From: an uncultured Syntrophorhabdus sp.
GTDB taxonomy: Bacteria; Desulfobacterota; BSN033; UBA1163
Reading direction: 5' to 3'
Assembly (NCBI GenBank): GCA_964477935.1
Contig: CAYZFX010000011.1
Span: forward strand, 3,277-67,276
DNA length: 64,000 bases
A program made the position numbers and the translations under genes. This document shows, one piece after another, positions 1 to 64,000 of the stretch. Under the pieces are notes generated by a model. The model made no database searches, was not told where the DNA came from, and was given only the letters and a program-made list of their open reading frames with translations. The first letter of the stretch is position 1. Each line of letters begins with the position of its first letter.

Positions 1-373
1 GCTTATATAGAGCCCACATTACAGGAAAACGGCCAGGTGTATATGAAAAACAAGATTGTACCATATCGACGATACCTTGAGTCATTCCATCGTAAGCGTC
101 ACCCGGGCTGAGTAAACTTCCCACAGGGTAATATTTAATATCGAGTTTGTACTTCCCTCCTGTCGCTGCTTCTACCATTTTAAAATACCTTGGTAATTGT
201 TGTGCCGCAACGAAATGCGTGGCTGGAAAGATGAGGTTGACTCCCAGCGTCACTGTTTGTGGGCTTGCTTCTGATTTCGCCATCACGACCACTTTTCCAT
301 TCCTCTCTAGGCTGAGGGCCATCATACTCATCGTTAACAACACTATTGCCGAAATGATAAATAGCTTTTTCAT
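1..373 (-). CDS. dctP: TRAP transporter substrate-binding protein DctP (second copy), truncated by the window start; not in the ORF track
   Basis: Manual translation from ATG at 373 (SD AAGGAGG) is open to the window edge: MKKLFIISAIVLLTMSMMALSL...YYPVGSLLSPGDAYDGMTQGIVDMVQSCFSYTPGRFPV. It has a signal peptide, and the YPxGxL, YDG...G..D and YTPGRFP motifs are typical of DctP. Confidence 0.9.
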   Translation of the reverse strand, partial: MKKLFIISAIVLLTMSMMALSLERNGKVVVMAKSEASPQTVTLGVNLIFPATHFVAAQQLPRYFKMVEAATGGKYKLDIKYYPVGSLLSPGDAYDGMTQGIVDMVQSCFSYTPGRFPVMWALYK

Positions 374-502
374 CGTTCTCCCTCCTTAAGATCTAAAATG
401 AAGTGGTTATTTTGAAAAAAATTTTCTATCTCATCCATCACCTCCTTTTTACACAGAATCATGAAGAAGTATGTCCACTTGCCGTTAAGTATCCATTTAA
501 AG

Positions 503-2206
503 CTACTCACACCTGAAGCTTTCGGCTTTCTCTTTATCACCACCAACATACTTGGGAATTTTGGGCCAGGGGCAAAGAGGTCGTGTACGCTTTTTGTCCC
601 AGTTCTCAGGAAGCTCTTGATTCAAAGGATCAACTGAAGCAATGATTCTGTCAGGCGGTTGACCGGCTTCAACCCAGGTCATGAGGGCGCTAAGGGCATC
701 GAATTGATCGGTCGCAGGACCACCGCGGCAATGCCCCATCCCCGGAACAAGAAAAAGCCTCACAAAATCGGCCGCCTTTCCACCATAATTACCCGCCAAA
801 TTTTTATACCAATCGATGATGTCGTTGGTTGAAAATACCCCATCGCTCTGTCCGTGATAGATGATCATCTTCCCGCCTCTGGCCTTGAAACCTTCCAGTT
901 TCGGGTTTGAAACATCGGGTGGGGACATAAACTCCATCGGGGACTCTTTGAAGGTTTCGTTTTTTGCGAAGATCTTCGGAGCATCTTTGTCAAAGTCGAA
1001 CTTGGCTAAAAAATTCAATAAGGACACAGGATCTCCCGGAGTTTGGGTCGGCGGGACCGTAAAGATATACGAGAGTGAGCCTGCTCCCATCACCGCAATC
1101 ACCGGCATGCCACCCCAGGCCGGGATGCCGCTCTCAAGTTTCCAGAACCGCCAATTACCGGCCCCCATCCCCCCATCATAGGGCCAAGTGGAATAAAGCT
1201 GTTCGCCCCTCGAATTTTTCGGTCCACCCATAGAACAATCCAGTGCTCTCACCTGTTCTGCGCTCAGGCAATCTCTCTTTTTTTCACCCGGACATTTCAA
1301 ATCTGAAAGTTTAAAGATTTCCTGACACCGGCTCAAATCGGCAACCAGCCCGTCCTCAAGCCCATCCAGAGCATCACACTTCTCAATTACTTTTGAAGCT
1401 ACCAGCTGAAGATCCTCACGGGAGAATGATTTCCGGATGTCCGGGTTGGCGATCTGGAAACATTGAACATCCCAGGCATGTTGAACTGCGGCCTTGGGAA
1501 GTTGAAGACCTGGATTGCCAACCAGAATACCATCGTAATGTTCAGGGTATCGGGATGCGGCGACCAGGCCATGACGACCGCCATTGGAACAACCGAACAT
1601 ATAGGAAAATGAAGGCTCTCTCCCGTAAAAATCTTTGATGATTTTTTTGGCAACCGTCACCATGGTCCCAGTAGCGGCGTATCCATAGTCAGAACGGGCC
1701 TGCGGGTCAAGGCCAAAGGCATTGCCTTGGGCTAACCCAAAGCCGGCATTGGCCGGATCTCTTGCATCATGTCCTCCATCGGTACTCAATACAGCAAAAC
1801 CACGGGCCAGGGCTGTAATGTTATTCACAGCATTTAAATTTCTCGGGTCTCCCTCAGCCGGGACGATGATCCCCTCATTTCCCCCGTTCATCTGATGGAG
1901 AAACCGGCCGTTCCAGGCAAGGGGCAACCTCATTTCAAACCCGATGGCATAGGTCTTCCCATCGATCCCTACCCGTTCATTCACTTTGCCTCTGATCAGA
2001 TAATAAGCCGGATATCGAGCATCATTCGTAACTAGTTCTGCTTGGGTGATTCGGACGTTCTTTAAATTAAGGGTTTCCGTGGTGATCGGTGAATAGCGAA
2101 GTTTAGCCAGAGCGGAGGAGGGGTCGGCGAAAGCAGGAATTGAATGGAGTGTTAAGGAGAGCAAAGTAAAGAATAAGATCTTTCTAAGAATGGTCTTTTG
2201 GAACAT
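503..2206 (-). CDS. Secreted tannase/feruloyl-esterase family alpha/beta hydrolase (MHETase-like clade)
   Basis: N-terminal signal peptide; catalytic Ser in GCSNGG, Asp in HGQSD, His in GMGHC (the CS-D-HC disulfide motif of tannase/FAE); AFGLDPQAR, CDALDG and RTRPLCP segments resemble MHETase. Confidence 0.93.
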   Translation of the reverse strand: MFQKTILRKILFFTLLSLTLHSIPAFADPSSALAKLRYSPITTETLNLKNVRITQAELVTNDARYPAYYLIRGKVNERVGIDGKTYAIGFEMRLPLAWNGRFLHQMNGGNEGIIVPAEGDPRNLNAVNNITALARGFAVLSTDGGHDARDPANAGFGLAQGNAFGLDPQARSDYGYAATGTMVTVAKKIIKDFYGREPSFSYMFGCSNGGRHGLVAASRYPEHYDGILVGNPGLQLPKAAVQHAWDVQCFQIANPDIRKSFSREDLQLVASKVIEKCDALDGLEDGLVADLSRCQEIFKLSDLKCPGEKKRDCLSAEQVRALDCSMGGPKNSRGEQLYSTWPYDGGMGAGNWRFWKLESGIPAWGGMPVIAVMGAGSLSYIFTVPPTQTPGDPVSLLNFLAKFDFDKDAPKIFAKNETFKESPMEFMSPPDVSNPKLEGFKARGGKMIIYHGQSDGVFSTNDIIDWYKNLAGNYGGKAADFVRLFLVPGMGHCRGGPATDQFDALSALMTWVEAGQPPDRIIASVDPLNQELPENWDKKRTRPLCPWPKIPKYVGGDKEKAESFRCE

Positions 2207-2352
2207 AAATCTCTATCCTCCTTTCGGAACGTTTTTTCTCTTTTTAAGGAGTTTTTTAAAATGTTCATGTCCGGAGAAAAGAGAGGGGGAAAAGCAACTT
2301 GTTCGGGTTTGCTAAATGCCATTCGCTTTCTTTTTTAAAAAGAACGATACTT

Positions 2353-3654
2353 TTACTTAATCACTCCGGGTAAGAAGAGGGCGATCTGGGGAAAAGCCAC
2401 CAATAGGATGACGAAGGCCAAGATGGTCAGACAGAAGGGGAAGATCCCCTTGAAGATGGTCTCCATGGGCACATCCTTAGCCACTCCGGCAATGATATAA
2501 ACATTCATGCCGATGGGTGGGGTGATCATGGCCATCTCCACCAACAGGACGATCAGGATACCGAACCAGATGGGATCGAAGCCGAGGTTTTTGACCACGG
2601 GAAAGAAGATAGGCACGGTCAGGAGGACCATGGCCATGGTGTCGATGAAGCAGCCGAGGATGATGTAGAGCAGGATGATACAGCCCATCACCAGAACGGG
2701 ATGGATGCCGAGACCGACGATATAATTGGCCAGCTCCATGGGAATCGTGCTCACCGCGAAAAAAGGAATGAGGATGAAGGCCCCGAGGGCACAGAAAAAG
2801 ATCATGCCCGTCGTCTTCACCGCATCGGTCACACTATCCTTGATCCCCTGCCAGTTGATCTTCTTTCGGATGAGGGAAAGGACGAGAGCACCGAAGGCGG
2901 CCACCGCCCCGGCCTCGGTGGGGGTGAACCATCCGATGATCAGACCGCCGAGGACCAAAACGATCAGTACCAACATCTCTCCACATTCGGCGGCGGCACT
3001 CAATTTTTCCCTGAAGGTGGTGCTTTCTCCCCTCGGGGCGATCGATGGGTTGAAACGCACCCGACCGTAGACCATTCCCATGAACATGAGGCTGAGGATG
3101 ACTCCTGGAATGATCCCAGCCGTAAAGAGTTTGACGATCGAGGTTTCTGTCAGAATGCCGTAGATGATCAAAATCGTACTGGGGGGGATGAGGAAGCCCA
3201 GGGTTCCCCCTGCGGCAATACAACCGGTGGCCAGGCTGGTATCGTATTTATAACTTCTCATCGCTGGGATAGCAGAGGTGCCGATGGTTGCAGCGGTCGC
3301 AATGCTCGAGGCGCTCACCGCCGAGAAGATGCTACAGGCCCCCAAGGCCGCGATAGCCAGACCTCCGGGTAGTCGGCCGAAGATGCTATTTGCCAATCGG
3401 AAGAGGCTCTGTCCCAACCCTGCGCGGAAGAGGACCGTGCCCATGAGGAGGAAGAGGGGGAGCACCAGCCAGTCATAATTGGAGATGAGGCCGTAAGAGA
3501 CCGTTGCGAGGACATTGAAGGCCGCTTTGACCGTGGTGAGGTAGGCAAAACCCACGAAGCCCACCAGCATCATGGCTGCGCCGATAGGGACGCCCAAGAG
3601 CAAGAGCAGGAGAATGATGACGATGCCGAGGATACCGCAGAGAAACGGGCTCAT
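2353..3654 (-). CDS. dctM: TRAP transporter large permease
   Basis: 433-aa highly hydrophobic protein with LPLFLLMG, GGTLGFLIPPS, TPTEAGA and ITPPIGMN motifs. Confidence 0.96.
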   Translation of the reverse strand: MSPFLCGILGIVIILLLLLLGVPIGAAMMLVGFVGFAYLTTVKAAFNVLATVSYGLISNYDWLVLPLFLLMGTVLFRAGLGQSLFRLANSIFGRLPGGLAIAALGACSIFSAVSASSIATAATIGTSAIPAMRSYKYDTSLATGCIAAGGTLGFLIPPSTILIIYGILTETSIVKLFTAGIIPGVILSLMFMGMVYGRVRFNPSIAPRGESTTFREKLSAAAECGEMLVLIVLVLGGLIIGWFTPTEAGAVAAFGALVLSLIRKKINWQGIKDSVTDAVKTTGMIFFCALGAFILIPFFAVSTIPMELANYIVGLGIHPVLVMGCIILLYIILGCFIDTMAMVLLTVPIFFPVVKNLGFDPIWFGILIVLLVEMAMITPPIGMNVYIIAGVAKDVPMETIFKGIFPFCLTILAFVILLVAFPQIALFLPGVIK

Positions 3655-3661
3655 AATCTGT

Positions 3662-4153
3662 TTAGAGTCTCCTCCTATTCCATGTTTTTATCGTTCCGAC
3701 GAGATGTGAAATAAAATAACCCAGAAGGAGGGCACAACCGATGGCCAGGATCACCCGGAAAGGTGCCGCAGGGAGATGAAGGATGGGGGTTTTTGCCCCC
3801 CGTTTGATCATTGCATCGTAGGTATAGAGAAGCGCGCCCCATCCTAATAGGGCTACCGCCCCGATACTGATCAAAAGGGAGAGGACCGTAAAAAATGGCT
3901 GAATTCGGCCGGGCAATCGGTGGATTAATATCTCGATGATGATATGGGAGCGCTCCGCCTGGGTGTAGCTCAATGCGAAGGAGATCAAAAAGATTCCTGC
4001 CAGGCTGATGAGCTCGACGCCTCCATATAAGGGAGAACCGAAGAAGAGCCGGCCGATCACATGGACCACCGTGACGAGCATCATCGCGATGAGAGAGACG
4101 GAGGCGATGAAGAGGGGTATCTTTTTGAAGGTAAATCTGGGGGATGGTTCCAC
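3662..4153 (-). CDS. dctQ: TRAP transporter small permease
   Basis: 163 aa, four TM segments, HIIIEIL motif; lies between dctP and dctM. Confidence 0.92.
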   Translation of the reverse strand: MEPSPRFTFKKIPLFIASVSLIAMMLVTVVHVIGRLFFGSPLYGGVELISLAGIFLISFALSYTQAERSHIIIEILIHRLPGRIQPFFTVLSLLISIGAVALLGWGALLYTYDAMIKRGAKTPILHLPAAPFRVILAIGCALLLGYFISHLVGTIKTWNRRRL

Positions 4154-4184
4154 AGGTTGATCCTCGCTCGAAATCTCGATAAAA

Positions 4185-4235
4185 TCGGGTTCGCCTCGCT
4201 ATGAATTCAAATTCATCATAGTGAGACGAACCCGA
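4185..4235. terminator. Long stem-loop between dctP and dctQ (attenuator or mRNA-stabilising hairpin)
   Basis: Arms TCGGGTTCGCCTCGCTATGA (from 4185) and TCATAGTGAGACGAACCCGA (to 4235) are reverse complements with 2 mismatches; there is an inner ATGAAT-TCAA-ATTCAT stem. Confidence 0.7.
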
Positions 4236-4255
4236 CCAAGAGGAGGGGATTCGCC

Positions 4256-5260
4256 CTACTTTCGGATACTATTGATAAACTCCTGCACCTTGGTGGCAGG
4301 ATAACCCTTGGCGTCCAGGGCTAAAGCGTGTTTCCGGTTGCTCCCATCGACCTTTGCAAACCAGGCCGCCTCCTCAGCAGGAGCGAGTTTGATAAACTCC
4401 ACGCCCTGACCTTTGGCATAAGCCACGGCAGAGGCATCCGCCGCCTCAAAGGCCTTGATCGATTCGCTCCTTCCCCATTCGAGGCTGGCATCGATGATCT
4501 TCTGGAGATCCGGCGGAATCTTCTTCCAGCTGTCCCAGTTCATGACCATAAACCAGTTGCTGGAACAGTACATTCCGAATTCCGTGACATACTTGATGGG
4601 GATTTTGAAGGATTCGATGGCCTCTTTAAAGACCAGGCCCCCATGGACCGTTCCTTTCTGGATCCCGATGACCATGTCGGCACTGGTCATGCTGACCGGT
4701 GTTCCTCCCAATTCTCTAAGGGCATCGGAGGCTTCGGGGACAGGCGATCTCAGGGAGAGCCCCTTAAGGTCGGCCATCACCCGGACGGGTTTGGTGGTCG
4801 CAACCACGGCAGGCCCGGAGGCATGGGTCCATAAGACCTTTACGCTCTCCCATTCCTTTCGGAATTCAGGGAACCTTTTCCAAACTTCCATGGTGATCCG
4901 GGAGGCTGTGGTGGCATCCGGAAGTCCGGCCAGAAACATGGAGATCATCCCGGTCAACTCAGCGCCTGCCCGCGCATACCGGTAGCTGGCACCGATATCG
5001 GCGACTCCCTTTTCAATCCCCTCGTAGGTGACGAAGGGACCGATCAGGGTACCCCCCGGGAAGATCCGGAAGGTCAGTCTCCCCTTGCTCTCCTCCTCGA
5101 TCTTCTTAGCCCAGGCCGTGATCTGTTTGTCATACATCGATCCGGCGGGGGCCATGTGGCTGATCCGGAGTTCCATAGCTTTCACTGGTTTCTGGTAGAG
5201 GGTGGTGACTAAACCGATGATGAATAATACTGCCAAGAAAAACATTAAACTCTTTTTCAT
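4256..5260 (-). CDS. dctP: TRAP transporter substrate-binding protein
   Basis: Signal peptide, SHMAP, IFPGGTL, DLKGLSLR and LGGTPV motifs; SD AAGGAGG upstream. Confidence 0.95.
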   Translation of the reverse strand: MKKSLMFFLAVLFIIGLVTTLYQKPVKAMELRISHMAPAGSMYDKQITAWAKKIEEESKGRLTFRIFPGGTLIGPFVTYEGIEKGVADIGASYRYARAGAELTGMISMFLAGLPDATTASRITMEVWKRFPEFRKEWESVKVLWTHASGPAVVATTKPVRVMADLKGLSLRSPVPEASDALRELGGTPVSMTSADMVIGIQKGTVHGGLVFKEAIESFKIPIKYVTEFGMYCSSNWFMVMNWDSWKKIPPDLQKIIDASLEWGRSESIKAFEAADASAVAYAKGQGVEFIKLAPAEEAAWFAKVDGSNRKHALALDAKGYPATKVQEFINSIRK

Positions 5261-5417
5261 GCTTTACACCTCCTTAAAGATGAGTTGGTTAATGAATTTC
5301 CCCAGCCGATACCTGTTTGGATCTATCTTTTTCTCCAACCATCTTCTCTCACCATCACCCCCTTTAAGAAATCCTTGTTGCCCACCTATTCATTATTATA
5401 TACTCTTTCACAACCAA

Positions 5418-6959
5418 TCAAGATTCTTTCTCAATAGGGTTGACGGGCCACTCGCAGGATTTCTTTTCGAGAAATTGTTTTCTCAACTCCCTTTTTAATA
5501 TCTTCCCTGCCGGACTTTTAGGCATTTCCTGGACCAGGATGTATTCCTTAGGGACCTTGAAGGGAGAGAGCCTGGATTTAAGGAAAAGTTTTATTTCTTC
5601 TGTTGCAACCGTCTGCCCGGGTTTAGGGATGATAAAGGCGGTCACCCGCTCCCCCCATTCTTTATCGGGAAGTCCCACGACCGCGCACTCCTGGATTTCA
5701 GGTCGGGTGTAGAGCACCTCTTCCACCTCCCGGGGATAGACGTTCTCGCCTCCGGTGATGATCATGTCTTTAAGGCGATCTACGATATAAAGATATCCTT
5801 CCCCGTCGAAGAGGCCGATGTCCCCGGACCGAAGCCACCCACCTTCCCAAAAGGCGGCAAGATTCCCTTCGGGGTTGTTCAGGTATCCCTTCATCACGAT
5901 CGGTCCCCGGAAGCAGATCTCCCCTTCTTGGCCTTGCTCCAGGAGATGGCCTGAGGTGTCCCGGATCTGGACTTCGACTCCGTGGATGGGTTGTCCCACC
6001 GATCCGACCACATGCCTGTCGGGATAGTAGTGATTGTAGGTCACGGGCATGCCCTCGGTCATGCCATAAGATTCGCAGATTTTGATACCTGTCCGTTCTT
6101 TCCACTGTTTGACGATCTCTCGAGGCAGGGACGCTGCGGCAGAGAAACAGTATCGGAGTTTACCCAGCTTTTCACTCAGATCATTCACCCCAAGGAGCCG
6201 GACATAGACCGTGGGCACACCAAAGAATTTAGTAATCCGGCCAGCGGCCATCAGCTCCAGCGTTTTTCCCAAATCGAAGGAAGGGAGAATCTCCAGGCAT
6301 CCCGCGGAGAGGATCGTGGCGTTCATGATGTGGATCTGACCAAAGACGTGGTTGAAGGGCATAAAACATAAGGCCCGGTCGTTTTCAGTATTTCGCTCGA
6401 AGTGGGCGATGCTGAAACTGGAAAAATTGATCCCTTCATGGGTGAGCATGGCCCCTTTGGGGGTTCCGGTTGTCCCTCCCGTATAAAGGATGGCCGCTGT
6501 GTCGCTTCGCTCACGCTCGATGGCTTTAAAGTGAGGAGAGCCGGTTTCGATCAATCGAGGTAAAGAGATGTCCCCGTTAGGAGAGATTATCTTCTCCAAC
6601 CCGATTGAATCTTTTAATCGGAGAAGGTCATTCAATTTCTCATCGTATGTGTATAGGATCTTTGGCTTTGAATGTCCGACCAGGAGGGAAAGCTCATCGC
6701 CCCTCAGGAGACTCGAGTAGGTAATGGCCACCGCACCCGCTTTGAGGGCCCCGAAATAGAAGGCAATCCAATCCATTGAGTTCGGCGCCAGAAGGCCGAC
6801 GAAATCTCCCGGCTTTAGGCCCAGTTTAATCAGGGCTGTCGCAATCCTGTTCGATCTTTCGTTAAGCTGCTTGTAGGTTGTAACCTGGTCATTTTCACAA
6901 ACGGCGGGATGCTCGGGGAAGAAAAAGGCCGATTTTTCAAGATTAGAGGCAAGGTTCAT
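5418..6959 (-). CDS. Acyl/aryl-CoA ligase (AMP-binding, long-chain-fatty-acid-CoA ligase family)
   Basis: YTGGTTGTPKG, YGMTE, RSGDIG, DRLKDMIITGGENVYPREVE and PKSPAGKI motifs. Confidence 0.95.
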   Translation of the reverse strand: MNLASNLEKSAFFFPEHPAVCENDQVTTYKQLNERSNRIATALIKLGLKPGDFVGLLAPNSMDWIAFYFGALKAGAVAITYSSLLRGDELSLLVGHSKPKILYTYDEKLNDLLRLKDSIGLEKIISPNGDISLPRLIETGSPHFKAIERERSDTAAILYTGGTTGTPKGAMLTHEGINFSSFSIAHFERNTENDRALCFMPFNHVFGQIHIMNATILSAGCLEILPSFDLGKTLELMAAGRITKFFGVPTVYVRLLGVNDLSEKLGKLRYCFSAAASLPREIVKQWKERTGIKICESYGMTEGMPVTYNHYYPDRHVVGSVGQPIHGVEVQIRDTSGHLLEQGQEGEICFRGPIVMKGYLNNPEGNLAAFWEGGWLRSGDIGLFDGEGYLYIVDRLKDMIITGGENVYPREVEEVLYTRPEIQECAVVGLPDKEWGERVTAFIIPKPGQTVATEEIKLFLKSRLSPFKVPKEYILVQEMPKSPAGKILKRELRKQFLEKKSCEWPVNPIEKES

Positions 6960-7056
6960 TGATTTTATTCCCGGGTGGCGATGTTAAAAACATAACCATT
7001 TGATTTTAATAGTAAAATTTACAGATCCGCCTACCTTTTTCTTGTGGGTGGTCTAA

Positions 7057-7085
7057 TATTTATATGATTTTAAAATATTTGTCAA
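7057..7085 (-). promoter_or_regulatory. Candidate sigma70 promoter of the ligase-TRAP-esterase operon, in the divergent region shared with the regulator
   Basis: Minus-strand TTGACA (7085-7080) followed by AT-rich TATAAATA. A TGGTCTA FadR-type half site lies just downstream. Confidence 0.45.
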
Positions 7086-7129
7086 TATTCCTTTGCAAAA
7101 AAATCTTTTTTGTAGTAAGATTCCCAAAA

Positions 7130-7888
7130 ATGGTTGGTAAATTTAACCCGGTTAAACAGTTTAGGGTCTCCGAGGGAGTGATTAACCAGCTAAAACACTC
7201 CATCCTCCTTGGCCATTTTAAGGCGGGCGAAAGATTGCCCTCGGAGAGGGAACTTGCCGAAGAGTTCCGGGTCAGCCGGATGGCGATCCGGGAGGCCCTG
7301 AGAGCCCTTGAGCTCTCCGGATTCATAGAGACACGGCAGGGGATCAATGGCGGGGCCTTTGTAACGGATCTCACCTTTGAACATCTGGGCAATGCCTTCC
7401 TCGATCTCTTTTTAGCTGATAAGATCTCCATCCCCGAGATGTTACAGGTCAGACTCCTCATCGAGCCAGAGGTAGCCAGGCTTGCGACCTTGAACATTAA
7501 TCCCTCCTATACCCAGAGGTTGAAAGAAGCCCTTGAGCTTGAGGAACTCCCTCCGACCTCATTGATCCACGACGTCGAGATCAAACAGAACTTCCATTTT
7601 ATTCTGGCGGAGATGGCTGGCAATCGGTTCTTTGAAGCGATTGTCCGATCACTGTTAAAGTTGACCAAAAATCTGGTATTGGGAGTGGATGTGGGCCCTC
7701 GCTTTATCCATCCGGCAGGCATGCATCGAAAGGTGGCAGAGGCTGTTCTGTCCGGCAATCCGGGGGATGCTTATGAGGCGATGAGGAGGCATACCCTTGA
7801 GTTCGGAGAGAAACTGATCGAACTGGAAAAGGCCTACCGGCAAAAGAAAGCCCTTCTCTCTTATGAAGGGATGTTCCTCGATCGATAG
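7130..7888 (+). CDS. GntR/FadR-family transcriptional regulator
   Basis: wHTH RLPSERELAEEFRVSRMAIREAL plus FCD domain (FHFILAEMAGN, HRKVAEAV). Start moved to ATG 7130 (MVGKFNPVK). Divergent from the ligase operon. Confidence 0.93.
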   Translation: MVGKFNPVKQFRVSEGVINQLKHSILLGHFKAGERLPSERELAEEFRVSRMAIREALRALELSGFIETRQGINGGAFVTDLTFEHLGNAFLDLFLADKISIPEMLQVRLLIEPEVARLATLNINPSYTQRLKEALELEELPPTSLIHDVEIKQNFHFILAEMAGNRFFEAIVRSLLKLTKNLVLGVDVGPRFIHPAGMHRKVAEAVLSGNPGDAYEAMRRHTLEFGEKLIELEKAYRQKKALLSYEGMFLDR

Positions 7889-8412
7889 ACTTCTTTCCCC
7901 TTCTTCTTCAGAAAATAAAAAAATCCCCGGGTAAGTCCATAACCGAGTAAAGCCCCCGTGAGAATATCGGTGGGATAATGTAGACCTAAATAGATTCGGG
8001 TCCATCCGATGAGCCCGGCAAAGAGGTAGAAGGCAATCCGATATCGGGGAAACCAGCGGGCCAGGAGGGTGGCCATCATGAAACTCAAAGCAGCATGGAC
8101 ACTGGGGAAACTTGGGTCGAGGATCTCTCCAGGGCCCCCGGAGAGCTTTGAAGCCATCTCCGGGAGATGATGGAAGGGTCTCTCCCGTTGAACGAGAAAT
8201 TTAAGGCCATAGAGGAGGGCGGATTGAAGGACATAGAGAAGGAGGAGGTGGCGAAAGATCCTTCTCGATTTGCTCGGGACCAGTGTGAGCAGGAGAAAAA
8301 GGAGAACCGCCACATGACTTCCGAGATGGGTCAGCCAGGGGATCGTCTGATCGAGAAACGGTGTGCTCCACCATCCGTTTGCCCACCGCATGAATTGGAG
8401 TTCCCAACCCAT
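7861..8412 (-). CDS. PAP2-family membrane phosphatase (undecaprenyl-PP phosphatase-like)
   Basis: K..VQRERP, PSFPSVH and TRIYLGLHYPTD motifs; hydrophobic. Confidence 0.92.
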   Translation of the reverse strand: MGWELQFMRWANGWWSTPFLDQTIPWLTHLGSHVAVLLFLLLTLVPSKSRRIFRHLLLLYVLQSALLYGLKFLVQRERPFHHLPEMASKLSGGPGEILDPSFPSVHAALSFMMATLLARWFPRYRIAFYLFAGLIGWTRIYLGLHYPTDILTGALLGYGLTRGFFYFLKKKGKEVYRSRNIPS

Positions 8413-8447
8413 CTTCTCGTCTTCTCGTCCCTCTTTCGGGATCGTTT

Positions 8448-9107
8448 TTATAAGAGGGGAAGCAGAGGGATGATGTCCGCCAAATTCTCACTCCGAACGC
8501 AGACGCTGGCCACCCTTTCAAGGTCGGTGCAGGAGGGATTGAAGGCCACCGAGAAACCGACCATCTCGAGCATGTCGAGATCGCCATGGCTGTCTCCGAT
8601 GGCGATGGTTTCTTCGGGCCTCACCTCAAACTGTCTCAGGATTTTCTCAACCCATTCGGCTTTTTGGTCATAACGGACCCGGATCCTCACTTTCCCGTTT
8701 AAGATTCCATCCTCCCAGAGGAGGTCATTGGCGACGGAATAATCGAACCCGAATCTCTGATGGACCCAGTCGGCAAGGAGGGAGAGGCCGGAAGAGACCA
8801 TTGAAAGTTTCAGCCCCTTCCCCTTTAAATAGGAGATCAATTCCTCGGTACCCGCATGGAAAGGAACGGTTTGGATGATTTGCCTCATCTCCTCCACCCT
8901 CATCCCCTTCCAGACCTCGGCATCGCGTTCGCAGAATTCCTGATAGGTGATCTCCCCTGCCAGAAACTGCCTCTGATACTCCTCGGCCAGGCCATACCAT
9001 TTTCCTAACCGAACATGGATATATTCCCAGACGGACCGCTCCCTCGTCAGCGTCCCATCGAGATCGAAAACGACCAATTTGAATCGTTGATCTTTTTGAA
9101 AAGTCAT
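8448..9107 (-). CDS. HAD-IB phosphatase (phosphoserine phosphatase-like)
   Basis: FDLDGTL, VSSG, K and IGDSHGD HAD motifs I-IV. Confidence 0.88.
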   Translation of the reverse strand: MTFQKDQRFKLVVFDLDGTLTRERSVWEYIHVRLGKWYGLAEEYQRQFLAGEITYQEFCERDAEVWKGMRVEEMRQIIQTVPFHAGTEELISYLKGKGLKLSMVSSGLSLLADWVHQRFGFDYSVANDLLWEDGILNGKVRIRVRYDQKAEWVEKILRQFEVRPEETIAIGDSHGDLDMLEMVGFSVAFNPSCTDLERVASVCVRSENLADIIPLLPLL

Positions 9108-9528
9108 TTCCTTAAACAGACTAAAAATTTTTACAGGTTCGAACGATCTCCATGAAGAGCCGGAGGTTTTCCTTGATCCCTATATCCCCACGATGCTATT
9201 ATCGATGGGTCTCACCTCTCCTGCGAGTGCAAGGGGTGTCGCGGCAGGCCGATTAACTCCTTCTCTTTTTTCGAGTATCTTGGTCTCTTAGTTCTTCCCA
9301 CATTGATCGAATGGAAATCTTACCCGCCAACGCGATGCCCCCTGGGACTCTTCCGCAGAAGACGGGAGACCACCTCTCACCGGGTCAAAAGCCCCTTCCC
9401 CTCACCTGAGGGGATAAAAAGGATCGAATCCTTTTGGTGACTGGAATCGGACCCAGATGGAAGCGACATACGGCTATTTAATAAAATTCTGAAGGAAAAG
9501 GCAAGAGGGTGATCTTGATCCGGTATCC

Positions 9529-9557
9529 TTTACAATCTGGGGGGATTATGATAATTT
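9529..9557 (+). promoter_or_regulatory. sigma70-type promoter of the two-component genes
   Basis: TTTACA-N17-TAATTT with an extended TG. Confidence 0.5.
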
Positions 9558-9614
9558 TATGATCCACTTCTCTTATCAAGTCAAGGAGCCCTGTTTTCTA
9601 ACGGCATTTTTTAA

Positions 9615-10787
9615 ATGCATAGAGAAAAGAAGACCCCCTTGCGAATGCCGAAGGAATGGAACGCCATAGAGAAACGTCTCGCCAAGGCCGAAAAAGCCCT
9701 GCTCGAGAGTGAGAGGAGATTTCAGGCCCTGATGGAAAACTCTCCCATAGGGATTCTGATTGTTCAGGAGGGTCAAATCGTTTACGAAAACCCTGTGGAA
9801 AAGAAGCTTTCCGGACCTCTGGCTCAGTTCTTTAGACATGGAAAATTAGAAAACATCCATCCGGATGATTTCGAAAAAGTGGAAAGGGAATTTCGGAAAA
9901 TCATCTCTGGGGAGGTCAAATCCCTCGAAATGGACTTTAGGTTTCATCGTAAAGAGAATGATGATTCCCCTCAGAACATGGTGTGGGTCCAATGCTGGGC
10001 AAGCTTCATCGAGTATTTAGGGAAAGAGGCCTTATTGGTCAGCAAACTGGACATTACCCGGGCCAAGGAGATGGAACATCTCTTGAGGATCGAAGATAAG
10101 ATGGCCTCGCTGGGACGTGTGGCCTCAGGCATTGCCCATGAGATCCGAAGCCCGCTTTCGGGGATCAACATCTTTTTGAATAATCTGGAAAAGGTCCTCG
10201 AGGAGCCCCAGGGTCAGGAGAAGGTCAAAGAGATTATCAGACAGATCCGGTCTGCCTCAAACAAAATCGAAGCCGTGATCCGTCGGGTCATGGATTTTGC
10301 CAAGCCCACTGAACCCAGATTTGTTCTGACGAACCTCCATCAACCCATCCAGGAGGCGATCGATCTTTCTGCCGTGACCTTACGAAGGAGCGGAATCTCA
10401 TTGCATCGATCCTTTGCTAAATCGTTACCCCCTTGTCAGGCAGACCCCCATCTCATCGGACAGGTGATTTTAAATTTGATCAGTAATGCAGCGGAGGCGA
10501 TGAAAGGTATGGAAGGAGACAGACACATTGAAATTGCGACAAGGGCGCGGGATGACCGGATCATCATCGGGATTTCGGATTCGGGCCCGGGCGTCCCTTT
10601 TCATCTTCGGAAGAAGATTTTTGACCCTTTTTTCACAACGAAGAACGGGAGCACGGGGATAGGGCTCAGCATCTGTCAGCGAATCGTTACCGATCACGGA
10701 GGTGAATTGAGCGTGTTGACCAGTAGATGGGGCGGGGCGGAATTCAGGATCGAGATCCCAATTAACAGAGAGAAAAAACAGGCATGA
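9615..10787 (+). CDS. Cytoplasmic PAS-domain sensor histidine kinase
   Basis: PAS (IHPDD), H-box AHEIRSPL, N/G1/F/G2 boxes (NLISNA, DSGPG, FDPFFTTK, GTGIGL); no TM segment. Confidence 0.95.
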   Translation: MHREKKTPLRMPKEWNAIEKRLAKAEKALLESERRFQALMENSPIGILIVQEGQIVYENPVEKKLSGPLAQFFRHGKLENIHPDDFEKVEREFRKIISGEVKSLEMDFRFHRKENDDSPQNMVWVQCWASFIEYLGKEALLVSKLDITRAKEMEHLLRIEDKMASLGRVASGIAHEIRSPLSGINIFLNNLEKVLEEPQGQEKVKEIIRQIRSASNKIEAVIRRVMDFAKPTEPRFVLTNLHQPIQEAIDLSAVTLRRSGISLHRSFAKSLPPCQADPHLIGQVILNLISNAAEAMKGMEGDRHIEIATRARDDRIIIGISDSGPGVPFHLRKKIFDPFFTTKNGSTGIGLSICQRIVTDHGGELSVLTSRWGGAEFRIEIPINREKKQA

Positions 10788-12172
10788 TCACCTATTCCAT
10801 CTATGTTCTGGACGACGAAGAGACCATAAGGGAAGGGATTACCATGGCCTTGGAGAAGGAATACAGGGTGAAGACCTTCTCCACGGCCAAGGCCGCCCTT
10901 GAGGCCATTCCAAAGGATCCCCCGGACTTGATCATCCTGGATATCGGCCTTCCCGATATGAATGGCATCGAGGCTCTCCGCAAAATCAAAGCCCTTCTTC
11001 CTGAAGTTCTGATCATCGTCGTCACCGCTTATGAAGATATTGACACTGTTGTCTCTGCGATGAAGCTGGGAGCGAGCGATTATGTGGTCAAGCCGATTCA
11101 TATGGAAGGCCTGACGATCACCATTCACAACGCCATCGAGACCATTCGTCTGAGAAAAGAGGTTCAGATCCTTCAGGAGAAATATCTTAAGGAAAACCTC
11201 CCCTGTTTTATCGGTGAAAGCAATGTGATTCACGACGTGATGGAATTTGTAGGGATGGTGGCCAGGAGTCCCGATACACCGATCCTCATTCTCGGTGAGA
11301 CGGGGACGGGGAAGGAGTTGGTTGCCAGCGCCATCCACTACCACAGCCCCAATTTTATGGGGCCTTTCATCACGGTTAACTGCGCGGCCATTCCAAAGGA
11401 GCTCATAGAGAGCGAACTCTTCGGGTATGAAAGGGGGGCGTTTACAGGGGCAAGCGTATCTGGCAAAAAGGGTTTGATCGAAGAAGCAGCCAATGGGACG
11501 CTGTTTCTTGATGAGGTGGGGGATTTGAGCCTCGAATCACAGGCGAAACTCCTCCGTTTTCTCGAAGCTGGAGAATTTTATAGAGTAGGTGGGACGAAGA
11601 AAATACAGGTTCGGGTTCGGGTGATCTCCGCCACCAATAAGAATCCTGAGACCCTGATCGAGACAGGCCAGTTCAGGAAAGACCTCTACTATCGGCTGGG
11701 GGTGATCAAAATTCAGATTCCGTCGTTAAACGAGCGTCGAGAAGACATCATCCCCTTGGCCAAATTTTTCCTGGTACGATTTAATAAGAAATTTGGAAAG
11801 AAGTTTACGGGCTTCACCCCACAAGCAGAGAGGGCCTTGGTGGATTACCACTGGGTTGGGAATGTGCGGGAATTGAAAAATATGATCGAGAGGGCTGTTT
11901 TAACCAGCAAGGGTCCGGAGCTGACGAAGAAGGACCTCGGAATAGAGGAACGGAGCCTTGCCGATGTCTCAAGCCAGTTCGACCCGAAGCAGGTTATTTC
12001 TCCCCTCCCTCCGGAAGGCATTGACCTTCCTGCTCTCCTGGAATCCATAGAGAGGAGGTATATCCAGGAGGCCCTTCAAATGGCTCAAAGGAACGAAAGC
12101 AGAGCGGCAAGATTGCTCCACCTGAACCACCATACATTTCGTTATCGGAAGAGAAGATTACAGATCAAATAG
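10784..12172 (+). CDS. sigma54-dependent response regulator (NtrC family)
   Basis: Receiver domain (DDE, D, K), GETGTGKE, GAFTGA, LFLDEVG, WVGNVREL, C-terminal HTH; ATGA overlap with the kinase gene. Confidence 0.96.
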   Translation: MITYSIYVLDDEETIREGITMALEKEYRVKTFSTAKAALEAIPKDPPDLIILDIGLPDMNGIEALRKIKALLPEVLIIVVTAYEDIDTVVSAMKLGASDYVVKPIHMEGLTITIHNAIETIRLRKEVQILQEKYLKENLPCFIGESNVIHDVMEFVGMVARSPDTPILILGETGTGKELVASAIHYHSPNFMGPFITVNCAAIPKELIESELFGYERGAFTGASVSGKKGLIEEAANGTLFLDEVGDLSLESQAKLLRFLEAGEFYRVGGTKKIQVRVRVISATNKNPETLIETGQFRKDLYYRLGVIKIQIPSLNERREDIIPLAKFFLVRFNKKFGKKFTGFTPQAERALVDYHWVGNVRELKNMIERAVLTSKGPELTKKDLGIEERSLADVSSQFDPKQVISPLPPEGIDLPALLESIERRYIQEALQMAQRNESRAARLLHLNHHTFRYRKRRLQIK

Positions 12173-12269
12173 ATTCGTCCCTTCCGACGGCCACCGGTTT
12201 CCGAGGTTCTCCTCGTCCTCCATCCTTTTCTTGTCCTCCCGTTTTGGGTTTTCCCCAAACCTATCCCCT

Positions 12270-12304
12270 AATTTCTAAAGTTTGCGAAGCAAAATTTAGA
12301 AATT
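12270..12304. promoter_or_regulatory. 35-bp palindrome, candidate enhancer (UAS) of the sigma54 promoter
   Basis: AATTTCTAAAGTTTGC-GAA-GCAAAATTTAGAAATT: 16-bp arms with 1 mismatch, about 90-125 bp upstream of the -24 element. A related half site lies at about 12374-12387. Confidence 0.55.
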
Positions 12305-12394
12305 TTTCAAAATCCTTCGAATCCCAAAACCCCATATAAAAATCAAAAGAAGGTAACTTTTTGAATCCCTTCAAATTTTCTAAATTTCAACTTT

Positions 12395-12410
12395 TGGCAT
12401 CTCCTTTGAA
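12395..12410 (+). promoter_or_regulatory. sigma54 (-24/-12) promoter, variant -12
   Basis: TGGCAT-CTCCT-TTGAA: GG-N10-GA (canonical is GG-N10-GC), 55 bp before the GAF gene. Confidence 0.65.
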
Positions 12411-12464
12411 TAAAGAAGGGTTAACGGATGGGAATTTAGACAACGAAAGGAGGGGCGATCGAGG

Positions 12465-13031
12465 ATGACCGCTGAAAAACCGGGTGGGTTCAATTTTTAT
12501 GACATGGTGAAAACCACCCCTTCCTCCTTAGGGGTCCGTGAGGTTATCGGGACCTTAGTCCGCAAGGTGAATCAGTTGATGAATGGGAAGGGATGTTCCC
12601 TCCATCTATTCGATCCCGAACGGAAGAGATGGGAATTGGTGGCTTCCCATGGATTAGGCGGTGATGATTTTGGAAAAGACCCTGTAGAGGCCGATCAGAG
12701 GATCGTAGAGACCTTGGTAGGGAACACGGTATGGGTCTCGGAGGCCACAAAATTTCCAGGCGTTCAATACGAAAAGGAGGCTGTGGGAGAAGGGAGATAT
12801 GGCGTCCTATCGGTTCCCCTTTCTGTTGAGGGACAGGTGGTGGGTATGCTGCGCCTCTATACCCCTGAGCCTCGAACTTTTTTGAAGGGAGAGATCGATT
12901 TTGCCGAGGCAATGGCTGAGATGGGAGCGAACATCCTCGAAAATATTAGAAGGTACGAAAGCCTTCGGAGAGATTATGAGTATGTGGTGAATGACATCTT
13001 CACCTTCTATGGATTCCGGCGGGGCATTTAG
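12465..13031 (+). CDS. Stand-alone GAF domain protein
   Basis: KGCSLHL, ASHGL, LSVPLSVEGQVVGMLRLY...F...EIDF GAF pattern; SD AAAGGAGG. Confidence 0.88.
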   Translation: MTAEKPGGFNFYDMVKTTPSSLGVREVIGTLVRKVNQLMNGKGCSLHLFDPERKRWELVASHGLGGDDFGKDPVEADQRIVETLVGNTVWVSEATKFPGVQYEKEAVGEGRYGVLSVPLSVEGQVVGMLRLYTPEPRTFLKGEIDFAEAMAEMGANILENIRRYESLRRDYEYVVNDIFTFYGFRRGI

Positions 13032-13049
13032 GTTGACCCGCAGCATTCA

Positions 13050-13670
13050 ATGGATCTAAAAAACGGGGAAGAGGAAGAGAGGGTGATTTCTACGAAGAGC
13101 CTATCGGTTGAGGTAAGATTCCACGGCAGGGGCGGACAGGGGGTAGTTACTGCCGCAAAACTTCTTGCCGAGGCCGCCATGAAAGAAGGAAAGTATTTTC
13201 AGGCCCTGCCGGATTATGGAGGGGAGAGGATGGGGGCCCCTGTCCGGGCCTATACCCGGATTAGCTCAACCCCGATCACCCTCCATTGTCAGGTCACCGA
13301 GCCAGAGATTGTGGTGGTCATCGACCCGACTCTGATCGAATTTATTGATGTGACAGAGGGCCTCCATCCGGAAGAGGGGATCCTCGTCGTCAATGCCCCT
13401 CTTTCTCCGGATGAGATTCGAAAGAAGACTTCTTTTAAGAAGGGAAAGGTGGCTACGGTAAACGCCACCCATATCGCTCTCCAATATCTGGGGAGAAATA
13501 TTCCGAATACCCCCATGTTGGGAGCCTTGGTCAAAGCGACCCCCATCGTTCGGGAGAAGACTCTTATCGATACGATCCAATATAAGTTGGAAGCCACGAT
13601 GTCCTCGAAGGTGGCAGAGGCGAATCGGGAGGCCTTCGAACGGGCCTTTCATGAGTGCCAGATAGGGTGA
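13050..13670 (+). CDS. porC: 2-oxoacid:ferredoxin oxidoreductase gamma subunit
   Basis: EVRFHGRGGQG, ERMGAPV and PNTPMLGA motifs. Confidence 0.93.
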   Translation: MDLKNGEEEERVISTKSLSVEVRFHGRGGQGVVTAAKLLAEAAMKEGKYFQALPDYGGERMGAPVRAYTRISSTPITLHCQVTEPEIVVVIDPTLIEFIDVTEGLHPEEGILVVNAPLSPDEIRKKTSFKKGKVATVNATHIALQYLGRNIPNTPMLGALVKATPIVREKTLIDTIQYKLEATMSSKVAEANREAFERAFHECQIG

Positions 13671-13684
13671 TCAAAGGAGGAACC

Positions 13685-13987
13685 ATGTCCCAACCGCTCA
13701 AGGGTTGGAGAGAGTTGCCCATGAGGGGCTTGATCGTCGAGCCCGGCAATTCCGTTGATTACGAGACAGGGAGCTGGAGGGCCCTTCGGCCTATCATCGG
13801 TTTAGAAAAATGCTCCCATTGTATGTTATGTTGGCTCTTTTGCCCGGATGCGAGCATCCGGGTAGAAAACTCCAAAGTGGTAGGCATAGACCTGAAGTAT
13901 TGTAAAGGGTGCGGCATCTGTCGGGAGGTATGTCGTCGCCAGGCGATCACAATGGTTGAAGAGACGAAGGGAAAGGAGGAGGTATAG
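13685..13987 (+). CDS. porD: 2-oxoacid:ferredoxin oxidoreductase delta subunit (2x[4Fe-4S])
   Basis: TGSWR..RP, CSHCMLCWLFCP and CKGCGICREVC motifs. Start set at ATG 13685 after AAGGAGG. Confidence 0.92.
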   Translation: MSQPLKGWRELPMRGLIVEPGNSVDYETGSWRALRPIIGLEKCSHCMLCWLFCPDASIRVENSKVVGIDLKYCKGCGICREVCRRQAITMVEETKGKEEV

Positions 13988-15187
13988 ATGGATCTCCTTC
14001 CGGTCAAAGGTAAACTCATGGCTCTTGAGGGGGATAATGCGATCGCTGAGGCCATGCGCCAGATCAATCCGGATGTGGTTGCCGCTTATCCCATCACCCC
14101 TCAAACCGAAATCGTCATGACCTTTAGCGAATTCGTCAGTCAGGGTTTGGTCGATACAGAACTTATTCCTGTTGAGAGCGAACATGCGGCCTTGAGCGCC
14201 TGTATCGGAGCCGCTCTGGCCGGGGCACGGACACAGACGGCGACCTGCGGTCCAGGATTGGCTCTGTTGTGGGAGATGCTCTGGGTCGCCTCGGGATGGC
14301 GTCTGCCCATTGTGATGCATATCACCAATCGGGCGTTTAACACTCCTTTAAACATCCTTTGCAGTCACGACGATTCCATGGGTTCCCGGGATGCCTGCTG
14401 GATTCAGCTCTACGCAGAAACCCAACAAGAGGCCTACGACAATGTGCTCCAGGCCGTTAGAATCGCCGAGCATCCCGAAGTTCTTCTGCCGGTGATGTGT
14501 TGTCTGGACGGGTTTGTCCTCAGCCATACCCTTGCGCCTGTTGAGGTTCTGCCCGATGAGATGGTGAAGAAATGGGTTGGCGAGTATTCGCCACGCTATT
14601 CCGTTCTGGATGTGGATCATCCGGTCACCTATGGGGCCGCTGATTTTACCGATTACTATTTTGAGCATAAGCGTCCCCAGTGGGAGGCAATGGCAAAGGC
14701 ATCGGGCGTTATTATGGAAATCGGCGAAGAATATGGCAAACTCACGGGCCGTCCATACCGTTCCATCGATACCTACCGACTGGAGGATGCGGAGGTGGCG
14801 ATCGTCATCTTGGGGGCAACAGCCGGCGCCGTCCGGGTGGCCGTCGACCGACTCCGGGCGAAAGGGATCAGGGCAGGAATGCTCAGGATTCGCTGCTTTC
14901 GCCCATTTCCAGCCGAGGCGGTGGCCGAAGCCCTCCAGGGCCTAAAGGCGGTCGCGGTACTGGAGCGAACCGGATTTTTTGGTGCCCAGGGAAACCCGGT
15001 CTTCACCGAAGTGGCAACGGCCCTATATCTCAAAGGGATCCGGATCCCACTGACCAATTACATTTTTGGCCTCGGGGGGAGGGATACGGTTCCCGAACAA
15101 ATCTGCACCGTCTATGAGGATCTGATCGACATGGCCCGGTCAGGCAAGACCGAGCCCGTCTTCCGTTATCTTGGGTTGAGAGAATGA
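13988..15187 (+). CDS. porA: 2-oxoacid:ferredoxin oxidoreductase alpha subunit
   Basis: YPITPQT, ESEHAA, NRA, DGFVLSH and GLGGRD motifs. Confidence 0.94.
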   Translation: MDLLPVKGKLMALEGDNAIAEAMRQINPDVVAAYPITPQTEIVMTFSEFVSQGLVDTELIPVESEHAALSACIGAALAGARTQTATCGPGLALLWEMLWVASGWRLPIVMHITNRAFNTPLNILCSHDDSMGSRDACWIQLYAETQQEAYDNVLQAVRIAEHPEVLLPVMCCLDGFVLSHTLAPVEVLPDEMVKKWVGEYSPRYSVLDVDHPVTYGAADFTDYYFEHKRPQWEAMAKASGVIMEIGEEYGKLTGRPYRSIDTYRLEDAEVAIVILGATAGAVRVAVDRLRAKGIRAGMLRIRCFRPFPAEAVAEALQGLKAVAVLERTGFFGAQGNPVFTEVATALYLKGIRIPLTNYIFGLGGRDTVPEQICTVYEDLIDMARSGKTEPVFRYLGLRE

Positions 15188-15203
15188 GAGAGGAAGGGGA
15201 ACC

Positions 15204-16274
15204 ATGGCTATCGAGGCAAAGGCAACCAAAATAAAGCTCAGAGAACTCTGTCATCAGGAAGAAAGATTGGCCCCCGGCCATCGAATGTGCTCTGGCTGCG
15301 CCGAAGCGGTCATCGTCCGTCAGGTCTTGCATGCGATCAACGATCCCGTGGTCGTGGCGACGCCGACCGGTTGTCTCGAAATCACCACGGGAATCTTTCC
15401 CTACACGGCCTGGCGAGTCCCCTGGATCCACAGCGCTTTTGAAAATGCCGCTTCGATCATCTCCGGTGTCGAAGCCGCCTATCGTTCTTTAAGGAGACGG
15501 GGCAAGATCGGTGACAGGACAATCAAATTTGTGGTCTTTGCCGGCGATGGCGCCACGTATGATATCGGATTCCAATGGTTGAGCGGCGCCCTGGAAAGGG
15601 GCCATCAATTTCTATATGTCTATATGAACACAGGAACCCAACGGAGCGGCGCCACCCCTAAAGGGGCCTGGAGCACAACCACTCCCGTGGGTAAGGCCGT
15701 CGCCGGGAAGTTGCAACACCGGAAGGATATGACCGCGATTGTTGCCGCTCATAATATTTCCTTTGTGGCTCAAGCCGCACCCCACGCCTGGCAAGACTTC
15801 ATGACGAAGGTGAAAAAGGCCATCTCCTCGGAAGGCCCTTCCTTCATTAATGTCATCAGCCCATGCCCCCGCGGCTGGCGCTATGATCCAAAGGACCTCA
15901 CCCTCCTGTCAAAGCTTGCCGTAGAAACCTGTGTCTGGCCCCTTTATGAAGTCGACCATGGGTCTTGGAAATTAAATTATAAACCGAAGGTAAAAAAACC
16001 GATCACGGAATGGTTCGCCGCTCAGGGAAGGTTCGCCCATTTGCTCTTGCCGGAATATAAGGAGCTGTCTGAGATGCTCCAACACCAGGTGGATCTGGAA
16101 TGGTCCAGGTTGGAGCTACGGTGTCGAGAAAGTTCCATCTCTCTCCCTCACCTCCAGATTCCATCTTCCACTGCTCTCGCCCAGAGGGCAAGTTTTAAGC
16201 CTCTCCCTGACTCCAGGGAAGATCTCGAGGAGAGAGAAGGGGTCCTTCCCTCCGGTATGGGCCTCCAAGGATGA
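15204..16274 (+). CDS. porB: 2-oxoacid:ferredoxin oxidoreductase beta subunit, possibly defective (TPP-motif deletion and C-terminal read-through)
   Basis: CSGC, TGC, GDG and SPCPRGW are present, but the sequence reads FLYV|YMNTG where the family has (C/M)YDNEAYMNTG. About 45 extra low-complexity residues follow ...RLELRC. Confidence 0.9.
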   Translation: MAIEAKATKIKLRELCHQEERLAPGHRMCSGCAEAVIVRQVLHAINDPVVVATPTGCLEITTGIFPYTAWRVPWIHSAFENAASIISGVEAAYRSLRRRGKIGDRTIKFVVFAGDGATYDIGFQWLSGALERGHQFLYVYMNTGTQRSGATPKGAWSTTTPVGKAVAGKLQHRKDMTAIVAAHNISFVAQAAPHAWQDFMTKVKKAISSEGPSFINVISPCPRGWRYDPKDLTLLSKLAVETCVWPLYEVDHGSWKLNYKPKVKKPITEWFAAQGRFAHLLLPEYKELSEMLQHQVDLEWSRLELRCRESSISLPHLQIPSSTALAQRASFKPLPDSREDLEEREGVLPSGMGLQG

Positions 16275-16706
16275 TCACCGAGGGTTCCCCTTTTTCAATT
16301 CGTCCCAGGGATAGTCGATCAGCTCGAGGAGCACCCCGTTCACCGTTTTAGGATGGATGAAGGCATATTTGCAGTCCCGGAAGGTTCTTGTTCCGCCGAC
16401 GAAATGGTAACCCTTGGCCTTCAGGTCCTCGATGGCCTTTTCCGTATTGTCGACATTGAGGCTGAGCACCATCATCCCTTCGCCCTTCTTTTCGATATAC
16501 TTCGCCACTTCCCCATCCGGTGTGGTCGATTCCATCAGTTCAAATCCTACCTCGCCCACCCAGTAGCGGGCCACCCGGATCTTCTCCGTCTCATCGACAT
16601 AGGAGTCATCCGGAGCGGACTTCCCGAGGATGGGCTCCCAGATCTTTCGGGCTGCCTCGAGGTCCCTGACGGCAATACAGATATGGTCGATCTTATTGAC
16701 TTTCAT
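16275..16706 (-). CDS. VOC (glyoxalase/methylmalonyl-CoA epimerase-like) protein
   Basis: IDHICIAV, ELME, GEG, FIHPK..NGVLLELI. Start set at ATG 16706. Confidence 0.88.
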   Translation of the reverse strand: MKVNKIDHICIAVRDLEAARKIWEPILGKSAPDDSYVDETEKIRVARYWVGEVGFELMESTTPDGEVAKYIEKKGEGMMVLSLNVDNTEKAIEDLKAKGYHFVGGTRTFRDCKYAFIHPKTVNGVLLELIDYPWDELKKGNPR

Positions 16707-16763
16707 GGAGGGTCTCATCCTTTCGTCTCGAAGATTTGATCCCCTTGGACCTTTCCTCTTTCA

Positions 16764-18026
16764 TCAAAAGCTGACTTTATATTTTCGGCTCAGATGGGCG
16801 AGCGATTCATCGATCGCATCGGCCACAAAGTCGAGATCCTGATCGGTGTGGCGATAGCAGATATACCCGTGATGATGGGGGGCAAAGAAGATGCCCCGCC
16901 GGATGAGCTGGGTGTAGATCTCCTCCCGCCTTGCCCGGTGGGTCTCCGCCTTGTCCCGCTTGAAGGTGATGAAGAACATCGGCGCGACCCCGCTCAATTC
17001 GGCCCCGACCTCGTACTTGTCGACAATAGCCTGTAATTTTTTCAGAAACCGCCCACCTCGCTCCCAGATCTGGGCGAGGACATTGTCCCGTTCGAGGATT
17101 TCGATCGTCTTGAGGGCGGCGATGAAGCCATCGCTGTTGGGAAAGAAGGTGGAGGAGATAAAGAGTTTCTGGGCTGCTGCCATCATCACCTCCGCCTTTC
17201 CGGTGACGACACTGATCGCATAGCCGTTGGCCATCCCTTTTCCGAGGACAGCCAGATCCGGGGTCACCCCATAGAGTTGCTGAGCCCCTCCGAGACGAAG
17301 CCTGAAACCCGTCCGGATCTCGTCGAAGATGAGGACCGCCCCATACTTCGTGGCCAGCGCCCTCACCCCTTCGAGGAAGCCGGGCTTCGGCTCCTCCATC
17401 TTCTGGTGGAGGGGATGGCCGAAGGGAGTCAGGATGATGGCCGCGGTCTGGTCACCGTGCTCTCTCATCAGGTCTTCGAGCTGATCGAGATCGTTATATC
17501 GGAACTCAAAGACGTCCTCATAAAACTTCGGAGGGATGCCGCCCTTCATTTCCACGCACCAGTCGTGCCACCCATGATAACCGCAGCGCATCACCTTGAT
17601 CCGATTGGTGTGGGCCCGGGCGATGCGGATGCTGGCAGTGGTGGCATCGGAGCCGGTCTTTAAAAAGATGGACATCTCGGAGCAGGGGACGATCTCGCTC
17701 AATTTCTTCGCAAGCTCGTTCTGATACGGCTGGGTGAGGGTAAAACAGAAGCCCTTCTCCCGGATCTGCCGGATGACCGCCTCGTCCACCTCTTCCTCGC
17801 GATAGCCCAGAATGATCGGTCCGTAACCGCAGAGGAAATCAATGTACTCGTTCCCGTCCACATCGATCAGACGACACCCCTTGCCGTACTCGAGGAAGAT
17901 GGGATATTCGCCTTCGATGAAGTCGCTCGGTTTCCGGGCTCCGAGGACACCGCCAGGGACGAATTTTTTGGCTTCCTCAAAGAGTTCCAGGCTTCGACGG
18001 ATATTCAACTTTTCAGCGGATTTCAT
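16764..18026 (-). CDS. Class III PLP aminotransferase (GSA-aminomutase-like fold, not HemL)
   Basis: DVDGNEYID, KTGSDAT, YHGW, FDEIRTGFR and PLP lysine in LGKGMANG. Start set at ATG 18026 after AAGGAG. Confidence 0.92.
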   Translation of the reverse strand: MKSAEKLNIRRSLELFEEAKKFVPGGVLGARKPSDFIEGEYPIFLEYGKGCRLIDVDGNEYIDFLCGYGPIILGYREEEVDEAVIRQIREKGFCFTLTQPYQNELAKKLSEIVPCSEMSIFLKTGSDATTASIRIARAHTNRIKVMRCGYHGWHDWCVEMKGGIPPKFYEDVFEFRYNDLDQLEDLMREHGDQTAAIILTPFGHPLHQKMEEPKPGFLEGVRALATKYGAVLIFDEIRTGFRLRLGGAQQLYGVTPDLAVLGKGMANGYAISVVTGKAEVMMAAAQKLFISSTFFPNSDGFIAALKTIEILERDNVLAQIWERGGRFLKKLQAIVDKYEVGAELSGVAPMFFITFKRDKAETHRARREEIYTQLIRRGIFFAPHHHGYICYRHTDQDLDFVADAIDESLAHLSRKYKVSF

Positions 18027-18074
18027 AAGGGATCTCCTTGGCATGGATGGCCTTTTTAAGGCCACCTACGCTCT

Positions 18075-19217
18075 CTAAAGGGAGAGGATCGAATGAACCT
18101 TTTCTGTCTGATGGATTTTGGCACCCCTCTGGATCAAGGCCCTAAGAAATTTTTTCGGATCGATGCAACCTTCTGGAGCGACCACTCCTTTGACCGTGAC
18201 ATCCCCAGCGTTCATCATCAGGGCTGCGATTGAGGCGGGAAGTCCTGTCCCCGGAGCCATCCTCCCGGCGATATCGGCGGTGAAGGTCACCTCTTTCCCT
18301 TCTCTCTCTCCCTTGACGATCACCTTCAGGCCCGAGGATTGAGGGCCCCGATCTCGATTGTTGGGGATGGAGTTCCAGAGCTGTAGGGTGAGATCGTAGG
18401 GAGCTACCTTCACCCCTTTGACCTCGATGGGCTCCTTGCTCAGAAAGCCGGTATCCCTCTGCTCCTTGATGAGCTCATCGACCCATGCCGGGATCAGGGC
18501 ACCCTTGATCACCACGTTCTTTACTCCTTTGATGTAACGGGGGATGGTCAGGGGTTGGGGATGGCCGACGTAGCGAACCTTGCAGACGCCGAGGGGGTCG
18601 AGGAACTCGGCCATCTCCTCTCCCGTACCTCCTTCTACATAGACCAGCCTGCCGTCCAGATACTGGGGAATCCTCCCGAGGGTCATGTGGAGGCTGTGAT
18701 CCCAGGCCGCGCCCGAGAGCTCGGCGATGCTCACGACCCAGAAGAGGGCAATGTCATCCACACGGTCGAGCTGATCGGCGAAATATTTAACGATGACGTT
18801 GTTTGTTCCCGGGTCGGAGCCCATCCCCGTAAGGACGGTGATCCCGGCGGCCCGGGCCGCCTGATCGATTTCGGAAGAGAAGAGGATTTCGGTCGCCTCG
18901 TAGTCATCGCAGATATCGATGTAGTTGACCCTCGCCTCCACAGCCGCACGAGCCACGGCGACCGCCGTCTTATAGAAAGGGCCTGCGCAGTTGATGACCA
19001 CATCGACCCCTTGGATGGCCTCGACCATGCCCTGAGGGTCATTCACATCGAGCCTTTTGAGCTCGACCTTCTCACTGGACCGGAGCTTCTCTTGGACCCG
19101 GGCAGGGTCGACATTGATGTCCCCTAAGATCACCTTCTTCAACCGATCCTGCTTGATGAGGTCCCGGGCGACTCCCTGACCCATTCCGCCCGTTCCTCCG
19201 ACGATCAATGCCTGCAT
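18075..19217 (-). CDS. Saccharopine dehydrogenase-family NAD(P)-dependent oxidoreductase (lysine 6-dehydrogenase/CANSDH-like fold)
   Basis: GGTGGMG Rossmann motif, VINCAGPF, YIDICDD, GMGSDPG and HPQPLTIP. Confidence 0.9.
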   Translation of the reverse strand: MQALIVGGTGGMGQGVARDLIKQDRLKKVILGDINVDPARVQEKLRSSEKVELKRLDVNDPQGMVEAIQGVDVVINCAGPFYKTAVAVARAAVEARVNYIDICDDYEATEILFSSEIDQAARAAGITVLTGMGSDPGTNNVIVKYFADQLDRVDDIALFWVVSIAELSGAAWDHSLHMTLGRIPQYLDGRLVYVEGGTGEEMAEFLDPLGVCKVRYVGHPQPLTIPRYIKGVKNVVIKGALIPAWVDELIKEQRDTGFLSKEPIEVKGVKVAPYDLTLQLWNSIPNNRDRGPQSSGLKVIVKGEREGKEVTFTADIAGRMAPGTGLPASIAALMMNAGDVTVKGVVAPEGCIDPKKFLRALIQRGAKIHQTEKVHSILSL

Positions 19218-19265
19218 GCTTGATCTCCTCCTCGCTTTAGGTAGGGGTAAAGGATCTTTCTGTAT

Positions 19266-21554
19266 TCATTTGGTTCCATTCCCCTTCTTTTTCTCTTCGA
19301 TGGCTTTCAGAATCTTATCCGGCGTGATGGGAAACTCATGGAAGAAATAACCGACTGCATTCGAGATGGCCCCGCAGTATGCCTGAGCCGCGCTCATCGC
19401 CACGGACATCCCTGCCTCTTTGGCGCCGTAAGGCCCGTTGGGATCGATCGTCTCGACGATGATATCATTGATCTTCGGCATATCGATGGCGAGGGGGACC
19501 AGATAGCCGAGCTGGGTTGGGTTCAAGACCCTTCCTTCATGCCACTGGAGGAATTCCGTAAGCATTCCGCCCTGTCCTCCCATAGCCACCCCGCCTTCGA
19601 ACTGCCCCTCGATGACCTTCGGATTGAGGGCGTAGCCGACATCCTGGGAGGCGGTCACCTCCAGGACCTCCACCTGGCCCGTTTCGGGATCGACCTTGAC
19701 CTCGCAGATAACCGTGCCGAAGGAGAAGGTCTCCGAAAGCTGACCATAAGGGTTCTTGACCCACTCCCGCTTCCAATCCACTTTGGGCCAGTAAGAACCG
19801 GATCCGCTGATCGACTCATTCCGAGAGAGGGCCATCCGCACCGCCTTGTCAATACTGATTGACTGGTCAGGATTTTTGGTGACGAAGATCTTCCGGTTTC
19901 TTACGCTCAGTTCCTCCTCGGAGACGCCGAGCTCTTCGGCGACGATCCTGTAGAGTTTCTTCTTCACGTCCAGAGCGGCGAGGCGAACGGCATTTCCTCC
20001 GATGAACGTCTCGCACATTGAATAGGATCCCGGGTCGCTCGGGGTAACCTCTGTATCGGCGTTGATGAGCTGGATGTCATCCGGCGTAAGGCCCAGTTCT
20101 TCGGCCACGATCTGAACCACCATATGATCATTGCCCTGGCCGTTGTCCACGATTCCGGTGATCACGGTGGCCCCGCCGTCCTCGTTCAGTTTGATGAAGG
20201 CTTGGGAGCCTCCCCGGATGCCCATGGGAAAACCGGTCTGGACAGAGTTACACCCGATGCCGATGCCATGGTAAGGGGGTAATTTCCCGAACTTCTCGGA
20301 CCAACGGGCCTTCTCTGCCGAACGGAGGATCGTTTCCGTAAGACCACAGCTGGCTACATAGGAGCGGGTCGGCGTCATGTCCCCGGTCTGCCGGGCATTC
20401 CTCAGACGCATGGTCACGGGATCGATGCCCAGTTCTTCGCCGAGCCTATCGAGCTGGAGATCGACCCCGCAGGCGAAGGCCCTTCCATGGGTTCGGAACA
20501 TTCCTCGGATCGGTTTATTCGTGAGCACCCGGTAGCCATTGTAGCGGACGTTCTCCATACGGTAGGCCTGCTCCATGCAGAGAAAGGGGACCGACGTCGC
20601 GATGGGTCCGGTTGAACTGTAAGCCCCACCGTCCATGTAGCAGGTGATGTCCCGGGCGATCACTCTCCCTTCCCGGTCCACACCGGTCTTGATCCGGGTG
20701 ATCATCGAGTGGGCCTGTCGCGTGCAGACCGTATTCTCCTCGCGTGTATAGACAATCTTGACAGGTCTCTGGGATTTCTTCGCCAGCAAGGCGCAGATCA
20801 CGTCGGCGGGAGAGATTTCGGAGCGGCCTCCAAAGGCCCCTCCGATCGTAATCTTGCGGACCCTCACCTTATTGAGAGGCATTTTGAGGACGTTGGAAAG
20901 GGGTTTGGCCTTCAGATGGGGTCCTGCATTGGGCATCCAGATCTCGAGGTTTCCCGCATGGTCGAACTGGGCCACGACCGCATAGGGTTCTCCCTGGAAA
21001 TAGGAGTCCTCAGGGGCCGTGAAGGTATCCTCTCGGACAAGATAGGAGCTGGCAAAGCCTTTTTCGACATCGCCCACATTGATGTGGACGTGAATGTTGA
21101 TGTTGTTGGGGTAGATCTCGTGGAGCTGGGGCGCACCGGGCGCAAGGGCCTCCTCGATCGTGAAGACTGCGGGGAGCACCTCGTAGGTGACCTCGATGAG
21201 CGAGAGCGCCTCGAGGGCCGTATCTTCATCGATGGCCGCTACCGCAGCCACCTCTTCACCGACATAGCGGACCTTATCCGTCGGAAGGAACTGTTGATCC
21301 TGTGTATATTTAAACACCCCCCACTTCTCTCCGGTCGTGTCCTTGGCGGTGACGACCGCTTTGACCCCGGGGAGCTTTTCTGCCCTCGAGGTGTCGATCG
21401 ATATGATCCGTGCATGGGCGTGGGGGGACCTCAGGATCTTTCCCACCAGCATCCTCGGAAGGGAGAGGTCGGCCGTAAAGCGGGCCTCCCCTGTCGCCTT
21501 CGAGATGGTATCGATCCGCTTCATATCCTTGCCGATGTAAGAAAATTTTTCCAT
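19266..21554 (-). CDS. Xanthine-oxidase-family molybdopterin-binding subunit, HcrA-like, with a non-canonical active site
   Basis: ILRSPHAHARI, DKVRY.G..VAAVAA, GGAFGGRSE, DNGQG, ALNP..IEGQ and DPNGPYGAKE. Start set at ATG 21554 after GGAGG. Confidence 0.93.
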   Translation of the reverse strand: MEKFSYIGKDMKRIDTISKATGEARFTADLSLPRMLVGKILRSPHAHARIISIDTSRAEKLPGVKAVVTAKDTTGEKWGVFKYTQDQQFLPTDKVRYVGEEVAAVAAIDEDTALEALSLIEVTYEVLPAVFTIEEALAPGAPQLHEIYPNNINIHVHINVGDVEKGFASSYLVREDTFTAPEDSYFQGEPYAVVAQFDHAGNLEIWMPNAGPHLKAKPLSNVLKMPLNKVRVRKITIGGAFGGRSEISPADVICALLAKKSQRPVKIVYTREENTVCTRQAHSMITRIKTGVDREGRVIARDITCYMDGGAYSSTGPIATSVPFLCMEQAYRMENVRYNGYRVLTNKPIRGMFRTHGRAFACGVDLQLDRLGEELGIDPVTMRLRNARQTGDMTPTRSYVASCGLTETILRSAEKARWSEKFGKLPPYHGIGIGCNSVQTGFPMGIRGGSQAFIKLNEDGGATVITGIVDNGQGNDHMVVQIVAEELGLTPDDIQLINADTEVTPSDPGSYSMCETFIGGNAVRLAALDVKKKLYRIVAEELGVSEEELSVRNRKIFVTKNPDQSISIDKAVRMALSRNESISGSGSYWPKVDWKREWVKNPYGQLSETFSFGTVICEVKVDPETGQVEVLEVTASQDVGYALNPKVIEGQFEGGVAMGGQGGMLTEFLQWHEGRVLNPTQLGYLVPLAIDMPKINDIIVETIDPNGPYGAKEAGMSVAMSAAQAYCGAISNAVGYFFHEFPITPDKILKAIEEKKKGNGTK

Positions 21555-21652
21555 AACCTGCCTCCCCATGCCGAGCGGTTTCAGCCTACCCGATGGGCAC
21601 TAAACTTTTTCTCCCGTCCGCCTCTCTCTCCCTACACCTTTCGTGATGGATC

Positions 21653-22135
21653 TTACGAGACCGTCTCTCCGGCGAGAGACCGGATGGCCTCTACAATTTT
21701 GGCATAGCCGGTACATCGGCAGATGTTTCCGGAGATGGCCTGTCGGATCTCACGTTCGGTCGGGTTTGGGTTCTCTCTCAGAAGGGCGTAGGCGGTGAGG
21801 ATCATGCCGGGACTGCAAAAGCCGCACTGGATGGCATGGTGTTGGATGAAAGCCTCCTGAACAGGGTGGAGGCGATCTCCTTTCCTGAGCCCTTCGATCG
21901 TCGTAATCTCCATTTCCTGGACCGTGGCCGCGAGGGTGAGGCAGGACCTCACGGGGATTCCGTCAATGAGGACGGTACAGGACCCGCAGACTCCTTCCCC
22001 GCAACCCTCCTTCGTCCCTGTGAGATGGAGATCGTTTCGAAGGACGTCGAGGAGCGTCCGGTTGGGAGAGACGAGGAGGTCAAAGACTTCTCGATTGACC
22101 TTCAGGCGAATGGCTCTCTTCTTCATCTCCACCAT
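21653..22135 (-). CDS. 2x[2Fe-2S] subunit of the XO-family molybdoenzyme (HcrC/CoxS-like)
   Basis: GTKEGCGEGVCGSC, QCGFCSPG and NICRCTGY motifs. Confidence 0.96.
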   Translation of the reverse strand: MVEMKKRAIRLKVNREVFDLLVSPNRTLLDVLRNDLHLTGTKEGCGEGVCGSCTVLIDGIPVRSCLTLAATVQEMEITTIEGLRKGDRLHPVQEAFIQHHAIQCGFCSPGMILTAYALLRENPNPTEREIRQAISGNICRCTGYAKIVEAIRSLAGETVS

Positions 22136-22136
22136 G

Positions 22137-23111
22137 TCACGGTCTCCCTTCCATCCTTTCCATGGCCGCTTTCACGGCCCGTTTGGCCAGCACCCCTGCC
22201 ATCTTTCTCCTGTAGGGGCCCGGCATCTGGAGATTATCGATCGCTTCCGCGAGTTCGGAGGCCTTCTGGCCCAGGCTCTCCAGATCGATCTCTCCGGAGA
22301 GGTCATCGATGGGTCTTGGCCCCGCTCCAAAGGCCCCGAGGACGACCCGGCATCGTTCGATCCCTTCCTCCTCCAGGGTTGACACAAAGGCCGCTGCTGA
22401 GGCGATGGGGTAGTCGATGCTTCCCCGAAGGCGGAGTTTCTGGTAGGACGAACCGGACCTGCCTTCTGGATGGGGGAGGATGATCTTCGTGAGCAATTCA
22501 TCAGGTTCGAGGTTGAATGGGGTGATGCCATTGCCAGTAAAAAGGTCCTGCACGGGAATCGTTCGGTTCGAATCCTTCTTTTCGAGAAGACATCGGGCCT
22601 TGAAGGCGAAGAGGACGGGGGCCAAATCGCCCTGATAGACACTGAAACAACGTCTGCTTCCTTTGACTGCGAGGCAGGCATCTCCACCTCTTTTGTGGCA
22701 CCGTTCGAGCCCATCGAGAACCAATCGGGATTGGTTGTAATAGAGGCATCGGGTATTCTGGAGCAGGTTCCCGCCTATGGTCGCCATGTTGAGGATTGTG
22801 GGAGAAGCCACCTGATGGGCCGCTTCGGTGAGGGCTTGAAATTTCCGGGCGAGGAGAGGCGATCGGGCGATCGCTCTCAATCTGGTGTTGGCCCCGATGA
22901 TCGTCTCGCGCTCCCTCACTTCAATGCCTTCCAGCTCCTTAATCTTTCCAAGGCAGACCACGACTTCAGGCTCCATGAGCCCCAACCTCATCCGGTTCAA
23001 AAGGTCTGTTCCCCCTGCCATCACCTTGGCGGTCTCTTTCCGAGCGTGGAGAAGGGCGAGGATCTCTTCGAGGGTCTTGGGCTCAAGGAGTTGAAACGGT
23101 GGAAGTCTCAT
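22137..23111 (-). CDS. FAD-binding subunit with HcrB-type [4Fe-4S] insertion
   Basis: AGGTDL, ATIGGNL, and the RCLYYNQS...CHKRGGDAC...RC..YQGDLAP four-Cys insert. Start set at ATG 23111 (SD AGGAG) because a promoter overlaps the upstream ATG. Confidence 0.93.
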   Translation of the reverse strand: MRLPPFQLLEPKTLEEILALLHARKETAKVMAGGTDLLNRMRLGLMEPEVVVCLGKIKELEGIEVRERETIIGANTRLRAIARSPLLARKFQALTEAAHQVASPTILNMATIGGNLLQNTRCLYYNQSRLVLDGLERCHKRGGDACLAVKGSRRCFSVYQGDLAPVLFAFKARCLLEKKDSNRTIPVQDLFTGNGITPFNLEPDELLTKIILPHPEGRSGSSYQKLRLRGSIDYPIASAAAFVSTLEEEGIERCRVVLGAFGAGPRPIDDLSGEIDLESLGQKASELAEAIDNLQMPGPYRRKMAGVLAKRAVKAAMERMEGRP

Positions 23112-23144
23112 CGGTGTCTCCTGGGCGTGGGGCGGTTTCCTCAT

Positions 23145-23173
23145 TTTATAGGGGTATCCGTTAGCTTTGTCAA
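23145..23173 (-). promoter_or_regulatory. sigma70 promoter P1 of the molybdoenzyme operon
   Basis: TTGACA (23173-23168)-N17-TATAAA (23150-23145). Confidence 0.7.
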
Positions 23174-23265
23174 GGAAACCCCTTGAGGGTTTAGAGAGAG
23201 AAGGGATGAATGGGTTTCTCCTCCGGTTCTATTCGAAAGACCGAATCGATCCGACCCTCTTTTAA

Positions 23266-23300
23266 TGTATACTGTATACAAAATAACCCCTCTTTGTCAA
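23266..23300 (-). promoter_or_regulatory. Upstream promoter P2 overlapped by the perfect palindromic operator TGTATAC-T-GTATACA
   Basis: TTGACA at 23300-23295; the palindrome at 23266-23280 covers the -10 region (TACAGT at N18). Confidence 0.65.
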
Positions 23301-23422
23301 GGAAGAGGATGACCCTTATACGCCTCCCCTTGCGAGGGATATAAAAAACCGCTCGATTCAGGCCTGGACCTCGGTGGAAGAGACACGACGTTGGCTTTCA
23401 GAGAGAAAAATTGGAAAGGACC

Positions 23423-24916
23423 TTAGACTTCAATGATGTTGAACTGTTCCTGATGAAAACCGGGTTTGGCCCTGATGACGATCTTCTTCTTCAATCTCTT
23501 CTCGAGCTCCTCCACTCCGGCCCGTTCTTCCTCGTAAAGGAGATCCACCACATCGGGATTTGCCTCGACCACGATGCTGTGTCCCCCCAGCTCGGAGGCC
23601 GTCCTCTCGATTTCACGGAAGATTTCGTAACAGACCGTCACCTTCGATTTGACATAGCCCGATCCCTCGCAATAGGGGCAAGCCTCTCCGAGCACCCTCA
23701 GGATGCTTTCGCGCGTCCGTTTGCGGGTCATCTCCACCAGCCCCAGTTCCGATATCTTGAAGATGGTGGTTTTCTGGCGGTCCTTCTTGATCGCCTCCTC
23801 AAGGGCTTGATACACCTTCTCCTTATCGCCCTCCCGCTCCATATCGATGAAGTCGATGATGATGATCCCTCCGATGTTACGAATCCTCAATTGATAGGCG
23901 ATCTCCTTGGCGGCCTCAAGGTTCGTCTTCAGGATGGTGTCGGCGAGGTTCCTCTTGCCGACGTAACGGCCTGTATTGACGTCGATGGAGACCATGGCTT
24001 CCGTTTGGTCGATGACGATGTAACCTCCAGACTTCAGCCAGACCTTCCTTTCGAGGATCTTATCGATCTCCACCTCGATGCCGTAGGCATCGAAGATCGG
24101 TTTCTCCTCTCCGTAGAGAAGGACCTCACATCTCTGTTTGGGCATATAGGTGTTGAGGAAGGAGAGGATGTTCTCGTATTCCTCTCTGGAGTCGATGACG
24201 ATCCGGCTGATCTGGGGTGAGAGGAGGTCCCGAATCATCCTCAGGATCAGGGTCAGGTCGCTGTGAATGAGGGTAGGGGCGGAGCTCACCTCCTTCTTCT
24301 TCTGGATGTTGTTCCACACCTTGAGGAGAAATTCGATATCGTTTCGAATCTCCTCTGGCTCGGCACCTTCACTGGCGGTGCGAACGATGATCCCGCCGGA
24401 GGCGGGTTTGATCGATTGAGCAATCTCTCGCAATCGTCTCCGTTCCTTTTCATCCCGGATTCTTCTCGACACACCGATGTGATCGACGGTCGGCATATAG
24501 ACGAGATACCGTCCGGGCAGCGTGATGTGGGAAGTAATTCGGGTCCCTTTGGTCCCGATGGGCTCTTTGGAGACCTGGACCAGGATCTCCTGACCCTCAA
24601 AGAGGAGGTCCTGAATCTGGGTCGAGGGAGGGTTGAGGGAATTGGCCATTTCGATTCCCAGAAAGGCCAGCTCATCATACTCATCCATACCGCTGTAGAC
24701 GTCGGAGACATAGAGGAAAGCAGCTCTTTCGAGACCGATGTCGACAAAGGCGGCCTGCATCCCCGGCAGGACTTTGACGACCTTCCCCTTATAAATATTT
24801 CCGATAATCCCCCGATCCCGGTTCCGTTCGATGTGGAGTTCGGCAAGGACCCGATCTTCAAGAAGGGCCACCCTGGTCTCCTGAGGCGTCACATTAATGA
24901 TGAGTTCATTGGCCAT
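23423..24916 (-). CDS. rng: Ribonuclease G (Rne/Rng family)
   Basis: GNIYKGKV..VLPGMQAAFVDIG, LVQVSKEPIGTKG, IDVNTG and GGIIIIDFIDM motifs. Confidence 0.96.
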   Translation of the reverse strand: MANELIINVTPQETRVALLEDRVLAELHIERNRDRGIIGNIYKGKVVKVLPGMQAAFVDIGLERAAFLYVSDVYSGMDEYDELAFLGIEMANSLNPPSTQIQDLLFEGQEILVQVSKEPIGTKGTRITSHITLPGRYLVYMPTVDHIGVSRRIRDEKERRRLREIAQSIKPASGGIIVRTASEGAEPEEIRNDIEFLLKVWNNIQKKKEVSSAPTLIHSDLTLILRMIRDLLSPQISRIVIDSREEYENILSFLNTYMPKQRCEVLLYGEEKPIFDAYGIEVEIDKILERKVWLKSGGYIVIDQTEAMVSIDVNTGRYVGKRNLADTILKTNLEAAKEIAYQLRIRNIGGIIIIDFIDMEREGDKEKVYQALEEAIKKDRQKTTIFKISELGLVEMTRKRTRESILRVLGEACPYCEGSGYVKSKVTVCYEIFREIERTASELGGHSIVVEANPDVVDLLYEEERAGVEELEKRLKKKIVIRAKPGFHQEQFNIIEV

Positions 24917-24979
24917 TGAGGAACTCCCTGAATCGGCCTCCCATTGTCCGGTTTCGGTCCAGAAAGAGGACGGTTCCTT

Positions 24980-27457
24980 TCATTCCAGTTTCACGATCCG
25001 GCATCGGGCGAGGTCTTCTCCCTTCAACCCCAGCAGGGCCTCGAGGGCCTCCATGGGCTTGACCGTCTTTCCTCCCAGGCTCATGAGCACAAGTTCGATC
25101 ACTGTGGCCTTCTCCGGGTCCTCCCCTGAGGCAGGCTCCATCACCTCGACCCTCTCGATCAAGGGGAGCAGGTCGATCTTCCTTCTCTTCTCCTTTCTTT
25201 CCTGGAGAATGAAGAGCTCCCGGTTCTTCAGGCTCCGGTTCAATGTCGATCGGGCCTCTTCGGCCGTAAGGAGACGATCGAGCGTAATCTGATAGACGGA
25301 TCGATAATCCTGGGAGGGAGAGGAGATCGGGAAGAGGATCTCCTTGGCCTCGGTGATTTCGATCCCTGGGGGTAGGTGCTGATTGAGTTTTGCCATCAAC
25401 TCCCCTGCCCCGATCCTTCCCTCCAGCTCGATGTCCACCCACTCTCTCAAGCTCTCCACGCCCACCGGTAGGGCCCTCTCGAAGATGATCCTTGGCATCG
25501 GATGGAACCCATCGGAGTGGCGAAGAGGGAGGTCAGCCCGTTTGGCAGCCCGGTAAAAAAGGGTCGCCAGTTCCAGATGGCTGACAAATCGAATCTCTCC
25601 CTTTTTTACAAAGGCCAGCCGGAATTTTGTCCTGAGTCTCTTCCTTCGAACTTCCCTCCATCCTTCCTTCCGAGGGGATTGGAGTTGAAGAGGAGGGGCT
25701 TCCCTCAACATGATCTCCTTCCCGTCGCAAAGGCCACAGCGGTGGCAATCGCTTCCCGGACAGGAAGCGCTGACCTCTTCCTTCAAGGCCTTCTGATACT
25801 CCTCCCAGAGGAATTCGGTCCGGATCCCCGTATCGATGAAGGACCAAGGAAGGGGTTCCTCCCGCTCCTTCTTTCGGGTATAGGCGGCCATGTCGAGCCC
25901 CGCCTTCTCAAAGGCTTTTTCCCAGAGATCATAATGGAACTGATCGCTCCAGCCATCGAACCGACACCCAAGCCGGTGGGCTGCGACCAGCACGCTGGAA
26001 AGGTTTCGGTCACCCAAAGCGAAGACCCCTTCGAGGAGGCTGAGCCGTGGGTCTTGCCATTTGAGACGGAGATGTTTCTTCTTCAGGTTCTCCTTTAAAT
26101 AGCGGAGTTTCTCTTTAATCTCCGGAAGGGGAAGGGGCGATTCCCACTGAAAAGGCGTATGGGGTTTGGGCACGAAGGTGGAGACGCTGACGCTGATCTG
26201 GGGGTGGCTTTTCATTCGTTCGCCCTGGGCAGAGATCCTCAGGGATAGATCGAGGATGGCGCGCACATCCTCTTCCCTCTCCGTGGGGAGGCCGATCATA
26301 AAGTAGAGTTTGAGATTTTTCCAGCCCAGGGAGAAGAGGTCCCGGACGCCCTGAAAGAGGAGGTCTTCCTCTAACTCTTTATTGATCACCTTCCGGAGCC
26401 GCTCAGTGGCCGCCTCAGGAGCGATGGTGAAGCCTGTCTTACGAACCCGCTTGATTTCACCGGCGAGACGGCCGACCAGGCTTTCGATTCTCAGGGAAGG
26501 GAGTGACACCGCCACCCGTTTCGACTCGAACCGGTCCATCAGACTCGTAAGGAGTGGGGCGATGGAGGAGTAATCTCCTGCGCTGAGCGATAGGAGGGAG
26601 ATCTCCTCATAGCCTGTCTGTTTCAACCCGGCCTCAAGGATCTTTCGAATCTCGTTCGGATCCCTTTCCCGGTAAGGTCGATAGATAAATCCTGCCTCAC
26701 AGAAGCGGCATCCCCGTTTGCACCCCCGGGCGATCTCCATGCTGAAGCGGTCATGAACCACTCGCATGTAGGGGACGACGGGACAGGTGGGGAAGGGGGC
26801 GAGGTTGAGATCGGCAACGATCCGTTTCTGAACCTTTTGTCCCCTGAAGAGGCTTGGCACATAAACGCCCTTCACCTTCGAGAGGGCCCCCAGGAGGTCA
26901 TCCTTTTTCCCCCGGACCTCTTTCCACGAGAGGACGAGATCGCAGATCTCGAGACTGACCTCTTCCCCGTCACCGATCACCACGGCATCGAGGAAGTCGG
27001 CCACAGGTTCCGGATTGAAGGCGTTGGGCCCTCCGGCAATGACGAGGGGAAACCGTTCGTCCCGATCCTTCGCATAAAGGGGTATGCCCGAAAGGTCGAG
27101 CATGTTGAGGAGATTGGTGAAGCAGAGTTCGTATTGGAGGGAGAAACCGAGGATATCGAATTGAGAAAGGGGGGTGGAGGACTCCAGAGAGGTTAAAGGG
27201 ATCTCCTTCTCTCTCAGAATCTGCTCCATATCGCCCCAGGGAGCAAAGACCCTTTCGCAGGCGATCTCTCTTCTTGCGTTTAAGAGGTGATAGAGAATCT
27301 GAAGGCCAAGGTGGGACATACCCACTTCATAGACATCGGGAAAGGCGAGGCAGAACGTCAATTTCACTTCGGAAGGATCTTTTTCGATGGCATTGATCTC
27401 CCGGCCGAGATATCTGACCGGCTTTGAGACGAGAGGGAGGTAGGTTTTCACAGACAT
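24980..27457 (-). CDS. TIGR03960 B12-binding radical SAM protein fused to TIGR03936 (DUF2344) domain
   Basis: FPDVYEVGMSHLG, RGCKRGCRFC, FVPKPHTPFQW and C-terminal RFVSHL...GFHPMPR. Start set at ATG 27457. Confidence 0.93.
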   Translation of the reverse strand: MSVKTYLPLVSKPVRYLGREINAIEKDPSEVKLTFCLAFPDVYEVGMSHLGLQILYHLLNARREIACERVFAPWGDMEQILREKEIPLTSLESSTPLSQFDILGFSLQYELCFTNLLNMLDLSGIPLYAKDRDERFPLVIAGGPNAFNPEPVADFLDAVVIGDGEEVSLEICDLVLSWKEVRGKKDDLLGALSKVKGVYVPSLFRGQKVQKRIVADLNLAPFPTCPVVPYMRVVHDRFSMEIARGCKRGCRFCEAGFIYRPYRERDPNEIRKILEAGLKQTGYEEISLLSLSAGDYSSIAPLLTSLMDRFESKRVAVSLPSLRIESLVGRLAGEIKRVRKTGFTIAPEAATERLRKVINKELEEDLLFQGVRDLFSLGWKNLKLYFMIGLPTEREEDVRAILDLSLRISAQGERMKSHPQISVSVSTFVPKPHTPFQWESPLPLPEIKEKLRYLKENLKKKHLRLKWQDPRLSLLEGVFALGDRNLSSVLVAAHRLGCRFDGWSDQFHYDLWEKAFEKAGLDMAAYTRKKEREEPLPWSFIDTGIRTEFLWEEYQKALKEEVSASCPGSDCHRCGLCDGKEIMLREAPPLQLQSPRKEGWREVRRKRLRTKFRLAFVKKGEIRFVSHLELATLFYRAAKRADLPLRHSDGFHPMPRIIFERALPVGVESLREWVDIELEGRIGAGELMAKLNQHLPPGIEITEAKEILFPISSPSQDYRSVYQITLDRLLTAEEARSTLNRSLKNRELFILQERKEKRRKIDLLPLIERVEVMEPASGEDPEKATVIELVLMSLGGKTVKPMEALEALLGLKGEDLARCRIVKLE

Positions 27458-27520
27458 CCATCCTAAATCGAAGGGTGAGGCGGGAGAAGCCTCCACGTTT
27501 AACTTTGGCGATTTATTTTT

Positions 27521-27549
27521 AAGATACGATAAATTGAGGACCCTGTCAA
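27521..27549 (-). promoter_or_regulatory. sigma70 promoter of the radical SAM-rng operon
   Basis: TTGACA-N17-TATCTT. Confidence 0.6.
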
Positions 27550-27595
27550 TTTAACGAAACCGGTCATGATCAGGAGTCGATGAAACCGTATCCCC

Positions 27596-28303
27596 TCATC
27601 GGAAAGAATCCTTTCTTGAGATTCTCTCCCTCAGCTTCGGCTCCGTATAATAGGCCGTGACCATCTCGTTACTGTGATCGGTGTCGGTCTGAATGCCGAT
27701 GGCGATGACCGGGAGGGGATCGGTATGGAAGGCGGTTTTAAAATCTTTTTGGATGTCCCGTTGATAATAGAGCCACTGTCCTGTTTTGGTTTCGCCGGAT
27801 TCCACGACAAAGACCTTACAATGCCTCTCTCCCGGGTGGTCGAAGAGATACCCTTTCGGCTGATGGGTGGCCCAGATGTATTCGATCCTTAAGCCAGAGG
27901 GTTCGCCCAATCGCAGCCTTCTGAAAGCTCTCTCTTTACCGAAGACGACGATTACGCGAGCCGCTGCATCGAAACGGTCTTTCCTCGTCTCGATCGAGGA
28001 GCGAACGACATTCGAGACCTTCCAACCCCAGGCAAGGAGGGGCAGACCTCTTTCCTTCTCTTGAGTCTCCCTATAGAGGGAGGAACGACCGCCCACGCTC
28101 TCCGCCTTGATGATCCCCTTGCCTGCGGAGGCATATCGGGTGGGTGGGACGGGAAAATACTTCACCTCCCACCAGCCCTTGACCGGAGACTCAGACTCTC
28201 TGGCCGGTTCCTCCGGTGTCCCAAAAAAGGGGATCTGGGTGACGAAGAGAAAGAACAAGAATGGGATCGACAGGAATCTCACCATGAGTACTTTATACCA
28301 CAA
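27596..28303 (-). CDS. DUF3047-like exported protein
   Basis: Signal-like N-terminus; L.WGWKV, D.AARVIV.F, YIW, VESG, GQW...RDI..DF..AF and IQTDTDHS patterns. Confidence 0.8.
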   Translation of the reverse strand: MWYKVLMVRFLSIPFLFFLFVTQIPFFGTPEEPARESESPVKGWWEVKYFPVPPTRYASAGKGIIKAESVGGRSSLYRETQEKERGLPLLAWGWKVSNVVRSSIETRKDRFDAAARVIVVFGKERAFRRLRLGEPSGLRIEYIWATHQPKGYLFDHPGERHCKVFVVESGETKTGQWLYYQRDIQKDFKTAFHTDPLPVIAIGIQTDTDHSNEMVTAYYTEPKLRERISRKDSFR

Positions 28304-28325
28304 AGGCCGGCCATTGAGAAATCCT

Positions 28326-28354
28326 TTGACAGGTCTTCTTCGGTTATCTATAAT
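28326..28354 (+). promoter_or_regulatory. Perfect-consensus sigma70 promoter
   Basis: TTGACA-N17-TATAAT exactly (28326-28331 and 28349-28354). Confidence 0.8.
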
Positions 28355-28374
28355 TTTTATTCCTTCCTTCGAAG

Positions 28375-29073
28375 ATGGCGACCCGGGAGGTTCTCGCGGA
28401 ACGAATGAGAGAGGGTTTTAAGAAGGTCTCCTTAGGCTTCTGCTGTCTCCTTTGCCTGTTGGCCCCTTATTGGAAAGCTGAAAAGGGTTTTTCCGAGGCG
28501 ATCAACTTTAAGAGTCTCGAAGCTGACCTGTTGAGGGAACTCAATTCGGTTCGCTCCGCTCCCCAAACCTATGCTTCCCATCTCAGGGAGATGAAGCCTT
28601 TTTATCACGGGCGGGAGCTGAGGCGGCCAGGAGAGAGGGTCATCCTGACCCAGGAAGGGATTTCGGCCCTGACCGAGGCGATCCGTTTTTTAGAGCGTCT
28701 CTCCCCTGTGCCGACGTTGAGGTTATCCAAGGGTCTCTCCTTAGGGGCAAGGGATCATGTCGAGGCTCAGGCAAAGACCGGGGCGGTCGGTCACGGGAGT
28801 TCTGAAGGAGAGAGACCTCACGAAAGGGTCTCTCTTTATGGAAGCTGGGAGAGGAAGGTCGGGGAGAATATCGTTTATGGGTGCCGAGGAGGACGCGAGG
28901 CCATCTTGACCCTCCTCGTCGATGATGGCGTCCCCAGCCGGAACCACCGGAAGATAATCGTGGATCGGGATTTTCGTGCGGTGGGGATCGCCTGCGGGCC
29001 TCATCCGGTTTATGAGACGCTCTGCGTGTTAATCTTTGCCGGAGAATATCGGGAAAAGAGGGAGGGGCCCTGA
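28375..29073 (+). CDS. CAP (SCP/Tpx-1/Ag5/PR-1) domain exported protein
   Basis: LN.VR..P, ARDH, GENI.YG, LLVDDGVPSRNHR.II and GIACGPH motifs. Confidence 0.88.
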   Translation: MATREVLAERMREGFKKVSLGFCCLLCLLAPYWKAEKGFSEAINFKSLEADLLRELNSVRSAPQTYASHLREMKPFYHGRELRRPGERVILTQEGISALTEAIRFLERLSPVPTLRLSKGLSLGARDHVEAQAKTGAVGHGSSEGERPHERVSLYGSWERKVGENIVYGCRGGREAILTLLVDDGVPSRNHRKIIVDRDFRAVGIACGPHPVYETLCVLIFAGEYREKREGP

Positions 29074-29133
29074 AGAGATCCCTCTGCGTTGAAAAGGGAG
29101 GGGCGAAAGGGTTAATATCACACCATTCAACCT

Positions 29134-29817
29134 ATGAATCCGTTGGACATGACAGGGATCGAGGCCGTCCTCTTTGATTTTGAGGGGACGCTGGTAGATC
29201 ATCAGTGGAATCGGAAGGAGGCGGTCGAAGAGGTATTGAAAGGATTGTTCGGCCTCGGCCTTCCGGTGGAGAGGCTTCGGGGAAAGAAGTATTCCCTTCT
29301 CAAGCCCGAAGCCATGGCCGTCGCCAAGGAGATGGGCCGAAATCCCGATGAGGCGGCGGATGTGGTTGAGACGGTCTACGAGCGGTTCGACGAGGAGGCC
29401 TTGCTTCGATGGAACCTCAGACCGAAGGCCAGAGAGTTTCTCTCGCTTCTTAAATCTCTTAAGATCCGAACCGGACTGGTCACCAATTTAGGATCAAAAA
29501 CATTGAGAAGGGCAATTCAGAGGCTCGGCCTCGATTCCCTTTTCGATACGTTCGTGACCCGGAACGATGTTCGCTTTCCCAAACCGAACGGCGAAGGGAT
29601 TTGCCTTGCCCTTGAACGGATCGGAGTGGAAAGGGAGAGGGCCTTTTATATCGGAGACAGCGTCGACGATCTTCAGGCCGCTAAAGAGGCCGGGGTGCGG
29701 GTAGCGATTATCACAGGGGGGGAGAGTTCGCCTTCGGAGATTCTCTCCCAACGTCCTGATATGTTAATCGAGGACTATGGAGAGTTGATCGCCCGTTTCG
29801 GGAAGGAGAAGATTTGA
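29134..29817 (+). CDS. HAD-IA hydrolase (phosphoglycolate phosphatase-like) with DFEGT motif I
   Basis: FDFEGTLVD, VTN, KP and IGDSVDD motifs. Confidence 0.85.
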   Translation: MNPLDMTGIEAVLFDFEGTLVDHQWNRKEAVEEVLKGLFGLGLPVERLRGKKYSLLKPEAMAVAKEMGRNPDEAADVVETVYERFDEEALLRWNLRPKAREFLSLLKSLKIRTGLVTNLGSKTLRRAIQRLGLDSLFDTFVTRNDVRFPKPNGEGICLALERIGVERERAFYIGDSVDDLQAAKEAGVRVAIITGGESSPSEILSQRPDMLIEDYGELIARFGKEKI

Positions 29818-30695
29818 AGGCCCTTTGCATTCTCCTCGCATTTCTTTTAGGAGGGACCGGGATTGCGCCTCCCGGCCTTGCTGAGGACCTTCAACGTTTA
29901 CCTCCCCATTATCGGGATCTCGTGGACCGGCTGATCAAAGACGGTCTCGAGAAGGACTTTTTAATCCCTCTCTTCCTCGATCCCCGTGCCGAACCCATTC
30001 CGAACCGGTTGACCATCTCCCTGATGACCCGGGAGGTCCCAGAGCTCTACACCAGATTTCTGAGCTTCGAATCGATCCTTCTCGCCAAGGGTTTTCTCCT
30101 GGAACATCGCCGCACCTTGAACGAGATGGAGAGGACCTTTGGCGTGGAAAAGGAGATCGCCGTTGCCATCCTCCTCGTCGAGTCGCGCTTCGGCGAGAAT
30201 ATCGGGAGACACAGGGTCATCCCCACCCTGGCCTCTCTGGCCCTGTTGGATTCTCCGGAGAATCTCGCCCGAAACTTTTCGGACATCTGGTTGGAGAACC
30301 CAGAGGTCCCCTATAGCTGGATCGAATTCCTGGCCAGCCGAAGGGCCAGATGGGCCTATCAGGAGCTGAAGAAGTTCCTTGAGATCGTCCGTTCCGAAGC
30401 GATCGACCCCCTGGAGATCTATGGGTCCATCGCCGGAGCCCTGGGCATGCCTCAGTTCATTCCCTCCAGTTATCTCGCCTATGCGGTCAAGAGGAATAGT
30501 TTTAAGGAGTGGTTATATGATGTGGATTCAGCCATCTTCAGCATCGGCAACTTTTTGAAGTCTCATGGATGGAGAATGGGGCTGTCCACCGCCCAGCAGA
30601 AGAAACTCCTCTGGCACTATAATCGCAGCGAACCCTACGGAGAGACGATCGTCGAAATCGCCCGCAGGCTTATGAAATCCACGAAGGAGCGTTGA
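29814..30695 (+). CDS. mltB: Lytic murein transglycosylase B-like
   Basis: Signal peptide; ILLVESRFG catalytic Glu, GSIAGALGMPQFIPSSY, SIGNFL..HGW and YNRS..Y motifs. Confidence 0.88.
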   Translation: MKALCILLAFLLGGTGIAPPGLAEDLQRLPPHYRDLVDRLIKDGLEKDFLIPLFLDPRAEPIPNRLTISLMTREVPELYTRFLSFESILLAKGFLLEHRRTLNEMERTFGVEKEIAVAILLVESRFGENIGRHRVIPTLASLALLDSPENLARNFSDIWLENPEVPYSWIEFLASRRARWAYQELKKFLEIVRSEAIDPLEIYGSIAGALGMPQFIPSSYLAYAVKRNSFKEWLYDVDSAIFSIGNFLKSHGWRMGLSTAQQKKLLWHYNRSEPYGETIVEIARRLMKSTKER

Positions 30696-30706
30696 ACGAG
30701 AGGATC

Positions 30707-31921
30707 ATGAAAAGATCTCTTCTCATCATCGCCACCCTCGATACCAAAGGCAGGGAGGCGGCCTTTGTGAGGGATTGTGTCCGAGAGAAAGGGACCGATA
30801 CCCTCCTGATGGATGTCGGGACGCTTGGTCCTCCCCTCGTCTCTCCGGATATCCCTTCCGAGGAGGTCGTCCGGGCAGCGGGCTACAACCTGCAGGAAGT
30901 GAGGGAAAAGAACGATCGCTCTTTGGCGATCCGGGCGGTCCAGGAAGGAGGAGCCATCATCGCAAGACGTCTCTATGGGGAGGGGAGATTGGACGGTCTC
31001 TTCGGTTTGGGGGGAGGGACCGGCACCGCGATCGTCACCCACATCATGCGGGCCCTACCCTTTGGCCTTCCAAAACTGGTCCTCTCCACCGTCGTCTCAC
31101 GGGATGTTCGGGAATATGTTGGGACGAAGGATATCGTGATGTTCCATTCGGTGGCGGACATTCTCGGGATGAATGAATTCTTACGGCTCATCCTCGGTCA
31201 GGCTGCCTGGGCCATCCAGGGAATGATGGAGAGGGGAAGTGTCGTACCGAGGGGGAAGCCGATGGTGGCGGTGACCGCCTACGGGATCAACTCCCTTTGT
31301 GCCCTCCATGCGGAACCCCTGCTCAAGGAAAGAGGTTACGAGATGATCGCCTTCCATGCCAATGGCTGTGGCGGCATGGCCATGGAGGAACTCATCGGTC
31401 AAGGCCTGATCGAGGGCGTCCTCGATTTTACCACCCACGAGATTGCCGACGAGATGTTCGGAGGATACTGCCGGGGGATCGGACCGAGCCGGCTCGAGAC
31501 CGCGGGCCTGATGGGAATCCCCCAGGTTGTCGTCCCGGGCGGGCTGGACAACGCGGTTTTCAGCCCTTTTTATCCGATGCCTGATCGATTGAGAGGCAGA
31601 AAGACCCACCCCCACGATATCCGGTTCTGTGTCCGGTTGGGTCCCGAGGAGATGGTGGAGTTTGCCAGGATCATCGGAGAGAAATTGAAGAAGGCCATAG
31701 GGCCTACCGCGGTCTTGGTCCCAAGGAAGGGCTGGTCCGAAGCCGACAAGCCCGGGAGTGACCTCTTCGATCCGGAGACCGATCAGATCTTTGTCGAAGA
31801 GCTCCGAAAGATCGTCGGTTCGCGAATCCCCATCGAGGAGGTAGAGGCCCATATCAGCGACCCAGCCTTTGCGAAAAGAGCTGTGGATCTCCTGGACGGG
31901 ATGATCCGTTCAAAAAAATAA
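30707..31921 (+). CDS. Tm-1-like ATP-binding domain protein (UPF0261)
   Basis: TLDTKG.E, GGGTGT, LPFGLPK..LSTV, FHANG.GG.AME and PG.LD motifs. Confidence 0.9.
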   Translation: MKRSLLIIATLDTKGREAAFVRDCVREKGTDTLLMDVGTLGPPLVSPDIPSEEVVRAAGYNLQEVREKNDRSLAIRAVQEGGAIIARRLYGEGRLDGLFGLGGGTGTAIVTHIMRALPFGLPKLVLSTVVSRDVREYVGTKDIVMFHSVADILGMNEFLRLILGQAAWAIQGMMERGSVVPRGKPMVAVTAYGINSLCALHAEPLLKERGYEMIAFHANGCGGMAMEELIGQGLIEGVLDFTTHEIADEMFGGYCRGIGPSRLETAGLMGIPQVVVPGGLDNAVFSPFYPMPDRLRGRKTHPHDIRFCVRLGPEEMVEFARIIGEKLKKAIGPTAVLVPRKGWSEADKPGSDLFDPETDQIFVEELRKIVGSRIPIEEVEAHISDPAFAKRAVDLLDGMIRSKK

Positions 31922-31970
31922 GATGAGAAATCCTTTCCTGACGGAGAAAAAGGAGACGAGCCATTAAATG

Positions 31971-32000
31971 GAAAAGCCCCTCTTTGAAAGGGGGCTTTTC
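31971..32000. terminator. Bidirectional intrinsic terminator
   Basis: GAAAAGCCCC-TCTTTGAAAG-GGGGCTTTTC hairpin between the convergent UPF0261 gene and the small peptide gene. Confidence 0.8.
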
Positions 32001-32133
32001 GTCTTGATTTCTGTGACCTTCGAAGACGTTCGTGTCTTCCTGAGGCAGGTTTTCAAACCCTTTCGTTCCGTTCTCTATCGTCGATAGGGCTTGAGGGGCT
32101 TCCTTCCTTCCTGAGAGGCAGCCCGTCACGATC

Positions 32134-32196
32134 TTAACAGGAGGCCTTACATTTGCACGTGGTGGCCAATCTCTTGGGGACCTTCTTGATCGTCAT
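32134..32196 (-). CDS. 20-aa basic Cys-rich peptide MTIKKVPKRLATTCKCKASC; not in the ORF track
   Basis: ATG 32196 to TAA 32134, preceded by AAAGGAGGTGA 5 nt upstream; has a dedicated promoter and a downstream terminator. Confidence 0.75.
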   Translation of the reverse strand: MTIKKVPKRLATTCKCKASC

Positions 32197-32223
32197 TGTC
32201 CTCACCTCCTTTCGCTAAACTTA

Positions 32224-32253
32224 AGGGTAGCACAACTGCCTGGCTAAAGGCAA
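32224..32253 (-). promoter_or_regulatory. sigma70 promoter of the small peptide gene
   Basis: TTGCCT-N18-TACCCT with extended TG. Confidence 0.55.
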
Positions 32254-32548
32254 CCTCGTCTCGATCTTGGTCATAAGGATCCTTCGCCCTTTCAGGCCGT
32301 TGGGTAACCTTTCAGTCAAAGGAACAAAAAGGGTTGGGAGGTTCCTCCGGAAAAACCTTGAGGCGAAACCTTGATTCATTTAACGACCGAGGCTTGCCTC
32401 AAAAGAATACCAATTCAAAAAAGGCAGGAAGACCCATTAGGGTCACTTCAATTGCCCGCCATTCAAGGTTTTGGAGGGGGAATCTTCCAACCCTATTGAA
32501 CCCATGTGCCTCCGTAACTGAGGGGTTACGCCGTTGGTCCGGTTTTTC

Positions 32549-32577
32549 TTGACATCTCCCCTTCGATTTGTTAATTT
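32549..32577 (+). promoter_or_regulatory. sigma70 promoter of the DHS-like gene
   Basis: TTGACA-N17-TAATTT with extended TG. Confidence 0.65.
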
Positions 32578-32612
32578 CCGCAACAATCCCATCCTACTAA
32601 AGGTGTCGGCCG

Positions 32613-33662
32613 ATGAGAGCGAGAGGGAAGACGAAATTTCTAAGGCATCCGGTTCATCCCATTGATGTGACGAAGACCCGGAACCTCTACGATCTGGTCC
32701 GGGCCTTTCAGCACACCTCGTTTCAGAGCCGAAATCTCTACAAATGTTTTGAGGTCTTTCGGAAGATGCTGGCCGACCCTTCCTGCGTCATCTTTTTGGG
32801 ATTGTCAGGAGCCATGATCCCGGGGGGGATGCGGAAGGTGATCCGGGATATGATCGAACTGAGGTTGATCGATGTCCTGGTTTCCACAGGGGCCAATATC
32901 TTCCACGATCTCTTTGAGAGTTTCGGCTATCGCCATTATGTCGGCACTCCGGAGGGTGATGATGACGCCCTTCGAAAACACCGGATCGTTCGGGTCTATG
33001 ATGCCCTGATGGATGACCATGAGATCAACCGGGTCATCCAGCTCCTCTCGGAAGTGCCCCGGGAGTTGGGGGAGGAGGTTGTCTCGTCCCGGAGATACCT
33101 CGAGGTCTTGGGAAATCAGCTCCAAGACAGGGGGTCCATTTTGAGGACCGCTGCCCGATGCGGGGTACCGGTCTTCGTTCCTGCCCTCAGTGACAGCTCG
33201 ATCGGCATCGGATTAACCTTCCTCCACGCCCGGAAGGAGAATCCTTCGGACGGATTGATCATCGACCAGATCCGGGATAGCTTCGAGATTGCCCAGCTGA
33301 AGAAGAAGGCCAAGACCACCGGCGCTATCTACATCGGCGGAGGGGTCCCGAAGAATTATATCCAACAACTGGGCCCTGTGAGCGAACTCCTGTTTAAGCA
33401 GGAGAGTGGTCACCGTTACGCCTTCCAGGTGACCACAGACGATCCCAAATGGGGAGGTCTTTCGGGATGTACCTTCGAGGAGGCCAAGTCCTGGGGGAAG
33501 ATCGAAAAGGAGTCGGCCTATGCCGCTGTCTATTTGGATGCCACGATCGCCCTCCCCCTCCTGGTGGGTGCTATCCTTCAGGAAGGCAGAGTTTACAAAG
33601 AGAGGAAGCGTAGAAAGTTCATCTGGGAAGGGGACCGCCTTCAATCCATCGCCTTCGTTTAA
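32613..33662 (+). CDS. Deoxyhypusine synthase-family protein (bacterial; probable polyamine/homospermidine synthase-type)
   Basis: FQSRNL, LVSTGAN..HD, PALSDSSIG, GGGVPKN, GGLSG...EEAKSWGK (catalytic Lys) and DATIALP motifs. Confidence 0.92.
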   Translation: MRARGKTKFLRHPVHPIDVTKTRNLYDLVRAFQHTSFQSRNLYKCFEVFRKMLADPSCVIFLGLSGAMIPGGMRKVIRDMIELRLIDVLVSTGANIFHDLFESFGYRHYVGTPEGDDDALRKHRIVRVYDALMDDHEINRVIQLLSEVPRELGEEVVSSRRYLEVLGNQLQDRGSILRTAARCGVPVFVPALSDSSIGIGLTFLHARKENPSDGLIIDQIRDSFEIAQLKKKAKTTGAIYIGGGVPKNYIQQLGPVSELLFKQESGHRYAFQVTTDDPKWGGLSGCTFEEAKSWGKIEKESAYAAVYLDATIALPLLVGAILQEGRVYKERKRRKFIWEGDRLQSIAFV

Positions 33663-33829
33663 AACGTCCTTTCCCTCTCCCCACCTTCTCTGGCGGCCAC
33701 CTTCTTGAGCCTTTCCAACCCCCCTTTACGACTTCAGGGTCTCTTTTGGGTGAAGAGGCTTGAAATTGGAGGAACAAGGGTTATATTATGGTATGTAAAC
33801 CCCTTGAAAAGAGAAGGAGTTTAATCTCG

Positions 33830-35611
33830 ATGAAGGACATTGAATCGAAGATTCCAGATCAGAAAGAGCTGGAAAGAGAGCTGAATGAATATTTAGGAAA
33901 GAAATACGGGGACCGGATCAGGCTCGTCGTGCCCATGCTCTTCCCCAAACCCCAGACCGAAGAGGTTTCAAAGGAGGAGAAAGAGGCGGGCGAGAAGAAA
34001 AGGAAGATCCATTTCGACATGAAACCCGAGGAGCTGGAGGCCTTTCTCAACGATTACATTATCCGGCAGGAGGAGGCCAAGGAGATCCTCGCCACCAAGA
34101 TCTGCACCCACTTCAACCGGATCAAGTTCACAGAGATGACGAAAGGGAAGACCCGCTATGAAGGGGTCGGTCACATCAAGAACAATATCCTGATGATCGG
34201 TCCCACCGGGGTCGGAAAGACCTATCTGATCAAGCTGATCGCCAAGAAGCTGGGCGTCCCCTTTGTCAAGGGCGATGCGACGAAGTTCAGCGAGACCGGT
34301 TACGTGGGGGGCGATGTGGAGGACCTTGTCCGGGACCTCGTCTATGAGGCCAACGGAGATATTGAGCTGGCCCAGTACGGGATCATTTACATCGACGAGA
34401 TCGACAAGATCGCCTCGTCCAACAATTTGATCGGCCCGGACGTCTCGAGGACGGGCGTTCAACGAGCCCTTCTGAAGCCGATGGAGGAGACGGAGGTCGA
34501 CCTGAAGGTCCCCCATGATCCGATCTCCCAGCTCGAGGCGATCGAACAGTACCGGAAGACGGGGAAGAGGGAGAAGCGGACGATCAATACCAAACATATC
34601 CTCTTCATCATGAGCGGGGCGTTCAACGGTCTGGAGGAGATCATCAAAAAGAGGCTCAACCGGGAGGGGATCGGTTTCGGTGCTGAGATTCGTTCGAAGG
34701 ACGAACGGGCGGAATATCTCAAGCAGGTGAAGGCCGAAGACCTCATCGCCTTCGGGTTCGAATCGGAATTCATTGGGAGGCTCCCGGTCCTTGCGGTCTT
34801 CGAGAAGCTCGAGGTGGAAGACCTCTTCGCCATCCTCAAGAATCCCAACAATCCGATCATCTTAGGGAAGAAGAAGGATTTCAAGTCCTACGGGATCGAT
34901 ATCCAGTTCGAAGAGGATGCCCTCTACGAGCTGGCGGTCAAGGCCTTCGAAGAGAAGACCGGGGCGCGGGGATTGGTCAGCGCGGTGGAGAAGGTCCTCC
35001 TCAAGTTTGAGAAGCGACTCCCCTCCACTGCCATTCGCCAATTCGTCGTCACCCGGGAGGTGGTGCTCCATCCGGAGCAGGAGTTGGAGCGATTGCTCCA
35101 AGACCCGATGAATCCTGAGCGGGTCGCCCGATTTGAGAAGCTCTTTGAACGGGAGAAGATGGAGTTGAAGGAATCGATCCGGAAACGAGAAGGGGAGTTC
35201 CGGAGGCGATACGGGGTCGCTTTTCCGGAGAGGCGGATCGACCTGATCGCGCACCGGATGCTCACCAAGGGATTCGATGTGAACACGGTCATTGAAGAGG
35301 TGGTGGAGGTCCAACGACAGATCGAGGATTTTGAGAGGCTCTTCGAACAGCGGAATGGCATCCGCCTGAGATTTGAAAATGAGGCGATCGATCGGATTAC
35401 GGAGATGGCGCTCGAAGAGAATCAAAGAGGCGAGATGGTCTGCTTCCGTCTCTTGAAGGATTACGAGCATGGCATCAAGCTGATTCGGGATCGGCTCGGC
35501 CGGAAGGAGCTTCTGATCACCCGCGAAGCGATCGACAACCCCGAGGAATATCTCAACCGGGTGATCCAGGAGATTTACAGCCGGCGAATCGAATCCGAAT
35601 TTGAGGGATGA
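33830..35611 (+). CDS. ClpX/HslU-like AAA+ ATPase lacking the N-terminal Zn finger, with a C-terminal extension
   Basis: [43 protein letters not shown] loop and TGARGL. Start set at ATG 33830 after AAGGAG. Confidence 0.88.
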
Positions 35612-35616
35612 GGACC

Positions 35617-36537
35617 ATGGCCACGAGAGACTATTATGAGATCTTGGGGGTCAGCAAGAACGCGACCGATGAAGAGATCAAGCGGGCCTACCGAAAACTG
35701 GCGATGAAGTATCATCCCGATCGTAATCCAAACAAGAAGGAGGCGGAGGAACGCTTCAAGGAGATCAACGAGGCCTATGCTGTTTTAAGTGATAAGGAGA
35801 AACGCAAACAGTACGATACCTTTGGCGCGGAGGGGTTCCGTCAGCGATTCACCCAGGAGGACATCTTCCGGGGCTTCGACATCGACGAGATCCTCTCGGG
35901 CCTCTTCGGCGGCCGGATGAGGACGGAGTTCAGGTTTGGGTCTGGACGAAGGGGGTTCGATTTCGGAGACCTCTTTGGAGGGGCTTATGGTTTTCAGGAT
36001 ATGGGCCAGACAGCCCAGAAGGGCGAGGACATCGTGTACGAGTTGCCCCTGACGATCGAAGAGGTCGCCACCGGGGTGGAGAAGAGGATCTCCTATCGAA
36101 AAAACGGGAAGGTCGAAGAGGTGTCCGTGAAGGTCCCCAAAGGCATCCCTGCCGGAAAGAAACTCCGCCTCGCAGGAAAAGGGATGGAAGGAAAGCGGGG
36201 CGGTCCTCCAGGCGATCTCTACCTTCAGATCTCCCTCCTGGACCATCCCCTCTACACCCGTGAGGGGGACGATCTCATTGTGGAGAAAGAGATCCGCTTT
36301 TCGGAGGCCGTACTGGGAGGATCGATCGAGGTTCCTACCCTCGAAGGAACGAAGAGAATCAAAATTCCCCCCGGGATCCAGAGCCACACGAAGTTGCGTT
36401 TAAAAGGGCTCGGCCTCCCCCATTTTCAGAAGGAGGGGAGGGGAGACGAGTATGTGAAGGTCATCGTGAAGGTTCCAAAGAAGGTGTCGGAGCGAGCCAA
36501 GACCCTGATCCAGGAGCTTGCCAGAGAGGGCATCTAA
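35617..36537 (+). CDS. Class B J-domain protein (DnaJ/CbpA-like, no zinc finger)
   Basis: [25 protein letters not shown] region and DnaJ_C domain (G..LRL.GKG, GDLY). Confidence 0.93.
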
Positions 36538-36579
36538 GCCCGCCATGAATTCCCACCTCAGTCCTGCTACTGCGACGCG

Positions 36580-36606
36580 TTGACTTTTTACCTGCCCTGT
36601 TATAAA
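36580..36606 (+). promoter_or_regulatory. Promoter of the Lon-like gene, followed by a roughly 145-nt structured leader
   Basis: TTGACT...TG-T-TATAAA (short 15-nt spacer, extended -10). Confidence 0.5.
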
Positions 36607-36752
36607 AAGATTCTGATTTTCGAAAGCCTGAGATTTTTAGAGGCCGTGAAACCCGCCCCCGGGGAGTGAGGATCTCCACCTTCGGGGGGGAGGTCCGGCC
36701 CTCCGGGCCATGACCTTTAAGAAAAGGATTCCTTTCAGAGGAGGAAAGGCTT

Positions 36753-39239
36753 ATGGCAAATCGACCCTACGTAGAGGTGCCCGTGGAGAAGTTGCGCTGG
36801 CGATGCGATCCCAACCTCTTTCCTTTCGAGACCACTGACGGCATCGAACCCTGTCACGAGATCATCGGCCAGGAAAGGGCTCTCGAGGCCATCCGGCTGG
36901 GACTGGGGATCGACAGCATCGGATACAATATCTTCATCACCGGCTTGGCCGGGACGGGCCGTTTCACGACGATCAAAGCGGTCTTGGAAGAGATGAAGGT
37001 GAAGGGGAAGATCCCCAACGACATCTGTTACGTGAACAACTTCAAGAACCCCGATATGCCCCACATGCTCAGCCTGCCCGCAGGTCAGGGAAACAACTTC
37101 AAGAGGGAGATGGAGACGCTCATCGAGACGCTCAAAAAGAAGATCCCCCTCATCTTTGAGAACGAAAACTATCTCAACAAGAAGAAGGAGCTGGTCGAGG
37201 GGTTTCGAAATCGACAGGCCGAGATGTTTCGGGAATTTGAGAAGAGGGTCAACCGGGAAGGATTCACCCTCGTCCAGATCCAGGTAGGTCCTTATTCTCG
37301 TCCGGGCATCTTCCCTGTGGTGGAAGGCAATCCGGTCAATATCGAGCAGCTGGAGGCGATGGCCGAGGAGGATAAGTTTTCGAAAGAGGAGCTCGAGCGG
37401 CTCAAGGCGAAACAGGCCGAGCTGATCAATTCCCTGGAGGAGATCTTCAAAGAGACTCGAAAGTCGGAGAAGTCCATCCGGGATGAATTGGCCGCGCTGG
37501 ATCAGGAGGTGATCGCCCCAGTGGTCAGGGACTCCATTGCAGACATCAAAGAGAAGTTTAATGACGAGAAGGTCCATCAATATCTCGATGAGGTTCAGGA
37601 GGATATCATCGCCAATTTCCAACGCTTCCGAGAGAAGGAGGAGGCGCCTCCCACGCCCCTACCCGGGATGGTGCTACCTCCACTGGTGGACACCTTTACC
37701 GAATATCAGGTCAATGTCCTGGTGGACAACTCCGGGACCAAAGGGGTGCCCATCATCGTGGAGATGACGCCCAACTACCGCAACCTCTTCGGGACCATTG
37801 AGAGGGTGGTGGATCGCACCGGTGTCTGGAGGACGGACTTCACCCATATCAAGGCTGGGTCCTTTCTGAGGGCCAACGGAGGGTACCTGATCTTCAATGC
37901 GCTGGACGCGCTGGTGGAACCCGGGGTCTGGCCCGCCTTGAAGCGGACCCTCAAGAACCAGGTGATGGAAGTCCAGACCTATGATCCCTTCTACTTTTTT
38001 TCGACGACCGCGCTCAAGCCCGAACCGATCGAGTGCAATACCAAGGTGATCATGATCGGCGATGTTTATCTCTATCACCTCCTCTACAATCTGGACGATG
38101 ATTTCAAGAAGATCTTCAAGATCAAGGCCGACTTCGACACCCTCACCCACAGGGACCAGGAGAAGGTCCTTCAGTATGCCTCGTTCATCCGGAAGATCTG
38201 CGACGAGGAGAAGTTGAGGCCCTTCGATCGAACGGGGATCGCTGCCGTGGTCGAGTACGGGGTGAGGATTGCCGGAAGGCAGAAGAAGCTCTCCACCCGA
38301 TTTCACCTCATTGCTGACCTCCTGAGGGAGGCCAATTACTGGGCCGAGAAGGAGGGCTCTCCGGTGGTCAAGGAGGCCCATGTGGACAAGGCCATCGAGA
38401 AGAAGATCTACCGCCTCAACCTGATCGAGGAGAAGATCCAGGAGATGATCGAGGAGGGGCTGATCCTTCTCGATTCCGACGGCATGGTCGTGGGGCAGGT
38501 CAACGGCCTCTCCATCTATAATTTAGGGGATTATGCCTTCGGGAAGCCCTCCCGGATCACGGTCAAAACCTCCCTTGGGAAAGCCGGTATCATCAACATC
38601 GAGAGGGAGGTCGAGTTGAGCGGCCCCATCCACAACAAAGGGGTCTACATCCTCGCGGGATATCTCAGGGATCGCTACGCCCAGGACAAGCCCATCACGA
38701 TGAGCGCCAGCATCTGCTTTGAACAGTCCTATAGCGGCGTGGAAGGGGATAGCGCTTCCTCCACGGAACTCTACGCCCTTCTCTCCAGCCTCTCCGGCCT
38801 GCCGCTGAGGCAGGACATCGCAGTGACGGGCTCGGTCAACCAGAAGGGAGAGATTCAGCCCATCGGCGGTGTGAACGAGAAGATCGAGGGGTTCTTCGAT
38901 GTCTGCAAGGCGAAGGGGCTGACGGGCAGGCAGGGGGTGTTGATCCCCCACCTGAACGTCGATGACCTCATGCTCAGGAAGGATGTGGTGGAGGCTGTCC
39001 GGGAAGGAAAGTTCCACATCTACCCAGTGAGGACGATCGACGAAGGGATCGAGATCCTCACCGGTGTGGAGGCGGGGGAACGGTTGGAAAACGGGAAATT
39101 CAAAGAGGGAACAGTCAACGATCTCGTGGACAAGAAACTTGCGGAGCTGGGGAGAAGGATCAAAGAGTACGAAGGAGGGGGAGGAGAAGAGGCCCCGGAG
39201 AAGAAGAAAAAGAAGGGAAGGACCTCCTGCAGGGGTTAA
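36753..39239 (+). CDS. Lon-family (S16) protease, LonC/LonB-like with degenerate Walker A
   Basis: GQERA, YNIF..GLAGTGRFT, ANGGYLI, GQVNGL, EGDSAS catalytic Ser and GGVNEKIEGF catalytic Lys. Confidence 0.93.
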   Translation: MANRPYVEVPVEKLRWRCDPNLFPFETTDGIEPCHEIIGQERALEAIRLGLGIDSIGYNIFITGLAGTGRFTTIKAVLEEMKVKGKIPNDICYVNNFKNPDMPHMLSLPAGQGNNFKREMETLIETLKKKIPLIFENENYLNKKKELVEGFRNRQAEMFREFEKRVNREGFTLVQIQVGPYSRPGIFPVVEGNPVNIEQLEAMAEEDKFSKEELERLKAKQAELINSLEEIFKETRKSEKSIRDELAALDQEVIAPVVRDSIADIKEKFNDEKVHQYLDEVQEDIIANFQRFREKEEAPPTPLPGMVLPPLVDTFTEYQVNVLVDNSGTKGVPIIVEMTPNYRNLFGTIERVVDRTGVWRTDFTHIKAGSFLRANGGYLIFNALDALVEPGVWPALKRTLKNQVMEVQTYDPFYFFSTTALKPEPIECNTKVIMIGDVYLYHLLYNLDDDFKKIFKIKADFDTLTHRDQEKVLQYASFIRKICDEEKLRPFDRTGIAAVVEYGVRIAGRQKKLSTRFHLIADLLREANYWAEKEGSPVVKEAHVDKAIEKKIYRLNLIEEKIQEMIEEGLILLDSDGMVVGQVNGLSIYNLGDYAFGKPSRITVKTSLGKAGIINIEREVELSGPIHNKGVYILAGYLRDRYAQDKPITMSASICFEQSYSGVEGDSASSTELYALLSSLSGLPLRQDIAVTGSVNQKGEIQPIGGVNEKIEGFFDVCKAKGLTGRQGVLIPHLNVDDLMLRKDVVEAVREGKFHIYPVRTIDEGIEILTGVEAGERLENGKFKEGTVNDLVDKKLAELGRRIKEYEGGGGEEAPEKKKKKGRTSCRG

Positions 39240-39260
39240 GACCCAACTGTTAGGGACGAA

Positions 39261-40043
39261 ATGGATCGAATCGCTCTCAACGAGAAGCTGGAGATCGGGA
39301 AGGAAGTGTTGGTTGAAGGGCCTCCGCTGGAGGCCCTTCACTTTCAGAAGGTTCGGGTGGGGAGCCTCATCACCCTGACCGATGTCGAGGGGAGGGATTT
39401 TCGAGGCCGGGTGCTTCGATGTTCAGGCGAACAGGCCGCGGTCCTCCTCTTCGAGGTCTATCCCACGCCCACAGAGTCTCCCCTCGAGATCGTCCTCCTC
39501 CAGGCCCTGCCGGACAAGGAACGGATGGAATGGATCATCCAGAAGGCCACCGAACTGGGGGTGGCCGCTATTGTGCCTTTTAAATCCCAGAAATCGATTT
39601 CTCTCGAAGAGCGAGAGGCTAAACAGAGAAAGGCCCATCGCTGGCCGGAGATCGCCCTGAAGGCCGTTGAGCAGTCGCGGAGGGCGAAGGTGCCGAAGAT
39701 CGAGGCGTATCGCTCCTTCGAGGAGGCCCTGGGCTACAGCCGTGGAGCAGGGCTCAAGATTCTCCTGTGGGAGAAGGGAGGAAGGCCGTTGAAAGAGCTC
39801 TTCAAAGGCGGGGAGGAATCACCTCTTCGTCCTGAGCGGGCCTACCTCATGGTCGGGCCGGAAGGAGGATTCACGGAAGGGGAAGTGGAACGGGCCAGGC
39901 AGCACGGGTTCCTTCCGGTAAAACTGGGCCAGCGTATTCTCAGAACAGAAACGGCCTCCCTGACGCTGATCGGGATCCTCCAGTATGAATGGGGCGATCT
40001 GGGCCTCGGGGGTGACCCAAAGGCTGAGGGACCTTTCATTTGA
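39261..40043 (+). CDS. rsmE: 16S rRNA m3U1498 methyltransferase
   Basis: QKATELGV, EQSRR, VGPEGGF and LGQRILRTETA motifs. Confidence 0.95.
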   Translation: MDRIALNEKLEIGKEVLVEGPPLEALHFQKVRVGSLITLTDVEGRDFRGRVLRCSGEQAAVLLFEVYPTPTESPLEIVLLQALPDKERMEWIIQKATELGVAAIVPFKSQKSISLEEREAKQRKAHRWPEIALKAVEQSRRAKVPKIEAYRSFEEALGYSRGAGLKILLWEKGGRPLKELFKGGEESPLRPERAYLMVGPEGGFTEGEVERARQHGFLPVKLGQRILRTETASLTLIGILQYEWGDLGLGGDPKAEGPFI

Positions 40044-40115
40044 ACCCATGATCGGCATCCTACCATAAAAAAGGCTATAATTAGAAAAATTGCCTTGTTT
40101 CGAGAGGAAGAACCC

Positions 40116-41765
40116 ATGAAGGATTTACCCCCCAACCTGGCCGATTACGAGGAGACCTACCGGACATTCAAGTGGGAGATACCCGAATATTACAACTTCG
40201 GGTTTGACGGGATCGACCGGTGGGCGGAAGACCGGACCAAGCTGGCCCTGATCTCGGTTGATGACACCGGGTTGAATGCGGTGAAACATACCTTCTATGA
40301 TCTGATGAGGCTCTCCAATCAGTTCGCCAACGTCCTCCTCCGGATCGGGATCAAAAAGGGAGACCGGGTCCTCCTGATGCTTCCGAGGATCCCGGAATGG
40401 TATGTGGCCATGATGGGGATGATCAAATTGGGCGTGATCCCGATGCCCACCTCTGTCCTGGTGACGCCAGCCGATGTGAAGTTCAGGGTGAACCAGGCGG
40501 AGGCCGTCCTCGCCATCACCACGCTGGAGCATGTGACCAAGGTAGCGGAGGTTCAGCGCGAGTGTCCATCCCTTCAGTCCTTCATCGTCGTGGGAGGCCG
40601 ATGTCATGGGTGGATCGGATATGAGGAGGCGATGCATTCGGCCTCTCCGAAGCTCGACCAGAAGGACGTTGGCAGGACCCGGAGCACCGATCCCCTGCTC
40701 ATCTTCTTCACGTCGGGGACGGAATCCTATCCCAAGATGGTCCTACATACCCACGCCTATCCTCTCGCCCATATCGTGACGGCGAAGTATGTGGACGATC
40801 TCAGACCGACCGACCTCCACATGGCCGTGGCGGATACCGGCTGGGCCAAGACGGCCTTCGGAAAACTCTTCGGCCAGTGGATCTGCGGTGCGACCGTGCT
40901 TCAAAGAAATCCGATCGGAGGATTCAACCCGAAGATCTCTCTGAGTGTGATCGAGCGGTTCGGGGTCACCACCTTCTGCGCCTCACCAGGGGTTTACCGG
41001 ATGCTCATCCAGGAGGACCTCAGAAGTTACGACCTCCAGAACCTCCGGATGAGCCTCTCCGCAGGGGAGCCGTTGACCCCTGAGATCGTGAAGGCGTGGA
41101 AGGAGGGGACAGGGCTGGACATCTACGAATTTTACGGACAGTCGGAGACCGTGGCCCTTCTGGCCAACTTCCGATGCAAGCCGATCCGCTACGGATCCAT
41201 CGGTCTTCCAACCCCTGGTCATACGATGGCCGTCGTCGATGAGGAGGGAAGGGAGCTGCCTCCGCTTACAGAAGGTTATGTCGCCCTGAAGGTGAAACCC
41301 GAGAGGCCACCGGGATTGATGAGAGAGTACTGGAGAAATCCAGAGGCCATGCGTAAGGCCTTTCGAGGCGACTGGTATTTCACCGGTGATAAGGCCTACC
41401 GGGACGAAGAGGGGTATTTCTGGTTCGTCGGAAGGGAGAAGGAGCTGATTAAAACGGCAACCCAGACCATTGCCCCCCTCGAAATAGAGAAGATCATCCT
41501 CGAACATCCCTCTGTAATGGAGGCAGCAGTCGTCGGGATACCCGACGAGAAGGAGAAGGAGGTGATCACGGCCTTCGTCGTTCTCAAGGCCTCGACGAAG
41601 CCTTCGGAAAAAGTATCGCGGGAGATTCTCGACTACCTCGGCGAGAGATTAGATCCTCAAAAATGCCCCCGGAGGATAAGATTTTTGAGGGAGTTGCCCA
41701 AGACGACCACAGGAAAGATCCGGAGGGCAGAGCTGAAGAGCAGGGAGATCGGAGGAGGTATCTGA
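40116..41765 (+). CDS. Medium-chain acyl-CoA synthetase (ACSM/AcsA-like)
   Basis: YNFGFD, FTSGT...PKMVLH, DTGWAK, YGQSE, TGD and LPKTTTGKIRR. Start set at ATG 40116. Confidence 0.9.
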   Translation: MKDLPPNLADYEETYRTFKWEIPEYYNFGFDGIDRWAEDRTKLALISVDDTGLNAVKHTFYDLMRLSNQFANVLLRIGIKKGDRVLLMLPRIPEWYVAMMGMIKLGVIPMPTSVLVTPADVKFRVNQAEAVLAITTLEHVTKVAEVQRECPSLQSFIVVGGRCHGWIGYEEAMHSASPKLDQKDVGRTRSTDPLLIFFTSGTESYPKMVLHTHAYPLAHIVTAKYVDDLRPTDLHMAVADTGWAKTAFGKLFGQWICGATVLQRNPIGGFNPKISLSVIERFGVTTFCASPGVYRMLIQEDLRSYDLQNLRMSLSAGEPLTPEIVKAWKEGTGLDIYEFYGQSETVALLANFRCKPIRYGSIGLPTPGHTMAVVDEEGRELPPLTEGYVALKVKPERPPGLMREYWRNPEAMRKAFRGDWYFTGDKAYRDEEGYFWFVGREKELIKTATQTIAPLEIEKIILEHPSVMEAAVVGIPDEKEKEVITAFVVLKASTKPSEKVSREILDYLGERLDPQKCPRRIRFLRELPKTTTGKIRRAELKSREIGGGI

Positions 41766-41812
41766 AGGGGTTCATCCTTCAAAGAATCTATGTTTAACAG
41801 GAGGGAATCGAC

Positions 41813-43135
41813 ATGAAGGAGATCGAGAAGGGATTGAGCCGAAGGGATTTTCTCAAAAAGACGGCCATGGGTACGGCGGTCCTCGGTTTGGGAGGGCTGG
41901 CAGGGAAGAGGATTTATGCCCAGGCGAGGGCCCCCATCAAGATCGGGGTGGCCATCTCCCTGACCGGGGCCTGGGCGCGCGAGGGAGAGCTGGAGATGGG
42001 CGGCTATAAACTCTGGGGCAAGGTGATCAACGAAAGGGGATGCACATTCGGTGAGGTGGAGAAGCTGGGCTGTCCAGGACCAGGACTTCTCGGCAGGCAG
42101 GTCGAATTCGTCGTCTATGACGACAAGAGCGATCCGAGCGAGGCCATCAAATTGATTCGGAGACTGGTCGTCTCCGACAAGGTCGATCTGATCCTCGGGC
42201 CTTACGGAAGCGCGGTCTCCAATGCCATCGCACCCCTGGCCGAGGATTATAAGATCCCCATCATCACGCCCCTGGCCAATGCACCGGTCATTTGGGAGGG
42301 TAAAAGGCGGGAGTGGTTCGTGGGCGTCCTTCCCCCTGCCTGGAGGAATCTCTTCGGTTGCCTCCAGATCGGCAAGGAGAAGGGAGCGAAGACCGTGGCC
42401 TTCATCTATTCCGATACCGCCTTCCCTATCGGTGCCACCCGTCCCCTTGTGGCACGGGCAAAGGAGATGGGAATGCAGGTGGTGCTCGACGAGGCCTATC
42501 CCAAAGAGACCGCGGACTGGGAACCGATCATGTCGAAGGCGTGGTCCCAGAGGCCCGATCTGATCCTGGGAGGCGGATATCTACCGGATTCAATCGGGCT
42601 GGTCAAGGCGGCCAAGGCGGTCAATGCCACACCGAAACTCTTCGGATTTCTCGTGGGCCCCGCCATTGCCGACTTTGCGAAATCGCTCAAGGGAGATGCC
42701 CAGTACATAACCGGCGAGACCTTCTGGGAACCCTTTGTCAAGACGCCGGGGAACATTGAATTCTATCAGGCCTATTTGAAGGAGTATAAGAGCGAACCCT
42801 CCTATCACGCCGCTGCTGGATTTGCAGCGGGCCAGATCCTGGAACGGGCGGTCAAGGAGGTCGGCAACATCGAAGACAAGAAGGCCCTGAGGGACAAGCT
42901 CTATTCGATCAAGACGACGACCATCTTTGGCGAATATGAGGTTAACCCCCTTGGCCATCCCGATTCAGGCTGGCAGATCGGGAAGACGACCAACCTCATT
43001 CAGTGGCAGAAGGCCGATCCCAGAAAACTCCTCCCCCATCAGGTGGCCATCGAGGGGATGGCGAAGCAGATCGTCTTTCCAGCCGGGGCCAGGACCGCTG
43101 AGGTCATCTACCCCTTCCCGGGATGGGGGAAGTAG
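41813..43135 (+). CDS. ABC transporter substrate-binding protein (Liv/HAAT type) with Tat signal
   Basis: SRRDFLK twin-arginine signal; IKIG..ISLTG, YDDKSDP, ILGPYGS and YHAAAGFAA motifs. Confidence 0.92.
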   Translation: MKEIEKGLSRRDFLKKTAMGTAVLGLGGLAGKRIYAQARAPIKIGVAISLTGAWAREGELEMGGYKLWGKVINERGCTFGEVEKLGCPGPGLLGRQVEFVVYDDKSDPSEAIKLIRRLVVSDKVDLILGPYGSAVSNAIAPLAEDYKIPIITPLANAPVIWEGKRREWFVGVLPPAWRNLFGCLQIGKEKGAKTVAFIYSDTAFPIGATRPLVARAKEMGMQVVLDEAYPKETADWEPIMSKAWSQRPDLILGGGYLPDSIGLVKAAKAVNATPKLFGFLVGPAIADFAKSLKGDAQYITGETFWEPFVKTPGNIEFYQAYLKEYKSEPSYHAAAGFAAGQILERAVKEVGNIEDKKALRDKLYSIKTTTIFGEYEVNPLGHPDSGWQIGKTTNLIQWQKADPRKLLPHQVAIEGMAKQIVFPAGARTAEVIYPFPGWGK

Positions 43136-43147
43136 AACCTTGTCGCC

Positions 43148-43999
43148 ATGATGAACCTGCTCGAGATTCTCCTTCGGGGGGTGATGTTGGGATCCCTCTA
43201 TGCCCTGGTCGGGATGGGGCTTACGCTCGTCTGGGGCGTGGTCGGGATCGTGAACATCGCCCATGGCGAATTCGTCATGCTTGGGGCCTATCTTGCCTTC
43301 TGGTCATTCAGCCTGCTTCACCTGAACCCCCTGCTTTCGGTGATCCTGGCCATCCCGATCTTCTTCTTCGGAGGCTCGGTGATCCATAGGCGAATCACCG
43401 AGCGATTGACCCGGGCGCCTGAGCTTTCGGCATTGATTCTGACCTTCGGCATGTCCATCTTCATCTGGAACCTGGCCCAGTTCTTCTGGACCAACACCTA
43501 TCGATCGGTGCCCTATCTGACGGGCAATTTCTCTCTTTTCGGAATGGTCCTGGCCAAGAGTAAGGCGGTCTCCTTCCTTCTCTCCGTGATCCTGACAGGC
43601 GCTCTCTTCGCCTTTCTGAGATATTCGAAGATGGGAAAGGGCATCCGGGCTACCTCCCAGAATCCGGAGGTGGCCCTGGTCTGCGGGATCGATACAACGA
43701 AGATGAGGGCTTTCACCTTCGGGATGGGGATCGCCCTGGCAGGGGCTGCTGGAGCCATCGTCAGCCTCCAGTGGGTGATCTTTCCGCAGATGGGAACGAG
43801 TTATGTCTCCAAGGCCTTTGCCATCGTGGTGCTTGGGGGCCTGGGACATATCCAGGGCGCCCTGGCCGGCGGACTGATCATCGGGATCTTGGAGAGCCTG
43901 GTGACCCAGTATTGGAGCGCCAAGATGGCCCAGATCATCCCCTCGGTCACCATCCTCCTCATTCTCCTGTTCAGGCCCACGGGACTGTTTAAGAGGTGA
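43148..43999 (+). CDS. livH: HAAT-family ABC permease (LivH-like)
   Basis: G..LGSLYAL.G.GLTL.WG..GIVNIAHGE, GKGIRA and AFAIVVLGGLG motifs. Confidence 0.92.
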   Translation: MMNLLEILLRGVMLGSLYALVGMGLTLVWGVVGIVNIAHGEFVMLGAYLAFWSFSLLHLNPLLSVILAIPIFFFGGSVIHRRITERLTRAPELSALILTFGMSIFIWNLAQFFWTNTYRSVPYLTGNFSLFGMVLAKSKAVSFLLSVILTGALFAFLRYSKMGKGIRATSQNPEVALVCGIDTTKMRAFTFGMGIALAGAAGAIVSLQWVIFPQMGTSYVSKAFAIVVLGGLGHIQGALAGGLIIGILESLVTQYWSAKMAQIIPSVTILLILLFRPTGLFKR

Positions 44000-44015
44000 G
44001 GTCGCGACCGTAGGT

Positions 44016-44963
44016 ATGATACATTTTTTACAGAGGCATCGACTCTTCATGGGGATCGGCCTCGTTCTGGCCTTTCTCGTGTCCATCCCCTTCTTTGCCA
44101 CGGACTACTGGATGACCCTTCTGGTGGTCATCCTCATCTTCTCGGTCTATGCCTCTGGGTGGAACCTCTTTTCAGGTTTAACCGGGTACACCAATCTGGG
44201 GCTTGCCTGGTTCATCGGGGTGAGCGGTTATGTGAGCAGCCTCCTCATCGCCGATTATAAATTCTTCTGGCTTCTCGCCTGGCCCATAGGCGCCCTCTTC
44301 GTCAGCCTCGTCTCCATCGGCGTGGGTTACATCCTTTTGAGGATCAAAGGGGTCTATTTCGCCATCTCGATGGTGGCATTGACCGAGGGGACCCGGGAGC
44401 TCTTCGGGACGGAGTATCTCGAACCCATCACCCATGGAGGAAAGGGCGTCCCCTTTGTTGCGGGCGCAAGCCTCTCAGCGCTCTACTGGTCCGCGCTTTT
44501 GCTGGCCTTCGGCACGATCCTGATCTGTTATCGGGTGACCTCTTCCAAATTCGGGCTTCGGCTGATGGCCATCCGGGAGGATGAGCAGGCCGCCGAGACG
44601 CTGGGGATTCATACGACTCGGGAGAAGATCGTCGCCTTCTCTCTCAGTGCCTTTTTGACCGGGCTGGCCGGGGCGATCCATTTCACCTATCAGAACTACA
44701 TTGATCCCTCCTTCGGGTTCACCATTCACCTCACGCTCACCCCCATCGTGATGACCCTCTTCGGAGGGGTCGGGACCGTCTTCGGTCCGGTGATCGGAGC
44801 GACGCTCTTTACCTTCATCCATGAGGTCCTTTGGGCGGAGCTGACCCTGCTCTACATGGCGATCTTTGGACTGATCCTCATGGTTTTGATCCTCTTCTTT
44901 CCGCAAGGCCTTCTGGGATGGATGAAGGAGAGGGGGGTGCTCCCGAGGAGCAGGAAGATATAG
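44016..44963 (+). CDS. livM: HAAT-family ABC permease (LivM-like)
   Basis: GWNLFSG.TGY, LRIKGVYFAI, AIREDE.AA.TLG and GGVGT.FGP motifs. Confidence 0.92.
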   Translation: MIHFLQRHRLFMGIGLVLAFLVSIPFFATDYWMTLLVVILIFSVYASGWNLFSGLTGYTNLGLAWFIGVSGYVSSLLIADYKFFWLLAWPIGALFVSLVSIGVGYILLRIKGVYFAISMVALTEGTRELFGTEYLEPITHGGKGVPFVAGASLSALYWSALLLAFGTILICYRVTSSKFGLRLMAIREDEQAAETLGIHTTREKIVAFSLSAFLTGLAGAIHFTYQNYIDPSFGFTIHLTLTPIVMTLFGGVGTVFGPVIGATLFTFIHEVLWAELTLLYMAIFGLILMVLILFFPQGLLGWMKERGVLPRSRKI

Positions 44964-45009
44964 AGAGAGACGCCAACCACCTGTGGCCACACATTCGGGA
45001 CCCAAACGG

Positions 45010-45720
45010 ATGCAACACGAACCCCTTTTGAGAATCGACAGGGTGGTGAAGAAGTTCGGGGAGGTGATCGCCCTCGACCATTGCTCCTTCGAGATCGAAC
45101 AGGGGTCGATCACCGGTTTGATCGGCCCAAACGGCGCTGGCAAGACGACCCTCTTCAACCTGATCACGGGGGTGATCCAGCCGGACTCCGGCCATATCTT
45201 TTTCAAAGGGGAGGAGATCACCGGGAGAAAACCCTATGAGATTGCGAGAAGGGGAATCGGCCGGACCTATCAGATTGTTCGGATCTTTCCGAAGATGACC
45301 CTTCTCGAGAACCTCTTCGTCGTGGGAAAGGGGACGAAGCGGGCTGTGACGGAGAAGGCCTTGGCCCTCCTTGAGCTGGTCCGGCTCTCCGAGAAGAAGG
45401 ACGACTATGCCTCCGATCTCTCCTTCGGCCAGCAGAAACTCCTCTCCTTGGCTCAGGTTCTGATGCTCGATGCGGAGCTCATTCTCCTGGATGAACCCGC
45501 TGCCGGGATCAACCCCTCCCTCCAGAACGAACTGTTGGCCTTGATCCATCGACTCAACCGGGAGGGGAAGACCTTCATCATCGTGGAGCATGATATGAAT
45601 GTCATCATGAACCATTGTCAGAGGGTGATCGCCCTAAACTACGGACAGAAGATCGCGGAAGGGAGCTGTCAACTCCTTCAACAGGACGAAAGGTTGTTAG
45701 AACATTACTTCGGGAGATGA
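45010..45720 (+). CDS. livG: HAAT-family ABC ATPase (LivG-like)
   Basis: GPNGAGKTT, LSFGQ, LLDEPAAG and VEHDM motifs. Confidence 0.93.
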   Translation: MQHEPLLRIDRVVKKFGEVIALDHCSFEIEQGSITGLIGPNGAGKTTLFNLITGVIQPDSGHIFFKGEEITGRKPYEIARRGIGRTYQIVRIFPKMTLLENLFVVGKGTKRAVTEKALALLELVRLSEKKDDYASDLSFGQQKLLSLAQVLMLDAELILLDEPAAGINPSLQNELLALIHRLNREGKTFIIVEHDMNVIMNHCQRVIALNYGQKIAEGSCQLLQQDERLLEHYFGR

Positions 45721-46445
45721 TCGAGAGAGAGAAAGATCCCATTTTACGCATCGAGGCGCTCGTGGCGGGATATGGAAAGATGGAGGTCCTCCACGGGGTC
45801 TCGCTTTCGGTAGGGAGCGGAGAGATCGTCGGCCTGATCGGGCCAAACGGCGCAGGCAAATCGACCGTGCTCAAAACGGCCGCCGGTCTCTTACAGGCGA
45901 GGTCGGGGAGGGTTCTCTTCAAGGGGGAAGAGGTGACCCATCTTCCTCCCTATCAGATCGTCGAGAAGGGAATGGCCTTCAACCCTCAGGGCCGGGTCGT
46001 CTTTCCCTATATGACCGTCCAGGAGCATCTCGAGATGGGTGCCTGGACCATCAGAAATAAAGAGACGAGAGAAAGGGCCTTCGAACAGGTCTATCACCTC
46101 TTCCCCTGGTTGAAAGAGATGAGGAGGAGGAAGGCCGCCCAGATGAGCGGAGGAGAACAGCAGATGCTCTCCCTGGCAAGGGCCATGGTGATCCAGCCCG
46201 TCCTGCTTCTGCTCGATGAGCCCTCCCTGGGGCTTTCGCCCAAATGGGTCAAGACCGTCTTTGAAAAGATCGTCGAGATTAAAGACTCCGGGGTCCCCTG
46301 CCTCATCGTGGAGCAGAAGGCTGCCATGATCCTGGAATATTCGGATTATGCCTATGTCCTCGAGATGGGAAAGAACCGATTTGAGGGAAAGGGGAGGGAC
46401 CTCCTCGAAAACCCCGAGGTGCGGCGCCTCTATTTAGGGGGGTAG
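45717..46445 (+). CDS. livF: HAAT-family ABC ATPase (LivF-like)
   Basis: GPNGAGKST, MSGGEQQML, DEPSLGL, VEQ and YLGG; ATGA overlap with livG fixes the start at 45717. Confidence 0.94.
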   Translation: MIEREKDPILRIEALVAGYGKMEVLHGVSLSVGSGEIVGLIGPNGAGKSTVLKTAAGLLQARSGRVLFKGEEVTHLPPYQIVEKGMAFNPQGRVVFPYMTVQEHLEMGAWTIRNKETRERAFEQVYHLFPWLKEMRRRKAAQMSGGEQQMLSLARAMVIQPVLLLLDEPSLGLSPKWVKTVFEKIVEIKDSGVPCLIVEQKAAMILEYSDYAYVLEMGKNRFEGKGRDLLENPEVRRLYLGG

Positions 46446-46635
46446 GAGGCCTCGGTCACGTTTAAAGGGCGGTTGAAGTTGATCTCCCACCCCTTCTTCA
46501 CGTTTTCTGAATGATCCCAGGCGTTGGAGGTATAGGGAAGGACCTCCCGCCGAAGGAGGATTTTCAATAACTGGGTATTTTCCAAAAATATCAAAAACCG
46601 ACAGGGGGCAATTGGAGAGGAAGGGCAAGGGTCAG

Positions 46636-48282
46636 TTACTTCTTACCTGTCCACTTCTCTCTTAACTGGTGGAGGGGAAATTGGTGGGTGTAAGGGACGA
46701 AGGCCAGGCTGACCTCACCCTGTTTCAGGATTTTTTCGAGAATCTCCTCGATCTCCTTCTTCGGGGCCAGTTCGAGACCCACGGCCTCATTACTCTTCCA
46801 GTCGAGGATCCAGATCTTCATCATGACCCGATGGGGGTCGCCGATGTTCTCAATGGCCTTTCGGGCCACTTCGGCCATCAGATCGATCGATTCGTTTAAT
46901 TCGATCTTCCTTCCCTTCATCGCCTGACGATGGTAGGCCATAACGGCATAGTAATCGAACCCTCTCTTTAAAGCCTCGGACAGCGTCTGGGAAAACCAGG
47001 CAACCCCGTTGGAGTCGTTCAGGATCGTTTCGAAAGAGAGGTTGAGCGCCACCTCCAACTTCGGATTGGACTCCCTTGCGGCTGAAACGAGGCGTTGCGC
47101 CACCTCCATGAGATAGACATTCTTCCACTTTGCCCACGTCCAGAACTGGTCGGTATATTCTTTCACATAATATTTCCCCGTTTCGGACTTAAAGGGTTCG
47201 ACGTAAAAGATATCTGGGTGGGGGGAGAATCCAAACTCTTTTAAGAAGGCCCGATTCGCCTCCGGACTGAAATCCTCGTTATGACGGAGGATGAGGTCGT
47301 CCTGAAGGAGGAGACCATCGATGGGATATCGAGCCAAGTCGCGGAAGAGCCCCTCAAGGCGCTTCAGCACATCGGGATGAAAGAGGTTGGATCCCCTTCC
47401 GATCTCCATCTTCTTCGTCTCAAAATTGTAGATCCGCGACCGATAGGAAGGGTTGGAATTTGTGCCGTAGGTCGCATAACGGGTGGTCATCCAAGCAAAG
47501 ATCCCGAGCCCCTGACGCCGTGCGATCTCGGCAATCTTTCCTAAAATATCGTCAACGACTGGCGCATGTTCCGTTTTGAAGAAGACGCCCTCCTCATGCC
47601 TGGGTTTCACAAACTTATACATCCGGTCGCCTCGATTCTGAAAGACCCGGACGATGAGGGTGTCCACGCCCGCCTCCTTCAATTCTTTCAACCTCTTCTC
47701 CACCTCCGCCCAGCTCTTTGCCTCGAGATAGGACATCTGAACGCAGATCCGCCTCTTGGCCCTGATGGCTGGAACTTTCTCCTGTTCCTGGATTGGAGGC
47801 TTGACGATCTCTTCCTTCTTCGTCTCCCCGGTGAATTTGAGGCTCTCTGTCCCCCCGGTTTCCTCGGCCTTTTTCGATTCTGGGAAAACGGCCTTGATTT
47901 CGACCACGGTCCCTATCGCTTCCTGCTTCGGTTTGAGGTTTTCCTTTGCAAGCCCCAGGCCTTGTCTCGACTCCTCTCTCCTGTCCCCTCCCGGGTAGGT
48001 GTCGAGGTAATACTCAAATTTCTGGACGGCCTCCTCATACCGTCCCATCTTTAAAAAACATTGTCCCATCATGTAGTGGGAGTAGGAGACGAGCTTGCTC
48101 TTGGGAAAGGACTGAATCAGTTTTGAAAATCCCTCGAGGGCCTCCTGATACCTCCCTTTGTAAAAAAACTCCATGGAAACATCATAGATCTCTCCTGGCC
48201 CCGGGGATTTTTCCTGCGCCCGGGATAGAACGGAGCCGAATGAGATCGCCAAGATCAAACAGAAAAGGAAGCTCTTCTTCAT
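46636..48282 (-). CDS. Exported TPR protein fused to a PgaB C-terminal-like (GH153/GHL13) TIM-barrel domain
   Basis: Signal peptide; TPRs (Y.EAL..F..LI..FP.S; Y.MGQC); Pro/Lys/Glu linker; then IFAWM, IDGLLLQDD...EDFS, QF..WAKWK, AWFSQ and DYYAVMA, colinear with E. coli PgaB-CTD as recalled. Confidence 0.8.
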   Translation of the reverse strand: MKKSFLFCLILAISFGSVLSRAQEKSPGPGEIYDVSMEFFYKGRYQEALEGFSKLIQSFPKSKLVSYSHYMMGQCFLKMGRYEEAVQKFEYYLDTYPGGDRREESRQGLGLAKENLKPKQEAIGTVVEIKAVFPESKKAEETGGTESLKFTGETKKEEIVKPPIQEQEKVPAIRAKRRICVQMSYLEAKSWAEVEKRLKELKEAGVDTLIVRVFQNRGDRMYKFVKPRHEEGVFFKTEHAPVVDDILGKIAEIARRQGLGIFAWMTTRYATYGTNSNPSYRSRIYNFETKKMEIGRGSNLFHPDVLKRLEGLFRDLARYPIDGLLLQDDLILRHNEDFSPEANRAFLKEFGFSPHPDIFYVEPFKSETGKYYVKEYTDQFWTWAKWKNVYLMEVAQRLVSAARESNPKLEVALNLSFETILNDSNGVAWFSQTLSEALKRGFDYYAVMAYHRQAMKGRKIELNESIDLMAEVARKAIENIGDPHRVMMKIWILDWKSNEAVGLELAPKKEIEEILEKILKQGEVSLAFVPYTHQFPLHQLREKWTGKK

Positions 48283-48290
48283 AAGACCCC

Positions 48291-49661
48291 CTATGTAAAA
48301 AGTCTCTCCACCGCCTCGCCGACGGTTTTGACACTGATCAATTCGATCGCCTTGGGTCTTTCCCTGATCATTTCCTGATTCTGCAGGGGCAGGAGGATCC
48401 TCTTAAAGCCCATTCGTAAGACCTCCTTCACCCTCAACTCGGGCTGGCTCACTCCCCTCACTTCACCGCCCAGCCCCACCTCTCCGAAAACAGCCATTTC
48501 CGGATCGATCACCCTGTCCCTGAAGCTGGAGCAGATTGCAGCGATCACGCCCAGATCCACACCGGGCTCCTCCACCCTCATCCCACCCGCGACATTGAGA
48601 AAGATGTCATGAGCGAAGAGATGGATTCCCAGCCGCTTTTCCATCACCGCCACCAGAAGCGATACCCGGTTGGCATCGACGCCTTGGGCCGTCCTACGGG
48701 GGACGCCGAAGTTGGTGGGAACGACCAGGGCCTGAAGTTCGATGAGGATCGGCCTGGAGCCTTCCATGCTGGGCAGGACGACCGAACCCGAAGTGGGATA
48801 AGTTCTGCCGGAAAGAAAGAATTCGGAAGGGCTCATCACCTCCCCCAGTCCGGAATCTTTCATCTCGAACACGCCGATTTCGTTGGTGGAACCGAAACGG
48901 TTCTTCACCGCCCTCAGGATCCTGAAGGCGTGGTTGGCCTCTCCTTCGATGTAGAGGACGGTATCGACCATATGTTCGAGGACTTTGGGACCGGCGATAG
49001 AACCCTCCTTGGTCACATGGCCGACGAGGAGGATGGGGATCGACCGACGTTTGGCCAGATAAAGGAGGCGACCGGTGGTCTCTTTCAGCTGGCTGATCGA
49101 ACCAGGCGTGGAGGGAAGCTCGGAGGAGTAGATGGTTTGAATCGAATCGACCACAACGGTAAAGGGTCTCAGAGTTTCGATGACCTGAAGGATCTTCTCG
49201 AGGGAGGTTTCAGACATCAGGAGGAGGTCGTTGGATGAGATGCCCAACCGGTCCGCCCTCATCTTCGACTGCTGAAGCGATTCCTCCCCAGAGATATAGA
49301 GGACCTTTTTTCCTTTTAAGGCGAGGCTGTTCATCACCTGAAGCAGGAGGGTCGACTTTCCAATACCAGGATCCCCCCCGACCAGGACGACCGATCCGTA
49401 AACGAGGCCACCTCCCAGGACCCGATCGAATTCACCGATGCCGATTGGACATCTTCCTTTCTCTTCGGCAATGATCTCGGTGACTGGCGTGGGTTGAGCC
49501 TGGGCTTCGAAACTCAGGTCTTCTCGCAGATGGGCCTTTTCCTCTACGATCTGTTCCTCAACGAGGGTATTCCATCCCTGACACCCCGGGCACTTTCCCA
49601 ACCATTTGGGGGCCTGATATCCGCAGGATTGGCAGACGAACTGGATCTTTCCTTTGGCCAT
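48291..49661 (-). CDS. radA: DNA repair protein RadA/Sms
   Basis: CxxC-x10-CxxC zinc finger, GDPGIGKST, KNRFG and Lon-like C-terminus. Confidence 0.97.
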   Translation of the reverse strand: MAKGKIQFVCQSCGYQAPKWLGKCPGCQGWNTLVEEQIVEEKAHLREDLSFEAQAQPTPVTEIIAEEKGRCPIGIGEFDRVLGGGLVYGSVVLVGGDPGIGKSTLLLQVMNSLALKGKKVLYISGEESLQQSKMRADRLGISSNDLLLMSETSLEKILQVIETLRPFTVVVDSIQTIYSSELPSTPGSISQLKETTGRLLYLAKRRSIPILLVGHVTKEGSIAGPKVLEHMVDTVLYIEGEANHAFRILRAVKNRFGSTNEIGVFEMKDSGLGEVMSPSEFFLSGRTYPTSGSVVLPSMEGSRPILIELQALVVPTNFGVPRRTAQGVDANRVSLLVAVMEKRLGIHLFAHDIFLNVAGGMRVEEPGVDLGVIAAICSSFRDRVIDPEMAVFGEVGLGGEVRGVSQPELRVKEVLRMGFKRILLPLQNQEMIRERPKAIELISVKTVGEAVERLFT

Positions 49662-49739
49662 GGGAACGAGATCTCTCCCTCTCGATCTTCCTCAATCTGA
49701 GGGAGACACGGGGGAATCGCCCTCAGAAGGAATGGGTGG

Positions 49740-49769
49740 ATTTTAACAAAAACCCCCTTCAGAGGTCAA
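49740..49769 (-). promoter_or_regulatory. sigma70 promoter of radA
   Basis: TTGACC-N18-TAAAAT with extended TG. Confidence 0.55.
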
Positions 49770-49856
49770 AACATCTTTTTTTGGGAAGATGAGCAAGAAA
49801 AGATGGTGGCGTCCAGTTCATTTTACAGAGGAAGGGATCGGGAGAGGGGGAAGAGA

Positions 49857-50843
49857 TCAGAAGCGGAAAAGGGCGGCTCCCCAGGTCAATCCCGCCCCAA
49901 AAGAGTTGGCCAGGACGAGATCGCCCTTTTTGATCCTTCCGTCCCGCACGGCTTCGTCCAGGGCCATGGGGATCGAAGCGGCAGAGGTGTTCCCATACTT
50001 ATGGACGGTGACGATAACCTTCTCGGAAGGGATTCCAAGTCTTTCAGCCACCACATCCATGATCCGGATGTTGGCCTGGTGGGGGATGAACCAGTCAATG
50101 TCGTCACTCGTGAACCCGTGCTGGTTCATGATCTTCTGGGCGGAGCTGACCAGCGTCCGCACCGCATGTTTGAAGACTTCGTTGCCGTTCATCCGGACAT
50201 ATTGGAGCCTCTTGTCCAGCATTTCATAAGAGGGCGGGATGCGGGATCCGCCGCCTGGGACGTGAATGAGATGCCAGAGGTCCCCATCGGATTCGATGTC
50301 CGTCGATAAGATCTCCCCGGCGTCATTCCCGTTGGCATGGGTGAGGACAACCGCGCCCGCTCCATCGCCGAAAAGGACGCAGGTGCTCCGGTCCTGAAAA
50401 TCGAGTCGGTTCGAAACGATCTCCCCCCCTACCACCAGCGCGGTTTGATAGGTGCCATCCTGGAGAAACTTCTGGGCCACTGCCAACCCATAGATGAAGC
50501 CCGGGCAGGCGGCATTCACATCGAAGGCCACCGCCTTTTTAGCTCCCAATCGGTGCTGGACGAGACAGCCTGTCGAGGGGCTGAGCATATCCGCGGTGGA
50601 GGTCCCGATGACGATCAGATCTAACGCATCCGCGGGGACGTCGGCCATCTGAAGGGCGGAGGCCGAGGCGAGGGTCGCTAAATCCGACATCGCCTGGCCC
50701 TTCTCGATCATCCTGCGCTCTTTGATCCCTGTCCGGGTGGTGATCCAATCGTCGCTGGTATCAAGGATCGTTTCAAAATAGGCATTCGGGACAACCCGTT
50801 CAGGTGCAAAGGATCCTGTCCCTTTAATAGCCACTTTCTTCAA
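49857..50843 (-). CDS. fabH: 3-oxoacyl-ACP synthase III
   Basis: DTSDDWITTRTGI, AACPGF (Cys), LFGDGAGA, PHQAN (His), GNTSAASIP (Asn) and FGAGLTWG. Confidence 0.96.
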   Translation of the reverse strand: MKKVAIKGTGSFAPERVVPNAYFETILDTSDDWITTRTGIKERRMIEKGQAMSDLATLASASALQMADVPADALDLIVIGTSTADMLSPSTGCLVQHRLGAKKAVAFDVNAACPGFIYGLAVAQKFLQDGTYQTALVVGGEIVSNRLDFQDRSTCVLFGDGAGAVVLTHANGNDAGEILSTDIESDGDLWHLIHVPGGGSRIPPSYEMLDKRLQYVRMNGNEVFKHAVRTLVSSAQKIMNQHGFTSDDIDWFIPHQANIRIMDVVAERLGIPSEKVIVTVHKYGNTSAASIPMALDEAVRDGRIKKGDLVLANSFGAGLTWGAALFRF

Positions 50844-50891
50844 ACCTGTCCCCCTGAACGTCTTTCTCCCTTCAAAAATGAATACTCTCTT

Positions 50892-52253
50892 TTATATCCC
50901 ATTCTTCTCAATTTTTCCAGAATCGATTGAAATTTCTTTGATCAGCAGGTGGGGGGCTTTTTCAAGTTTTTGGGCAAGTTCGCCTGAATCGTCATGGGCG
51001 GTCACTACCCTTTCTGAGGAACGCCTCTCTCCGTAGGAGATCCCTCGTCGTTCATAAGCGTCGAAGATGTCTTTCACGGTGAGGGATTCAATATTCCGGC
51101 CAGGTTGATAGGTGGCTGGCTCTTTTATCCCACCTGTGACCTCGACCACCAGACCGGCCTCCATCCATTCCTCGAGGAGTTGTTGGACCAGACGAAGGGG
51201 AATCCTCAACTGGCCGGAGATCTCCGTTGCCGTCGGAGCGCTCTCCCCCTGGGAAAATCGCTGGACCAGAAGATGAAAGACCCGGAAGGCCAGAAGCCTT
51301 CTGAAGGCGAAGCTCAGCCGGGAGTAGTTCGGGTGAAAGCCGTAGGTCTCGATGTGTCCACGGGCGAAGGAGATCTCTGCCCCGAAGAGGACGATCATCC
51401 AGCTCATCTGAAGCATCGCCAAAAAGAGGGGGAGGGCCGCAAAACTGCCGTAGATGGCGCCGTAACTGGCTGCCCCGATCTGGAATTTGATATAGGCCCA
51501 CTGGACGATTTGAGCGATCGTCCCGGCCACGATTCCTCCGAGGATGGCTGACTTGAGGGGGATCCGGGTGTTGGGCATCACCAGATAGACCAGGGTCAAC
51601 AGTGCCCAGATGGAGACATAGGGAAGGAGATTGAGCAGAAAGAGGATCGCCTGGCTGAAAATGCCCAGGAGGGCAATTTTGCTCATGATGACCTTGATCT
51701 GACTGGCGATAAGGACCGTGGCGCTGCCTGAGATGATGAGCAAGACGGGGGCGAAGACCATGATGGAAATATAATCGCTAAATTTTCTTACAAGGCCCCT
51801 GGCCCGCTTCACCCCCCAGATCTCATTGAGGGACTCTTCAATCTTCCCTAAGATGGAGACCACGGTCCAGAAGAGCAGGACCACGCCCACCCCCGCAATC
51901 ACCCCGCCCTTGGCCTGTTCGAGAAGCCTGTGAGAAAAGGTGAGAATCTGGTGGGTGAGTTCGGGTTGGAGATTTGCCTGCTGGGAGATCTGAAGAATCT
52001 GTTTTTCGATCAGTTTCTCAAGACCGAACCCCTTGGAGATGGCAAAGGCCACCGCCACGATCGGAACGATATTGAGGAGTGTATAGTAGGTTAAAACTGC
52101 CGCTGTCTTTTGGCAGCGGTGCCTTAAAAATCCTTGAGCGGCTAAGAGGATCACCCTCAGAAATTTAATCCAAAGACCCTCAAGGTGAGGCGTCTCTCTT
52201 AATCGGATCTCCCAGATGCCGGTGTTAAAAAAGTGAACGATGGAGGATATCAT
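50892..52253 (-). CDS. YihY/BrkB (virulence factor BrkB family) membrane protein with C-terminal HTH
   Basis: AAVLTYYTLL.IVP, IE.SLN.IW, Y..MPNT, YGAIYGSFAALP.FL and W.IVLFGAE motifs. Confidence 0.9.
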   Translation of the reverse strand: MISSIVHFFNTGIWEIRLRETPHLEGLWIKFLRVILLAAQGFLRHRCQKTAAVLTYYTLLNIVPIVAVAFAISKGFGLEKLIEKQILQISQQANLQPELTHQILTFSHRLLEQAKGGVIAGVGVVLLFWTVVSILGKIEESLNEIWGVKRARGLVRKFSDYISIMVFAPVLLIISGSATVLIASQIKVIMSKIALLGIFSQAILFLLNLLPYVSIWALLTLVYLVMPNTRIPLKSAILGGIVAGTIAQIVQWAYIKFQIGAASYGAIYGSFAALPLFLAMLQMSWMIVLFGAEISFARGHIETYGFHPNYSRLSFAFRRLLAFRVFHLLVQRFSQGESAPTATEISGQLRIPLRLVQQLLEEWMEAGLVVEVTGGIKEPATYQPGRNIESLTVKDIFDAYERRGISYGERRSSERVVTAHDDSGELAQKLEKAPHLLIKEISIDSGKIEKNGI

Positions 52254-52286
52254 GTCCTTACTTCGCCTGGGATTTTACCTTCCGGC

Positions 52287-52745
52287 TTAGGTCCCTCCCC
52301 TCAGATCAGTCGTGCAGTGGGGGCACCGGATAGCTTTGATGGGGATGGTAGAGAAGCAGTAACTACACTCTTTAGTGGTGGGAGCCGGAGACGGAGCCTG
52401 CTCCAGACGCCTCAAGCGATTGACGGTCCGGACCAGGAGGAAGACCGAAAAAGCCACGATGACAAAGCTGATGATGGTGTTGACGAAGACTCCCACATTG
52501 ATCGTCACCGCCCCTGCCGCTTTGGCCGCGGCTAACGAAGCGTAAGGTCCCGCCACCTTGCCCTCCTTGAGGACAAGAAAGAGGTTGGAAAAATCGACAC
52601 TGCCGAGAAGCAGACCGATCGGTGGCATGATCATATCCTGCACCAGTGAGTTGACGATGGTTCCAAAGGCGGCCCCCATGATGATCCCCACTGCCATGTC
52701 CAACACATTTCCCCTCATCGCAAATTCTTTGAAGTCTTTCAGCAT
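52287..52745 (-). CDS. mscL: Large-conductance mechanosensitive channel
   Basis: [31 protein letters not shown]; C-terminal CxxC...CxxC tail. Confidence 0.96.
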
Positions 52746-52774
52746 GATCCCTTCCTCCTTTGTCGCATATGGAT

Positions 52775-55700
52775 CTATTTTAACTTCAACTCCACCCGAC
52801 TCTCTTTCAGCTTCTCTTTTTTTTCCGGTGCGAGCGATTTGGGCTCGACGATGAAGATCCTCTCGGCCTCCACCGGACCCGCCTTGACGATGGCCTCTTT
52901 GACCGCCATCGCCCTCTGGGAGGCAAGGGTTCTCAAATCCCCGTCACGGATCTCTAAATGGGTCAGGATCAACTTTTCCATCTCAGGGACGGGAAGGTCT
53001 TTGGGCAGGCCCAAGACGTTCTTGGGTTTGGGAAACATCTCCTCTTTATAGGCCAACTTCAGATATCTCTCGTATTCCTGTTTTTCGATCTTCACCTCAT
53101 CCACCGGGATCGGCGGCTGTCCCCTCTTGACCATCTCCTTCAGTTTCTGGGCCTTCAATTTTCTCTGGAAGAAAAGCTGTTTCAATCCCTCTCGATCCTT
53201 CTCCATGTCCACGTATCCCACGATATCGAGCTTGAGGCCAGGTCGGTCATTCAGGGCTTTTGCCATGGCATTGACCTTTTTGGCATTGGGCTCCGTGAGG
53301 GTCGCGCTTCCATAATCGAATTCGAGGAGACTGAGTTCTTCCCCCCCTCCGACAAGGGCGCCCAGAAGGGCAAAAGGGGAGGTCGCTGCTTTGGCAATCA
53401 GGTTGACGAGGATCTGCAGAATGATTCTCCAGAGGCTGAATTTGGGATCATCGAGGCTTCCCGAAACCGGGATGTCCAGTTTAATCTCCCCCTTCCGGTC
53501 TTTCAGGAGAGCCACCGCGAGCTTCACAGGTAACTTGGTTGCCTGAGGGCTTTCCACCCTTTCCCCGAAATTGAACTGATCGATGAAAATCTCGTTCTTC
53601 GCCTCGAGCTTCCTCTTGTCGATCAGATAACTCAAGTCGAAGGAGAGCTTTCCCTTCTCCACCGTATAGCCCACATATTTTCCTGAGTAGGGCGTCAGCG
53701 GACTGAGCTCCATATCCTTGAATCGCGCCTTGATATCCACATAGAGATCCTCCTTCAGGGGATTGATCTTACCCGTGATCTCGAGGGGAGCGAAACCGTC
53801 CAGCTTGGTGCGGAGTTCCAGATCGGCTCGAGAGGTCTCTTCAGAAGAAAGCCCGGAGATTCTGCCACCGATCTCGGCCAGTTTCGCAGAGTATTCCGGC
53901 TGAACAGAACGATCCAGAAAGACCACCTCCCCTCCCTGTAGGGTGACGGTTCCGATCCGGATCGTTTTGGAGGGCCCAACCGGCTTCTTCTCGGGCAAAG
54001 GAGCAGGGGGGGCTTCTTTCTTGGAGGAGGGCTCTTTATCGACTTCCTCCGTTCCGAAGACCTGTTGAAGGTTGAGAATCCCTTCCGGCTGGACGACGAC
54101 ACGGGCGTAGAAATTACTCAATGCGATTCCACCGATGTCCAGGGAGAAGGGATCCGAACTGAAGCGGAGGTTTTCCAGAGCGAGGGATTCCAGTCTCAGA
54201 AAGTCTTCTGCCTTCTTCTGGTCAAGGGAAGCCAAACGGGTCAAGGAGGCCTTCCCGGAGTAGACCGTTTTGAACTCCTTCCTGTCTGACATCCCAAGGG
54301 TGACGTTGCCGACCGTGTGAAGGGCACCATCGGTCACCATGACCTTTATTTTATCTCTAAAATAAGGCTGAAATGGCTGGATCTCGATCTCTCTAAATTC
54401 CACGTTAAGGTCCGCTGAAAGGGGGTTCATCCCGATGGCCCCACCCAAAGAGACCATTCCTTTTTGATTCAGGCGCAGGGCCAGCGCGACATGGCCTTTC
54501 TGGTTTTGATCCGTTGAAAGGTTCTCCACCTTCAGTCGAAATTCATCGATCATCAGGCTCACAGGCTCTGTGAGCGTCTGGTCTTCGCCCGTGATCCTAT
54601 AGCCATCCACGGATAGCCTTCCCACCTTGACCAGCCAGGGTTTTTCCGAAACCCCTGTTTTTCCCTCGGCGGGTTTTGCCTCCGGTTTGCTCTCCTTCTC
54701 GTCCTCCTTGTTCGGTTCCGGTAGGAGCGTCATCAGGTTGATCTTCCCATCTTTCTGGCGGCGGATCAGGAAAGCTCCTTTCTGAGTTGCAAACTCACCC
54801 ACTAAGATCTCCTTCTGATTGAGATCGACCGAGGCATTTTTGACCGTCAGCGAAGGGATATCCACGAGGACTTCCTCCTCCCCCTTCTTTTTCAACTTCA
54901 GATTCCTCAAAGCGGCGGCCAATCCTGAAAGCCTCGTAAAAGCATCCTTATCCGTTTTTCTGTATTGATAGTGGGTCGAGACATCGAACTCGCCCTCAGC
55001 AATCTTTAAGAGGACCTGATCCTGATAGTAGGGCGCATACTGGTTTAAGACGATCCGTTTGATTTCTAAGGAGCCTTCTATTCGAAGGGGATCGATCCCG
55101 ATCATAGCTTGAGTCGAAAGGGTCGTCCCCTTGTCGAGGAGGAGGGAGAGGGACAATGTCCCTGAGACATTCTTCGCCGTGGAAAGATTTTCCCCTTGGA
55201 TCGTGATCCTCTCAGCCGTCAGGGCCGTAGGCTCTGAAGGGGTTTGATCTTTCATCGTGATGGCATATTGATCCACGAAGAGAGAATTCAGGGCGAGGAT
55301 CCAGGGCTTCTCCCCTCCCTTTCCTTTCTCCTTTTCCGGTTGAGTCTTTTCAGGTGGAACCGGGGCCAGAAGCTTCATCACGTCGAATTCCCCATTCTTG
55401 AGCCGGTTAAAGGTCAACCTCCCCTTTTCCGTTGTGACCGCGCCCAGGGTGACTCTTTTCTGATCCATATCCACCTGGGCGTTCTTCACGGAGAGGATGG
55501 GGAGCTTCAAGAAATCTTCCTCCTCTCCCTCACGTTTGAGCCTCAGGGAGGTCAGCAGGAGGGATAGGGAAGATAAAGAGATCTCTGGACCCTTCTCCCC
55601 TTGGGCGTATCGATACCGGGTGCCGAAGTCCAGACGGCCTTCCTCAAGGTTGAAGAGGATTCGTTCCTGATAGTAAGGGGAATATTTCGGCAGGGGAATG

Positions 55701-57055
55701 GATTTGATCTCCAACCTCCCTTCCGCCCAGAGGGGTTCAAGGGTGAGTTCTCCCTCCAGCGTGATCGTCTCCTTGACTTCCGAGGTGACCGAGAGCGAAT
55801 AGTTCGTCTTTTTCTCTTTTCCATTGCTGAAGGGGGCGATCTTCAATTCGACGGGGGTGAGGACTGTTTTAAAGGGTTTACGGGTGGAGAGATCGGTGAA
55901 GGAGACCTTTCCTCCAACCAGCACCACTTCGTCAATATCGAGAGAGAGAAGGGATGGGCCCGCCTTTTTCTCGGCTGAAGGAGCTGGGGGGACCTCTTTC
56001 TTCTCGGGGAGGAAGACATCGGTGTTGAAGGATCCCTCTGGTCCTCGTGTGACATCGAGTTCCGGCGAGTAGATCTCGACCTTCGAGAGATGAAAGGCCA
56101 TCCGGAGGGGTTCGGTGGGCGCGAATCCGATGTCGAGCCGGGAAAGCCTGAAGAGGGGATTTTTCTTCTGGTCCTCCAGGACGACTTTTTTCAAAGAAAG
56201 ATTGCCCGTGACGGTGAGGGAGGGTTGTTTATCCCGGTGTTGAACAAATGATAATTTGGTCTGGACATCGAGCCACGCAGAGACGATGTTGAAATTCAAT
56301 TTCACGGGAAGGTAGGCCAGATAATAAGGAATATCCAGATCGTTGATGTGGATGTCGAAAGTGGTTTCAAGGGTATCGCGAAAGGGTTTCGTATTTCCTC
56401 GGAGCTGATAGGGGGTCTCGTTGACCTTGGCAGAGAAGGCAGGCTGGACGAAAATATCGATGTAAGCGGGGATATTGGAGAGGAAGGGAATTCCGATGGT
56501 TAATTCCCTGACCGTATGCCTCGTCTTTTTGGGGCCGTCCCAGAAGTCGATGCTTCCCTCGATGATGCGAATGTTGTTGAGGGAGAACCTTAGGGGCTTC
56601 GGTTTCTCCGGCGGTACCTTCGGGGGTTGGGATACCTTTTTTTCAAGCAAGTCGGAGAAATTATAGGTCTCGTCTTCGTTCCTTACGATCCGGACATAGG
56701 GTCTGCTCAAACGGATCTCTTTCAGGATGAGCGCCAGCCGCGGAAGGGATAGACTTTGGAAGTTGACATAAAGTTCGTCAAAGGAGAGAAACGTCTCGGA
56801 ACTTTGGCGATCCTTCATCTGGAAGCCTTTGATCGTTAACGAGAGGGAGTAGGGGTTCAATTTGAGCTGAGAGATCGTCACCTCGCGATGGAGATTCTCC
56901 GATAACTTCTGAACCAAGACCGATTTCAAGATGGGAGGGATAGCGAAAAAACCCCCGAAAGTGAAGAGGGCAAAGAAAAGAAGGATTCCGATGAGGATCT
57001 TCTTGAGGCGGGGCCTTATTTTATTTCGATAAATCCCGATGATCCTCCCCAACAT
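52775..57055 (-). CDS. Multi-DUF748 (AsmA-like) protein with C-terminal OmpA-like region
   Basis: N-terminal TM (GFFAIP), NFSDL, at least four internal repeats (ENLS...PL...PY..PY), [32 protein letters not shown] and LA..RA..VK. Start set at ATG 57055 after GGAGG. Confidence 0.88.
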
Positions 57056-57079
57056 ACGACCACCCTCCAAGGTTCCATC

Positions 57080-58654
57080 TTACTGCTTTTTCTGGAAGAG
57101 TCTTTTTTCGATCTCCCGGGTGAACTCCGGAACCATCTGTTTGGCTAATTTCTCCGTATCGAGGGTGACCTCCGGTTTATTGGTCGTTCCTTTAATTTTA
57201 AGGGGAATCGCGGTCCATCCCTTCTCATCCGATAGGAACTTCCATTTCCCCAGGCCCTTCGAGAAGCCCTTGCTGAGTTCGGGTGAGAGTTTAAGCTCGG
57301 AAGGGATGTCCAGTTTCTGATCGAAACCCAAATATCCTTTGGGAACGAGGTGGAAAAGGTCTGAACGGATCCACCCGTCGATAAATACCTTCTCCTCCTT
57401 GAGGTCGAACCGGAAGGACCCTTCCTCCACCACCGGTTCCTTCAGGGCCTGAAGGCCGGTGAGGGAGGAAATGGCATTAAAAATCTTTGAATCTTTGATC
57501 ACCCCTTTACCCAGTTTCAAATCTAACTCTCCTTTCAGGGTCTCTTTCGGCTTGGCACTCGCCAGTTGAAGCTTTCCCCTTAAATGCCCATCGGTTTTGT
57601 AAACCTCTCCTCCGGAAAACTCCAATCCGAGAGGTTCCATTTTTAAATTTCCATCGAGATATCTGAAATTCACGCTTATATTTTTAATGAGATAGCCCTG
57701 ATACTTGGCCGAATCGACCTTTACCTGGCCGGAGACTTTCCCCTTGAAATCCGTCCCGCCGGCAGGCGGCCGGCTCTCCTTTTCTTTTAGGCGGCCCGGT
57801 TTTTGGGGAACCGTTTTAACCGGAGTTTCCTTGTCCCCGGTGAGGCCCATCCATTTCTCGAGATCCATTTCTTTCGCATAGAGGTTGGCAGTCACCTCTG
57901 GGGTCTTGAGGTAGTCTTTAACCGTTGCAGTGAGCTCCAGACGGTCTTTTCCCAGTGATGTCTTTAGATGAGCATGAATGGACTGCTCCTTTAGGTTGAT
58001 CTTTCCTGTGGTGATGATCTCTGCCCCCTTGAGGGCCGTTTTGATCTCCCTTATCGAAATCTCGCCGGATGTCAGGTGAGGGGATCCGTCCTTTCCGACC
58101 CCCCCTGTAAACTTCATATCCAAGGCGGCGAAAACCTCCGGCATCTCTTTTCCCTCATCCACAAATTTGAATTGCAAGTCTTTCACAAAGATTCGATCCG
58201 TTACGACCGCGACAGGGAGTCCCTGGCTTTTGGGCTCCAATGGCTCTGAAGGTTTCTGCGAAGCCCTTTCGAGGAGACTGCTGAAATTATACTTTCCCTG
58301 CCGGTCTTTCAGGACGGTCAGGGAGGGAGAGATGATTTCGATCTTGGTGATGATGAACTGTTTCTGGAGGAGTGGCAAAAGGCGATAGGAGAGGACAAAC
58401 TCCTTCAATTTCAGAAAATCCCTCTGGCCGTCCATCTCCTTGATGCTTAACCCTCTGGCCACCACCCCCCTAAAAAGGGAGACATTGATCTCTTCTAAGT
58501 TGACCTTTCTCCCGGTTAAAGCTTCCGCTTGCGGAAGGATCATGGCCTTCAATCTTTCGCTGGAGAGATAGCTCCTCACCAAGAGATTGAGACCCACGAA
58601 AAGGAGGACAATAATCCCGAGGACCACCCATCCTACTTTCATCCATTTCTTCAC
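57080..58654 (-). CDS. AsmA family protein
   Basis: N-terminal TM anchor, TGRKV, PLLQKQ..I..I.I..P.L, YNFSSL; C-terminal IPLKIKGT..KP.V.LD. Confidence 0.85.
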   Translation of the reverse strand: MKKWMKVGWVVLGIIVLLFVGLNLLVRSYLSSERLKAMILPQAEALTGRKVNLEEINVSLFRGVVARGLSIKEMDGQRDFLKLKEFVLSYRLLPLLQKQFIITKIEIISPSLTVLKDRQGKYNFSSLLERASQKPSEPLEPKSQGLPVAVVTDRIFVKDLQFKFVDEGKEMPEVFAALDMKFTGGVGKDGSPHLTSGEISIREIKTALKGAEIITTGKINLKEQSIHAHLKTSLGKDRLELTATVKDYLKTPEVTANLYAKEMDLEKWMGLTGDKETPVKTVPQKPGRLKEKESRPPAGGTDFKGKVSGQVKVDSAKYQGYLIKNISVNFRYLDGNLKMEPLGLEFSGGEVYKTDGHLRGKLQLASAKPKETLKGELDLKLGKGVIKDSKIFNAISSLTGLQALKEPVVEEGSFRFDLKEEKVFIDGWIRSDLFHLVPKGYLGFDQKLDIPSELKLSPELSKGFSKGLGKWKFLSDEKGWTAIPLKIKGTTNKPEVTLDTEKLAKQMVPEFTREIEKRLFQKKQ

Positions 58655-58667
58655 GGTCTTCCCTCTT

Positions 58668-59381
58668 TTATTTTCCGAAGACTTCTTTCAGAAGGTCGGT
58701 AGTTCGGGCTGCGGGGTTGGTGCGAATCTTCTTCTCCTCCTCGCCCAGGACGTGGAAGAGGCCGTCGAGGGCTTTGGTCACGACATATTGATCGATGTCA
58801 AACGACTCTTTCTTGACAAAGGGAAGGTTCTCATACCGTCCCCAAAGTTCCTTATATTGCCGCGTGACCCCCACTTCGTTCATCGCCCGATCCACAATCG
58901 GTTTAAAGACTCCCGCCAGCCTATCCCAGGTCTTCCTTTTGAAATAGTCGGTCGCGGCTGTCTCATGGCCTGAAAAGATTTTCCTCACATCTTCGAAGGT
59001 CATCTCCACGATCGCATCCCAGAAGATCTGTTTGGCGAAGGGAGCAGCCCTCTCGGCGGCGCGGTTCATGCTCAAGATCAACTCATCGACCTGAGGGCCA
59101 TAGCCCACCGCTCTCAGCCCTTTTTCAAAGGTCCGGAGTTTCTCAGGCATCAAAATTTTAATGGCCGGATTAAGGAAGTAACCATCGGTTTTTCCGGTGA
59201 GGTGGACCGTGTTTTCTGTTCCCACCTTCAGGGCCTCTTTCAACCCCTCGCCGATCCTAACGTCGCTCAACTCCCTCTGTCCCCCCAGTCCGATCCCTTT
59301 GAGGAGACGATCGAGCTGGGCATAGGCGGGTGGAGAGAATAGCAAGATGACCAACAGGAATGACGTAATTTGAGGAATCAT
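58668..59381 (-). CDS. DUF4197 domain exported protein
   Basis: [50 protein letters not shown] and LLKEVFG motifs. Confidence 0.92.
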
Positions 59382-59500
59382 CCATGGCCCCCCTTCGACA
59401 TGGACTTCTTCCTTTCACCTATATTACTCCTCTCAGGTTGAAGTTTCAATAAAAATTTATCTCATCGCCAAAATCCGGACCCTGTGGTATAAAGGACTCC

Positions 59501-60163
59501 GTGGGACCTGAAAGTAGGAAACTCCTGACCGAAGGGGCTAACCTCTTTGGGATCGATCTGACCGAAAAAGCCGTCAAAGCCTTCGATCTCTATCTTAACG
59601 AGCTTTTCAAGTGGAACCGGAAGATGAACCTCACGGCCATCCGCTCTGAAAGGGAGGTCGTCCTGAAGCACTTTCTCGATTCTTTAGCTCTCGTTCCCTA
59701 TCTCTCAGGGATCTCTTCCCTCCTCGACATCGGTTCAGGGGCAGGCTTTCCAGGGATTCCCCTCAAGATGGTCAATCCCTCCCTCGAGGTTGTGCTCCTT
59801 GACTCGGGCCTGAAGAAGGTTCACTTCCAGTGCCATATCATCCGCACCCTTAGACTTCAGGGGATCCAGGCGATCCACGGACGCGTCCAGGACAAGGGGA
59901 TTCTCGAAAAGTTGGCTGGCCGCTTCGATGCGGGCATCGCCCGTGCCTTCTCCAACCTGAAGACCCTCCTCATGTTCGGGGCCCCCTATTTGAGATCAGG
60001 CGGGCTTCTCATTGCGATGAAGGGCGTCTCGTTTCAAAAAGAGCTGGAGGACCTGGCTCCCACCGCGATCTCCCCCTGTCGGCTCATCAAAAAGGTCGAT
60101 TACGACCTTCCTTTCAGCTCCTACAGACGATCGCTCCTTCTCTTTGAAAAGGAGGGAAGTTAG
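59501..60163 (+). CDS. rsmG: 16S rRNA m7G527 methyltransferase
   Basis: WNRKMNLTAI, KHFLDSL, LDIGSGAGFPGIPL, RAFS and AMKG motifs. Confidence 0.96.
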   Translation: MGPESRKLLTEGANLFGIDLTEKAVKAFDLYLNELFKWNRKMNLTAIRSEREVVLKHFLDSLALVPYLSGISSLLDIGSGAGFPGIPLKMVNPSLEVVLLDSGLKKVHFQCHIIRTLRLQGIQAIHGRVQDKGILEKLAGRFDAGIARAFSNLKTLLMFGAPYLRSGGLLIAMKGVSFQKELEDLAPTAISPCRLIKKVDYDLPFSSYRRSLLLFEKEGS

Positions 60164-60205
60164 GCTTTTCCTCCTTCCTCATTTTGTGCTATAAAAGACG
60201 TTAAG

Positions 60206-61024
60206 ATGGCCAGGGTGATCTGTATTGCCAATCAGAAAGGGGGCGTAGGAAAGACGACCACGGCCGTCAATCTCTCCGCCTCCATTGCCGTAGCTGAGAA
60301 GAAGGTTTTACTGATCGACATTGACCCCCAGGGAAACTCCACCAGCGGGGTCGGCCTAGGCCAAGCCCAGACGAACGGGACAATCTATCAGGCCCTTCTC
60401 AGAGGTTCGGGGCTTAGGGAGATCATTCAGAAGACCGCCCTTTCCTTTCTCGATCTGGTCACCTCCAATACCGATCTCATCGGTGCGGAGATCGAACTCA
60501 TCGGAGAGAAGGATCGGGAGAGGAGGCTTTCCCGTCTCATTCAGGAGGTCGAGGCCGACTATGATTATATCTTCATCGATTGTCCCCCTTCGCTAGGCCT
60601 TCTCACGATCAATTCCCTGACTGCAGCCCATTCTGTCCTCATCCCGTTGCAGTGCGAATACTATGCCCTCGAGGGCCTTGGGCAGCTGCTCAAGACGATC
60701 CGGCTCATCAAACAGTCTCTCAATCCGAGGCTGGAGATCGAAGGGATCCTCCTGACGATGTTCGACATCCGCAACAACCTCTCCCGCCAGGTGGCCGAGG
60801 AGGTGCGGAGACATTTTAAAGAGAAGGTCTTCCAAACCATCATCCCGAGAAATGTGAGGCTGAGCGAGGCCCCCAGCCACGGGAAGCCCGTCCTCCTCTA
60901 TGACATTCATTCGAAGGGAGCGGAGAGTTATCTCAATCTGGCCTGGGAGATGCTGGCCAACGGAAAGAAAGATGGCGACGAAACGGATGGCGTTGGGAAA
61001 GGGTCTGGGAGCGCTCATCCCTGA
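60206..61024 (+). CDS. parA: Chromosome partitioning ATPase ParA/Soj
   Basis: NQKGGVGKTTT, D.DPQGN, IDCPPSLG, QCEYYALEG and IPRNVRLSEAPSHG motifs. Confidence 0.96.
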   Translation: MARVICIANQKGGVGKTTTAVNLSASIAVAEKKVLLIDIDPQGNSTSGVGLGQAQTNGTIYQALLRGSGLREIIQKTALSFLDLVTSNTDLIGAEIELIGEKDRERRLSRLIQEVEADYDYIFIDCPPSLGLLTINSLTAAHSVLIPLQCEYYALEGLGQLLKTIRLIKQSLNPRLEIEGILLTMFDIRNNLSRQVAEEVRRHFKEKVFQTIIPRNVRLSEAPSHGKPVLLYDIHSKGAESYLNLAWEMLANGKKDGDETDGVGKGSGSAHP

Positions 61025-61832
61025 GCCCGAAGAAACGGCCGGGCAGAGGTTCCTCTTCTGCGGGATCGATGAGATCCGGCCCAATCGGTCTCAACCCCGA
61101 AGGCATTTTGATGAAGCCAAACTCCTCGAGCTCGCCGGGACGATCAAGGAGAAGGGGATCCTCGATCCCCTCATGGTGAGGAAGGTGGAGGACGGCTACG
61201 AATTGATTGCCGGTGAGAGGCGGTGGAGGGCTGCCCAAAAGGCCGGACTGAAAGAGGTCCCTGTCATCGTCCGAGAAGCGGACGATCGCGAGGTCCTCGA
61301 GATCTCCCTCATCGAAAACCTCCAGAGGGAAGATCTCAATCCCATCGAAGAGGCCGAGGGCTTCCGGGAGCTGATCGAGAAATTTCATTTAAGCCATGAG
61401 GAGGTGAGCCAGCGGGTTGGAAGGGACCGGACCACCGTGACCAATGCGATTCGCCTTCTCAAACTTCCCCCAGACATTCAGACGCACCTCGTCGAGAATC
61501 GGATTTCAGCAGGCCATGCGAGGGCCATCCTCAGCCTCGACCGCAAAGAGAGTCAAAGGGAGCTCTGCCGCCTGATCATCGAAAAGGGTCTCTCTGTGAG
61601 AGAGGCGGAGATTTGGGCGAGGCGCTTATCGGGTAAATCAAAGAAGAGAACCGGGTCCGAAACGAAGAGAGAAGAGTACCTCGCCCAGCTTCAGACCCTC
61701 CAGGATTCCCTGAGGCGTCATCTCGGGACGAAAGTGACGATTCAGGCGAGGGGGAAGAGAGGAAAGATTTCCATCGACTACTACTCCCTCGATGACCTGG
61801 AACGGATCGTCGAAGCGATCCTCGGAAGATAG
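60972..61832 (+). CDS. parB: Chromosome partitioning protein ParB/Spo0J
   Basis: LGKGLGALI, QPR..F, AGERRWRAA (CTP box), IENLQREDLNPIEEA and GHARA. Start at ATG 60972. Confidence 0.96.
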   Translation: MATKRMALGKGLGALIPEPEETAGQRFLFCGIDEIRPNRSQPRRHFDEAKLLELAGTIKEKGILDPLMVRKVEDGYELIAGERRWRAAQKAGLKEVPVIVREADDREVLEISLIENLQREDLNPIEEAEGFRELIEKFHLSHEEVSQRVGRDRTTVTNAIRLLKLPPDIQTHLVENRISAGHARAILSLDRKESQRELCRLIIEKGLSVREAEIWARRLSGKSKKRTGSETKREEYLAQLQTLQDSLRRHLGTKVTIQARGKRGKISIDYYSLDDLERIVEAILGR

Positions 61833-61853
61833 GGGGAGAGAAAGGGATTCACC

Positions 61854-62291
61854 ATGTCTGGAAGATCAATCTTTTCAAAAGGGGATCCAAAATCACTGGG
61901 AGGCCATGAGGAGATCAGCGCCTTTCTCGGGAGAGAGGCTTTCTTCGAAGGCAAGATGACCTTCCGGGGCATCTTTCGCCTCGACGGGAGATTCGAGGGT
62001 GAGATCTTCGACAGCGGAACCCTGATCGTGGGCGAAACCGCCACGGTCCGGGGCAAGATAGGGGTCCACACCATCGTCATCAATGGCATCGTGGAGGGAG
62101 AAGTCCGTGCAGCGGAGCGGATTGAGATTCACCCCACCGGGAAATTCTCCGGCACCCTATTCACCCCCAAACTCATCATCCAAGAAGGAGGGATCCTGAA
62201 CGGCCAATGCGAGATGGGAGGAAAACCCACCCGTGAAGAGGATCTTCACGCCCATCCTCCTCAGGTACCTTCCCCTTGGTCAGTATCCTAA
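61854..62291 (+). CDS. Bactofilin (polymer-forming cytoskeletal protein)
   Basis: FEGKMTF.G..RLDG.FEGEI...GTLIVGE.A.V.G.I....IVING.VEG.V.A.E.IEI...G beta-helix pattern. Confidence 0.92.
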   Translation: MSGRSIFSKGDPKSLGGHEEISAFLGREAFFEGKMTFRGIFRLDGRFEGEIFDSGTLIVGETATVRGKIGVHTIVINGIVEGEVRAAERIEIHPTGKFSGTLFTPKLIIQEGGILNGQCEMGGKPTREEDLHAHPPQVPSPWSVS

Positions 62292-62359
62292 ATGCGAAGA
62301 TTCGAAAAGTTCTCTGACCCAACTCCTCAAAAGCTCATCGAAAGGAGGGGGTTCAGACT

Positions 62360-63349
62360 TTAATCGGAGGAGAGGGCTTTCTTCAGTTCCTCGGTCAGGG
62401 CCGGAACGATCTGGAAGAGGTCTCCTACGATCCCGTAGTCCGCATAGTTGAAGATGAGGGCATTGGGATCGGTGTCCACCGCGACGACGGTCTTACAGGT
62501 GGTGATGCCGAGGACATGATGGATGGCTCCCGAGATGCCGAACGCCATATAGAGTTTGGCGGAGATGTTCTTTCCGCTCTTTCCGATCTGATCTTTGATG
62601 TCCCTCCATCCCTCGTCCACGGTGGCCCGCGTCGTTCCGACGGAGGCATTGAGGACATCTGCGAGCTCCTCGATGATCCTGAAGTTTTCAGGCCCCTTGA
62701 TCCCCCGGCCTGCGGCGACGACGATATCGGCCTCGGAAATGTCCACTTTTGTGCCGGGGGCCTTTTCAAAGCCCGTCACCTTCTTCTTCAAGGAGGCAGG
62801 GTCGATGGAGGGTTTAACGGAGATGATGCGGGCAGACTTTCCAGGGCTCGGGTGAATGGGAAAAGTGTTCTTCCTGACGGTGGCCATTTGGGGCCTCGCC
62901 TCGGAGAAACCCACCTCCGCAAAGGCCTTTCCGCCAAAGAGGGGACGCCTGGCGATGAGCCGGCCATCTTCTTCGAGGTGGAGCCCCGTGCAATCGGGCA
63001 CGTAACCGGTCTGGAGATGCATGGCCAGTCTCGGGAAGAGGTCCTTTCCCGTCGAGGTGGCCCCTCCCAAAAGAACAGAAGGTTGGTGTTCTCTGACCAG
63101 AGAGGCGATCGAGGCCAAATAGGCATCGGAGGTATAGGGCGTGAGGGAGGGATCCTCCAGAACGTAAATCCTATCGGCATAGGGGCGGAGCACCTTGACG
63201 GCTTCCTCCAGGCCCTTTCCTAAGAGGAGACCGGCAACCTCTTGGCCCGTCTTCTTGGAGAAATCGATCCCCGCAGTGAGCAGCTCCAGAGCGATCTTCT
63301 TCACCTTTCCATCCTGATGTTCGGCAAGAATCCAGATCTCGTTGGCCAT
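62360..63349 (-). CDS. etfA: Electron transfer flavoprotein alpha subunit
   Basis: DISEADIVVAAGRG, R.TVD.GW, QIG.SG, LY.AFGISGAI.H and I..DP.A.IF..ADYG.VGD motifs. Confidence 0.95.
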   Translation of the reverse strand: MANEIWILAEHQDGKVKKIALELLTAGIDFSKKTGQEVAGLLLGKGLEEAVKVLRPYADRIYVLEDPSLTPYTSDAYLASIASLVREHQPSVLLGGATSTGKDLFPRLAMHLQTGYVPDCTGLHLEEDGRLIARRPLFGGKAFAEVGFSEARPQMATVRKNTFPIHPSPGKSARIISVKPSIDPASLKKKVTGFEKAPGTKVDISEADIVVAAGRGIKGPENFRIIEELADVLNASVGTTRATVDEGWRDIKDQIGKSGKNISAKLYMAFGISGAIHHVLGITTCKTVVAVDTDPNALIFNYADYGIVGDLFQIVPALTEELKKALSSD

Positions 63350-63438
63350 GGCACTTCCTTTCCAATGGGTTCAGCAGGGTAATTCGATTCGGTTTTTTCC
63401 AGCCCAGAACTCGGAACTCTCAACCCAATGGGGACGTC

Positions 63439-64000
63439 TCAAATCACCTTTGCCTCTTCTCTCAGCCGTTTCACCAGGATTTTCACGTTCTCCGGGAAAT
63501 CCTCCTGGATCATCCGCACCGGCGGCCTCTTCGGCGGAGGAAGATATCTTTCAATCTTGATAAAAGGATGCATCTCGGAGGGGTTCAAGCCCAGGGAAGG
63601 GAGGTCCACCTTCTTGATCTGTGCCTTCATCGCCTTCATCACATTCATCACCTGAGGGATTCGTGGTGTAAAGAGTCCTTTCTGGCAGGTGATGAGTGCG
63701 GGAAGGGGACAGAGGAGGTGTTCCCTGCCGTTCTCCACCTCTCGCGCGACCTTCGCCTCTCTCTTTTGAGGATCGACCTCGAGGCCCACGACGGAATGGA
63801 CATGGGGAATGCCGAGGCATTCGGCCACTGCAGGGCCGACAATCCCTGCGTCGTCGTCCATGGCCTGTTTTCCGGTCAGGATGAGGTCGTAGGCCTTGTC
63901 CTTCAGATAGGCGGCGAGGACCCTGGCGACCGTGAAAGGGTCTGCCCCTTCGAGAGCGGGATCGGCGATCTGGATAGCCTCGTCAGCGCCCATGGAGATG
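63439..64000 (-). CDS. etfB: Electron transfer flavoprotein beta subunit, 5' part outside the window
   Basis: The frame stays open past 63993 (..ISMGADEA); DLILTGKQA.DDD and LPALIT motifs. Confidence 0.93.
   Translation of the reverse strand, partial: ISMGADEAIQIADPALEGADPFTVARVLAAYLKDKAYDLILTGKQAMDDDAGIVGPAVAECLGIPHVHSVVGLEVDPQKREAKVAREVENGREHLLCPLPALITCQKGLFTPRIPQVMNVMKAMKAQIKKVDLPSLGLNPSEMHPFIKIERYLPPPKRPPVRMIQEDFPENVKILVKRLREEAKVI

Follow-up and report, generated by a model that had tools for sequence, protein, structure and literature searches.

Comparative evidence for a conserved, unannotated gene encoding a cysteine-rich 20-residue peptide that is linked, at the family level, to a radical SAM/SPASM enzyme

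The open reading frame (ORF) of interest lies in a 64-kb stretch of DNA from an uncultured Syntrophorhabdus sp. (the window; all coordinates below are window positions). It is housed in a 691-nt intergenic gap between a convergent UPF0261 gene, which ends at 31921, and a deoxyhypusine-synthase (DHS)-like gene at 32613–33662. Read off the minus strand, the ORF consists of 20 codons and a stop (32134–32196; 63 bases in total): it begins with an ATG at 32196, ends with a TAA at 32136–32134, and encodes the peptide MTIKKVPKRLATTCKCKASC. The N-terminal half of this peptide is basic and amphipathic, and the C-terminus reads TCKCKASC, ending in KASC; the peptide contains three Cys, and neither Tyr nor Glu.

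The ORF is accompanied by three expression signals. Firstly, a Shine-Dalgarno (SD) site, AAAGGAGGTGA, lies at 32202–32212 on the minus strand, with a spacing of 8 nt from GGAGG to ATG. Secondly, a promoter-like site is found on the same strand at 32224–32253, consisting of a -35 element TTGCCT (32253–32248), an 18-nt spacer, and an extended -10 element TGcTACCCT (32232–32224). This candidate matches the consensus at 7 of 12 positions, making it a weak site of the extended -10 type; it was not listed by a consensus promoter scan, and its function has not been shown. Thirdly, an intrinsic terminator lies at 31971–32000: a GC-rich hairpin with an 11-bp stem and T-runs on both strands, so that it is bidirectional and also terminates the convergent UPF0261 gene. 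The ORF, SD, promoter and terminator had all been reported in a first-pass annotation of the window, and each is present where that annotation placed it. The same annotation judged the combination unlikely to arise by chance. Taken by itself, the window sequence makes a modest, merely suggestive case for a real ORF: when the 691-nt gap was shuffled, 3.5% of the shuffled versions had a GGAGG-N5-10-ATG-ORF 20 or more codons long. The judgement is instead borne out by the homologues described below (92 ORFs).

Database searches yielded little. No match to the peptide was obtained from NCBIfam (window peptide at E ≤ 1, family-consensus peptide at E ≤ 0.1) or from Pfam (either peptide at E ≤ 0.1), and no relevant paper was found that carries the peptide motif or describes such a system; the first-pass annotation had likewise been unable to recognize the family. 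A search of positions 31700–32800 against Rfam at E ≤ 10 returned sub-threshold chance matches only and no family (for example, Thr_leader on the terminator, at 15.7 bits where 55 are needed). Exact look-up of the neighbouring products gave no match for that of the UPF0261 gene, whose start codon is probably mis-set, and only a 1.7-kb contig for that of the DHS gene.

We scanned a metagenome collection with a degenerate DNA pattern (39 bits) back-translated from T-C-K-C-K-A-S-C-stop. The scan returned 97 sites, against approximately two expected by chance (our own estimate, assuming ~1e12 positions searched). The same 20-codon ORF with an SD is present at 92 of the 97, and a 93rd (L086) is cut off at a contig end. 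Four sites (L117, L151, L168 and L169) were rejected as unrelated matches; they have no 20-codon ORF or SD, and the motif lies out of frame in an unrelated longer ORF. Among the 92 pattern-found ORFs the start codon is ATG in all but one (TTG in L164), and an SD of the form (A/G)AAGGAGGTGA precedes nearly all family members. These ORFs amount to 77 distinct DNA sequences that encode 44 distinct peptides. For the family, the consensus reads M-x-I-[KR]-K-[VI]-x-K-[KR]-x-[SA]-x-T-C-K-C-K-x-S-C-stop.

That TCKCKASC is constant throughout the metagenome set merely reflects the pattern used for the scan. Codons 2–12 were left free by the pattern, and changes there cluster at third positions: I3 and K5 do not vary, K8 is present in 76 of the 77 distinct sequences, and pairwise pN/pS is 0.24, as compared with 1.58 and 1.17 in the two shifted frames. 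A lack of conserved homologues or of a synonymous-substitution signature had been named beforehand as grounds for refuting the gene; the homologues are conserved, and the signature is present. These comparative data are decisive as to the reality of the ORF. They show, at the level of sequence comparison and in the absence of translation or expression data for any member, that the window ORF is a real, conserved, unannotated gene for a Cys-rich 20-residue peptide rather than a chance ORF. Other members have also gone unnoticed; in both of the long cassette contigs examined (L179 and L180), the peptide ORF was missed by gene callers.

A test of the C-terminal motif that does not depend on the pattern came from the enzyme encoded beside the peptide in many family loci (see below). 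The enzyme of a divergent metagenome locus (L121), which is 40% identical to the Syntrophia-type enzyme, was used as a query and retrieved homologues, several of which are named as proteins of Nitrospirota or Thermodesulfovibrionales metagenome-assembled genomes (MAGs). Four homologues, 50–54% identical to the query, were looked up and led to five loci (L181–L185, of which L182 and L183 are the same in sequence). In each, the enzyme gene is followed by a 20–21-aa ORF ending in TCKCKSSC or TCKCKNSC, and then by a strong terminator; no short gene had been called at the position of the ORF in any of the five. The four distinct peptides—MTIRKVQKKSALTCKCKSSC, MMIRKVTKKAATTCKCKSSC, MIIRKVSKRVSTTCKCKNSC and MTIKKVSKRVSLTCKCKSSC—are the only independent test of the motif, and all end in TCKCK(S/N)SC. 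The motif is therefore a family motif found in two phyla, and the family, as defined by these sequences, is one that spans Thermodesulfobacteriota (Syntrophia-type) and Nitrospirota.

The region downstream of the stop codon contains a series of hairpins. Individual folding of 82 sequences places a 12-bp GC-rich hairpin ~10 nt past the stop in most family members, and a consensus fold computed from 20 sequences revealed GC/AU and UA/CG exchanges among its pairs. The window carries an imperfect copy with mismatches, GGGCUGCCUCU...AGGAAGCCC (32096–32124, minus strand). A second, smaller hairpin of 6 pairs, paired in 19–20 of the 20 sequences in the consensus fold, is represented in cassette loci by CAGGUCUGAAGACCUG and in the window by the imperfect equivalent AGGGUUUGAAAACCUG (32046–32061, minus strand). 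Beyond this, the family 3' UTR has a terminator-like third element. The third hairpin of the window, GAAGACACGAACGUCUUC (32022–32039, minus strand), appears in the window's centroid fold and is specific to the orphan lineage to which the window belongs.

The most consistent neighbour of the peptide ORF is a gene for a ~390-aa radical SAM/SPASM enzyme, which in 57 loci directly precedes it in the same orientation, the median gap between the two being 2 nt. In these cassette loci the SD of the peptide is embedded in the last codons of the enzyme gene (...GVLKGGE-stop). A gene for an ATP-grasp-like protein (~310 aa) lies 50–190 nt downstream of the ORF in 48 loci, and a CrtI-like FAD oxidoreductase gene is a frequent further neighbour (27 loci). 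Export or leader-peptidase/protease genes are not consistently adjacent to the module. On the strength of gene order, a link between the peptide gene and the radical SAM gene is shown at the family level; this lends support to the suggestion, made from the window alone, that the peptide resembles precursors of radical SAM-dependent RiPPs, with the thioether part of that suggestion remaining an inference.

The enzyme matches Pfam PF04055, and contains a CX3CX2C motif (C103/C107/C110) and nine invariant C-terminal Cys; its C-terminus has a cysteine cluster region of the SPASM type. Its AlphaFold2 model (pLDDT 89, pTM 0.90) begins with a four-strand sheet followed by helices, and this domain, which precedes the radical SAM barrel, is predicted to be an RRE-like peptide-binding domain. 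A PqqD Pfam match was sought in the enzyme and not found, so the RRE identity rests on the model only. In a fold search two RiPP maturases, SkfB (E 3e-17) and SuiB, rank highest among full-length matches; below them come TigE, anSME and PqqE mixed with the non-RiPP radical SAM proteins BlsE, MoaA and viperin; the best PDB sequence match is likewise SkfB. NCBIfam gave 82 matches, many of them to SPASM-type maturases at ~100 bits or less. Each of the best 25 of the 82 is far below its cut-off, and no named maturase family is reached; consequently, the reaction cannot be transferred by homology. At E ≤ 1e-20 the enzyme matches 2071 database proteins, a loose count that probably includes other radical SAM families.

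The window departs from the cassette arrangement. Its 64 kb contain no homologue of the radical SAM enzyme and none of the ATP-grasp-like protein, in keeping with the earlier remark that no dedicated maturase is adjacent. We excluded the nearest radical SAM gene, at a distance of ~4.7 kb, as a candidate maturase, since it is associated with RNase G and encodes a protein of the B12-binding type without a SPASM domain. The first-pass annotation had also discounted this gene, and rightly so. Its product (24980–27496, minus strand) is a TIGR03960 protein fused to TIGR03936 (723 bits), and it adjoins RNase G in relatives, unrelated to the peptide.

The part of the window that can be aligned with the family is a block at 32088–32221, mostly 32094–32213, that is, the SD (which marks the upstream boundary of the homologous block), the ORF and the post-stop hairpin. 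Six relatives (L103, L123, L150, L155, L160 and L188) carry the full cassette beside the same UPF0261 and MltB-like genes as the window. Beyond these genes, the HAD block with its HAD-like gene is also common to three of the relatives (L103, L123 and L188) and not to the others (L150, L155 and L160), and CrtI-like and rubrerythrin genes are sometimes interposed in cassette-bearing relatives. Since relatives with the same downstream genes carry the full cassette, the window copy is an orphan left after in-place enzyme loss. On the opposite, DHS side, 43 Syntrophia-type loci keep the DHS, ClpX-like and DnaJ-like genes, with no peptide and no UPF0261; the only intergenic part of the window conserved in them is 32543–32588, placing a synteny break within the gap. 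It is inferred from this gene order that the enzyme genes of the window lineage were lost by deletion or rearrangement, and that a rearrangement introduced the DHS block.

The orphan layout of the window, with UPF0261 on one side and DHS on the other, recurs in one further relative (L187, from MAG GCA_026415035.1), the UPF0261 of which is 85% identical to that of the window. As the layout is common to both, the enzyme loss is not recent and predates their split. For a second relative at 85% identity (L189), 1.9 kb of sequence past UPF0261 was available; it contains no peptide and is therefore uninformative. Between the window and L187, the following are kept: TTGCCT, GTTGTGCTACCCTT, the SD, the ORF, and ~115 nt of 3' UTR with three hairpins (the third having the counterpart GAAGACCCGAAGGUCUUC in L187). 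The promoter spacer of L187 is 17 nt long and has diverged from that of the window, sequence upstream of the -35 element is unalignable, and a terminator of different sequence lies at the equivalent place. The two ORFs differ by six synonymous codons and four conservative changes (V6I, R9K, L10A and A11S), all four at family-variable positions.

Orphan copies occur in at least five other lineages. Some retain the last 45–100 codons of the enzyme gene together with broken pieces of the ATP-grasp-like gene, and others retain nothing. All 26 orphan loci (21 distinct sequences) have an SD, an intact start (TTG in L164) and an intact reading frame, and their pN/pS is 0.25; this set is limited to copies with an intact C-terminal motif, as the pattern finds no others. 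With regard to promoters, one subclade contains a strong promoter-like sequence, TTGACA-17-TAAAAT, at -142 inside the 3' end of the enzyme gene, and this is kept in truncated remnants. Other stand-alone copies (L173, L121 and L153) have promoter-like sites near -60, as does the window (in L173, TTGACC-18-TATTTT). Substitution patterns thus show the window peptide gene to be an orphan under continued constraint, as expected of purifying selection.

Several loci contain antioxidant genes near the peptide module. A rubrerythrin gene is found in 16 loci and also in L188, which carries a catalase-peroxidase (KatG) gene as well; Fe/Mn superoxide dismutase is found in four Nitrospirota loci, and nitroreductase in two loci. 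In ten loci there is a convergent gene for a selenocysteine-type peroxiredoxin, whose peroxidatic position is occupied by an in-frame TGA (DFTFV-TGA-PTE). None of 80 control loci (822 kb in total) contains any of these genes. The module loci are related to one another, however, and the recurrence is hence a hint rather than a statistical result.

We consider it probable, though far from settled, that the window ORF encodes a RiPP-type substrate peptide of an undescribed radical SAM family, which is either matured in trans or active unmodified. The substrate role of the peptide, the kind of modification it would undergo and its maturation in trans are all inferences, and there are no chemistry data for any member. 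The proposed mechanism involves (i) docking of the basic, amphipathic residues 1–12 on the N-terminal recognition domain of the enzyme, (ii) radical chemistry that would modify the C-terminal TCKCKxSC core, which does not vary in any sampled locus, and (iii) in Syntrophia, further steps that may be added by the ATP-grasp-like and FAD enzymes. The most plausible outcome of the second step would be Cys-derived thioether cross-links; this proposal draws on SkfB, to which the enzyme is most closely related, and on the analogous sacti- and ranthipeptide synthases. What survives in the window lineage would be a stand-alone unit: a promoter dedicated to the peptide gene, the SD and ORF, three hairpins in the 3' UTR and a terminator. 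Given that the enzyme genes have been lost from the locus and the peptide is under purifying selection, it follows that the peptide either relies for maturation in trans on an enzyme encoded at another genomic site or acts without modification.

As to the kind of product, a core that is invariant in both phyla makes a conserved physiological (redox or metal) product more likely than a variable antibiotic. Together with the strong expression signals and the lack of consistent export or protease genes, it suggests a product that stays inside the cell rather than a bacteriocin. A more specific proposal, which we put forward only tentatively and regard as doubtful on present evidence, is that the peptide is the ribosomal precursor of a conserved redox cofactor, or of a thiol or metal carrier, used by strict anaerobes in defence against O2 and peroxide. 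It would be a new counterpart of PQQ or mycofactocin: a dedicated radical SAM/SPASM enzyme would make it, the ATP-grasp and FAD-oxidase proteins would tailor it further in Syntrophia, and extra stand-alone copies such as that of the window would feed an enzyme encoded elsewhere. This cofactor reading is drawn from the non-varying core in both phyla, strong and independent signals for expression, a lack of export genes, and antioxidant genes that recur as neighbours (rubrerythrin, selenocysteine-type peroxiredoxin, superoxide dismutase and catalase-peroxidase).

Several points count against the substrate reading. The window itself contains no maturase, chemistry, translation and expression data are lacking for every member, the independent test of the core is limited to five loci with four distinct peptides, and the enzyme's reaction cannot be assigned by homology. 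It is also unusual for a RiPP precursor to outlive its decayed enzymes, as it does in at least five lineages, an observation that an enzyme-independent function fits equally well. Lastly, a precursor of 20 residues leaves little room for a separate leader and core. The strongest alternative dispenses with modification: the peptide would itself be a tiny basic protein with three Cys, acting in metal or Fe-S binding, in thiol redox chemistry, or as a partner or regulator of the radical SAM enzyme, in oxidative-stress defence. An intact ORF with a pN/pS of 0.25 where the adjoining enzymes are deleted or fragmentary speaks for such a protein, as do a core that is constant in both sampled phyla (unlike typical antibiotic RiPP cores), the antioxidant genes near the module and in none of the control loci, and the absence of a consistently adjacent exporter or leader peptidase. 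On the other hand, 2-nt coupling to a radical SAM/SPASM gene of the RRE type, with the SD placed in the 3' end of that gene, is a hallmark of a substrate; three Cys alone cannot complete a tetrahedral Cys4 site; and the neighbourhood signal comes from related loci that are not statistically independent. We think this alternative unlikely, but the evidence leaves room for the second idea of the first-pass annotation, that of a small peptide with a metal or redox function.

The hairpins raise another possibility, namely that the ORF is a cis-acting leader or RNA element that controls the post-stop hairpin and read-through into the ATP-grasp gene, or else part of a small RNA in which the peptide plays no role. 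The conserved 12-bp hairpin, followed by more conserved 3'-UTR hairpins, is compatible with this, and the three Cys codons could in principle sense cysteine supply. Such an element would not account for constraint at the amino-acid level along the N-terminal half, nor for retention of the ORF without a same-strand downstream gene in the window, L187, L173 and all five Nitrospirota loci; moreover, no alternative anti-terminator pairing was seen and there is no Rfam match. We therefore give this explanation very little weight.

It may also be asked whether the window ORF, in particular, has lost its function and merely lingers, not yet decayed, from a cassette that was deleted. Such a relic would fit with the loss of both enzyme genes at the locus, the poor match of the promoter to the consensus and the mismatches in the post-stop hairpin. 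Against this stands the age of the orphan layout, which is older than the split from L187, with the six synonymous and four conservative codon changes since then. The promoter elements, SD and 3' UTR have been kept while sequence upstream of the -35 element has become unalignable, and the same pattern recurs in other orphan lineages; a relic is thus highly improbable. Finally, a chance combination of SD, ATG and 20 codons in a long intergenic region, which the 3.5% of gap shuffles would allow, is refuted by the 92 full-length homologous ORFs with their codon-position-specific variation, and can for practical purposes be set aside.

If the substrate reading is correct, a widespread and hitherto invisible gene family is added to the genomes of syntrophic and sulfate-reducing anaerobes. 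Two unusual features set the family apart from ordinary RiPP clusters: the core is non-varying in both sampled phyla, and the peptide gene repeatedly outlives the neighbouring enzymes. Both point to a housekeeping product—a cofactor, metal carrier or redox carrier—with a possible connection to the way anaerobes tolerate oxygen. The work also shows that micro-genes beyond the reach of protein databases can be recovered with a short, degenerate DNA pattern.

How does the system compare with known ones? The generic criterion for a radical SAM/SPASM RiPP precursor, an adjoining enzyme gene on the same strand, is met by the family and not by the window itself; that for the partner enzyme (CX3CX2C, auxiliary-cluster Cys and an RRE) is met, the RRE by model only. 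The criterion for an amino-acid operon leader (attenuator) is not met, as the ORFs of the window, L187, L173 and the Nitrospirota loci are followed by a terminator and a convergent gene. Nor is that for small metal-binding proteins such as metallothionein, rubredoxin and desulforedoxin: there is no Pfam match, and three Cys are present where each site takes four ligands.

Among named systems, SCIFF peptides are ~45 residues long with six Cys and occur in Clostridia (precursor TIGR03973, maturase TIGR03974). In ranthipeptide/SCIFF examples such as CteA/CteB and PapA/PapB, the peptide is, as here, unusually conserved and suspected of a physiological and not an antibiotic role. The family described here resembles these systems in that a small Cys-rich peptide is encoded beside a radical SAM/SPASM maturase with an N-terminal recognition domain in strict anaerobes, and in its short C-x3-C spacings with Lys, Ser, Thr and Ala between the Cys. 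It differs in its 20 residues and three Cys, in its occurrence in Thermodesulfobacteriota and Nitrospirota, and in its ATP-grasp-like partner, which is not known from SCIFF systems. In NCBIfam, the peptide is not matched by SCIFF models, and the SCIFF maturase model is absent from the best 25 of the enzyme's 82 matches.

The sactipeptide systems (SkfA/SkfB; subtilosin SboA/AlbA) include the enzyme's best match in both sequence and fold, SkfB, and use the chemistry that we propose, a Cys-to-carbon thioether formed on a short peptide. However, the enzyme scores only 55.9 bits against AlbA (NF012164, cut-off 850) and 80.5 against StsB (NF045574, cut-off 625), and sactipeptide precursors are longer, variable and accompanied by export and immunity genes that are absent here. 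PqqA/PqqE and MftA/MftC, which give rise to peptide-derived cofactors, are likewise pairs of a radical SAM/SPASM enzyme and a very short peptide (20–30 aa) of high conservation, and their product serves the cell itself; their peptide genes are typically missed by annotation, and PqqE and MftC are detectable relatives of the enzyme. In those systems the modified residues are Glu and Tyr (PQQ) or Val-Tyr (mycofactocin), as opposed to a core of Cys, Lys, Ser and Thr, and the recognition domain is a separate protein (PqqD or MftB) rather than fused to the enzyme. In addition, the peptide neither ends in Val-Tyr nor carries Glu-x3-Tyr, the enzyme reaches 88 bits against the mycofactocin maturase model (TIGR03962, cut-off 265), and the dependent dehydrogenases are not found nearby. 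The pairs CcpA/CcpM (TIGR04068), ACGX, SynChlorMet and GeoRSP are similar in kind, being radical SAM/SPASM enzymes and short peptides paired in silico from their neighbourhoods. Their peptides are unrelated, and the enzyme falls well below each cut-off (in bits: CcpM, 57 against 500; ACGX, 100 against 400; ScmE, 97 against 400; GeoRSP, 88 against 400).

Overall, while meeting the membership criteria of no named system, the one described here works like the radical SAM/SPASM RiPP and cofactor systems. Both the peptide and the enzyme family are undescribed, and the substrate is unusually short, non-varying and recurrently orphaned; at 20 residues, it is to our knowledge among the shortest radical SAM-linked peptides.

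Genes for rubrerythrin, Fe/Mn superoxide dismutase, nitroreductase, DsrC, DJ-1 and catalase-peroxidase adjoin the radical SAM + peptide module in two phyla. Such neighbour genes occur in the Nitrospirota loci L181–L185, in the cassette-bearing relative L188 and in 11 Syntrophia loci (among them L103, positions 3290–3889, and L130, positions 9586–10197). The repeated occurrence of these neighbours suggests that the module is tied to oxidative-stress defence.

A peroxiredoxin gene was also observed, in convergent orientation and ~670–1220 nt downstream of the peptide, in L086, L100, L102, L104, L128, L139, L147, L148, L154 and L178. This peptide-neighbouring gene contains an in-frame TGA at the peroxidatic cysteine position (DFTFV-TGA-PTE), and its product is therefore probably a selenocysteine peroxiredoxin. 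The TGA type was found at 10 peptide loci, compared with none of 80 control loci. In the relative L189, a ~120-nt element occurs in inverted copies (positions 7829–8098 and 8687–9155) just downstream of rubrerythrin; the copies enclose a 4HBT thioesterase gene plus one short, uncharacterised ORF, an arrangement that looks like a miniature inverted-repeat element.

A single subclade (21 loci, L139, L154, L157 and L122 among them) has a near-consensus promoter, TTGACA-17-TAAAAT or TAAGAT, that lies 142 nt ahead of the peptide's ATG, inside the radical SAM coding sequence at its 3' end. This promoter is kept where the remainder of the enzyme gene has been deleted. Gene order varies in L188, where positions 6207–7314 carry the arrangement radical SAM → ATP-grasp-like → peptide instead of radical SAM → peptide → ATP-grasp-like; where the peptide formerly lay there is a degenerate remnant (...TIRKV...) with neither a start codon nor the Cys motif.

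On one side of the window peptide lies a triad of deoxyhypusine-synthase-like, 607-aa ClpX-like AAA and DnaJ/CbpA-like genes (32613–36537), which is kept in ~40 Syntrophia-type loci and, in the similarly arranged orphan locus L187, is followed by a Lon-like protease gene. On the other side is the convergent UPF0261 gene. Its true start (start region, 30662–30692) probably lies 30 nt before the TTG that the ORF list takes as the start codon. A 99%-identical database protein is 419 aa long, and an exact look-up of the 409-aa product returned no match.

The L180 peptide (~11168–11235) has a 1-nt insertion within an A-run of its ORF, and the ATP-grasp-like gene of this locus is broken into several gene calls. 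A pseudogene is disfavoured: the A-run insertion and the split calls look like long-read homopolymer error. Four pattern matches (L117, L151, L168, L169) are treated as unrelated to the peptide family; each lacks the 20-codon ORF and SD typical of that family, the ...KTCKCKASC-stop motif lies out of frame within an unrelated, longer ORF, and no radical SAM neighbour of the motif was found. The fused TIGR03960 B12-binding radical SAM + TIGR03936 gene (window 24980–27496, minus strand) adjoins RNase G in the relatives L186, L187 and L189 and has no relation to the peptide.

The ATP-grasp-like gene of the cassette (e.g., L101 611–1552; L179 11419–12333) encodes a protein with the N-terminus MYLGIDF...EVNVGLPGG. 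A PDB sequence search with this protein found no relative. In ATP-grasp enzymes the MYLGIDF...EVNVGLPGG motif usually occupies the C-terminal half. Judged from sequence alone, the protein may be circularly permuted with respect to these enzymes, because the C-terminal-type motif stands at its N-terminus while the ATP-grasp_3 match falls at residues 105–210.
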